A stretch of DNA of 64,000 nt from Eledone cirrhosa (lineage: Eukaryota). Positions 1-64,000 of this stretch are shown one piece after another. A program made the translations under genes and the position numbers. How positions within the stretch are numbered: the stretch's first letter is position 1; every line of letters starts with the position of its first letter. The stretch is from the NCBI GenBank assembly GCA_964016885.1, contig OZ024741.1:154442001-154506000 (forward strand), written 5' to 3'. Under the pieces are notes generated by a model that did no database searches, was not told the DNA's origin, and saw only the letters and a program-made list of their open reading frames with translations.

Positions 1-184
1 CATTCAACAGTGGAAAATCGGTGTAAAGCTATTGGTGTCCATGCTGGCAATAGTCACTTTGACCAATGGTGCAATCGTAATTGTTTCTCATTCTGGTGCC
101 CATCATCCCTTTGTCTCTGTAGATAATTCTCAAACACTTTTGCTTATTTACATGACATTCCAATTGTGTATGTATGTGTGTGTG

Positions 185-277
<93 letters not shown>

Positions 278-315
278 GAGTTTGTATGTAAGTATGGATA
301 GTGGGAAATCAAATT

Positions 316-520
316 TATAGCTCACACTTATGTAAGTATAGCTGGTCTCATATGAGGATGCATCTCATAGGTTTCTTGGGTATTTTAATGATAGGAGTCC
401 TCCAATCTTATCATGTTGCAGCTCACACTTATGTAGATTTAGCTGGTCTCTTATAAGTTTGTATTTTATAGGAGGTTTCTTGGCTGTTTAATGATAGGGG
501 GCCCAATCTTATGAAAAGCA
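316..520 (+). repeat. ~100-bp tandem unit of a dispersed repeat family; related copies at 25600-25850 and 37025-37120
   Basis: Recurring agctcacacttatg...agctggtctc...ggtttcttg...taatgatagg. Confidence 0.65.
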
Positions 521-1922
521 GTGCGAAACAAAGTGTCTTGCTAAAGAACACAATGCACTGTCCAGCCCAGAAATTGAAACCATGACCTTATCATTGTGAG
601 TCCAACACCCTAAATACTAGACCATGTACCTTCACATGTATGTATGTATGTATGTATGTATGTATGTATGTATGTATGTATGTATGTATGTATGTATGTG
701 TGTATGTATGTATGAGCAGATGGATGGTTGGATAGATTTATGAATATTGACAATAACAATTGTAGCTTGCACGTAAACAATTTGCTGGAACAAAGTGCAA
801 AAGCCATTATAATCTTATTTGTTCACTTGATGCTATGGAGAAAGAACAAATACATAGAAACTCCACCTATGTAATATACTCTTTAACTCTTACTTGCTCC
901 AGCTGGGGCATTGCTATTGATATTTAATTTAATTTTTTACTTTTGGTTTGGACAAATTATCAATTGTCAAAATGAACATTTTAGATGACTAAATTGAAAC
1001 TGCTAATCGTCTTTTTCTGGTTTCAGTCACTAGACTGTGACCATGCTGGGCATTGCCTAAAAGAGATTTAGTCAATTGTATCGATCCTAGTACTTATTTT
1101 TCATAAGTCTGATATTTATATTATCGATCTCTTTATATTGAACTTGCTACATAAGCTGGGATATAAATAAACACACACACACATACAACAGGCTTCTGAA
1201 GTTTCCGCCTACTAAATTTTACTCCCAAAGCACTGGTCAACCTGTGGCTATAATAGAAGACACTTATCTAAGATGTTATGCAGTACAACTGAACCTGAAA
1301 CCTCGTAGTTGTGAAGTGAACTTTTTAATCACACAGCCTTGCTTGTACCTACGTATATTTATGGTGCTTATCTCAACACCAATGTTTGTAACTTATTTGT
1401 TTTATTTTCTGTGAAGTTTGAATTGGGTACATTAGAGAGTTTTGATTGGAATATAAAGCTTTGGGAGGTTCACCACTCAGTAGGTAGGTGTAAACTATTT
1501 AGTAAATGCTAACTTAATAAACATACATTTAATCTCACGTTAACAATTATATGTTGTGATTATATCACAGCTACCTCAGACACTGGTGTAAAAACACTGT
1601 AATAAATTTTGTAAATAAACTGTTTTTGTTGTGCAAAGTTAACCGGTTCAAAATAAAGATATATATGGACCACTTTACAATGTGTTTATGTATAACACAT
1701 AATGTCGGTATTTCAAATTGTTATATCACAGTTACCTCATTAACCAGAGTAAGAGTGTTGTATACATGTATATCAGAGTTAATATTCATCAACAGCAGTC
1801 CAGTTACTATGAGATACTGAGCTATGAAGGCTTGTAAAATCTTATATATTTTCTAAATATACAAAGATAAAAGCCTAGCTTGCAATACTCACAGAAAAAT
1901 TAAATGTACGTTTTATTATACA

Positions 1923-2570
1923 CTAGCAGTGGTACCCGGCGTTGCACGGGATAAGGTATTTTGGAACGCGAGTCGCCAACAGACCTAATCGTGGAAAAAC
2001 TGCATGCCTGGACAATATGTAAAGAAAATAAACAATACTCTGATGGCTGGATAATCTTTAAGGTTTTCCTCGATTAAGCAGGAAAAATGCAGGTTTTCAC
2101 CTAATGCGGGCCCTAGGGGATCAAGGAAATGAATTTTTTTTTATGTGCATAATATGCCTTGAAATTTTGGGAAAATCGGCTAGACGTAACGCCTCAAAAA
2201 AGCGCTAAAAAGCTGAACAAAATGAAGTTTTTCACCTAATGCGGGTCCTAGGCCATAAAAAAGTTGGATTTTCTTTGCTCACGGTATGAAGAAGAGACTG
2301 ACTAATACATAGTTACAATTTCAAGGAAATCGGTCTGACGTAACGCCTAAAAAAACCCCTAAAAAGCTGAAACAAAAAACGCAGTTTTTCACCTAATGCG
2401 AGCCCTAGGGGATCAAAAAGTTGTATTTTTTATGTGCATAACACTCCCTGAAAAGAAGTAATACACATGTAAAGTTTGAAAAAGATCGGTTGGGTACTTC
2501 TCGAGTTTTAGGGATTCGAACTCACAGAAACACACACACAGACAGACATCCTCTGTTTTATAAATATAGA
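1923..2570 (-). mobile_element. Non-autonomous Helitron, short copy without cargo (648 bp)
   Basis: On the minus strand: 5' A|TC at 2570, GC-rich hairpin CCCGTGCAACGCCGGG 9 nt before a terminal CTAG|T at 1923, inserted between A and T with no TSD; three internal ~140-155 bp subrepeats (ttttcacctaatgcg...). Confidence 0.85.
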
Positions 2571-3979
2571 TTATATATATAAGTAGATAAACATTTTGTA
2601 TATGAGTCTATATTGTGAAAGTGATTTTCTTTTGTTCATGAAAAAGATCAATAAGAAGTAAAAGAAAGCAAAGTTTGAGAGTCTGGGTGTGGTTTGTAAA
2701 ATAAGTGAAGAGGAAAAGAGTGTTTATAACATTTTCAATTTGTGTTAAATAAATTAATTATTGGCTAAGATGTATTCAGATCTTAAAGAGTCATGCATTA
2801 AATTATATTTTTAAGACAATATTTAATTGTTTTCTGTCATTGTGTTCGTTTTAAGAATTTACTATTGACCTTAACCATTTTGATATAACCAACTTGCCTG
2901 AAACTGCACTGGATTTATTATATAAAACATAATTAAAACAAAATACCAGACATTTACTGATCATTTTTTATTTGTACCTGTCACTACTGAGACCTCTGGT
3001 GTCCTCGATCCTTGGACCCCAGCTGTTTTCCTCTGCCACATAGAGACGAGAGCATCGGCGTGTTTGAAAAAGGAGTCCCATAAGGTGGAATAGCTGATGC
3101 AGTGGGAATAGCTGGCTGTTCTGCAATGCTTTCACCATCTTGTCTCTCACAGGGCACAGCTGAGATATACCGTCCAGGCAAGAGTAGGATTTATCCCATG
3201 GAGTAAAATGGCTGACGAAGCAGGCTGTTCTCCACAGCAATGCTTCCGCCATCTTGACCGTGGGACACAACTCAGATATGCCATCTAGCAAAAGGTGTAG
3301 AGTTTGTCACCTCCTCATTTCTCCTTAATTTTTTACTTTATTTTTATTTTTCATAATGTTATGTATGAACGTATTATTAAAATTTGTTTTGTACACGTGT
3401 CATCATTATTAGAGTTAAATAATGACTATAGCGGTCCTCAGACTGGAGCAACGCGAAGTAGTGATTTTCTCAAAGACAATGCGTCACTCGGCCCCAATCC
3501 AATCGTGAGCCGAACACACTAATCCACATGCTATAAACACACACAGTTGAACGTATACTTACACAACACAGCTGTATCATTATTATCGATAAATAATTTA
3601 TTGATTAACGATCTATAAATGCCTGGGATTTACAAACGAAATTGGACAGCAAAAATAAAAATCATTAAACATACACACACACACACAGCAGTTGTATTCA
3701 CATACACGTACACATACTTATACATGTATTTGCTAGGTTCTCTGTGTCAAGCTAGGTTTGTCAACCCAACAGTCGACATATCTACACTATCTGTTACCTC
3801 TTCTTTCATTGCTGAGGCAGGTTACACACACGTACACACATATTGTCTACACATTATATGTAATAAGACTTTATCACTTCTGCTACACACGTAAGTAAAC
3901 GGAATTTGCTTTATCTTGATTTTCATTCTTGATGTTCAACTTTCCAATGTCTGATCTGGATAACTAATTGTATGTGAAA

Positions 3980-5665
3980 ATGCCTGTACATAATAAGACA
4001 AACAGCATTTGGAAGATTTTCTCTCTTTCGAGCATAAAAACTTTTTATTTGCTTGCATTAATCTCGGTTGTTTCCATAAGCATAGCGTTAACTTTCGGTT
4101 TCCTGGCAAACGAACACTTATTGAAAAATAGATTAAGAGGAACTTTTGAAATGAACAGTGGTCAGAACTTGAAGGATAAATATTCTGCTGAAATCCAACA
4201 TAAATTACGTTATGGAACTGAAAAGAACGTAATAAAAGGGAAATATGAAAAGGCAGTAAAGCAGACGAAAACATTAAACAACATCACGAAGCATGTGAAT
4301 TTAACTTTTGCAGATGACAATAGATTAGTTAATGTACCTTTAAGAAAACCAAACTATCCTTTGAACAAAACTACTGTGCAAACTGTTTATTGGTTAAAAA
4401 ATAAAAATGTAACAACATACCCACTAAAACAAAACAAAAGCGAAAATTCTTTTGTTCCTCTCCCTAATTTTAGGCAGAATACAACAGAAATACCAAAGAG
4501 ATTTTTCTCAATGTTAAAAAACAATGAAACTGGAGCCCCACTAAAGTCTCCTTCAGATATTGAACAGAATAAAACCGGGAAAATCAATGTAATTTCTTCA
4601 AACTTAAAAAACAATGAAACTGGAGCCCCACTAAAGTCTCCTTCAGATATTGAACAGAATAAAAACGGGAAAATCAATGTAATTTCTTCAAACTTAAAAA
4701 ACAATGAAACTGGAGCCCCACTAAAGTCTCCTTCAGATATTGAACAGAATAAAAACGGGAAAATCAATGTAATTTCTTCAAACTTAAAAAACAATGAAAC
4801 TGGAGCCCCACTAAAGTCTCCTTCAGATATTGAACAGAATAAAACCGGGAAAATCAATGTAATTTCTTCAAACTTAAAAAACAATGAAACTGGAGCCCCA
4901 CTAAAGTCTCCTTCAGATATTGAACAGAATAAAAATGGGAAAATCAATGTAATTTCTTCAAACTTAAAAAACAATGAAACTGGAGCCCCACTAAAGTCTC
5001 CTTCAGATATTGAACAGAATAAAAACGGGAAAATCAATGTAATTTCTTCAAACTTAAAAAACAATGAAACTGGAGCCCCACTAAAGTCTCCTTCAGATAT
5101 TGAACAGAATAAAAACGGGAAAATCAATGTAATTTCTTCAAACTTAAAAAACAATGAAACTGGAGCCCCACTAAAGTCTCCTTCAGATATTGAACAGAAT
5201 AAAAACGGGAAAATCAATGTAATTTCTTCAAACTTAAAAAACAATGAAACTGGAGCCCCACTAAAGTCTCCTTCAGATATTGAACAGAATAAAAACGGGA
5301 AAATCAATGTAATTTCTTCAAACTTAAAAAACAATGAAACTGGAGCCCCACTAAAGTCTCCTTCAGATATTGAACAGAATAAAAACGGGAAAATCAATGT
5401 AATTTCTTCAAACTTAAAAAACAATGAAACTGGAGCCCCACTAAAGTCTCCTTCAGATATTGAACAGAATAAAAACGGGAAAATCAATGTAATTTCTTCA
5501 AACTTAAAAAACAATGAAACTGGAGCCCCACTAAAGTCTCCTTCAGATATTGAACACAATAAAACTGGGAAAGTCTATGAAATTTCTTCAAAGTTAAACA
5601 ATTCAGAAACTGAACTGAATAAAACTGAGAAAATCAATATAAGAAGGATACAGGGAAACCATTAG
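3980..5665 (+). CDS. Orphan membrane-anchored (type II / signal-anchor) Asn/Lys/Ser-rich tandem-repeat protein
   Basis: First in-frame ATG at 3980; hydrophobic segment FYLLALISVVSISIALTFGFLA; about 180 non-repeat codons stay open before the array; many N-x-S/T sequons; TATAAA at ~3614. No family recognised. Confidence 0.6.
   Translation: MPVHNKTNSIWKIFSLSSIKTFYLLALISVVSISIALTFGFLANEHLLKNRLRGTFEMNSGQNLKDKYSAEIQHKLRYGTEKNVIKGKYEKAVKQTKTLNNITKHVNLTFADDNRLVNVPLRKPNYPLNKTTVQTVYWLKNKNVTTYPLKQNKSENSFVPLPNFRQNTTEIPKRFFSMLKNNETGAPLKSPSDIEQNKTGKINVISSNLKNNETGAPLKSPSDIEQNKNGKINVISSNLKNNETGAPLKSPSDIEQNKNGKINVISSNLKNNETGAPLKSPSDIEQNKTGKINVISSNLKNNETGAPLKSPSDIEQNKNGKINVISSNLKNNETGAPLKSPSDIEQNKNGKINVISSNLKNNETGAPLKSPSDIEQNKNGKINVISSNLKNNETGAPLKSPSDIEQNKNGKINVISSNLKNNETGAPLKSPSDIEQNKNGKINVISSNLKNNETGAPLKSPSDIEQNKNGKINVISSNLKNNETGAPLKSPSDIEQNKNGKINVISSNLKNNETGAPLKSPSDIEHNKTGKVYEISSKLNNSETELNKTEKINIRRIQGNH
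4514..5593 (+). repeat. 90-bp coding minisatellite, 12 copies (LKNNETGAPLKSPSDIEQNKNGKINVISSN)
   Basis: Units start at 4514, 4604 ... 5504; near-identical, with the last copy diverged. Confidence 0.97.
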
Positions 5666-8600
5666 CATTTTCTCCAAAGAATAAACAATATACTACAGAG
5701 AATCATAAGGTGATTTCTCCAAAGATTGAACATCATACTACAGAGAAACCATTAGTGTTAACTCCAAAGACTTTACAGAATATAATAACGAAATATCACT
5801 AAGGACATTGAAATACATTAAGGGAAACATAATAGTTTTTATCATCAAATATAAATACTGAGAATTCTCATATTTTCTCACCAGTCTTGAGAGAATAAAT
5901 ATAAGAAATCCCAGATTTCACAATTTGGACAGAATATAAAAATTCTTAGGGTCTTTTTCATTCAGCCCATAACAGGAACCTGTAGATAATAACAGTGTAA
6001 ACATATGTCATTATTTTTTATTGGCAGTATCGGTAGAGGGTCAGACATGCTTCCTAGCATAGTTACGTCCCTTTACGTTCTGAGTTCAAATCCCGCCGAG
6101 GTTAACTTTTCTTTTCATCCTTACGGGGTCGATAAAATAAAGTACTAGTAATGTACTGGGTAATTGCTGGCCTTGTGCCAAAAATAGAAACAATTATTTT
6201 TTTCCTTAATTCTTGAAGAGTAAAGAAATTTGCATCAATTTCTTTTGTGAGTTTTTTTTTTTGTTTATTATGAATATCATTTTCACAATATTACCAATAT
6301 TAGTTGTTTTAGACACAAGAGGGACATAATATGGGTACAAATACATACAACTACACATGCACACACTCACTCATTTGTTTACAAATTCCTGGGACTGTCT
6401 TGACTTAAACAAAAAAGTCATATCACTTTGTAGAATTCAAGCCAGTCACTAACAAAGAACTTAGATAAATCTCATACATATATATGCACATACATGCATA
6501 CATATAGACGTACGCACCCTCACAAACATGATATATTTTCTGTCAGTTTTGACAATGAACATTCAGGTGACAATTGTCCTGTGTATATTATTAGTATTTA
6601 TTTTTAATGACCTCAGAGGATTACAAGCAAAGTTGACCCAGGCATTTGAACTCACAACTGCAAAGTAATGAACCAGATACTGTAAATATGTTAGTTAACT
6701 TTTCAATGAAAGCTTTCCTGCTATACAGAGAAAATATAAAAAAATATTTGTCATTTAATTAAAATAGATAAATAAATAAAGATAATATCTTGATAAAATT
6801 GGAAAAATTAAGATTTCTTTACTGAAATTTATTTCTTGGAGTTTAAAAAACCCCCACAAAAGACTTAACAAAATGGACAACAATAGGCAGTCTTGTCCGT
6901 GGGGTGCAGCTCCAATACCACTGAGCCATAGGACTAGAGCCCATCATCCCCTCCCCATTCTTCTGTGACCCTAGAGCCCTTGCCTTTCCCAACTACAAAA
7001 GACACTTTAAATTTTTACAATAAATCTATTTTTATGTTTTTAAAAAAAAAAAAAGGAGTTAATATAAAATAACTGAATAAGGAAAGGAGAGAGTGTGAGA
7101 CAGGAAGTGATAAAGGGAGATAGAAGAAGAATCAATTCCAGTATTTAACTTTATTTATTGATCTGGAAAGGGTGAAAGTCAAAGTTGACCTTAGTGGCAT
7201 TTGAACCCATAGTGCAGTGAGCTGGAACAAATCCTGAGGCATTTTTAATCCAATGCCTTAATGACTTTGTCAATTTACTACCTTAATTGAATAAGGATGA
7301 GGGGAAAAATATAGAACAATTCATGGGTTATTTCAAAACAGTTTTGTTTTTACTGAGGAAAAACCATTGATTGGTAATTTGAATTCAATGACATGGATTA
7401 TAACTGACAACATGGATTATATATGACCAGATTATAATGTAGATCATGAGTGTCAAACAATGGAAGGAGTCCTGCAAGGTGGAATGGCTGATGTAATTGC
7501 AGGTATCACTGGTTCTCTGCATGTTAATCATAGGATGTAGCTGAGATAAACTACCTAGCCAAAGGTGTGGAGTTTGCTCCCACCCTTTCATTCTTTTTTT
7601 TTGTCACTTTTGCAAATTGTTTTCTTAAGAAACAAATAAAGAGCTTGGATTATAAAACAATTATGGTTATTATGATCAATTATATTGACCAGGTGGTAAT
7701 AAAAGCATTGATTATGATGGCCAAAGAATGGATTGTAAGAAAATTATTGATATCAATCCATAACATCCTGTATCAGGTAAAACCACATTAGCAAAACATT
7801 ATTGAAAAGTACAAAATGCACTATGACTGAATTACATTAAAAATGAAAATATTTACTCTAATATTACACATTTTCACACCATCTGTCCACTAGTAAAGAT
7901 ACTATAAATTTTTCAATTAACAAACCTGATTTTAGATATTTTCTGTTAAATCATTGTAGGATGTTCAGAATTAAGTGCCATCATAATATTAATCAGGTGT
8001 ATATAACAATATCAATTATATAAATGTTGCAAATACATTATATATAATTATAACATTGCTTTTATTTATTTATTTCAAGTTTTGTTCTTTTTTATGGTAA
8101 TAAACTCAAAAATACTCAAGTCATTTTGGTCTGTCCATAAGTCAAGCTGTTCAACTATAATCTTATCTCTCCAATTACATTAGTAGTATTAGCATTTATA
8201 TCATTACTATTCATTATATATAAATTATTTATTAGATTCAATATCCACAGTATAATTGTTTTATCCATTTGTATGTGTAATCCTTTAGTTTCTTCAGCTT
8301 GTCTATTCTTTTATTCAGTAATCCATTTTAATATGTGGCAGCATTTTAGAATTTGATAGTTTTAATAATCTAAATTAAGTCCGCTTCAAATTTTTCAAGC
8401 AAAGGGTTATGTGGTGGATTTCCATGTTTTAAACCCATATATTAAGAGAAAGTAAGATTATAGTTGAACAGCTTGAGTTAGATAAATATACCGAGCCATA
8501 TACAATAAGAACTCCTAGATTTAATTTAACCCTTTAGCATTTAAATTACTCTATATTTACTATTGTATTTTCATAGTAAAGGCTTTATCTCACATAATAT

Positions 8601-8734
8601 TGAATCTATGAGATTTTGATATTATTTATTTTAAGAACAATACCTTAACATCAATATGAGTGGTCAGTTATGGCCAGTTGAACAGAAAGAAGTTAGAAAA
8701 TTATGGCTGGATACAGCCGGGTTAAAGGATCAAG

Positions 8735-9893
8735 GATTATCTTTTTAACTGGTTGAAGTCCTTCATTCTCAGTCGAAGAGAGGTAGCCACGGTTCTAGGA
8801 CAGCATTCCTCACCATATGAGATGTCATCTGGTGTACCACAGGTATCTGTTCTTGGTTCCCTTTTGTTTGTTGCATATATTAATGACATAGATGCCAACT
8901 TAAAGAATGCCACAGTACTGAAATATGCTGATGACATCAAGCTGTACCTTGAGATAAAAAGGGCAGATCCTGAACACTATAGATCTTTCCTGCAATCAGA
9001 CCTGAGCACAATGCAACAATGGATCATGGACTGGCAACTCAAGCTGGCTGTGGACAAGAGTACCACTGCATTTTGGGAGGGAAAAACCCAGCGTCCACAT
9101 ACTCCCTCCACAACACTAATATCAAGAAGTCTCCCTGTGAATGTGACTTGGCATTACTGTCAGCAGCGATTTGCGTTGGACGAAGCACGTCTCTAAAATT
9201 GTCAAGAAAGCTGAGGGTGTTTTAGCATCACTCAGCAAGGCCTTTGTCAGTCGCTCTCCAGCTATCTATTTAAAGCTGTATATAGCTATGGTATGGCCAC
9301 ACTTAAAATTCGCATCACCAGTCTGGAATCCCTATCTTGCTCAGAATATTGGCCTCCTGGAAACTGTTCAGAGATGTACAACCAAGCTAATACCCTCCAT
9401 CAGGCATCTACCATACTCTGAACGCTTTGCTTCCCTGGGCATGGATACATTGAAGCTCTGACATCTGGCAACTGACTTGGTAAACACCCACAAAATTATT
9501 AACCATCTTGCCAACAACAACCCTGAGCACCTTTTTGATTTCCATGTGTCTAACACACGTGGGCATGGATACAAAGTCAGAAAAGAGCACAACTCCCATG
9601 ACTTTCGGAAACATTTTTTCACGCTCAGAGTTGCTGAAGCATGGAACTAACTACCTGCATCAGTTGTTAGCTGTCAGAGACACTGCATCCTTTAAAACCT
9701 CCATGCTTCGTGAAATTCACCAACACTTTACCTGATATCCCCCCTCCATACACACACACACATGTATATCATGACTCATACACTGTTCATTTTCCTGACA
9801 TTTGTACATTATTCTATGTACTATACATGCACCTTTGATGAGTTGTAGTGCACCTGAGCACTGTACACAATAATTTCATTATTATTATTATTA
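8735..9893 (+). mobile_element. 5'-truncated CR1/L2-type LINE (RT C-terminus, 3'UTR, (ATT)n tail), frameshifted
   Basis: SGVPQxSVLGSLLF...YIND, KYADDIKL and PHLKFASPVWNPY motifs. Confidence 0.92.
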
Positions 9894-12199
9894 GACTAAT
9901 TAGCCCATCTATCTACATTAGATACAGAATGCTTAAGTAAACAAATATTGTATCAAAGTAGGGTTTAGTTTATGGAGAAACACATTTGAAGTAATTACTT
10001 GGTTTGTAGGACTGACAAAAGAAAACAATTCTTGCATTATAGTTATCTGCGTTGTTTTGGGGTCATACATTTCAAATTTTCCCAATGCGTCTTAAGTTAA
10101 CAGCTTTGTATATATCTCTAGTTATAGGCTTAAAATTTTCTTGAAAGACAAAATTTGTGGCCAGCAGCTCTTTAGTACAGGTAATACACTCACCTGGCAT
10201 TTGACAGATATGTGGTTCGATTTCTTGCAGGGGTCTCTATCCATTCTTCTCTATCTCCACATATTTTACCCAAGTTTATCAACTTTTATTTATAGTGAAT
10301 AACTATAATTTTGGTAATTTACATTGGGATGTGCTCATTATATATATATAAAAAATTAAGTCTGTCTTAAGCCAGAAGGCTCATATGGCCGGTGCTTATC
10401 CCAGTTTCATGGCATGAAGCGATTGAGAGTAGAAGACTCACCTCACGCAGAATTAAACCCACAGCTATTTCTGGTACTCATTTTCAGCAGAGTATACTGG
10501 AGCAACGTGAAATGAATTGTTTTGCTCAAGAACACAACACGCAACCCAGGAATCGAACCCACGTCATTGTGATCATAAGTCCAACACCCTTACCACTAGG
10601 CCATGTGCATCCACACACACACACACACACATATATATGTACTCAAGCACATCGCCAAAATGGCCAACTACAGGCACATGCATTTTCCAGCCTTTTTATA
10701 TCCATCTCTCCATATTAGCACCCCTGCCTACCAAATACACATTATATTTGAAAACCACAGATTGTATTTTTTATTAGAAATATGATAGAGGAAAGTTAAA
10801 AAACACTTGAAACATCAAAAGCAAAATCTTTAAAATATTTTATTCAACTTTTCATATATAAATATCAAGAGTAGAATCATTTTGTTCTATGCTATATTAC
10901 ACATCAGAGACCATACCATATTACACCTCAAAGACATTATCATCCCCTGGTTGAACACCATATTACATACTTCATTTAACATCTCATACCATAACATCCA
11001 GTAGAACTATAGAATTTTTTTGTATAACACATGATCACTTACCACCTTGTCAGGTGATAGTGTGTGTAGTATGTACATGAGCGTGTACATGTTATATGTG
11101 TAGTGTAGTGTGTGGGTAATGGCATATGTTGTGTATCTGTGTGTGTGTGCATATGCACATCTAACCTTGGAGAGAAGTTGTAATTAATTGTTGCTATTCT
11201 TCATAGAATTTGACTGGATTCATCATCATCATCATTTGATTGGATTGTAAATGCTAACCTTTTGTACCTGGATTCCAAGACATTACGCCAATTAGATATA
11301 TATATCTTCCCACCTCTACCCTGCTAGATTAAAGAGGGCTCTCCAGTTGAGTCAATGATCAACAACCGCCCTAGTACTGGTGCCATGATAAAATGTACCT
11401 AGTATACTCTGTAAAATGTAGAGTCAGATGAACTCAGAGAAAGAAGATAATTTGCTAGAGAAGGATATGGAAGCTGAATGAACCCTCAGCCAGGGACAAA
11501 TTCAGGGAAAACCAGCTTGATGCTTATTACATTAAGGAAGAGGAGATAGAAACTTATAACATAGAGGAACAGTGGGTGTTCCTGTGAGATACCTTGCTCA
11601 AAGCTATAAATAAAATCTGTGGTTGGAACAAGGCTCTAGTAAAACAGAGAATGATGATTATGACAATATACATACATATAAGTAAACAAATAAGACTGCT
11701 GATTACCTTAACCTGCAAACAAAACTTTTAGATTATCTTAACCCATAAACAAAACACCCAGAAAACTATGTAAACTAACCCTTCACTTGCATTCTCAATT
11801 TTGCAAAACATTCATTGGACTCTAACAACTACGGAATAGCGAAGGTAGATGTTATTAAGTTTCAGTTGTCTTATTATGTAGATTCTTCTGTATACACAGA
11901 CATCATCATCATCATTTTACGTCAGCTTTTCCCATCAATTTCGATGTATGAGGGTTCACTTGCTTAACTGTTGGAGCACCCACACAGATAATTTGTTTTC
12001 AGTGGTGAAGGCATGTGTAAGACCAGCCATATTATTTGGAAATGATGATAACAGAAAGTTGGTGCAAACTTGATGAACAATATACTTCAGGCTTTTCTTA
12101 ACAGTTCTCTCTCTCCTTGGTTAGTCGCCTTCAATATGCTTTAGAGTCTCCCCCCCCCCCCCCGTCCCTGGTAGGCTAAATGTGTGGCTGGACACCAAA

Positions 12200-12930
12200 C
12201 ATATACATATGCCCAGTATACAAAATGTAAACTATGAAGACACTAACACAATCTCGGGCAGGTTAACAAAGAATGCAAGCTATGTATGCGACAGCTGCAC
12301 AGCAGCAGTAACTAGCAAGCACTAACATGAAACAGATGGTGTCAAATGCTCTGATAGTTCCTTAAAAGTGGCTGACAGCTTCTGCTATTTAGGGGACTTA
12401 ATAAGCAGCAGGGGTGGGTGTTCCAAACGTATAATAGCTAGAGTGAGAACTGGGTGGAAGAAGTTCAGGGAACCACTACCTTTGTCAGTTACAAAGGGTT
12501 TCTCTCTCAGGACAAAAGGTATATTGTATGACACCTGTGTGAGAACAACAATGCTGCATAGAAGTGAAACTTAGGCCTTTAATTCAAAGGATCTGTAAAA
12601 ATTAGAAAGAAATGAAGTGATCATATTCTGATGGATATGTAATGTCAGTGTGCCCGAAAGATGAAGTGTCAACAAATTGAGTGTAAGAAAGATTGTAAAA
12701 AGAGAAGACTGCAGTGGACATGTGGTGTATATGAAGAATGGGAGCTGCATAAAAATGTGTAGAGCACTCAAAGTTGATGGGAATTATGGAAACGGTAGAC
12801 TCAGTAAAACTTGAGATGATGTGGTAAAGGCTGACCTCACAAAGGAGATGACACAGGATCAAGTCATCTGGAGATATTGTACTATAGAAGGCTAACATTC
12901 CTACATGAGTGGGGTGAAACACAAGCAAAG
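12200..12930 (+). mobile_element. Degenerate RTE LINE fragment
   Basis: ADSFCYLGD...GWKKFREP...LHRSET. Confidence 0.85.
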
Positions 12931-13689
12931 AAAGAGTTAAACAGAACATCTTCATCCTCACACCACTTCCCTCATCTAAACTATACCAACACAGAAAAAA
13001 ATGCCATCCCAACCCATATGCTTCAACAACTCCAGTTCCCATTCTTTGTACAACTCAGGTCAGCATGGAAAAAAGATATGACCCTACATACCTGAATCAC
13101 TTCCATGTCAAATCCATACCAGCATGGAAAGCAAGGCATGCTTCACAATATAGTGCTAGATGCAACTCACTCTCAAGGCCACCCCCATGATCAATGCTTC
13201 CTCTTCCATGGTGGTATGGCACCCTGCCCACTCCTATTAATGCCTCCCCAGTAATGCTGTCATAATAAAAATGCACCCAGCCAATTCTATAAAGTAGTAG
13301 TGTTGGTACCACAATGAAAATCACCCAGTTTGCACTGTAAGGTGGTAGTGATGGTATCATCACAAAAGCACCTAGTCCATCCTGTAATGTGGGCATGATA
13401 AAATGTTACACGTAAAGTAGTTGGTTAGGAAAGGCATCCAGGCATAGAAACCCTGCTCTTAATACATGTTGTAAATTGGTTGGCATTAGGAAGGACAAAC
13501 AACTGTAAAAACCAAGCCAAATATGGACCATATGAGCAAGAGATGGTCCCCTGACTAATGTAGCCTCAGAATATGACACACATCTAACCCATGCAAACAT
13601 GAAAAATAGATGTTAAACAGTGATGGGGATGGTGATATATATACATAATGTACAGTAATTTGGTAAAATATATCCAAAGCTGGAAAAGC

Positions 13690-14830
13690 ACTCAATCTTT
13701 GGGATGAATATTTATTATACTACGCTGTCGTTTTAGGTACACATTGCTTTGGCTGCTTTTTTCTGATATTTCTGAATCAGCAGTCTTTATTGACATTTTG
13801 TAATAGTTGAGCTCTTTTCTTTGAGTGTGAAAGAGTTCCAAAAAAAGGGGAATAGAAAGTGTAATAAATATAAAGAGATTAGATATATAGTGGTAAAAGA
13901 AAGGTAACTTAGTAATAAAAAATATATTCTGAGAAATAAAGGGCTCATCATATGGAAATGGATGTGATATTAGTAGTTCGTGCGTGGGACTCATAGTGTT
14001 AGAGATCTTGCAACCTGGCAAGGGTGGATATTTCCAGTTCTTCATTACATATTTGGTAGCGTGTGTGCAGCAATTTGAAAAATCTGCCCTCATATCTTTT
14101 AGAATGTTCCATTTTTCCACTGACCTTGTAATAGGGTCAGGTCAGGATCTTTCAAGAATCTTCCATTTGATGGAGAAATTGGTGCCACTGTTTTAATGTG
14201 TCCACACATGGCTTGCAGGTAAGTGTTGTTTTTTTTTCCAATCTTCTGATATTCCCACATAGGTTCTGACTTTCTGTTGTTGGTTTAGGTGACCTCAGCC
14301 TCATATTAGGGTAGTCACATTGCAAGGTTAGTTTAGGGGGGCATGCTTCTGGTTTTCTGCATAAACAGCCTGGTGTTAGGGAGCTCATGGATTTGTTTGC
14401 CTGTTAAAAATCTTTCAATATTTGTGGCCTACTGGGAAATGTTTATCTCTGAAGACTGGGTGATTGGCATGAGTTCCTGTAGATATAACTAAGCTGCTCA
14501 TTGGGTTTGTGGTAGGGCTTATGTATATAGGTTGAAAGTAACATTCTAGGAAGTTAACACATGTAGGTTGGAGTAATTTTAACCCTAAGCTTTAATTTTT
14601 TTCTCATAGGTATTGAGGTCATGGTTGCGTTTATGGTTCATTAGTCAGACCATTGTCTCAACATAGACCTGGGAGTTTACTTTTTAGTGTCTTAAATGTA
14701 TAATCCTATCAAATTGCAGACATCGAATGATCCAAAGGATTCCTCAAATGAGTGGCATTTGAATGTTTTACCCAGGCAACTCTATTGTTAAAAAGGAGGG
14801 TTTTTCTAAAGTGGGATATAACTTAAAAGT
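13690..14830 (-). mobile_element. Highly degenerate Penelope-like remnant
   Basis: Broken-frame similarity to the 22890-24000 RT thumb region (NVTFNL...); many stops. Confidence 0.5.
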
Positions 14831-15068
14831 CAATATCATCTATGTCTGTGTATCTGCTAGTGAATTGTAAAGCTCTATCCCATAAGGTCTTTGGTATAGT
14901 GGGGTATATTGTAGAATATATATTTTCCATAGACTATTTTGATTTACCAAATAAATAGGATGGGTTTGGGTTTCAATATGTAAACTTAACGACACTAATC
15001 TAGAAATATCTGAAAAAGACAGCCGAAGAAACATGTACCTAAAATGGCAGCATAGTGAGTGCAATAAA

Positions 15069-15099
<31 letters not shown>

Positions 15100-16341
15100 T
15101 ATATAAAATACCTTCCTAGGTACTCTATGTTTTAAGTTGATCTTACTTCGTTTGTTTGCAATTAGAAATGAATGAAGAATGAATGAATGAATGAATGTAT
15201 GTATGTGTGTACACACACACAAAACAAAATCCTAGTGGAAATGAATCCAGCTATTACAATTACACCTTTAGCCCAGTCAATAAAAACTACCTTTCATCTC
15301 AATTTTTTTGCAATATTTATTTACTAATACCGTAATCATACTGATCTATTGGTTAAATAGGTGTGTCATTGATTATATAGTTGAAGTAGCACCATAGTGA
15401 CATATGACATATCTTGGTTATTTTAAGCTTGGTGAAGCCCATCCTTCTCTATGTCTGAACACAGCTGATTTCTTCCAGAAAATGAGATAAGAGAGAATGC
15501 TAGGCTATTAAGAGTCAATCAATTAGTATTTTGACGTGTGAATCATGAGATTAACCAACTATTAGGTTTAATCAATGTCTCGTAATGGATTTGAGCCAGT
15601 TAATCTAACAGAAAGGAATGAATATATTAATAAATTGATTTGATTTTTTTCATTTAACATTAAAAAAATATTGCTGTATATATCTACAAAACAACAATTA
15701 CTGTATTTTTTGGTGTACATAGTACACTTTCTTTTACCCATAAATGTAATTATATATATAAACTTTATGAAATATTGTTTGTCTTTGGGACTCTCACATT
15801 TTCAAATTTCAAACACTCTCAGCACTTTGATAATTCATAAGGTTTATCTACATTTAATAGGCTCTAGCCCTAAGCTGTATAGTACTGCATCCTCGGTCAC
15901 CCATTAACATAATAGTAACACACTCGCATGCCATTCGAGAGATACAGGGTACGATTCCTTGTGGATGTCGCTGTCTACGTTTTTCTGTCTCTAAGGGTAA
16001 TTTATCCAGTTTCTTAGCCATTATCAATAATTTATTTTCTGCATTTGGGATTTTCACGTTTTTGAATATATATATATCGCAAGGTTTTTGATATGAAATC
16101 GTGTGTTGAAACAGATATTGTTATATTTGGAGAGGGTCATGTTGTATTAATATTGCCAGAATAATATAGTAAAACACACTCAGTTAGGTTTGGTTTTCGC
16201 TTCAGTATATTTTTATATTTCTATAAATAATCTAGCTGGCAATCAATGTTTATCGTTTTTTAACTGTTGGTCAATCAATGACAAACATGTTTTACTATAT
16301 TTTTCTGGCAATATTAGAACAACACGAACCTCCCCAAATAT

Positions 16342-16392
<51 letters not shown>

Positions 16393-16395
<3 letters not shown>

Positions 16396-16737
16396 GCATA
16401 TGGCTTAGTGGTTAGAGTTAGAGCATTGGCCTTGCAATCGAAAGGTTGCGAGTTCAATTCTCAGACCGGGTGATGTGTTGTTTCCTTGAGCAAGACACTT
16501 TATTTCATGTTGCTCCAGTTTACTCAGCTGTAGAAATGAGATGATAGAGACCCCAGTCCCTATCATTCCACTGTAAAGTGGTCGTGGAGGTGCCACGGCA
16601 AAAAAAGCACCCAGCACTCACTGTAAATGAGGTTGGTGTTAGGAAGGGCATCCAGCTGTAGAAATTAAGCCAGAATCAGTTCCCGTCCCACCCTTGCAAG
16701 CAGGGAAAAAGCGGACGTAAAATGAAATGATGATGAA
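16393..16737 (+). mobile_element. tRNA-derived SINE family B with RTE-derived body and tail; inverted copy at 22100-22445
   Basis: TGGCTTAGTGG A box, GAGTTCAATTC B box, ccttgagcaagacactt core, (GAT)n tail. Confidence 0.88.
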
Positions 16738-17107
16738 ATGTGTGCATTCAGTAATTCCGTAGAAAAGGTAAAGGAAAGAAGAGTGCTCTATGTATAGAAT
16801 AGAGTTATTTAATTACATAATAAACAACACAATACAAATGGGCTGGACGTTTCTGTAAGGATCGTCTAGTTTCTTGAAACCTTCAGCAATGGAATAATTA
16901 TATTGTGTTGTTTATTATGTAAAAAACAAAAAATAAAAACAAATATATATATATATTTATTAAAGTCAGAGTCCTGTTACTCTGGAATCTCACCTGTGCA
17001 TACACAGAGTTATCACAGATGAAACTCCAAATTAGCAAGACTAACCTGAACTTAAATATTATCAATCTCAACTACAGTATTGAATACTACTCATTCTTGC
17101 AACCATC

Positions 17108-17139
<32 letters not shown>

Positions 17140-17494
17140 CTATAATCCTCAAAATTTTATGCCAGCTTTTCCATGCTTGCATGGGTTTATATGCAGGTAG
17201 ATTTTGATGTCAAATTTTTTGGTAAAAAAAGGGAATTATAGGGGTTGTGATTGTGTGATATTCATGATATACTTTACAACAAAAAAAAAAAAAAGAAAAA
17301 GGTATAAATAATCAAATAACTAAATGAAAGAAGAATGACACCAATTAAGACTTGAAACTTGAATCCTCTGGTTAGAAATATTCTGTCATGACTTCACTTT
17401 TGTTGCTCGTGTCCTCAAATCAGGACGGATTATACTGGCTTTCTACAAACAATTCCAACCATGTATTTTAGAATGATTCATATATGCTACTCAT

Positions 17495-17569
<75 letters not shown>

Positions 17570-17922
17570 TATATATATTTACTCTAATTTTGATTCCTTT
17601 ATTTATAACTTGCATTGTACTGGTGCTCTTTAAAACAATCCTAACCACATATTTCACAAAGATCCATACACACTATAACTATTCACGTCTGTCTGTATAT
17701 ATCTAAATATTGTTATATTTTTTCCTGAGGGGGTTTGACAAAAATTGGCTAAACGGAATGTTATGTAAATAAAAATAATAATAATAGCATAGAATTTTCA
17801 ACAGAATCAACAATATATAATTTAAAATATAAATGATTGATGTATGTTTGTTAACTTTTAACAATGATCGTAGTGGCAGTGGCTTTTTAGAGAATGGTCC
17901 TTTCCTATTTACTCACTGCTAA

Positions 17923-18038
17923 TCAACTTTTCTCATCAGTTCCGAAGAAATTATCATCTTTGTAAGATAACAAGTCTGGCATTTGCAACAGCGTTGATGC
18001 TTTGTCAATGTCGTTTTCTATAGCTTTGATTAGTTCAT
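17923..18038 (-). CDS. RFK: Riboflavin kinase, last coding exon (DELIKAIENDIDKASTLLQMPDLLSYKDDNFFGTDEKS*)
   Basis: ttttatattcag acceptor; phase matches exon 3; LIxAIxxDI motif; TGA at 17925-17923. The four exons total 471 nt = 156 aa + stop. Confidence 0.93.
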
Positions 18039-19881
18039 CTGAATATAAAATAAAATAAATTTTCAAATATGTAATTAAGACTGATTTGAGAAAGCTCGTA
18101 CAAAGGAAATATAATTGTTTCTACTTTTGGCACAAGACCATAAATTATCCCAGTGCATTACTGGTACTTTATTTTATCGACCCTGTAAGGATGAAAGGCA
18201 AAGTTAACCTCGGCGGGATTTGAACACAGATCATAAAGGGAAGTAACTCCATGCTTCAAAGCATGGCGCCCAACCCTCTACCGATACTGCCAATCCACAA
18301 AGGAAATATAATGATGAAACTTGGGTAGAGTAAAATAAGAATGGCAAAACAAAAGCTTTTTGTTGTGGCTTTAAAACACCTACACAAAACAATAGATTTT
18401 ACTCTATATTTCATAATATTTCAAGGGTAGAACCTCTTTTTCAAGTGAAGATCAAGACATTCCAACCTTGAAATATTATGAAATATAATGTAAAAACTAT
18501 TGTTTTGTGTGGGTGTTTTAGAGCCACAAAAAGTACCCAGTCCACACAATAAAGTGGTCGTGTTGGTGTCATGACAAAAAGCTCCCAGTCCACACTGTAA
18601 AGTGGTCATGTTGGTGTCATGATAAAAGCTCCCAGTCCACACTGTAAAGAGGTCGTTTTGGTGCCAGTCCAAACTGTAAATGTAGTTGACATTAGGAAGG
18701 GCATCCAGCCATAGAAACCAAGCCAGAAATAGTTCTGTATGAGCAAGACAAAGTCATCTGACCTGACTTGTCTCACAAGACAATTTGTCTACCCATGCTA
18801 GCGTGGAAAATTGGACATTAGTTCCACAATTATATTTCAGATTCACATTATACTGGCTTTCTAAATACATACCTAAAATCCATTTTATGTGTACATAAAA
18901 TGGATTGATTTCAGTTAGATGTAAAATAAATTATATTTTAAATAAAAAAAAAAATATTAGAAAACAGTAATGGTGCTATGATAACAAGCATCCATTACAC
19001 TCTCTAAAGTTATAGTGAAGGTGTCACAATAAAATGCACCCAGTATTTTTATCTTAGTTCCAGCACTACCATGTTACAGATTGCATTAACTGAATTTTAT
19101 CATAGCACCAGCTATGCCACTTTACAGAGTGTATTGGGTGCATTTAATCATGGAAGTAGCACTACCACTTTGCAAGATGTACTGGGAGCATTTTATCATG
19201 GCACTGCCACTACCACATTACAGAGTGTACTAGGTGCATTTCATTGAGACACAAGCACTATCATTTTACAGAATGTACTGAGTGTATTTTATTGTGGATA
19301 CAACTCAAGAAAAATTGTTATGACAATCCCTTTATTGTATGTATTAAATGAGACAAAGGTATGCCTTCCAGAACACCTGCCTGTTGCTCACATAGTGCTA
19401 TCAAGACAGTTATTCAACACTCTTCTGCTTAACTCTTAACATTCTATAATGATTTAGTAGAAAATGTTTAAATATGGGTTTGTTAACTCAAATGTTTAAA
19501 GTATCTTTACTTAAATATTTTATGTAATTCAGTCATTGTGTTGTTTTATACTTTTCAAGAATGTCTTGCTAATGTGGTTTCATGTGGTTTGTTAATTTAA
19601 ATGTTTATAGTATCTTTACTACTGGACAGAAAATTGCTGTGAAAATTTGTAGTATTATTATAAAGATTTGAATATTTAATGAGATGGAGTCATAGAGCTG
19701 TTTTATACTTTTTAAAAATATCTTGCTAATGTGGTTTCATGCAGCACAGAGTACTAAGTATTAAAATGTTCAACAGTTGTCTATAGAAGGTGGGGAGCTC
19801 ACATAAAACCATTCCTTGGTAGATAGGAGTGAAATAATTTAAAAAAAAAAGAAAAAAAAGCAGTGTTATACATGTACTTAC

Positions 19882-19984
19882 CAAGACCATTAAAATCTGC
19901 CATAGGCCGAAGGTATCCTACTATAATAACTTTTAATAAATGGTCATAGAAATCTTCTTTGAAGGTGTGCAATATATGGGTTTC
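19882..19984 (-). CDS. RFK: Riboflavin kinase, exon 3 (ETHILHTFKEDFYDHLLKVIIVGYLRPMADFNGL)
   Basis: ttacag acceptor and G|gtaag donor; 103 nt; catalytic Glu of ETH, plus DFY and GYLRP motifs. Confidence 0.95.
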
Positions 19985-20762
19985 CTGTAACAAAGTAACA
20001 TTGAACATGTAACTATAAAAAGTTTATAATAATGAACAAAATTCCTCCTTAACCTTTTGATACCACCTGAAACTGCTCATGGTTCTACAATACAAAACTG
20101 TTTATTTTAAAGTGTTTATAATCATCTAAAAACATTCCATCATAATTTATGAAAGAATCTTTGTTAGGTTATGTTCCAAACACCAGCATAATAATGAGAA
20201 AGTTATATTACTAAATCCCCCAAAATTCTCAAACATTTTCAAAATTATAGGCATCATTAGAAATATGGAAATGAAGTGCTTAACAGCACAAGTACATAAT
20301 CACAAGACATATCAAGAAACAATATTGTATCCTCCATTCTTCGTAAACAATATTGTATCCTCTATTTTGCCTAAGCATGATTGTATCCTCCGTTTTCCCT
20401 GAACATTAAGCAACTAGAACCCTCAAGGTCACTTCAAATGCTAGGGTCAATCATTACTAAAGATCTTCTTCTAGGGATCACACATCCTCAACACAGAAAG
20501 ACTGCACCACAAACACTGACCTTCCTCTTCAGGGTCAGAAAATATTTTAGCTACTCCTCACATCTAGTGATTGAACTTTATAATTACCAAGCAAACTTCA
20601 TAATCAGTTGGCTATGCTGCATCCATGAGAAAAAAAAAAAGAATAAATTTAATGACAATCTTGTTTCAACTGCTCTGATGATCATATATATATATATGAA
20701 ATATATGAAATATATGAAATATATGAAATATAAGAATCAAAGAACTGTTCAAAACATTATTG

Positions 20763-20809
20763 TGCTTACAGCTGTTTCCTCCAAACCGAGGTTTGGATTC
20801 TTCGGAGCA
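20763..20809 (-). ncRNA. Hammerhead motif, sense to RFK pre-mRNA (intron 2)
   Basis: Exact reverse complement of 21416-21462. Confidence 0.65.
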
Positions 20810-21415
20810 ATTTATTAATGCATGGACAGTTATATGACCTCCTTTTCAGCCGAGAGACATACCAATACATATTCAAACATTGATACATATTCAAACATTG
20901 TGGGTCAACATTCATTACAGAATTTAGAGTGGCAGTACACACTTCGAGATTACATTTATATTAATAGGTACAATCAAAAATCAAAGATATAGGTTAAAGT
21001 ACATGAAGATAAGTGGTTATATAGTGCAAATGTTATATGTGTGGCACGCATGTGCGTCTTGTTTATATAGTGTGGCAGAGAGATATGTGTGGTAGAGGCA
21101 CTTAGGTAGGTAAATAAGAGTGTTAGGTTGGTAGATCTGGTGGCAAAGTCTTTATATGATTGATATAGTCTGTGTGTGGAGAAATATTATAAGCATTAAA
21201 GATAGTGCAAGCATTAAAAGTGTTATAAGTATTGGAGATGCACAGCGCAGGGATGTCAAGTAATTCTTGTACTTCGGCATTTTCATGGTCAAGGGAGTGT
21301 ATATTTCGATTATATGCCTTTCACATAATCCACGACAATCCAGTTAGAGATCGTAGTCTGGTGTTCTTTAGTTCGATACAGGAGGTTGTTACATTAATAA
21401 ATTGCATTAATAAAT

Positions 21416-21462
21416 TGCTCCGAAGAATCCAAACCTCGGTTTGGAGGAAACAGCTGTAAGCA
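21416..21462 (+). ncRNA. Minimal hammerhead motif, CCGAAGA core variant
   Basis: tgct-CCGAAGA-a tccaaacc tc ggtttgga g-GAAA-C AGCT G-TA-agca. Confidence 0.65.
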
Positions 21463-21842
21463 CAATAATGTTTTGAACAGTTCTTTGATTCTTATATTTC
21501 ATATAACTGCTCTGTAAATCATCTGATGTTTTTACATTGAGCTACTTAACTTACTGGTAATAAGGTAGTAATACATTACTGCCTACCACTATTTAGGGTG
21601 TGTGTAAAATACTTACAACTGCTTAAGGTTTTGTGTTTACATAACCATAAATAGTATAACTAATACTATATATATATATATATTAACTTTAATTTTGTCC
21701 TTTAATATGACTTTAATCTTTGTATGTAAATTGCCATGCTATATTATTATAATGGATGTCAACCCACTGTGCATCAATATATTCATATGTTTCTATATGT
21801 CTCTTGGAAAGGAGGTGAAGTATGTAAAAAATCATTGAAAAA

Positions 21843-21891
21843 TTGCTCCGAAGACTCCAAACCTCGGTTTGGATGAAACAATTGTAAGCAA
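21843..21891 (+). ncRNA. Second tandem hammerhead motif
   Basis: ttgct-CCGAAGA-c tccaaacc tc ggtttgga t-GAAA-C AATT G-TA-agcaa. Confidence 0.65.
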
Positions 21892-22889
21892 ATAAATGAT
21901 TTAAACAGAACTTTGATTCATGTATTTTCTATATAACTGCTCTGTAGAACTACTGATGTTACATTGAGCTATTTATCTTACTGGTAATAAAGTAGTAATA
22001 AATTACTGTCTTTCACTGTTTAGGGTTTAAAATATATATAACTATAAAAGGTTTTAGTATATACATAACCATAAATAGTATCCTTAATACTATATATATC
22101 ATCATCATCATCATCATTTCATTTTACGTCCGCTTTTTCCCTGCTTGCAAGGGTGGGACGGGAACTGATGCTGGCTTGATTTCTACAGCTGGATGCCCTT
22201 CCTAACACCAACCTCATTTACAGTGAGTGCTGGGTGCTTTTTTGCCGTGGCACCTCCACGACCACTTTGCAGTGGTATGATATGGACCCCAGTCCCTATC
22301 ACCTCATTTCTACAGCTGAGTAAACTGGAGCAATGTGAAATAAAGTGTCTTGCTCAAGGAAACAACACATCACCCAGTCTGAGAATTGAACTCACAACCT
22401 TTCGATTGCAAGGCCAATGCTCTAACCACTAAGCCACGTGCCTCCATATATATCATCAGTTACAAAAGTGGCATATGCAGATACTTAAGAATTGCTGGGT
22501 TTTTATTTTAACCCATTTGTCTGTCATATTGTGATGGAATACTTCTGGGGAGATTCTTGATAGTATAGAAGAGTTCTAAGGGCAGGGCATCTTAAAAAAT
22601 CTCAATTAGTTAAATATATATATTATGTTTAAACTTTATACATGTAAGGGAGATAATTCTAACAAATAATTGTTTCTACTTTAGGCACAAGGCCAACAAT
22701 TATCCAGTGCATTACTGGTACTTTATTTTATCGACCCCGTAAGGATGAAAGGCAAAGTTAACCTCGGCGGGATTTGAACTCAGATCGTAAAGGGACGTAA
22801 CTATGCTGGAAAGCATGGCGTCCGACCCTCCACCGATACTGCCAATCCACCGCCTGGATCTAACAAATAATAAGGAGTAACTTGTGTGC

Positions 22890-24000
22890 AGAGAGAAAAC
22901 AAGAGTTAATTCAAAAATTTCAGTTTGGCCTAGACCAGAAAGAACTTCAATGTGTGAGGACATCAATTGAAAAATATCCAACCGTGTATATAGGCAGCGT
23001 TTTTAAAAAAACAGTTGCGAGAATATATTCCACTTTTCCGTGCTGCATAACTGACAAGTTTTCACTCCATTGACATAAGGTGTGGATTTTCCCCACTATG
23101 CTCCATTTTATGGAGAACTGTGTCGTTTCTTTCGAGGTTTTACATATGGTTTGTGAGCTGAGTGGTATACTTCTTGTCTGGATGTCTAAAACTCATTTCC
23201 TGGTTCAAGAAATGGCTCTCTGACATACCTACATAAGTCCAGGTTTTGTTAGGTGGTTCTGGTTGGTGGAAGTCAATTCTGCTTCATATATTACTGCTGG
23301 AGTGTTGCACTTTTGGTCGAGCAGGCATGCTTCTAGCCTTCTGCATGAGCATTCAGAAGTTGAAAGGTTCTTGCATTTATTGATATGGAATTTAATGTTT
23401 TTAGTATATGCGCAGCCTATTTTCAGTGTGCCAGTCAAACATTTGCTAGTATTTATGGCCAACAGGGAAGTGTGAATCTAAGAGTTAAGAATTTTCTATC
23501 TACATTAGTCTTAACATTGAACACGAAAGGTGGCGTGAACCACATGGTGGTTTTATGCCCAGATTTTTTCTTGTTAGATAAGGCGGTGATCTGAAGAATA
23601 AGCAATTTTCTTGGAGTAGCTGCTGCTGTTTAGTGTTGCAGTGTAGTAGGGGGCTTCCCCGTCAAAGATAGCTTTGCTAGAAGAGAGGTTGGATACTCTC
23701 TTACTGATACTATTGATAAGATTTTTGAAGACTGTAAATGGGTGACTAGAATCCTTATGAATGTACCTAAGATTTTCACTAGGTTTATGAAAGGGTCTGT
23801 ATGTGTGAAGGTCTAAGGTAACGTCTAGGAAATTCACACTCGTGAAGTTGGTAGAAATTGTAATTTTTAGTCCAAGGTTGCTAAAAGTGATTATCAAATT
23901 CTTTCTAAATATGTAAAGGTCATGGCCATGTTTATGGCTTGATAGTGCCAGACCAAATCGCATACATCAGCACTGTTGAAAGATTCCATTGGTACATCGA
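22890..24000 (-). mobile_element. Penelope-like element remnant (RT thumb + GIY-YIG region)
   Basis: VNFLDVTLDL..TYRPFHKP..YIHKDSSHP..KRVSNLSS, and CSCRRLEACLLDQKC..VIYEA. Confidence 0.85.
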
Positions 24001-24111
24001 ATAGGTCATTGGTAGCAGACTTTTTTACCCAAGGGTCCTCATTATTAATGAGGGGTTTTCTACAGTGGATTATTACTAAATGATCTAAATCATATATATA
24101 TTAGTCCTGTT

Positions 24112-24625
24112 AATAATAATAATAATGATAATAATAATGAAATTATTGTGTACAGTGCTCAGGTGCACTACAACTCATCAAATGTGCATGTGTATAGTAC
24201 ATAGAATAATGTACAAATGTCAGGAAAATGAACAGTGTACGAGTCATGAAATACATGTGTGCGTGTGTATGGAGGGGGGATATCAGGTATAGTGTTGGCG
24301 AATCTCAGGAAGCATGGAGGTTTTAAAGGACGCAGTGTCTCGACAGCTAATAACTGATGCAGGTAGTTTGTTCCATGCTTCAGCAACTCTGAGCGTGAAA
24401 AAATGTTTCCAAAAGTCATGGGAGCTTTAAATAGATAGCTGGAGAGCGGCTGACAAAGGTCTTGCTGAGTGATGCTAAGATACCCTCGGCTTTCTTGACA
24501 ATTTTAGAGACGTGCTTCGTCGAACGCAAATCGCTGTTGACTAATGTCCAGGTCATGTTCACAAGAAGACTTCTTGATATTAGTGTTGTGGAGGGAGTAT
24601 GTGGACACTGGGTTGATGTAGATGG
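24112..24625 (-). mobile_element. CR1-type LINE fragment with an internal deletion, in RFK intron 2
   Basis: Matches 9090-9275 joined directly to 9593-9890. Confidence 0.88.
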
Positions 24626-25344
24626 TATATTTTTCAGGGAGTAATCAATCTCTTGGATGTCCCTCTTCATGTTGTGTAAAGTACTTGCATATAAAGAGTG
24701 CTCAATAAGTTATATATATATATATAAAGCACCCAGCTCACACTGTAAAGTGATCATGTAGGTGCCACAACAAAAAGCACCCAGTACACACTGTAAATAT
24801 GGTTGGCATTAGGAAGGGCATCTAGTCATAGAAACCAAACCCAAATCAGTTCTGTATGAGCAAAACACAGCCACTAACCTGACTTGTCTCACAATGGGAC
24901 AGCTCTCCTAACCCATGCTAGCGCGGAAAATGGACATTAAATGGTGATGATGGTGATTATATCTTCGACCATGAATTGTGATCTACAGATAGTATCAGCA
25001 ATGGAAAGACCAATAGAAAAATTATTTCCTTGGTCTGATCTGATGATTGGTTTCTTATATCATCATCATCGTTTAATGTCCATCTTCCACGCTTGCATGG
25101 GTTAAACAGGTTTGTCCCACTTGAGGAGAGATTGGTTGGATGACCATGTCTCAGTCGTATAGAACTGTTTCTGGTTGGCTTTCTACGGCTGGATGCCCTT
25201 CCAAGTGCCAACCACATTTACAGTGTAGACTGGGAGCCTTTTTATACCCTCACACAGACACACGTACATATGCCAGGAGTTGAACCAACAAAGAGCATCA
25301 GCAATGCAAAGAAAACAAGAATTAAATAAAACCAACAAACTCAC

Positions 25345-25496
25345 CATAGATTTTTTCTCATTCTTATAATAGGGGTTCCATCCAATACTAAGAACCATTT
25401 TATAGATTGGTCCCTTATCAACATTAGCCCAACCATAGTAAACACCGTTGTCCATACTTTTTGGTAATTTACTAACAACTTCCTCATCATGGTTTG
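25345..25496 (-). CDS. RFK: Riboflavin kinase, exon 2 (ANHDEEVVSKLPKSMDNGVYYGWA...MVLSIGWNPYYKNEKKSM)
   Basis: tttacag acceptor and gtgag donor; 152 nt; completes the phase-1 codon of exon 1; GVYYGWA and SIGWNPYY motifs. Confidence 0.95.
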
Positions 25497-26264
25497 CTGT
25501 AAAGATAAACAACAAATTAATTAATAATTAACTTTCACACACTAATTGATTTGATAAAACTTAACCATCACTACAACATTTTTGTTATCTTAACCCTTCT
25601 GTTCACCCCTATATCGGTTTAGCTGGCCTCCCATGAGGTTGTATCCCATAGGAGGTTGCTTGGTTGGTTTAATGGAAGGGGCACCAGTTTTACCTTATTG
25701 TTACAGCTTACCCGCCTATAGGTTTTAGCTGACCTCCCAAGAGGTATCTCATAGGTTTCTGGGGGTGTTTTAATGATAGGACCTCTGTCCTGTCACCTTG
25801 TTGTTACAACTCACAGGTATGTAGTTTAGCTGACCTACGAAGTTCTGAGGACCCTTGTTGGCATTATCAGGTGAAATGAAAATGCTATGATTAAGTACTG
25901 TAGCACATCATATGGTGGCTGCCTGAAAGTGACTGAGGCATCAAGCGAGCTTATCAAAAAGTATGCATGTGCATATATGCACTCCACTCTGCACACCTTT
26001 GTCTCCCTAATGTCATAACTTCCTATGTGAAAAAATAAAGTTGGATACTATTTCGATAGATCTCGTATATACAGGGTGCCCCCCAAAAATTGTAGGCATA
26101 CTTTGATTACCTGTACAGGCAATATTTATTAGAATGCTGTTGAAGTGTGTGCTGAAGGCAAACAGAAATAATAAAGCAAATCACACAGTACAATGAAAAA
26201 AGTTTTACGCTTGATACAGTAAAAGAATATATATATATATTCATACACACACACACATATATAT

Positions 26265-27105
26265 AATAATGAAATTATTGTGTACAGTGCTCAGGTGCAC
26301 TACAACTCATCAAAAGTGCATGTATAGTACATAGAATAATGTACAAATGTCAGGAAAATAAACAGTGTATGAGTCATGATATAATAACAATAACAATAAT
26401 GAAATATTGTGCACAGTGCCCAGGTGCACCACAACCCATCAAAAAAGTGCATGTACAGTACATAGGGCAATGCACAAACATCAGTAAAATGAACAGTGCA
26501 CACGTGTGCATGTGTATGGAAGGGGCACATCAGGTGTAGTTTTGGCGTATTTCGGGAAGCATGAGTGTCTTAAAGGATGCAGTGTCTCGGCAGCTAACAA
26601 TTGACGCAGGTAGTTTGTTCCATGCTTCAGCAACTCTGAGCGTGAAAAAATGTCTGCGAAAGTCATGGGAGCTGTGCTGTTTTCTTATCTTGTAGGCATG
26701 TCCACGTGTGTTAGACACATGGAGATCAAAGAGGCGCTCAGGGTTGCAGTTGGCGAGATGGTTAAAAACTTTGTGGGTATTCACCAAGTCCATTGCCAGA
26801 CGTCGGAGCTTCAATGAATCCATGCCCAGGGAAGCAAGGCGTTCAGAGTATGGTAGGTGTCTGATGGAGGGTATGCGCTTGGTTGCACGTCTCTGAACAG
26901 TTTCCAGGAGGTCAATGTTCCGAGCAAGATAGGGGTTCCAGACTGATGATGCGAATTCCAAGTGTGGTCGCACCATAGCTGTATACAGTTTTAAATAGAT
27001 GGCTGGAGAGCGGCTAACAAAGGTCTTGCTGAGTGATGCCAAGACACCCTCGGCCTTCTTGACAATCTTAGAGACATGCTTTGTCCAATGCAAATCGTTG
27101 CTGAC
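26265..27105 (-). mobile_element. CR1-type LINE 3' fragment with a duplicated 3'UTR tail, in RFK intron 1
   Basis: Open 187-aa C-terminus (VRPHLEFASSVWNPY...QRRATK...TRGH); same family as 8735-9893. Confidence 0.92.
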
Positions 27106-27289
27106 ATATATAAATATACAAAACTAGAACACAACTGTTTTTTTATGTCATGTCATGTGTTGAATATAAAACAGAAATTTATCTAAAGCCTAATTTAAAC
27201 ATTAAACAATCAAACAATTTAGTGATAAGTCATTCACTGTCCTATACACACACACACACACTCTCTCTCTCTCTCTTTATACACACATG

Positions 27290-27323
<34 letters not shown>

Positions 27324-29123
27324 TGTATGTATGTATGTATGTATGTATGTATGTATGTATGTATGTATGTATGTGCGTGTGTCTGATGGTAGCTAAAATG
27401 CTTCCATAGGCGGTATGCCGGTTGAGCACTCTATGCTCTTACAGAGCAGAATATGATAGAATAGAAAACGAAAAATCAGTGATGCATCTGAACTTAATTT
27501 ATTGTGTTACAATTGTTTCCCTGGTGGGAAAATGTTTAACCCTGACGGCAGAGCTCAAGCCGTTTCGACGGCTATTTCTGGACTACTAATCCAGAAATAG
27601 CCGTCGAAAGGCTTGAGGTCTGCCGTCGGGGTTAAACATTTTCCTATTACCCACTCTACTACCCTAAGTATTGAGTACTCTGGTGCGTTATGCTCCATCT
27701 GGTTCCTTACCACACTTCCTTCGTTATATATATATATAGGGCGGTTATATATATATATATATATCAAGGGCGGTGCCCCAGCATGGCCTCAGCCGGATGG
27801 CTGAAACAGGTAAAAGAGTAAAAGAGTATATATATATAGAGAGAGAGAGGTCATTCTTTTATTTAAAATAGAAAGATAAATGTATCAAATGAAGGAACCT
27901 TCACATGATCCACTTAATCAGCTAGATAAAGCAATAAAAAAGAAGGAACTGAGTATCAGATGTTACCATGTTTACATTGGCCTTTTTATTGCTAAATCAT
28001 ACTATGTTAGTGCTACTGTTAATTGTTTCTACTTTTTGGCACAAGGCCAGCAATTATTCCAGTGCATTACTGGTATTTTATTTTATCGACTCTGTAAGGA
28101 CGAAAGGCAAAGTTAACCTCGGCGGAGGTTCATACTGTAGACAAATAAGCATCTCCATAAATGTATTATTTGCAAAATTCTATGTATAATAAGCTTTAAC
28201 TTTCTTGCCGGAGTAATGAGTGAGTAAATATCACTAATGATGGCTTTAGGATATTTTAATACCATAGAATTTGGCATTGTCACATAGTTACTGAGATAGT
28301 TGTGACATAATTGTTTCTACTTTTGGCACAAGGCCAACAATTACCCAGTACATTACTGGTACTTTATTTTATCGACCCCGTAAGGATGAAAGGCAAAGTT
28401 AACCTCGGCGGGATTGTGACATAATAACAGCTTAAAATACTTATAGCAAGACTTATGTATGTTTATTATACATAAAAATATTGTATATGCTTCTGTATAC
28501 GCCTCTATTTTGAATCATGCTGTGTTAGTGCTGCTGCTAATTACTGATAGTGTATATTTTATTTACCACCTGTCTAGTAGATAAAAGATCTTGGCACCTC
28601 ATAGTATACCAAGACCTAAAACAATCAACAGAAAGTCAATGGAAACAGGTGGTGGATTAAGTGGGAGCTTTTCATTATAGTCTTGCTGTCGGAAGGTGAC
28701 AGATCAAAAATAAACTTGAAAGCGACAGAACATCACACGTACATACATACGTACCCCCTCCCCCCACCCCCATATATATACTCTTTTACATGTTCCAGCG
28801 ATCCAGTTGAGGCCATGCTGGGGTACCGCCCCTATATTTATGTTTTGCTTCTGACAGGACCCACTTGAAAGAGTGTTTGAGGACTCTGGCCTCACGACCC
28901 TCTCAGGTATAAGTGGACGAAGAAGATATATATATATACATATATATACAATGATATTAAATAAATGGAAACTATATTTATAAAACCATAATTTATAGTT
29001 TTATAAATATAGTTTCCATTTATTTAATATCATTGAATACTTACTCCAGAAACTGTCGAGTGCTTTGAATCAGTTGTAAACATCTATATTTGTTGGATTT
29101 CCAACAAATTAAATATCTCTTCT

Positions 29124-29168
<45 letters not shown>

Positions 29169-30544
29169 CTCACACATCATGGGCCCATACATATACATAC
29201 ATCAGTGGCTCATTAAGAGGATGGGTATTGACATGGCTGTAGTCAGGGACCACACAATATTTCAATGGCCTAAAATTTATTTATTTGCTACCAACACGAG
29301 ATGAAATTTTTCAGCCAGGAGCCCGATGCTAGCTTAATCTGGTCTTAGTTGGAAAGTTAGTGGAATAATTAAGTTAAGCAGCAATAAAAACCTTAGATTA
29401 ATACTAAAAAAGAAAAAAACTTTTACAAAAAAGAAAAGAAAAAAGTGAAAGAAGACAAGTCATATCACAAGGCGCAAGAGTTTCCCTCTATTTTTTTGAG
29501 GCAAGCCGACACACATGCAGCATTGCTGCAGGTGATAGCGAGGCTAAGACTCTGGAATAACCAAGCACCCTCACGGGCAACACTAGATACCAACGATGAC
29601 CAGAGAACCTCGTCGTCAGCGGACCAGCTTCGCCAGACGTCACGAACTGTAAAAAAATAGTTTGCGGATTATTCCTGGTATTTTAAAATTTAATTTCGTT
29701 CGACTACAGATGCAGTTACCCTCACCTCCACCACAACATCCAGGTGGTGGGAAAGGGCAAGAGAGTCGTTGACGGATAGTCCCAAATAAATCTACCTCTT
29801 CCCACCAACCCTAGACTATACAGCTGACTCCAGAATTAAGGTTATATTTACTGTAGCCAGGACACGTTTGTAGGTTCAGCTCGATATAGATAATAAAGTG
29901 TTGATTCGACATGAGGCTGGGGATTTTTTAAGGGGAACTGGGAGGATATGGTTTTTATACTCCATCAAAAGAAAAGAAGAAATACAACAGAAGCGTACCA
30001 GAAAAAAATATTTTTCTTAATCAGTCTGATTCAGTGTTTCATTTATCGACACGCGAACATTTACATGTAAAGATATATATATATGTAATGTTATGTATAA
30101 ATGAATCAGTGAATCGGGCCGATTAAAAGAGATAAAAACAATTTCTGAAACGAGATTCATTGTCAATGATACCCTTGAAATCCTATTTTAACGATACTAA
30201 AAATAAAATATACGTGATGACAACTGGAAAGGATAGGACACTTAACCCTTTTCATATCAAATCAACTGAAAACACTTTTGGTTTTAGGATACCAAACAGT
30301 TTATTTTAAAATATATTTATCTAAAAACTTCCCATTATGATTTATGTAAGAATACCAGTTTAATAACAAGAAAATTAGTTTACATTACTAAAATCCTTCC
30401 AAACTTTCGATTAATTTTCAAAATTATTTGAAAATAGGGGATAGTGTCTTTCATTAGTAATATGGTAACGAAAGGGAAATTTCACCTTGGTAGATGATGG
30501 CTAAATATAAACAATATCTATCGAAACGCGAGTCCTTTACTTAC

Positions 30545-30644
30545 CTGTGGGAAAACCAAGCTGTTTGCTGCCCCGGCCAAAACCCTTCACTACATTTCCC
30601 TCAGCATAATAAGGCAAATAGTTTTTCAGATCCGACGTGGACAT
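30545..30644 (-). CDS. RFK: Riboflavin kinase, coding exon 1 (MSTSDLKNYLPYYAEGNVVKGFGRGSKQLGFPT-A)
   Basis: Manual translation of the minus strand gives the GxVVKGFGRGSKxLGxPTAN RFK signature; ATG at 30644; ends G|gtaag (100 nt, phase 1). Not in the ORF track. Confidence 0.95.
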
Positions 30645-31725
30645 ATTTGTAGGTAAAGTTTAAAGTTCGACAGTGAAGTCAGCTTGTATATATGTATGTA
30701 TGAGGAAGATGAAAGTTCAATGACTTCCCGAGTGGTGTGTGAGGAGTGTCCCGTAGGCGTATCGGTGTTTATATATATATGTGTGTGTGTATACATATAT
30801 ATTATATGTATGTATATGTGTGTATATATGTATGTGTGTGTATGTATATATATACAAATAATATATATCAGTGACCGGCAAGTGTTTGTTATCAGTCGAA
30901 GCTATCGTTAGGATAATCCCGTATAAATACCTGTGTGAATTAATATAGACAGTGATTGTGTACGACTCTACAACTCTATTAATACTTTCATTATGGAATG
31001 CACATTAGTTTCATTATTTTGTTACTTAACACACCCGCTTCGTTCACATGTCTTCCACCTTGAAAACAGTTTGCTCGACTATTCTATTATGATAACTCTA
31101 AACCGTTAACATCTTTTCTTCGCTAAACCATATGAATTGTTGTTTTAATTCTTCTCTGTCACTGTCCAACATTGTTAAATGATAATGAGAGAATATTGCA
31201 AATGTATTAATTAACTATGGCAACACATCTCTCTTCTCGTGGGGGAAAAGAGAAAGCAACGTGAACGAAGGAAATTTACTAAGGAACATGTAATTGTTAA
31301 TCACCGTCCAGCAGTCTAACCAAGGAAACGTGTTGTTTCAATAATAAAAAAGGAAGAAAAAAATCATTTTGGCTTTTATCTCATCACAGAGAAAGGCTAT
31401 TTATTGATTTGTTTCGATTGTAAACCATATATTCATTATATTAATGCATCGGGTCGTATACATTTATAATAAATTTCTTATATATATAATATATATTTGC
31501 ACAATCATTGTCATTTTAGATTTTATATATAAATAATATAACACATTCATAAATAATATATATATATATTGAGAGAGAGCGCGCGCGAGAGATCAACTCG
31601 CGGCATCGTCATTTGATCATTCTGTTTTGTCACTCTTCTGAGAATAACGGTTTATTGGTTTATACAGAATTACCGGTACTTTAATAAACGAACAGGTTTC
31701 ACTTGACACCGCGTATTACATTAAA
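30645..31725. promoter_or_regulatory. Probable bidirectional promoter/5'UTR region shared by RFK and GLRX3
   Basis: Divergent ATGs ~1.08 kb apart; locally CpG-enriched, e.g. gagcgcgcgcgagag and ctcgcgg near 31578-31603; no recognisable transposon in the interval. Confidence 0.6.
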
Positions 31726-32697
31726 ATGGCGGAAGTCGAAGAAGTTCCTAGTGTTGATCGAGTAAACGCGGTTCTTACCGAGGCCAGATCGAACCTCGTT
31801 GTCTTACATTTTTCTGCTAAATGGTCAGAAGAATGTCAACAGATGAACGACGTATTACGAGAACTCGCCAAGGATCCTCATTATGTGAATGTAAGGTTTC
31901 TTGTTGTGGAAGCCGAGGACTTAGTCGATTTGACAAACAAGTATAAAGTAGCTTCCGTTCCTGTATTTATCTTCTTCAAAAACAAGACACAGATCGATAT
32001 TCTGGAAGGTGCTAATGCCGTGGAACTTAGCAAGAAAGTGAAGAACCTGGTAGAAGCTACAGTGGCAGTAGCAAACCAAGAAGATATTAATGTGAAGCTA
32101 AAAGCTCTCGTTAATCAAGCACCTGTTATGCTCTTCATGAAAGGTAGTCCCGATGAACCGAGATGTGGGTTCAGTCGCACCATTATCGGCATCCTAAACA
32201 AACACAACATCGAGTTTTCGCATTTTAACATCCTCAGCGATGAAACCGTGCGCCAAGGACTGAAAAAATACTCGGATTGGCCGACATATCCTCAGTTGTA
32301 CAACAAAGGAGAACTTATCGGTGGACTAGACATCGTCAAAGAACTCTCAGAATCTAACGAACTCGAAAAGATGCTACCCCAGAATGAAGACATAAATGCA
32401 AAATTGAAAAACCTTATCAACAAAGCTAAAGTCATGCTGTTTATGAAGGGTTCCCCAGACACGCCGCGCTGTGGTTTCAGTAAAACCACTATCGCTATCA
32501 TGGAAGAAGCTGGTGTTCCTTATGAAACGTTTGATATTCTTCAAAACGAAAGCGTGAGACAAGGGCTGAAGACGTATTCCGACTGGCCCACATATCCACA
32601 GTTGTACGTCAGTGGCGAACTGGTAGGTGGACTTGACATTATTAAAGAACTTAAAGAAAACAATCAGTTAGTTGAGACCTTAAAAGGGTCTTCATAG
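31726..32697 (+). CDS. GLRX3: Glutaredoxin-3 / PICOT (thioredoxin-like domain plus two monothiol CGFS glutaredoxin domains), single-exon CDS
   Basis: 323-aa ORF; N-terminal Trx-like domain (WSEEC); two PRCGFS...YSDWPTYPQLY...GGLDI domains; AAAATGG start context; AATAAA at ~32804 followed by a T-rich tract. Confidence 0.97.
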   Translation: MAEVEEVPSVDRVNAVLTEARSNLVVLHFSAKWSEECQQMNDVLRELAKDPHYVNVRFLVVEAEDLVDLTNKYKVASVPVFIFFKNKTQIDILEGANAVELSKKVKNLVEATVAVANQEDINVKLKALVNQAPVMLFMKGSPDEPRCGFSRTIIGILNKHNIEFSHFNILSDETVRQGLKKYSDWPTYPQLYNKGELIGGLDIVKELSESNELEKMLPQNEDINAKLKNLINKAKVMLFMKGSPDTPRCGFSKTTIAIMEEAGVPYETFDILQNESVRQGLKTYSDWPTYPQLYVSGELVGGLDIIKELKENNQLVETLKGSS

Positions 32698-33734
32698 ATC
32701 CCTATATTAAAGTGTCCTCTCTTTAAGAGCCCATGATAATGATCTCCTTTATCGGTATTAATCAAGAAAAAAGACTTTTTCTCTCTCTTTATCTGTTAAT
32801 TGTAATAAAGACGATAGCACGTTTTTGTTTTTTTTTTGTTCCCTTTACTTTATATATATATATATATATATAGTAATAATAAAAAGGATATGGTGTTAGA
32901 TCTTCATTACATTTATTGAGGTGTCACACTTCAATAAATGTAATGAAGATCTAACACCTCGCCCTCATTATTAAGTATAACACTATGTTAAGTATAACAC
33001 CAATATACCTACTGGAAACTACGCATCAAGTGCTCACTTTTTTAAACCTAGAATGTCACGTTACAACCACTAAACTGTTGTTATATATATATAATTGTTT
33101 ATAATATATATAATGTTAAGTATTTCCAAAGAAAAAGCAATATATATATATATATATAGGTATAATAGAACGCCTGAATCGATTTCAGTGGGGAAAACAT
33201 TTTTTTCCTCTATTTACTTTTTCGTGTACTATCAACTAATTTAGCCTCCAAGATGTTGACAATCAACTTTTTCCCCGGAGAACGGAGTTTTCCCAACGAA
33301 TTTATTTTTGCGTGTTATTAACAAATAGGACTACCAAACCAGTCGGAACCGACGTGATTTATAGTAAAAGGGGGCGGAAAGAATATCGGAGTTTCACAGA
33401 TCAACACACCTCTCGCGTTTGTTGGGAAATAATTATCCTCCCTCGATTTTTTCTGGACCTCTCAGGTGCTTGCAATAGACTTTCTTTTCTGGATTAAGGT
33501 TAGGGTTTTTACAACCCCTTTCTAAAACACTCCTTAAACATCCCAACTCCACTCCCATCAATTATCTTGCTGTTACCATTCACCATTTTCTGTATATATA
33601 TATATATAATAAAGAAAGTGTGGTAAGAAACCAGGTGGACCATAACGCACAAGAGTACTCGATACTTAGAGTAGTAAAGTCGGATCTAGCTGTCGAAACG
33701 GCCGGAGCTCAGCCGTCGGGGTCCTGACTCTTTT

Positions 33735-33783
<49 letters not shown>

Positions 33784-34169
33784 TCTAATTCCTTTAAATC
33801 TTCATCAACACTCCTTCACTCCCACACTCGTTAACAACCCACCCCCTGACAGACCCAAATCTCATATATAGTCACACATCACAACACAACCTGAGATCAG
33901 TTTGACAATAGCCACCGAGGAATGCGAGAAAGTTCTCCGGGATAGTTAACCAGGGATCTTGAAACATCTTCCCACTGAAGTTAACAAAGAACTTACTAGA
34001 TATACAAAACCAAATTGTAAAATGATGGTATTACTAGACCGCCCGGGAACCGTTTGGTCACGTTCACTTCAAAATATAAAAAAAAATTTATATTACGTGT
34101 GTGTATATATATATATGCATGTGTGTATTCTTCTGTCCCCTCTCCCTCTCTATGTCTCTTTCAATTTAC

Positions 34170-34702
34170 TCTTTGGAAGCAGGGACTAGAAAGAAAGGGT
34201 CTCAAAGTCAACATGACAAAGACTAAGGTCCTTGTAAGTAGACGAGAAAACAGAACCCAGATCCCCTCAGGGAAATGGCCTTGCTCAGTATGTAGGAAAG
34301 GTGTAGGTAGGAACTCCATTCTCTGCCCCAAATGCAAACAATGGGTACACAAGAGATGTAGCGGGATCTCAGGAAGCTTAATTAAGAATGTAGGCTTCAC
34401 ATGCAGCAGCTGTACTGGGACAGCAAGCAGCAAACAGCCACAGGAAACAAGTACCACCAATCTCTGGGAGGGCTCTGTAGAGACAGTAGACAGCTTCTGC
34501 TACCTAGGTGACCGAATTAGCAGCGGAGGTGGGTGTTCAGAAAGTACAATAACTAGGGTAAGAATGGGATGGAAGAAGTTCAGGGAACTACTACCACTGC
34601 TAGCTGCAAAAGGCTTCTCCCTCAGAATGAAAGGCAGACTGTATGATGCGTGTATCCGAACAGCAATGTTGCATGGTAGTGAGACCTGGGCGCTGAAGGT
34701 GG
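34170..34702 (+). mobile_element. RTE-clade LINE fragment (post-RT region with C4HC3 Zn finger)
   Basis: GLKVNMTKTKV, CSVC..CPKC..H..C..CSSC, VDSFCYLGD, GWKKFREL and HGSETW motifs. Confidence 0.9.
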
Positions 34703-34946
34703 AACTCAAAGGAATATAAATTAAAATAATGTTACATAATATAATGTTCCATATATTGGTTTTTACTATGGTGTCTTGGTTGCATCAGCTGTCAGCCATA
34801 ATCAAGTAACATTATTTTAATTTATATTTGTTGACTTTGCCTTTCATCCTTACGGGGTCGATAAAATAAAGTACCAGTAATGCACTGGGTAATTGCTGGC
34901 CTTGTGCCTAAAGTAGAAACAATTATTTTAATTTATATTCCTTTGA

Positions 34947-35067
34947 GTTCCGATGAGCCACTCTGTTTTTTTAAATATGTTAATTATTTTCAACTGAACC
35001 AGATCAATTATGATATATAGTCATCTGATCCAGAAATATTATATGGAGTAGCGAAACAATTGTAAAC
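34947..35067 (+). ncRNA. Hammerhead-like motif with a long stem II loop
   Basis: gtt-CCGATGA-gccactc...(~80 nt)...gagtagc-GAAA-C AATT G-TA-aac. Confidence 0.5.
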
Positions 35068-35449
35068 GGACATTATTATTATTAATATTATTATTCTCTA
35101 CATTCCTTACATCAAACTAAAATATGTTGACAATCTTTTAATAATGTCTTCCTTGTGAAGTTTGTGGTCTTGTTTTGCTTAACTAATGAATATATATATA
35201 TATATATATATTATAAGTAGAAGTTGTATTTAATTTGTTGGAAGTCCGACAAACATAAATGTTTATAACTGATTTAGAGCACTCAACAAGTTACTGGAGT
35301 AAATATTCAATGATATTAAATAAATGTAAACTATATTTATAAAACCATATTTATTTTATTATATATATTTCAAGGGCAACTACCAGTGAAATTCCAACCG
35401 ATAAGGTATGATTTTCATGGGTACGTCTCTATTTATAAAACAAACTTTG

Positions 35450-35512
35450 TATTTTATCTGATGAAAGCGTACCAAGTTTGACTTGGTTGCCCTTGAAATA
35501 TATAATAAAATA
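35450..35512 (+). ncRNA. Minimal type I hammerhead ribozyme motif (Penelope type)
   Basis: tattttat-CTGATGA-aagcgtaccaag tttga cttggttgccctt-GAAA-tata-TA-ataaaata: 8-bp stem I, canonical core, hairpin stem II, palindromic minimal stem III. Confidence 0.75.
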
Positions 35513-37355
35513 AATATGGTTTTATAAATATAGTTTCCATTTATTTAATATCATTGTATATATATATTCACTGTAAAGTGGTCGTGTAGGAGACACAGTA
35601 AAAAAGCTCCCAGTCCACACTGTAAATGTGGTTAGTGTTAGGAAGGGCATCCATCCATAGAAAACCTGCCAGAGACACTTCTATACGAGCGAGACACTGT
35701 CTCCAGACCAATCCCGCATCAAATGGTACAAAACTGTCTAACCCATGCTAGCGTGGAAGATGGATGTTAAATTATGATGATGATAATGATGATATATATA
35801 TAGTACAAACACCAATATTAAAAGTAAAAGGAGACATTATAGGGTTTGAGAGGAATTTTCAGTCTGGATGAACTCTGTAAGGTGTTATGATAAAATGCAC
35901 CCAGTACATTTTGTAAAGTGCTGGTAAAGCCATCCAACTCATGCCAGTGTGGAAATCATCATCATCATCATTTAACATCCATTTTCCCTGCTAGCATGGG
36001 TTGGATGGGTCATTAGCAGACTTGCTTGGTACTTAAAGCAGAAGTAATGACTCTATGATAGGCTGACAGCTGGCTTCTCGCTTAGATTTCTGCGCCATAC
36101 TGAGTGCTTAGATGGGCTGGTGGCCCATTACTTGCTTACATACATCCCACACTACTGAGTGCATTTGATCATGGGGAGGTTTTCATGTTCTTGAGACAGC
36201 TGAAGAATCCTCCAAACCCTTATTTTGGCAGGTTTTCTATGGTTGGATGCCTTTCATACCACAATCCATTTTACAGAGTGTACTGGGTGCATTTATTGTG
36301 TAAATCATCACCACTAGGAAGGGTGTCATGTGCCTGCCACAACTGGAGAGTCCTCTCGACCCATTGGCAATTATTTTTTCTACAGTTAGTTCATTAACCA
36401 TTTTACAGAATGTACTAGGTGCATTTATCATGTAAATCACTAACACTAGGGAGGTTTGCTGAAGATGAGTTCCCCAACTTTTTGTTTGGTAGGTTTTCTA
36501 TGGCTGAATGCCTTTCCTATCACCAATCACTTTACAGAGTATACTAAGTGCGTTTATCATGTAGCTCACTAATACTAGAGAGGCTGTTATGCCCATGACA
36601 TGACTGGTATGGTTTGTACATCCCCCTTCCTATCACCAACTATCTTACAGGGTATACTGGATGCACTCCACATAGCACTAGTACTAGAGTTGTCTGTCAT
36701 TTACTCAACTGAAAGCAGAAGTCAAATGATTATGAGTTATAAAACTCTAACTCTAACATACATTCACTTGTTTTTCAACCTAAAATAAGATTTGAGAATA
36801 TTAATTATTGAAATATAGAAATCACATTATATCTGAGAAGTTATTAGGAAGGAAATTAAATTAGATTGAAATTATTTATTGTTATTGCTTCATGGTGACT
36901 AAATTTTGTTTTGATACAAGCTGCACAAAACCATTCCTGGTTCTACAATACAAAACTTTATTTTAAAGTATCTATATTTATCTAAAGACCTCCCATCATA
37001 ATTTAATGATAAGGACCCAACACCTACATGCACGTTTAGCTGGCCTCCCACAAGGTAGCATCTCATTGGAGGTTTCTTGAGAGTTTATTATGATAGAGGT
37101 CACAGTCCTATCCTGAAAAGCAACATGCTGTCTGATCAAAGAATCAAACCCACAACCTTATAATTGTGAGTTCAACATCATAACCACTAGGCTACAAGCC
37201 AAGAATATGAATCCAAAAGAATGTAAGGTAAGTCTGCTATGTTAATTAATCTTATTTAATTACATTAATTACTCATTAATGTAATGAGAAATATTAAAAA
37301 TTAATTATATGGAAAACTAATTGGCATAACTATGTAAAGTTATTAATGTTTCATA

Positions 37356-38571
37356 CCGTATATACTCGCGTATAGGTCGCATACCCACTTTTCATTTAAC
37401 AAATAGGCTATTTGCCATTGACTCGCAGATAAGTCGCACTGAAATTTGGGCCGTCAAACTACTCCAAACCATGTTTTATTTATAAAATAAACATTAACGT
37501 CATCGAAATTTCGTCAATTTGAGATGACTGCGAGATAAAGCCTTTAAGCGCGAAAATTAACTCTTAATATAGTGAAACAACTTGAAATAACACGTGTTTT
37601 TTAACGTTGAAAGTATAACAGATTTTTAGCGTATCAACATGGCTTCCCAAAGTAGCGAATACTGATTTTGAAGGTTTTACATGCGACGACATTCAAAATC
37701 AAAAAGAAACACAAGATAATTGTCTCTACTTTAGGCACAAGGCCAGCAATTATCCAGTGCATTACTGGTACTTTATTTTATCGACCCCGTAAGGATGAAA
37801 GGCAAAGTCAACCTCGGTGGGATTTGAACTCAGATCGTAAAGGGACGTAACTATGCTGGAAAGCATGGCGTCCGACCCTCTACTGATAGTGATTTATCTT
37901 CAAATGAATCAGTCGTATTTATTTCTGACGATGATAGTTACTTTGAAAGTGAAAGCGAAGATCTGACGGACACCATTGAAAATATTACAGCAGCATGGTT
38001 GAAAGATACAACACCAATACATGTTCACACCTATTTCCAAATTCTTCTGCATAACCAACCACCTTTAACTTGAAAACTGTTTGATAACTTTTTCTCTTAC
38101 TGGAATTCATATTTCTCAGTGAATTATAAAATAAATTTCAACTATCAACTTTTCTCACTTGCTAATTTTGAAAAGAAACGCCACATACAATAATCTGTTT
38201 CCTGTTAAAGTAAATACGTCACAATACGTGTTCATAGCAACGCTAAGACAATAAAATCACATTTTAAATACCGGGTATGCATTTCTATCGATTTTAATGA
38301 CGGACGGTTTGGTCAGATAGAAAAAAACGTAAACACTACCAAGTTTTAGTAAAAACTTTAAAATCAAGAAATATATGTATAAGAAGGTAGATATATGAAA
38401 TTATTATGTTAAATAATAAAAAAATATTAAAGTTATTTTTATAAATACCCATCGTTGATTAAGTCTATGAAAAATCATTGGTCAGTCTGATGTTGATTGG
38501 ATAGGTCGCACCCCAAAAATTTATACTTATTTATCATTAAAAAAGTGCAACCTATACGCGAGTATATACGG
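37356..38571. mobile_element. Non-autonomous Tc1/mariner-superfamily (Tc2/pogo-like) DNA transposon with a nested SINE
   Basis: TIRs ccgtatatactcgcgtatagg / cctatacgcgagtatatacgg flanked by TA at 37354-55 and 38572-73; subterminal gtcgcac repeats. Confidence 0.85.
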
Positions 38572-38717
38572 TAATTATATAAGCACAAGCATGGCTGTGT
38601 GGTTAAGAAGTTTGCTTCACAACCATGTTTTCAAGTTTTGTCCCACTGCATGGCACAATGTATTTTTGTGTGTACAAATATTTTCGAGTTAGCCAATACC
38701 TTCTAAGTGAAAAAAAA

Positions 38718-38765
<48 letters not shown>

Positions 38766-39565
38766 CTAGCAGTGGTACCCGGCGTTGCACGGGATAAGGT
38801 ATTGTAAAATATATAACTGCCTTAGCTAAGCTTAGTATTGCCACGACCACGGCTGACAAAGAAGTAAGGGTCTGGTGGTACGTAAGTAAGCAACACTGGC
38901 TTAAAACGTGAGGAAGAAGGGCGATATCCAATTTTAGCGGCCTAAATGCCGCTTACTTGCTGTAGTTGCTGCTTACTTCAATGTATGAGGCTATTCCAAC
39001 AAATTTACATTCCCCCTTTTTTAGCCGTTAAAAGAAATATAGATTTATTTTTTTTTTTTTTTTTTGCGATTTATTTGCCAATGGAGCATAGATTTCTTTA
39101 TTTGCCCCTTTTTTGTTTGTTTGTTTTTTTGCGATTTATTAGCCTTTTGGGGTCACACACACCCTCGTAGAAAGTGTGCGACCTTTCTGCCAGGGAGCAC
39201 AGAGAGAGGGGGGGGGTGCTCCCTTCTTCTCTTACCTGTACAAGCCGATATAGAGAGATGGCCCACTTACACGGGCCATTATTGCTACTTTCACCAATCT
39301 TTCATGGAATTGGCTGGGACTGAGTGCCCTTTTCTCCACCTTGATCCTTCTTTCGAAGTGGTATCGGAAGAAGAGGACCATTTGTTGGCCGGCGACATAT
39401 CCCTACAGTTTCCTCGTTGCAAACGCATCTGGGACATTTCTTTTCCAAGGGGTTTCCGTCCCGGAATCCGTGTCTGTAGAGCCTTTCCTGAACGGGCAGG
39501 GCCCCTCGGTATAATAGTAAGTATTAGTGGTTGTAATAAAAATGCAATCAAAATGTAATAAATAC

Positions 39566-39701
39566 CTTCACTGATTTCTTTCCTTATATTATCAACAGAA
39601 GTTGGTATGTCACCCAAAGTTCGCTTTGTATGTTCCCGAATAGCAGTGAATTTTGATAAAACTGTTTCTAATTCCTTCTCCACAGTAAGACAAATATCCA
39701 T
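39566..39701 (-). pseudogene. RMND5: Captured RMND5-like exon, left arm (inverted copy)
   Basis: Exact reverse complement of 39875-40010. Confidence 0.8.
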
Positions 39702-39874
39702 GTGTAGTCCAAAAAGATATAAATCTTTAAAAAAATTATAATAATTCTTTATTATTATTTTCTTTTTCTGTAAATAATTATTTTTCTATATATCTCAAAC
39801 CCTGCCAAACACCACATCTGTCCATCTGTAAATTTAAATGACTGTTCTTTCATACTTATCCTCTTCAACTACAC

Positions 39875-40010
39875 ATGGATATTTGTCTTACTGTGGAGAA
39901 GGAATTAGAAACAGTTTTATCAAAATTCACTGCTATTCGGGAACATACAAAGCGAACTTTGGGTGACATACCAACTTCTGTTGATAATATAAGGAAAGAA
40001 ATCAGTGAAG
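39875..40010 (+). pseudogene. RMND5: Captured first coding exon of an RMND5 (GID2, CTLH E3 ligase)-like gene, right arm
   Basis: MDICLTVEKELETVLSKF...IRKEISE resembles the RMND5A/B N-terminus (MDQCVTVERELEKVLHKF, recalled); ends G|gtattt followed by AT-rich intron-like DNA; no further exons seen. Confidence 0.8.
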
Positions 40011-40064
40011 GTATTTATTACATTTTGATTGCATTTTTATTACAACCACTAATACTTACTATTA

Positions 40065-40450
40065 TACCGAGGGGCCATGCCCGTTTGGGAAAGGCTCTAC
40101 AGACACGGATTCCGGGACGGAAACCCCTTGGAAAAGAAATGTCCCAGATGCGTTTGCAATGAGGAAACTGTGGGGATATGTTGCCGGCCAACAAATGGTC
40201 CTCTTCTTCCGATACCACTTCGAAAGAAGGATCAAGGTGGAGAAAAAGGCACTCAGTCCCAGCCAATTCCATGAAAGATTGGTGAAAGTAGCAATAATGG
40301 CCCATGTAAGTGGGCCATCTCTCTATATCGGCTTGTACAGGTAAGAGAAGGGAGCACCCCCCTCTCTCTGTGCTCCCTGGCAGAAAGGTCGCACACTTTC
40401 TACGGGGGTGTGTGTGACCCCAAAAGGCTAATAAATCGCAAAAAAAAACA
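40065..40450 (+). mobile_element. 3' fragment of a Tx1/L1-type LINE (Zn-knuckle C-terminus, 3'UTR, AATAAA + poly(A)); mirrored at 39124-39511
   Basis: Two-arm consensus reads YRGALPVRERLYRHG...CPRC...EETV, then ...FFRYHFERRIKVEKKALSPSQFHER...; followed by ctaataaatcgc(a)n. Confidence 0.65.
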
Positions 40451-40991
40451 AAACAAACAAAAAAAGGGGCAAATAAAGAAATCTATGCCCCAGTGGCAAA
40501 TAAATCGCAAAAAAAAAAACCATAAATAAATCTATATTTCTTTTAACGGCTAAAAAAAGGGGAATGTAAATTTGTTGGAATAGCCTCATACATTGAAGTA
40601 AGCAGCAACTACAGCAAGTAAGCGGCATTTAGGTCGCTAAAATTGGATATCGCCGGAAGAAGTTGTGTGCACTTACTAACTGTTTGGGGAATGAGTGTGA
40701 GATTTGTCTTGAGCAAGGGTGGCAGAATAACCAGAGGCAGCAGACAGCCAGACATACAGACATATTATAAGGGCGCGTTTTGGACGCAGAGAGAATTGTA
40801 GGAAGTGACGTAATGCAGACAGCCAGACATATCGCCTAATGCGGTCCCTAGGGAATTGAAAATTAGAAATTTTTTTTGCTCAGAACACTCCCTGAAACAA
40901 GTATTACATGTGTAAAATTTGAAAACAGGCGGTTGGGTGCTTCTCTAGTTTTAGGGATTCAAACTCACGCACACACAGACAGATATCCTTA

Positions 40992-41026
<35 letters not shown>

Positions 41027-41260
41027 ATCATCATCATCATCATCATCATCATCTTCTTTCAGGTTTTTGCAGAAAAGTGACTCAAATTTAAAGTATTTGA
41101 CAAGCTGTATTCAATTGACAGTTGGTATTGTCTTGTGGTAATCGTAGAATTCAAAAGTACAGGAATTTTGTTTTTGTATGTGTGTAGCTTTTTTTTTGTT
41201 GTTTCTTGCTAGTTGGGAAAACATTAACAACAACAATAAAAAAAAATCATTATTAGTAAA

Positions 41261-41447
41261 AGGGCGGTGAATTGGCAGTATCGGTAGAGAGTCGGACATA
41301 CTTTCCAGCATAGTTACGTCCCTTTACGATCTGAGTTCAAATCCCGCCAAGGTTAACTTTGCATTTCATCCTTACGGGGTCGATAAAATAAAGTACCAGT
41401 AATGTACTGGGTTATTGCTGGTCTTGTGCCAAAAGTAGAAACAATTA
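41261..41447 (+). mobile_element. tRNA-related SINE family A (full copy with TSD); other copies at ~6020-6197(+), 18112-18297(-), 22668-22856(-), 28020-28126(-), 28308-28414(-), 34830-34925(+), 37718-37885(-), 41571-41757(-), 62185-62335(+)
   Basis: A-box-like TGGCAGTATCGG and B-box GAGTTCAAATC; shared core gcctttcatccttacggggtcgataaaat; TSDs attattagtaaaagg (41249/41444) and acaaaggaaatataat (18100/18297). Confidence 0.9.
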
Positions 41448-42399
41448 TTAGTAAAAGGCTAAATAAATGTTTGTTCATATTTCATGTTGTGGATGACTGG
41501 GTGGGTCACTTGAGAGAGATACGTTATATATACACACACACAGACAGTTAACTAGAGCACAATAATAAAATAATTGTTTCTACTTTTGGTACAAGGCCAG
41601 CAATTACCCAGTACATTACTGGTACTTTATTTTATCGACCACGTAAGGATGAAAGGCAAAGTTAACCTCGGCGGGATTTGAACTCAGAATGGCAAGGGCC
41701 GTAACTCTATGCGTCAAAGCATCGCGTCCGATCCTCTACCAATACTGCCAATCCACCATGATTTACGGTCAACGTTCAAATACTTGTCCCAGGACGCAAA
41801 ATAAACAAAATAGAATTGTATAAATAATATATAGATATACAGTATATATGTATATATATTGAACTAATTAACTATCTATACCTGACTTCTGTTTTTTTAT
41901 TTTTTATTGTTCTATTCACAAACATATATACATATATACATATATATATACATATACTTGCAAGCAAGGAAAAGTGGACGTAAAATGATGATGATGATGA
42001 TATATATACATACGTATATATATATATATAAGTAAGTATATTTTGAAATTAGAATTAGAAGCTTTTGTCATATTTTTTGACTAAAGAAATTTTAGCCTGC
42101 TAATTATATATATATATGTATGTATCTGGTGCTGAAAGTGTTAATGAAAAGAAATGACAATACAATTTTGTGTTCAGAGGTTTAGCAATGTTAAGATAAC
42201 AAAAATGAAGGAAAAAGTGGTTGTCATAAACTAATCAGTATTTATGCATTCCCTTTTTACTAGAAACACTAAAATGTTTTTAAACCTCTTCTTTACCACA
42301 GATATGGTAACACAGTAACTCTGCTTAGAAGGTTATGCTGAAGGACTTCTCACAGCTTACATTGAAATAGTTCTATTGTATACATATATCTTTTTCACC

Positions 42400-43090
42400 C
42401 ACTTATTCCTGAGAGGGTCATGGGAGCAGAGTCCTCACTCTTCCAGCAGATCCTGTCAGAAGCAACCATCTCCAACTGATTTGGCTGGATCCCCAAGCGA
42501 GACCAGCCAAGCTCATGGATGTTATCCAATCATCTTGCTTAGGGTCTACCCCTGGGTCGCCTGCCTGTTTGTTTTGCCCGTAAAATCTTTCCAGTGATTA
42601 TTTCCTGAGACATTCTTACAATATCAGGGCTGTGATCTCTCAATTTGAAGAAGCTGCGGCTCTGCCTGGAGTGACTCTGATTTCTGAGATATGCACTCTA
42701 TTGAATAATGTTACTCCAAAGACCTTTTGGAGGAACCCCAGTTTGGCCACTTGTATTTGCGATTGTATTCCTTTGGTCATTACTCCAGATTCATGACCAT
42801 TGGTAAGGGTTGGCACGAATACCGAATTGAAGACAGCAAGTTTGGCTTTTGCATCTACCTCCTTTCTGATGACCGAATGCTGAAGCTGGCGCATTACAGC
42901 ACCAGCTCCCGCAATTTTTGCACTTAATTCAGCCTCCTGCCTTCCATCATATGTGAACATGGTCCCAAAATACTCGAACTTCTCCACCTGCTTCAGCTGA
43001 GCTCCATTCACATATAGAGTGCACTGGACAGGCTTCCCTGAGAGAACGAGTATCAGTTTTCACAGCACTGATTTTCATTCCAGCCATGCA
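42400..43090 (-). mobile_element. RTE/BovB-like LINE fragment
   Basis: LKQVEKFEYFG...KAKLAVFNSVFVPTLTNGHES. Confidence 0.8.
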
Positions 43091-45187
43091 GCACACTGTA
43101 AATGTGGTTGATGTTAAGGAAGGGCTGTGGTGATGTATATATGCATGTGACTCTGCCTATATCACTTAACGATTGCTAACTCCTGTGTGTGTACTTGTAT
43201 GTGTTTGCACAAATATATATAGTTGTTAATTGTGGCACATGTATACCTACACACATACCCAACTGGTCACCTTTTGTCACTCCCTATATTGGTCAGCCTG
43301 CACACTCCATCACTTCCAGTAGCAATGCTGGAATTGTTAGAGGCTGATGTAAATTAGACCTTCCTACATTCACACCTTTATACAAACACACATACACACA
43401 CATATATATCAAATGAACTATGGAAATCTTGTTCACACTGCTTTCTGTCTGCACATAACTAGACGCCAAGGTCACCCACTAGTGCCTCACCCTGCTGTTA
43501 CAACACGACGCTCGCTATACAGCCAATGAAATTGATTGGATATCAAACAAAGAGCAAATGTACCCAACACACACAGACACAGCAGAAAAATATAAGAAAA
43601 CATTTTCTAAAAAAAAAGATTCAACATTGGAAGTAAATGCGACTTGGATGCATATATGTATTTTCATGAAGGCTGAAGATTGTTGGTGCTCGAGAGATTA
43701 ATCAGATACAATCATGAAACTGAGTACTGACAAAAACATGCTTTGTTGCCATGTATTTTAAGTAATATAAACTATCCATATATTTACACATCGAAAGTCT
43801 CATTTTTTCATAATTACAAATCAAATTCAGATAATGATATATGTACATATATACACACACAGAGCACTGCACAAAGAGTTCAAAGGTCTGGTAATCTGAA
43901 GATTGGTTAATGTGTGGGTAATGCATGGGCGAAGAATTCCAAGACTCTGTGTATATATCCAGACTCGAATGTCAGGTAGACCACGTAAGTGTGGAAAAAT
44001 AGTTAAAGAAAGGACAACACAAACATAGGGATGCAAAAACACAAAGTCTTATTAGTATCATGCTTAGGAGGAAGTAGAGGAGAAGACCTGTAAACTCTTT
44101 CTGTCCGATGGGGAGATCACCCACCCACTTTGGGGTGGTTGAGAAATGTCTTCCTTTGTGAAAATGGGTATAGCTTTCATTATGTAAAATCTCCCCGTTT
44201 TTGGGCACTTTTTTCCATCGTTTGGGTTTTTAGAGGTTGGCAGGTCTGGAGGTAGGTTTGGCACTTCGGATATAAGTCCTTCTTCAAGAAAAAAAGAGTT
44301 TGGAGAGAAAGAGAACAGGTTGGAACATCGGAGTTTAGAAAAAGATTTTAAGAAGGTTGGGGGTGGTAGACGAGTGAATTGGGGCCAAGGTGGAGAGGAC
44401 AGGAGTGTCATGGGTGTGATTATATGTGTACCAATGGAGTGAATTTTGTAGATGTGAATTATTGCTTCTGTCTATGTGTGTACATAGGCATGTCTATGAG
44501 TCTTTATATTACTGGTGTGTATGTATCAGTGAATTCTTTGTTTTTTTTTTGTTCATGTGTGTTTATGAATGAGTGTATCTGTGTATGTTTGTGTGTGTGT
44601 GAACATGCGTACATGTGTATATTTTTGTAAGGGTGTGTGTATATGTGTATGAGTGTGTGTATATGTGTTTCGATGGATGTGTTAGGGTTCTTTTGTGTTT
44701 TATGTGTGTATGTGCATGAGTGTACATTTATGTTTATATTCACGTGTGTTAGGATTCTTTTGTATTTATGTCTGTATGTACGTTTGTGTGCGTGTAGTTT
44801 TTGTGTATATGTGAGTATGTGTATGTGTCTCAACATGTGTGTTTGTGACTTTTTAAATATAGTTTGTATGTTGTATCGGAATTCTTTTGTTTTTTTGTGT
44901 GCATGTATGTGCACGTAAGTGTGTTCATGTCTGTGTGTGAGCGTATACGAATATACACGTGTATGTCCGAATAATTTTCATGAGCAAACTGGTCAGCATG
45001 ATGATGTTATTGAAGTGACAAGAGATGAAGTGGTCAGGGGAGAAAGAGTGAGGAGGGGCTGGTTGTAGCGCATGCAGAATGGAAGTGGTTTGGGAGGGAG
45101 CTGTGGTGGAAGCGTGTATGAGTATTTGTGGTATAAAGGTGGAATGTAAATGTAGTGTTAGTCCCTGTGTTTGTGCTGTTATATCTT

Positions 45188-45237
<50 letters not shown>

Positions 45238-45424
45238 TGCTGGACACACGAGCAGAAGGACGTGTGTTTTTCCTGCCGGCAGCATATCACTAAATCGGAT
45301 TTAATCTGAGGATAACGTTCTCATAACAACAAATGCATGAAGGACTTCTAGATTACATGCAGAACCATGGAAATAATTTTATAATGATTAAACGATTTAT
45401 GTAACATCAGTATTATTATTTTTG

Positions 45425-45471
<47 letters not shown>

Positions 45472-47165
45472 CATCCCATATACATACACGCACTCACACA
45501 CATATATGCATGCACACGTGCACACACACACATGTTTTTCTTTTAATCTTATATCTGATTTTATTTTATTGTTTTCGTTCTCGCTCACGCCCTCTGATTT
45601 TCTCCCTTTATTTATCTTCTCTCTCACTTGTCTCTCCCCACTCTTCTACTCTACAAATCCCTATACAAAGTTCTCTTATTTGATCTCTTGCTTTCAAAAT
45701 ACTTCTAGCATGTGAATAACCAGAAGTAAACAAAAATTCGAGAAACTTGTTTAAACTTAACGTAATGGAAACTCATTACATAATGGAGTTGTGAAACAAA
45801 AGCTATACTCTAAACGACACTTAAAACATTTTAAACATAACAAATATTAAAACGTCCTAAATATATTTTACATTCACGAGAATTTCAAAACCACGCCATT
45901 TAAACACAATGTGTTGCTTAGCTGCCTCAACTTATAAACTGGGTTTACATTTCTACCTATTTCTCAGATATAAAATACGGGTCGAGTGTATGCAGTACAT
46001 TAAAAAATATAAACTTACAGACACGAGTTACTCCCCCTGAATAACAAAAATACCAAAGTGATCCTTACATTATTATTACCTCCCTTGCACTTGATGCGAC
46101 CACACGTATGAAATAACATCTTATTTTTGCCTGAAAGATAAGCAACACCAGCAAATATAGTGTCTCGATGACTTATGCCAGAATAAGCTGCGAAACCTTA
46201 GGTACCAAGCAACTGTGTTGAGAAATTATTTATAATGATATATGTTGGCTCTGTACTTAACATAGAGTGCTCTTTTCTCTTATATATGAAAACTGTTGAC
46301 ACTGCACTACGCACACACGCACACACACATATGGTTGCCGTTATCTATTCAAGTGTTTATTTCTGGGTGTTGTGTCTCCCCCAGCTCAATCAACAAATTG
46401 TGGTGTAAACAGGATGAAGCACTCTATATTGGTAGTATGTATTCACCATTGATATGCGATCATGTCTGATATGATAGAGTGCTGTTATACGAATAAACGT
46501 TATGACAGGTTGTGTTAATTATAATTATTATGTGCATTTCAGTAACACCAACACATTGCAATTGCAACAACTGGCATGACATCATCATACAGTTACATAC
46601 GAATGATTATGCATAAAGTCTATAACAGAAAAAAGTTGTTGATATGCATCCAGTAGCGACACAGTTCCATATATATATTGTGTTGACTTCTATAGCAAGC
46701 TAGCTCACACTCATAGGTTAGTTGGGTTGTCTTTTTTTGTGATTTGAAAGGTCAGATGACCATGCCATAATCATACATTATACTTTTGGCATGGTTTCTA
46801 TGACTGGATGCTCTTCCTAATGCCAACCACATTACAAGTTGTACTGGGTGCTTTTTATTGTGGCAGTAGCATACAACTGTACAGAGTAAATTGAGTGCAT
46901 TTCATCATGATACCTGCATTACCACTTTATTGGGTGTACTGGTACATTTTATGATACCAGCTCTACCACTTTAATGAGTGTACTGAATTCATTTTATCAT
47001 GGTACTAGTACTACCATTTGACAGGGTGTACTGGGGAAATTTTATCATAGCACAAGCACTACCACCCACCACTCACACCCCTTTTAAGTACTATCATAGA
47101 CTGTGATACAGTTATTCAATTCTTGTTAGAACCTACAGTGCTGAGCCACTATGCAAATTCATCTT

Positions 47166-47310
47166 CTCTTCAAAGAACTCTCTCTCACTCTAATATGTTA
47201 AGTTTATCCCACTCTTCAAAGAACTCTCTCTCACTCTAATATGTTCACTGTTTATCCCACTCTTCAAAGAATTCTCTGTTTCTCTAATATGTTCACTCTC
47301 TCTGACTCTA
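47166..47310 (+). repeat. 46-48 bp tandem repeat, 3 copies
   Basis: ctcttcaaagaa... starts at 47166, 47212 and 47260. Confidence 0.9.
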
Positions 47311-47559
47311 ATGTGTTGACTGACTGTGTAATCACAACTTTTGAGAACTGATTCCATCCTCCAACAAACACCACCAACACTACCACCACAACCATCATTA
47401 TTTCCATTACCACTGACACCACAATCATCATCTCTACCGCCTTTACCTACAATACCACTACCATCACCACTACCATCACAACCACCACCACTACCACCAC
47501 TACCATCACCACTACCATCACAACCACCACCACTACCACCACCACCATCACCATCATAA

Positions 47560-50500
47560 CCACTGACACCACAATCATCATCTCTACTGCCTTTACCTAC
47601 AATACCACTACCATCACCACTACCATCACAACCACCACCACTACCATCACCACCATCACCATCATAACCACTGGCACCGCAATCATCATCTCTACCACTT
47701 ATCCCTACAATACCACCACCATCATAACCACTACCACCACCACCACCACCATCACTATAACCATTACCATCATAACCACAGGCACCACAATCCTCATCTC
47801 TACCACTATACCTACAATACCACCACCACTACCACCATCACAACCACAGGCACCACAATCCTCATCTCTACCACTATACCTACAATACCACCACCACCAC
47901 TACCAGCATCACAACCACTGGCACCACAATCATCATCTCTACCACTGTACCTACAATACCACTACCACCATCACAACCACTGGCACCACAATCATCATCT
48001 CTACCACTATACCTACAATACCACCACCACCACCACCACTACCAGCATCACAACCACTGGCACCACAATCCTCATCTCTACCACTATACCTACAATACCA
48101 CCACCACCACCACTACCAGCATCACAACCACTGGCACCACAATCCTCATCTCTACCACTATACCTACAATACCACCACCACCACCACTACCAGCATCACA
48201 ACCACTGGCACCACAATCCTCATCTCTACCACTATACCTACAATACCACCACCACCACCACTACCACCATCACAACCACTGGCACCACAATCATCATCTC
48301 TACCACTATACCTACAATACCACCACCACCACCACTACCACCGTCACAACCACTGGCACCACAATCATCATCTCTACCACTATACCTACAATACCACCAC
48401 CACCACCACTACCACCGTCACAACCACTGGCACCACAATCATCATCTCTACCACTATACCTACAATACCACCACCACCACCACTACCACCGTCACAACCA
48501 CTGGCACCACAATCATCATCTCTACCACTATACCTACAATACCACCACCACCACCACTACCACCATCACAACCACTGGCACCACAATCATCATCTCTACC
48601 ACTATACCTACAATACCACCACCACCACCACCATCACAACCACTGGCACCACAATCATCATCTCTACCACTATACCTACAATACCACCACCACCACCACT
48701 ACCACCATCACAACCACTGGCACCACGATCATCATCTCTACCACTATACCTACAATACCACCACCACCACCACTACCACCGTCACAACCACTGGCACCAC
48801 AATCATCATCTCTACCACTATACCTACAATACCACCACCACCACCACTACCACCGTCACAACCACTGGCACCACGATCATCATCTCTACCACTATACCTA
48901 CAATACCACCACCACCACCACTACCACCGTCACAACCACTGGCACCACGATCATCATCTCTACCACTATACGTACAATACCACCACCACCACCACTACCA
49001 CCGTCACAACCACTGGCACCACAATCATCATCTCTACCACTATACCTACAATACCACCACCACCACCACCACTACCACCGTCACAACCACTGGCACCACA
49101 ATCATCATCTCTACCACTGTACCTACAATACCACCACCACCACCACTACCACCATCACAACCACTGGCACCACAATCATCATCTCTACCACTATACCTAC
49201 AATACCACCACCACCACTACCAGCATCACAACCACTGGCACCACAATCATCATCTCTACCACTGTACCTACAATACCACTACCACCATCACAACCACTGG
49301 CACCACAATCATCATCTCTACCACTATACCTACAATACCACCACCACCACTACCAGCATCACAACCACTGGCACCACAATCATCATCTCTACCACTGTAC
49401 CTACAATACCACTACCACCATCACAACCACTGGCACCACAATCATCATCTCTACCACTATACCTACAATACCACCACCACCACCACCACTACCAGCATCA
49501 CAACCACTGGCACCACAATCCTCATCTCTACCACTATACCTACAATACCACCACCACCACCACTACCAGCATCACAACCACTGGCACCACAATCCTCATC
49601 TCTACCACTATACCTACAATACCACCACCACCACCACTACCAGCATCACAACCACTGGCACCACAATCCTCATCTCTACCACTATACCTACAATACCACC
49701 ACCACCACCACTACCACCATCACAACCACTGGCACCACAATCATCATCTCTACCACTATACCTACAATACCACCACCACCACCACTACCACCGTCACAAC
49801 CACTGGCACCACAATCATCATCTCTACCACTATACCTACAATACCACCACCACCACCACTACCACCGTCACAACCACTGGCACCACAATCATCATCTCTA
49901 CCACTATACCTACAATACCACCACCACCACCACTACCACCGTCACAACCACTGGCACCACAATCATCATCTCTACCACTATACCTACAATACCACCACCA
50001 CCACCACTACCACCATCACAACCACTGGCACCACAATCATCATCTCTACCACTATACCTACAATACCACCACCACCACCACCATCACAACCACTGGCACC
50101 ACAATCATCATCTCTACCACTATACCTACAATACCACCACCACCACCACTACCACCATCACAACCACTGGCACCACGATCATCATCTCTACCACTATACC
50201 TACAATACCACCACCACCACCACTACCACCGTCACAACCACTGGCACCACAATCATCATCTCTACCACTATACCTACAATACCACCACCACCACCACTAC
50301 CACCGTCACAACCACTGGCACCACGATCATCATCTCTACCACTATACCTACAATACCACCACCACCACCACTACCACCGTCACAACCACTGGCACCACGA
50401 TCATCATCTCTACCACTATACCTACAATACCACCACCACCACCACTACCACCGTCACAACCACTGGCACCACAATCATCATCTCTACCACTATACCTACA

Positions 50501-53500
50501 ATACCACCACCACCACCACCACTACCACCGTCACAACCACTGGCACCACAATCATCATCTCTACCACTGTACCTACAATACCACCACCACCACCACTACC
50601 ACCATCACAACCACTGGCACCACAATCATCATCTCTACCACTATACCTACAATACCACCACCACCACCACTACCACCATCACAACCACTGGCACCACAAT
50701 CATCATCTCTACCACTATACCTACAATACCACCACCACCACCACTACCACCATCACAACCACTGGCACCACAATCATCATCTCTACCACTATACCTACAA
50801 TACCACCACCACCACCACCACTACCACCGTCACAACCACTGGCACCACAATCATCATCTCTACCACTGTACCTACAATACCACCACCACCACCACTACCA
50901 CCATCACAACCACTGGCACCACAATCATCATCTCTACCACTATACCTACAATACCACCACCACCACCACTACCACCATCACAACCACTGGCACCACAATC
51001 ATCATCTCTACCACTATACCTACAATACCACCACCACCACCACTACCACCATCACAACCACTGGCACCACGATCATCATCTCTACCACTATACCTACAAT
51101 ACCACCACCACCACCACTACCACCGTCACAACCACTGGCACCACAATCATCATCTCTACCACTATACCTACAATACCACCACCACCACCACTACCACCGT
51201 CACAACCACTGGCACCACAATCATCATCTCTACCACTATACCTACAATACCACCACCACCACCACTACCACCGTCACAACCACTGGCACCACAATCATCA
51301 TCTCTACCACTATACCTACAATACCACCACCACCACCACTACCACCATCACAACCACTGGCACCACAATCATCATCTCTACCACTATACCTACAATAACA
51401 CCACCACCTCCACTACCACCGTCACAACCACTGGCACCACAATCATCATCTCTACCACTATACCTACAATACCACCACCACCACCACTACCACCATCACA
51501 ACCACTGGCACCACGATCATCATCTCTACCACTATACCTACAATACCACCACCACCACCACTACCACCATCACAACCACTGGCACCACAATCATCATCTC
51601 TACCACTGTACCTACAATACCACCACCACCACCACTACCACCATCACAACCACTGGCACCACGATCATCATCTCTACCACTATACCTACAATACCACCAC
51701 CACCACCACTACCACCATCACAACCACTGGCACCACAATCATCATCTCTACCACTGTACCTACAATACCACCACCACCACCACTACCACCATCACAACCA
51801 CTGGCACCACAATCATCATCTCTACCACTATACCTACAATACCACCACCACCTCCACTACCACCGTCACAACCACTGGCACCACAATCATCATCTCTACC
51901 ACTATACCTACAATACCACCACCACCACCACCACTACCACCGTCACAACCACTGGCACCACAATCATCATCTCTACCACTATACCTACAATACCACCACC
52001 ACCTCCACTACCACCGTCACAACCACTGGCACCACAATCATCATCTCTACCACTATACCTACAATACCACCACCACCACCACCACTACCACCGTCACAAC
52101 CACTGGCACCACAATCATCATCTCTACCACTATACCTACAATACCACCACCACCACCACCACTACCACCGTCACAACCACTGGCACCACAATCATCATCT
52201 CTACCACTATACCTACAATACCACCACCACCACCACCATCACAACCACTGGCACCACAATCATCATCTCTACCACTGTACCTACAATACCACCACCACCA
52301 CCACTACCACCGTCACAACCACTGGCACCACAATCATCATCTCTACCACTATACCTACAATACCACCACCACCTCCACTACCACCGTCACAACCACTGGC
52401 ACCACAATCATCATCTCTACCACTATACCTACAATACCACCACCACCACCACCATCACAACCACTGGCACCACAATCATCATCTCTACCACTATACCTAC
52501 AATACCACCACCACCACCACTACCACCATCACAACCACTGGCACCACAATCATCATCTCTACCACTATACCTACAATACCACCACCACCACCACTACCAC
52601 CATCACAACCACTGGCACCACAATCATCATCTCTACCACTATACCTACAATACCACCACCACTACCACCATCACAACCACTGGCACCACAATCATCATCT
52701 CTACCACTATACCTACAATACCACCACCACCACCACCACTACCAGCATCACAACCACTGGCACCACAATCATCATCTCTACCACTATACCTACAATACCA
52801 CCACCACCACCACTACCACCATCACAACCACTGGCACCACAATCATCATCTCTACCACTATACCTACAATACCACCACCACTACCACCACTACCACCATC
52901 ACAACCACTGGCACCACAATCATCATCTCTACCACTGTACCTACAATACCACCACCACCACCACTACCACCATCACAACCACTGGCACCACAATCATCAT
53001 CTCTACCACTGTACCTACAATACCACCACCACTACCACCACTACCACCATCACAACCACTGGCACCACAATCATCATCTCTACCACTGTACCTACAATAC
53101 CACCACCACTACCACCACTACCACCATCACAACCACTGGCACCACAATCATCATCTCTACCACTGTACCTACAATACCACCACCACCACCACTACCACCA
53201 TCACAACCACTGGCACCACAATCATCATCTCTACCACTGTACCTACAATACCACCACCACCACCACCACTACCACCGTCACAACCACTGGCACCACAATC
53301 ATCATCTCTACCACTATACCTACAATACCACCACCACCACCACTACCACCATCACAACCACTGGCACCACAATCATCATCTCTACCACTATACCTACAAT
53401 ACCACCACCACCACCACTACCACCATCACAACCACTGGCACCACAATCATCATCTCTACCACTATACCTACAATACCACCACCACCACCACTACCACCAT

Positions 53501-54530
53501 CACAACCACTGGCACCACAATCATCATCTCTACCACTATACCTACAATACCACCACCACCACCACTACCACCATCACAACCACTGGCACCACAATCATCA
53601 TCTCTACCACTATACCTACAATACCACCACCACCACCACTACCACCGTCACAACCACTGGCACCACAATCATCATCTCTACCACTATACCTACAATACCA
53701 CCACCACCACCACTACCACCATCACAACCACTGGCACCACAATCATCATCTCTACCACTATACCTACAATACCACCACCACCACCACCACTACCACCATC
53801 ACAACCACTGGCACCACGATCATCATCTCTACCACTATACCTACAATACCACCACCACCACCACCACTACCACCGTCACAACCACTGGCACCACAATCAT
53901 CATCTCTACCACTATACCTACAATACCACCACCACCACCACCACTACCACCATCACAACCACAGGCACCACAATCATCATCTCTACCACTATACCTACAA
54001 TACCACCACCACCACCACTACCACCATCACAACCACTGGCACCACAATCATCATCTCTACCACTATACCTACAATACCACCACCACCACCACTACCACCG
54101 TCACAACCACTGGCACCACGATCATCATCTCTACCACTATACCTACAATACCACCACCACCACCACCACTACCACCGTCACAACCACTGGCACCACAATC
54201 ATCATCTCTACCACTATACCTACAATACCACCACCACCACCACTACCACCGTCACAACCACTGGCACCACAATCATCATCTCTACCACTATACCTACAAT
54301 ACCACCACCACCACCACTACCACCGTCACAACCACTGGCACCACAATCATCATCTCTACCACTATACCTACAATACCACCACCACTACCACCATCACAAC
54401 CACTGGCACCACAATCATCATCTCTACCACTATACCTACAATACCACCACCACCACCGTCACAACCACTGGCACCACAATCATCATCTCTACCACTATAC
54501 CTACAATACCACCACCACCACCACCTCTGC
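47560..54530 (+). repeat. ~7 kb C/A-rich minisatellite, modal unit 74 bp (~90 copies)
   Basis: Unit accactggcaccacaatcatcatctctaccactatacctacaata(cca)n ctaccaccatcaca; spacing 48059/48133/48207 = 74; variants differ by multiples of 3. Confidence 0.97.
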
Positions 54531-55009
54531 CACTACCACAGTTACCTTCACCATCACAACCTCTGCTACTACCACAGTTACCTTCACCATCACTGACACC
54601 ACCACTATTCCACCACTACCTCTGAAACCACTCCACTACTAACACCAACACTGTCACCTCTGCCCCAACTGCTGCCACCTCCACTGACCCCCATATGCAA
54701 CAACCACTACTACCACCTACACCATCACCTACGCCATCACCAACACCTACACCACCACCTACACCATCACCAACACCTACACCACCAGCTACACCATCAG
54801 GAACCACCTACACCATCACCGCCACCTACACCACCACCACCTACACCACCACCACCTACACCATCACCATCATCACCACCACCACCTACACCACCACCAC
54901 CACCTACACCATCACCACCACCACCACCACCACCTACACCACCACCTACACCACCACCACCACCACCACCAGTACTACAACAACAACTACTGATAATATT
55001 GAACAATAT

Positions 55010-55965
55010 TTTGTTTGTGTAGGAGTATGTGTGTGTACATGTGTATGTGTCTTTGTATGAACCTATCTGTGTGTCTATATGTGTATGTATCTGTGTGTGC
55101 ATATTTCTGTGTGTGTGTGTGTGTCTGTCTATGTGTGTGTACCGCTGTGTCTGTATATGTCTGTAAATCTGTGTGTATGTGTGTGTGTACCTCTGTGTCT
55201 GTATATGTCTGTAAATCTGTGTGTGTGTCCATGTCTGTGTATATGTGTTTATGAGTCTGGATCAATGTGTCCCACTGTGTATATATATATGTGTGTGTCT
55301 GAGTATGTATCTATGCATGTGTGTGTGTCATTGTGTTTGTGTCTATGTATATGTATGTGGGTCTGTGCATATGTATATGTGCCTATGTGTATGTGTCTCG
55401 GTATGTGTATATGTATCAATGTGTGTGTGTATCTGTATGTGTGTAACTGTGTCTCTATATATGTGTGTATTTGCATGCGTGTGTTTATGTGTGTGAGTTT
55501 GTGTCTGTGTATGTGTATGTGTGTAACAGTGTCTATGTATATGTATATGTATTTGCATATGTGTGTGTGTATTTGTGTCTATGGGTGTATGTATGTATTT
55601 ATGTGTGTGAGTCTGTGTGTATCTGTGTGTCTATGTATATGTGTGTGTATTTGCATATATGTGTGTGTGCTTGTGTCCGTGAGTATGTGTCTACATGTGT
55701 GTGTGTATGTGTGCATGTGTCTGTTTATGTCTGTGTGTGTACGTTTGTGTCTTTGTGTATATGCATGTGTTTATGTGTGTCTGTGTGCATATGTCTATGT
55801 GTGTGTGTAACTGAGTGTCTATGTATATGTGTGTGCATATTTGCATGTTTGTATCTGTGTCCGTGTATGTGTGTGTGTATGCATGCGCATGTCTGTGTTT
55901 GTGTTTATGTGTGTGTATTTGCATGTGTGCATGTGTGTGACTGTGTGTGTCCGTGTATGTGTGAA
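55010..55965. repeat. Degenerate (GT/AT)n low-complexity tract; similar tract at 44450-44960; (CAT)n tract at 56160-56460
   Basis: Direct inspection; source of many spurious ORFs. Confidence 0.95.
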
Positions 55966-56929
55966 GCAGTAGCTGCTGAAGTTAATCAACATCAGTAATT
56001 AACCATTCGTTAAGTAATCAACACAACTGAAATATTTAAACATTTCCTCCCCCACTGTGAACAGCTTCCTCATACAACCTCCCAATATTGTCATCACCAC
56101 CACCATCACTCCCACACCACCCCAACATCACTTTTAATACTACCACCTTTCTAACAACTCAAGTAGTGTCATCATCATCATCATCATTGTCATCACCACT
56201 GTTGTTACCCCTGCCACCAGCATTTTCCTACTACAACCTCTTCTCTTACAACTGAAGTATTATCATCATCACTATAATCATCATTGTCATCATCATCATT
56301 ATGAATGTTGTTATCATCATCACCATAATCATCATTGCCATCGTCATCATCATCATCATCCTCGATGTTATCCTCCTCCTCCTTCTCCTTCCCCTCCTCG
56401 TTATCATCATTATCATCATTGTTGTCATTATTATCACCATCATTGTCATCATCATTAATACCACCAGCCCTACCAACATCTTCCTAATACATTCTTTTTA
56501 ACAACTCAAGTATTTATTGTCATCACCATCATTACCGTCACTATCTCCATTATAACTGTCCCTGAAGCAATTTTAATGTAATTTCCTTTTATTAAATCTG
56601 CAACCCCTGCAAGTCCTTTCTCCTTATACTTCTCTGTTATAAACTCTCATTCAGGTTCATGCCCCCACTTCAATGTTGAGGGTGGTGTGAAAGGAGTGGG
56701 TCTGTTTATTACCATGGTTCGGGCATAGGCGTGTGTTGAAGAATTTCACTTCACAACCGCATGGTTTTGAGTTCAGTCTCACTGCATGGCACCTTGAACA
56801 AGTGTCTTTTATAGCCAGAGGTTGACCAATGCCTTGTGAATGGAATTTGGTTGATAGAAACTGTGCAGAAACTCTTTATATATATATATATATATATGGA
56901 ATTTGGTTGATAGAAACTGTGCAGAAACT

Positions 56930-56999
<70 letters not shown>

Positions 57000-57109
57000 A
57001 ATTTGGTTGATAGAAACTGTGCAGAAACTCTTTATATATATATATATATATATATATATGGAATTTGGTTGATGGAAAGTGTGCAGAAACTCTTTATATA
57101 TATATATAT

Positions 57110-58146
57110 ATGTGGCCGGTGCTCTGGTGCAATAAGTAGCAGCAAGTGCCCACAAAATACTAGCCCTTTCAATTGCGCAGAGGGTTCTATAGAAATAGTG
57201 GACAGCTTCTGTTACCTGGGTGACAAAATCAGCAGTGGGGGAGGGTGCTCTGAAAGTACAGTAGCTAGAGTCAGAACTGGATGGAAAAAGTTCAGAGAGC
57301 TTATACCACTATTAGCCGTTAAAGGGTTCTCCCTAAAAATGAAAGGCAGGCTGTATGATGCCTGCATACGAACAGCAATGTTGCATGGCAGTGAGACCTG
57401 GGCATTGTGTGCAGAGGATATACGCAGACTAGAGAGGAACGAAGCTTGCATGCTCCGCTGGATGTGTAATAGTAATATACGCGAACGGCAAAGCATAAAC
57501 GAACTAAGGGAAAAATTAGAAATAAGAGGGATCAGATGTTGTTTACTCGAGAGAAGGCTACGTTGGTACGGTCACATGATGCGCATGAAAGACGACAGCT
57601 GTATAAAAAAGTGCAGGGCAATAAAGATAGACGGTAGCCACGGAGAAGGCAGACCCAGAAAAACCTGGGACGACCTGATAAACTCCGACCTCACACACTT
57701 ACACCTCTCCAAGACAATGTCACTGGACCGAGATCTTTGGCGGCACTCAGTAATAGAGAAGACCCGCCTTACCTAAATACAAAGTAAAACCTACTACAGT
57801 CAGTAGGCATCTCTAACAAAATACACCCTCGCCCCACCACCCCCACTCCATCCACACCGCCCCTTTCAATGTAAAGGCCAAAACAAATGAGATCGTGTAG
57901 ATGTCACGACAAAAAAAACACACAGTCCACGCTGTAATGTGGCCGTGTAGGCAACACGGTAAAAACCTCCCAGCCCCACACTGTAAATGTGGTTGGTGTT
58001 AGGAAGGGCATCCAGCTGTAGAAAACCAGCCAGACAGTCCTATGTGAGCAAGACAACCACTCTTGCCTCAAGTGGGAAAACTCCCGTCCAAACCCATGCA
58101 AGCATGGAACACGGACGTTAAACGATGATGATGATGATGATGATGA
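57110..58146 (+). mobile_element. RTE LINE 3' end (ORF2 C-terminus, 3'UTR, (GAT)n tail)
   Basis: VDSFCYLGD...RRLRWYGHMMRM...GRPRKTW, stop at 57776, 3'UTR with ~45-bp subrepeats. Confidence 0.92.
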
Positions 58147-58179
58147 TATGGAATTTGGTTGATAGAAACTGTGCAGAAA

Positions 58180-58219
<40 letters not shown>

Positions 58220-58481
58220 AGTTTCTGCACAGTTTCCATCAACCAAATTCCATTCACAAGGCATTTTTCAATCATATATTATTATTTGTTTGACCTGAAT
58301 AGCTTGCTCGCTTTTTGGCTTTGCGGTTAATGGTTTAACCATCGTTTCAGTGTGAATGACCTTTTTAATGTATATTTATTGCTCTAGTTCATTTGTATCT
58401 ATCGAGCGCTTGCCACACAATTTGGAAGTTTTTTTTCGCTAATTTCCACTAGCCGAAATGCGATTCTCGCTAATTTATATT

Positions 58482-58522
<41 letters not shown>

Positions 58523-59029
58523 AAGTAAATTTATTTTTAAATGTCCCACATGGACAAAAATATAAGGAAAGGAAATTGAAAATGCAACTGGAGTCTTTTA
58601 AGAATATTTATTTACTTTACCAGTTTCACAGTTCTTATGATTATCAAAAGTAAAATGGAGATGGAGGGTTTGTGTTTCTGTTGTGGTGTGTCTCACACCT
58701 AGTTGGAGTTCAAAAATTATTTCTGTTTTATATGGAAAAAGTGGCTCAGATTGCTATTTGTTTAAAATGTAATTTGGTTGGTTGATGACAGTCATGTGAT
58801 TAGGTAAAGTAATTTTCACGCTGGAAAAAATGGCTCAAAATTGCTTTTTGCCATTTTATTTGTTGGTGACAGTCACGTGATTAGGCATAGTAATTTTTGC
58901 GCAAAAATTGATGGTCAGAAAGTAAGAGAAGTGTAGAAGAATTGGAGTGTTTTGGTTCAGTGAGTATGGCTGATGTTGGCATGTTGAGGAATGTCAGATT
59001 TTAAGAGGTGTCAACACATCTTAGAGGGA

Positions 59030-60372
59030 CCAGCTATTGAAATCGGTAGTTATAAGGTCAAACAAGCAATCAAAGAAATGAAAAATGGTAAAGCCACTGG
59101 TCCATCAGAGATAGTCACTGAGATGTTGAAAACTGGTGAACCAGGAGTTGAATAAGTCAAACACAGACCCTAGCTAAGTGGAAGTCTCTATATCCCCTTT
59201 TTGTTGATGTGGAGAAGGCCTTTGACAGGATTCCATGATCTGTCATCTGGTGGTCCCTTAGGAAACTAGATATAAAAGAATGGCTTGTGAGAGTAGTGAA
59301 AGCCATGTATAGAGGAGCTGTCAGTAAAGTGAGAGTAGGTAATAAATTTAGTGAAGAATTTAAGGTGCAGGTAGGAGCTCATCAAGGCTCATTTCTCAGC
59401 CCACTCCTGTTTATTATAGTTTTTCAGGCCATAACAGAGGAGTTTAAGATTGGCTCTCCAAAACAACTTTAGTGTAATCATTACCTGCTTCTTATAGATG
59501 AGTCTGAGGGAGAGCTAGAGAAGAAATTTGAGCTTTGGAAACAATGGAAAGACAAAAGTTTTAGTAAGTAGGAAAGAAGACAGGACCCTGATCTCAATAA
59601 GGAAATGACAGTACTTGATATGTAGAAAAGGAGTAGATTGAAACTCTATATGATGTACACAATGTAGAACTTGAGTACACAAGAGGTGTAGTAGGATAGC
59701 AGGTAGATTAACAGAAAAGGTAGACTTTGTATATAGTAGAGGTACAAGGATATTTGGTACTAAGAGCATTAGCAAATTAAATCTTTTTTAATCTCAGGAA
59801 GGATTCAAAGAAGTGGTTGGTAGCTTCTGCTATATAGGTGATCTAAAAACAGTGAAGGAAGTTGCTCCATGAACATAGTTGCTAGAATAAGAACAGGATG
59901 GAAAAAGTCTAAGGAACTACTACTTACGAAAAACAGGCCAGTTGTATGGCACTTATGTGTGATGCTGGATGAAAGTGAGACATAGATAGTAAATGCAAAG
60001 GATATATGAAGGTTTGAGAGAAATAAAACAAGTATGCTTCAATGGATATGCAATGTTAATGTGCATGAATGATGAATAATGGATGAACTGAGAGAAAAAC
60101 TGGGTTTAAGAGAAATCAGGTGTAGTGTGCAAGAGAGACTATTGCATTGGTATGGATATGTGATGCATATGGATGATGATCATTGGGTGAAGAATTGCCA
60201 AGAAATCCCTGTGGAGGAAAATCACAGTAGAGAAAAACTAAGGAAGACCTGTAAGGAAGTGATGAGAGCTAATAGAGGAGATTGCAAAGGACTGCAATGA
60301 ATGGGATGATGCTGAAAAAGATCCATCCATCTAAGCATGAAAAAGTGGACACAAAATGGTGATGGTGATGAT
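59030..60372 (+). mobile_element. Degenerate RTE LINE (RT domain to tail)
   Basis: FVDVEKAFD, GAHQGSFLSPLLF and RLLHWYGYV motifs with many stops. Confidence 0.85.
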
Positions 60373-60379
60373 TCTATAT

Positions 60380-61290
60380 TATCATCATCACCGTTTTACG
60401 TCCGTTCTTCCACCCTAGCATGGGTTAGACAGGTTGTCCTGTTGTGGGCAGTGTCCGGTCGGCTGACCATGCTTTGCTCATACAGGAACTGATTTTGGCT
60501 TGATTTCTACAGCTGGATGCCCTTCCTAACACCAACCTCATTTACAGTGAGTGCTGGGTGCTTTTTTCCGTGGCGCCTACACGACCACTTTACAGTGTGG
60601 GCTGGGTGCTTTTTTGCCATGGCACCTCCACGACCACTTTGCAGTGGGAGGGTGTGGGGGCATATTGTCTATATGCTTCAGCTTGTACCCATGGGAGGTC
60701 GGGTACTCTGTATTACTGCGTGATGCCAGAGGTCACGGTCGTGTGTCATCGCCTTTCAGAGGTGCAACTGGGTAAGGTCGGCTTTTATCACCTCATCCCA
60801 GGTCTTCATGGGTCTCCCCACTCCGCGGTTTCCATTGACTTTTAGTGCTCTGCACATTTTTATGCAGCTGTCATACTTCATACATATCACAGGTCCATAC
60901 CAACGCAACCGCCTCTCCTGCACACAGCATTTGATTCCTCTGATGCTCAGTCTCTTTCTCAATTCATTTATGCTTTGCCGTTCGTGTATATTACTATTAC
61001 ACATCCATTGGAGCATGCAGGCTTCGTTTCTCTCTAATCTATGTAAGTCTTCCACCTTCAGTGCCCAGGTCTCACTACCATGTAACATTGCTGTTCGGAT
61101 ATATGCATCATACAGTCTGCCTTTCATTTTGAGGGAGAAGCCTTTTGCAGCTAGCAGTGGCAGTAGTTCCCTGAACTTCTTCCATCCCGTTCTTACCCTA
61201 GTTATTGTACTTTCTGAACACCCACCTCCGCTGCTAATTCGGTCACCTAGGTAGCAGAAGCTGTCTACTGCTTCTACAGAGCCCTCCCAG
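60380..61290 (-). mobile_element. RTE LINE 3' end, same subfamily as 34170-34702
   Basis: 61050-61290 is nearly the reverse complement of 34463-34702; continues to the 3'UTR and (GAT)n tail. Confidence 0.92.
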
Positions 61291-61319
61291 ATATATATAT
61301 ATAATCATCATCGTCATTG

Positions 61320-62172
61320 TCATATGTCACTGGATTGAGATCTCTGGCGCCATGCAGTAATACAGAAGATCCGCCTTTCCTACGTACAAAGTTAACCTAC
61401 AGTCAATAGGCCCCTCCAAACCAAACATACACCCCAACCCACTACCCCTACTCCATCCTTCCACTCTCGCCAACATCACCCCTTTTTTCTATAAAGTTAT
61501 GTTGGTACCACAACATCCAGTCCAAACTAATGAGGTTGTGTAGGTGTCACAACAAAAAAACACAGTCCACGCTGTAATGTGGTCATGTAGGTAACACGGT
61601 AAAAAGCTCCCAGTCCACACTGTAAATGTGGTTGGTGTTAGGAAGGGCATCCAACCAGATAGTCCTATAAGAGCAAGACACGGTCACCCGACCAATCTTG
61701 CCTCAAGTAGGACAATTCCCGTCTAACCCATGCTAGCATGGAAGATAGACGTTAAATGATGATGATGATGATATATATATATATATATTTACACACACAC
61801 ATATGTATATACACATTTATATACATATACATATATATATATATATGCATAGATGAGTTGAGAGAGAAACTGTATAAGAGGGATAAGTGGTAGTGTGCGG
61901 GAGAGAAGACTGTGACTGTATGGACATGTGATGCGCATGGAGGATGACTGCTTGGTAAAGCAGTGCCAAGAAATCCCAGTAGAAGGAAGACGCAGTAGAG
62001 GAAGACCACGAAAAACATGGGCAGAGGTGGTGGGAGTGGACCTCAGATTGCTGAAGCTTATGGAGGAGATGACGAAGGACCGTGACAAGTGGAGAGATGC
62101 TGTGCTGAATAGGACCCGTCCCACCCTTGCAAGCAGGAAAAAGCGGATGTAAAATGATGATGATGATGATGC
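61320..62172 (+). mobile_element. Two adjacent RTE 3' fragments (61320-61772 and 61850-62172)
   Basis: The first matches the 57720-58146 3'UTR; the second encodes MRMEDD...GRPRKTW...DRDKWR and ends in (GAT)n. Confidence 0.85.
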
Positions 62173-62639
62173 ATATAAGGCAATAAATTGGCAGAGTTGT
62201 TAGAACAATGGATAGAATGCTTTGCAGTATTTTTTCCAGTTCTCTGCACTCTGAGTTCAAATCCTGCTGAGGTCAGCATTGTCTTACATACTTCCAAGAT
62301 CAATAAAAAAGTACCAGTCCAGTACTGGGTCAATTTTTCCTCTCTATCACTCTCTTTCCTTACTTCAGAAGAAATTGGCCATATTAGATCTGGAGAGGGA
62401 TGGGGTTCACTAGGCTTAAACAAAATGCCCAAGAAATGCTGTATGTCACTACAGCACCCCTGTGAGTCTATGAGGAGTTATGGCTCTATACATACATGCA
62501 CAATACCCCCCCCCCCCATATATATATATAGTATGATTAGCAATAACATCACACCTAGCCAAGTAGAGACCACCATTAACACCAACTGGACTAATATCTA
62601 AAACTGCTGAAGCCTCCTTAGTAGATTAAAGAGTATCTT

Positions 62640-63250
62640 CATCACCATAAACAGTAAACTCCCCAACTTCTACCATCTCATCAAAACTCATAAAACAGGA
62701 CCCATTGTTTCTGGCATAAACGGTCCTTTCTATAAAATCTGGCTTCTTTCCAGACTCCTCAAACCTCTCATTCACACTTTCCCCGGACATGGAGATATTT
62801 CACAAGTAGTCAACAGACTAAAAGAACTTGACCCCACCACTTGGACAGAATAGATACCCTTTTAGTTTAGATGTAGATTACCTCAACACCTCTGTCCCCG
62901 CCTCCCTGGCCATCGACTTAATTACTGATAACATTATCACCTCTACCGATCTCAATTGTTTTGGGCTCACTGCTGTTGACATCTGTCAACTGCTCCCTAT
63001 CGTCATGTGCAACCCTTTTTTCCAGTTTGAGGGCTCTGTATACAAACAAATCTCAGGACTTCCGATGGGGTTAAACCTCTCAGGCTTACTGGCCATCATG
63101 TACATGGACCAGTTGGAGAGCACAGTACTCACCACCTGCCGCTCTTCTTCTCCAGGAACGTGGATGACATCTTTGTGCTCACTTCATCATGTAAAGAAGC
63201 CGTCAAGACCTACAAAAGCTTTGAAAACATTGACGCATACATAAAATTTG
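62640..63250 (+). mobile_element. Penelope-like RT core fragment
   Basis: PNFYHLIKTHK, PIVS, FSLDV, FFQFEGSVYKQISGLPMG...LAIMYM and NVDDIF motifs across frameshifts. Confidence 0.88.
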
Positions 63251-64000
63251 ACAGGATCCCTCTCTCTATATGTACAATATAAATATCATCATCATCATTT
63301 AATGTCTGTTCTCCCTGCTAGCAAGGGTTGGACAGGTCTACATGGACCTAGTCAGTATTGAAGCTGGGCAACTGATCTCCCAGACAGGCTGAGTGGTCTC
63401 TATCCTGCTTACATATGGTCATATCGAGTGCAAAGGAAAAATTATCATATCTTTGACCAAACTGAAGGGTTCTCCTAACTCCTTGTTTGGAAAGCTTTCT
63501 ACAGCTGGATGCCATTCCTGCCATGAACCAATTTACAGCTTGTACTCTGTGTATTTATTGTGTAGATCACCAACACTAGGGAGGCTGTCATGTCCTTGAC
63601 ACAACTAAAGGGTCCACTCAACCCTTTTAAGCATGGTTTCTATAGTAGGGTGCTTTTCCTGTTGCCAACCACCCTTACAGGGTGTACCTGGTGCATTTTT
63701 GTGGTGAGGGATGTGGTCAATATGCTTGGGGTGGGGGCATGAGGAAGAAATAGGTAGGGGTAAGGTTTTGGGATTAGCTGATTAGTGCATAGGGAAAGGA
63801 GATGTAGTGGTGAGGGGCATATGGTTGATAGAGATGGGGGGTGGGGGTGGGGGTGGGGGTAACAATTTATAACACTATTTTAGGTTGCATGGCGAGATTT
63901 AGATTACATTATCGCAAATTTTAAAAAGCCTGCCTTTCATCAGGTGTCAAATTTTAAAATGTGTGAATGAGATTTTGAAATCAGATCCCATGGGAAGAGA

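Follow-up and report, generated by a model that had tools for sequence, protein, structure and literature searches.

The palindrome at positions 38920-40654 of the window (the whole 64-kb stretch of DNA analyzed here) is very probably a nonautonomous Merlin fold-back element that landed in an unrelated short repeat, has a copy of RMND5's first coding exon in each arm, and most likely multiplies selfishly with transposase from other copies. The first-pass annotation of this DNA had recognized two inverted arms of ~790 bp around a 159-bp spacer, each arm with an ATG-initiated 136-nt exon and its GT donor, and both observations are borne out (Table 1). Local alignment of the arms (38920-39719 versus 39857-40654) yields 774 identical columns out of 804, the inner 11 of these 804 being chance extension; indels between the window arms fall in homopolymer runs, and the two exon copies are identical. 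What that account lacked were the palindrome's own GG ends and its 8-bp duplication GGAAGAAG. The central 981 nt fold far beyond chance (predicted energy, -788 kcal/mol; z = -58 versus 20 shuffles), in agreement with the expectation of a long hairpin in any read-through transcript.

Table 1. Coordinates of the fold-back element, its cargo and its surroundings in the window
Feature	Position	Strand	Remarks
Related short Helitron-like repeat	1923-2570	+	Only the ends in common; without the cargo of the palindrome
Helitron-like repeat (insertion host), short, nonautonomous, 5' part	38766-38919	+	Last 8 bases are the target site
Left TSD GGAAGAAG, 8 bp	38912-38919	+	
Merlin fold-back element, nonautonomous	38920-40654	.	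1,735 bp; GG termini
Left arm	38920-39708	-	Mirrors the Merlin right end, including cargo
RMND5 first coding exon, left copy, GT donor	39566-39701	-	Exact reverse complement of 39875-40010
Central-junction microhomology AGT, 3 bases	39706-39708	+	Mirrored arm meets sequence just 3' of the Merlin transposase stop codon
Spacer, 159 bp	39709-39867	+	~12 bp of Merlin sequence 3' of the transposase, then RMND5 sequence 5' of the ATG
RMND5 capture, from upstream sequence through exon 1 into the start of intron 1	39721-40058	+	Equivalent to G000:C5:79536166-79536519 (354 columns, 89% with gaps)
Right arm	39868-40654	+	
RMND5 first coding exon, right copy	39875-40010	+	130/136 identical to parent
Internally deleted LINE 3' end (endonuclease-RT-zf-RVT), A-rich tail repeats	40062-40520	+	
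Right TSD GGAAGAAG, 8 bp	40655-40662	+	
Helitron-like host repeat, 3' part	40663-41005	+	

Judged by its ends, its duplication and its transposase-bearing partners, the mobile unit is a Merlin derivative. Merlin is defined by GG ends and 8-9 bp duplications (PMC8101967), and the window element has 5'-GG terminal inverted repeats (TIRs). Its end sequence also bounds elements with a Merlin transposase that scores on PF12762 (DDE_Tnp_IS1595; E values of 6e-8 and 6e-12) and retains three acidic motif blocks. All partner transposase copies read are frameshifted or stopped, and among the 85 listed matches the transposase of this family is nowhere intact (286 aa in the longest open frame); the mobilizing copy is therefore unseen. 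The genome contains at least 150 PF12762 matches, several of which adjoin exon copies. Paired ends were recognized in 58 elements from 72 loci, scoring the best end pair per locus, with three pairs belonging to neighboring short derivatives. The 8-bp duplication is perfect in 41 of these elements (seven of the 41 represent one insertion event multiplied by hAT), has one mismatch in 9 and is worse in 8. Hence, 50 of the 58 lie within one mismatch at 8 bp and none extends to 9 bp, while the eight elements without a clear duplication count against the explanation that we favor.

The family has dispersed widely, as the first-pass annotation expected of a mobile unit. Its window-type central junction has 37 exact matches on 8 contigs, with differing flanks and duplications (two pairs of matches each lie at one locus), and the 19-nt end pattern has 292. 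An exon 20-mer returns 111 matches including the parent gene, the 99 listed nonparent rows falling into 65 loci, and the central 371 bp gives 40 scored full-length matches at 97-100% identity from 116 candidates. A host fragment with an identified parent thus lies within TIRs at many sites with different duplications, as in multicopy Pack-TIRs. One window-type copy sits inside the arm of another (L072:2541-6004). At window positions 38936-38951 and in the ends of L049, L055 and L066, six bases flanked by a pair of short inverted repeats within the Merlin end are flipped in some copies, i.e., a micro-inversion.

Two other accounts of the palindrome bear on its standing as an element. That it is an assembly fold-back is hardly conceivable, even though long palindromes are difficult to sequence and none of the listed contigs of runs X1, X2 and X4 crosses the central junction (the stretch compared had only 19 letters left of the junction); the recurrence of that junction across the genome, the ~3% difference between the window arms, indels included, and a center made of unique spacer rather than a mirror point all argue against an artifact. 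Somewhat less remote, yet still very improbable, is the proposal of the first-pass annotation that a Helitron captured the exon and carries the palindrome as cargo. The palindrome does sit between Helitron-like ends, and movement of the host repeat could in principle carry it along. The likeness of these termini to the short element at 1923-2570 was confirmed, for the ends only (44 bp at 98%, 195 bp at 79%). However, the palindrome has TIRs and an 8-bp duplication of its own, and the host repeat, joined across this duplication, has 769 genome matches, with 99 of the 100 listed sites empty and the single filled one being the window. Empty full host copies measure 559-587 bp (four of the eight fetched; the remaining four are truncated or rearranged). 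Among 67 exon-bearing loci tested, a set to which L060, L115 and L118 do not belong as they fall below the exon threshold, the window alone has its element ends directly bordered by host sequence. Two others show a host-repeat match 0.8 and 3.5 kb away, and the 11 best other copies align to 38920-40654 alone, none to the host flanks. The empty host sites and the 66 exon loci lacking host flanks therefore identify the window as a single nested insertion. Counting Helitron copies with this cargo, as had been suggested, yields just the window's among the 100 listed sites; dispersed cargo between Helitron ends and devoid of its own duplication, which would mark Helitron gene capture, was not found among these loci and listed sites.

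We take the name of the host repeat from the first-pass annotation and from a general resemblance to Helitrons. It has conserved ends within AT-rich flanks and no evident target duplication. Helitron and Helentron criteria include a link to a Rep-helicase partner, defined terminal structures and an unmodified target (PMC4067079). The window contains further features around this repeat. An ~180-bp SINE-like repeat occurs in many copies (6020-6200, 18108-18298, 22662-22850, 37713-37891 and 41266-41757), two of which form an inverted pair just to the right of the Helitron-like host, and short self-palindromes of 67-176 bp lie at 18360-18532, 27527-27644, 28945-29039, 32892-32958 and 58148-58253. 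On the plus strand, an intronless open frame at 31648-32697 with thioredoxin and two glutaredoxin domains (GLRX3-like) may be a retrocopy or the main gene. Another plus-strand open frame of 565 aa (3968-5665), without a Pfam match, combines a hydrophobic N-terminal stretch with a 30-aa repeat present ~12 times (4475-5612, a tandem array of 90-bp units). A 7.6-kb tandem array of ~74-bp units (47370-54990) has long stretches open in all three plus-strand frames.

Piggybacking of the exon palindrome on another transposon, which had been proposed for the Helitron, does happen, in a hAT element. The fold-back concerned is a 1.3-kb sister form that differs in its end sequence, lacks the LINE piece and has lost 45 bp from the exon of each arm. 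Its copies share flanks: they are nested in a 4.47-kb element that has TIRs and 8-bp duplications of its own and is 97-98% identical among six copies (L153-L158). One of them encodes an open 883-aa hAT transposase (L154:1662-4310, plus strand; G000:C2:364154300-364164299), and the fold-back is placed between the hAT end and the transposase start, directly upstream of the start codon. The hAT site was filled with the fold-back in all 12 matches. An apparent target preference of the sister fold-back for CAAATTAC was rejected, the copies being one insertion into hAT.

The resemblance of the encoded peptide to the N terminus of RMND5/GID2 could be traced to its source, i.e., RMND5 exon 1, with the parent gene on contig C5, where it was located via its CTLH domain. 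The parent first coding exon (C5:79536336-79536471) matches proteins named RMND5A, with a mollusc as the best named hit, and differs from the element exon at six positions, all nonsynonymous. The best PDB match of the 46-aa peptide is human RMND5A (residues 1-43; E value of 0.032); a large protein search returned no relatives, and no Pfam family was significant. Since contigs of run X4 join the parent exon to downstream exons at GT-AG joints, the RMND5 gene model on C5 is confirmed. A close homologous protein used as outgroup keeps the parent's residue at five of the six changed sites, so the six changes most likely arose on the element. This pattern fits decay there; purifying selection on the peptide is not seen, with six nonsynonymous and no synonymous changes being too few for a test. 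Fifteen element rows share the same departures from the parent wherever the site is present, which favors a single capture. Neither element ends nor the LINE piece occur within 100 kb around RMND5, and capture in place has therefore left no trace there.

The second cargo is a LINE 3' end, which is retained in older copies with ~90% identity to a family of 2,587 candidates and reaches the LINE 3' terminus. A long copy of this family encodes endonuclease, RT and zf-RVT (the latter below the cutoff, E value of 5e-5), and its protein is closer to human L1 ORF2p (E value of 4e-48) than to R2. The LINE piece reported in the arms is thus present; the Tx1 clade attached to it is the first-pass annotation's label. 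Against seven sampled LINE loci, the window piece shows 72-83% identity and 0-7 perfect 21-mers out of 434, and it would therefore be a poor guide against the sampled LINEs. A closer LINE target was sought and rejected: all 12 sampled single matches are short Merlin derivatives, not LINEs.

Relatives of the window element form a graded series. L057 (2,894 bp) has short TIRs, a transposase, a single exon and the longest cargo, whereas L049 carries the exon in each of its 523-bp arms and has a single transposase. The right end is mirrored further, into the transposase, in L115, L127, L058 and L068, and L060:2546-6373 (G000:C11:53551045-53554872) is a 3,828-bp whole-element palindrome with a transposase in both arms and a perfect duplication. 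In the window form, the mirrored arm, nine bases before the ATG, is fused at the shared AGT to the sequence behind the transposase stop. Short derivatives of 450-1,200 bp are abundant. Long palindromes holding two transposase matches in inverted orientation occur as well in a second Merlin family with different ends (L059:2752-6036 and L062:2972-5808); therefore, the mirroring habit is not tied to the cargo. Long mirrored ends are found in L061, L137 and L138, too. At L056, a truncated Merlin copy is enclosed by 2.2-kb inverted arms (678-2916 and 6317-8561; 99%) that come from a presumably Penelope-like retroelement, which has RT and, C-terminally, an endonuclease-like region.

From this series we infer the following order of events. 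In a single event, a Merlin would have acquired ~390 bp from RMND5, placed after the stop codon of its transposase, a step that we infer because a cargo-free ancestor with the same ends was not found. In one lineage, a 5'-truncated LINE would then have been added behind the exon. Fold-back or template-switch repair may next have copied the cargo-bearing right end onto the opposite end, in the extreme producing palindromes of the whole element. Loss of the transposase by deletion at the 3-base microhomology would have given the window form, which presumably transposed to ~35 sites. The junction fits both a whole palindrome followed by deletion and direct arm extension by repair. Continued copying between the arms would keep them alike. 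Finally, one copy probably entered the Helitron-like repeat of the window, and the sister fold-back a hAT element that would have carried it from then on.

Arm-to-arm copying leaves a countable signal. Fifteen window-type copies out of the 37 junction copies were compared over 618 columns, with L111 skipped and two homopolymer-rich blocks left out. Where a variant has two carriers, these are both arms of one copy at 17 of 30 sites, against an expected 3.4% (~1 site). Of the private substitutions, 17 are common to the two arms of a copy and 85 are seen in a single arm, which indicates that copying is partial. Arm distance is 1.3% within copies versus 1.8% between copies, and each arm lies ~0.9% from the majority sequence; the latter value suggests that the family is young. 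Similarly, six private substitutions of L060, including a stop codon, are common to both transposase copies, and none is confined to a single arm (columns from 953 onward are slice ends and remain uncounted). Transfer between arms after the window form arose would be the simplest reading, since all copies share one junction. Unsampled sublineages or assembly polishing could supply part of the shared-variant signal.

Evidence at the RNA level comes from run X4, whose GT-AG-spliced RMND5 contigs imply that it behaves as RNA. In the spacer and in the exon, X4 contigs also carry element alleles, the 129 nt of exon compared showing no difference. They attest to the presence of element-type exon sequence only, as contigs give neither strand, source copy nor hairpin, and their depths were taken as a measure neither of copy number nor of expression. 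A search with window positions 39700-40654 listed no match among four runs (one study, kind unrecorded) and is uninformative on expression. The private alleles of the window copy are missing from the X4 contigs and from DNA-like contigs as well, and their absence is thus uninformative on transcription of this particular copy. A-to-G editing of the arms, which had been anticipated, was not supported: X4 differs from the window in an edit-like manner at 40220 and 40244, but the same haplotype exists in the genome, in a 705-bp derivative at C4:184543607, and editing at these sites was rejected; rare variants are dropped from contigs, which may thus miss editing. Divergence from the parent, in turn, does not preclude silencing, a concern voiced earlier. 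Perfect matches to the parent account for 20 of the 116 21-mers of the exon, and 89 lie within one mismatch; silencing would therefore be possible in principle.

These data bear on an alternative in which the fold-backs are functional hairpin-RNA genes whose siRNAs reduce RMND5 mRNA and shut down the transposase of the family itself, in the manner of maize Mu killer. In its favor, the predicted hairpin is very stable; the two exon copies do not differ from one another and share 96% identity with the parent; copying between arms preserves the stem; the RNA-like run X4 contains element-allele contigs over exon and spacer; and L060 holds the transposase in both arms. Nevertheless, stray DNA or a few intronic copies transcribed by read-through would explain the X4 contigs equally well, the six exon changes arose or were kept regardless of the protein, parts of the exon are deleted in some copies (45 bp in the hAT-borne form), the two edit-like sites have a genomic source, and transposition alone accounts for the copy number. 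We therefore regard hairpin-RNA function as unlikely, and the preferred explanation is that of a selfish element with decaying cargo, for each ingredient of which precedent exists; if hairpin RNA arises at all, read-through would yield it as a by-product. It is a bold and doubtful extension that this Merlin family turns captures behind its transposase into self-repairing hairpins that, spread by its own superfamily and by hAT to >100 exon copies, would give rise to small RNAs against RMND5 and the transposase. If true, this would be an animal counterpart of Mu killer, also tuning a host ubiquitin-ligase gene. We found no cephalopod small-RNA study in the literature that bears on this family.

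The window family shares GG termini, 8-bp duplications and a DDE_Tnp_IS1595 transposase with the Merlin superfamily, whose TIRs span 24-462 bp in the text of a survey that also tabulates 1000 bp for the zebrafish Repbase entries Merlin-1_DR and Merlin-N5_DR (PMC8101967). It differs in having long arms built from a captured host exon and a LINE, and in copies that mirror the whole transposase; the Merlin text passages and table of that survey do not name captured host genes (PMC8101967). Turmoil-1 of Caenorhabditis elegans is likewise a DNA transposon, with captured coding fragments in 760-bp inverted repeats on both sides, but it belongs to the Harbinger superfamily, is known from one complete copy and eight fragments as opposed to at least 65 loci here, and is described there without a derivation series or an arm-copying test (PMC2572040). 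Multicopy animal Pack-TIRs, including Ssk-FB4, are also TIR transposons with a piece of host gene amplified by repeated transposition, for which template switching has been proposed; in contrast, the cases described (Ssk-FB4 and four multicopy ones from frog and alligator) have few copies, and Ssk-FB4 makes a protein, whereas the exon described here is decaying and mirrored (PMC8277862). Neither "Merlin" nor "octopus" occurs in the main text of that paper (PMC8277862). The long TIRs of Galileo in Drosophila were extended by recruited internal sequence, with arm recombination and conversion proposed, yet Galileo falls within the P-element superfamily and recruits its own sequence (PMC3573991). 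Mu killer, like L060, is an inverted duplication of a transposase gene that would give a long hairpin on read-through; silencing was shown genetically there, whereas L060 is known from sequence alone (PMC3440606). The repeat annotation of Octopus vulgaris includes Merlin, with no occurrence of "captur" or "palindrom" in the text covered (PMC13282606). In the open literature, with Repbase, Dfam and subscription journals outside its scope, we found no description of this exon-bearing Merlin family.

Multicopy gene capture by cut-and-paste transposons has rarely been reported in animals, and the gain and upkeep of fold-back arms have so far been mostly proposed and seldom measured. Here, one genome preserves a whole series, from single cargo through partial mirrors and the whole palindrome to deleted forms, and the family offers both a countable signal of arm-to-arm copying and a case of cargo passing to another superfamily. 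Two questions thereby become testable: how fast inverted arms convert each other, and whether hairpins of this kind supply RNA silencing or editing in the lineage.
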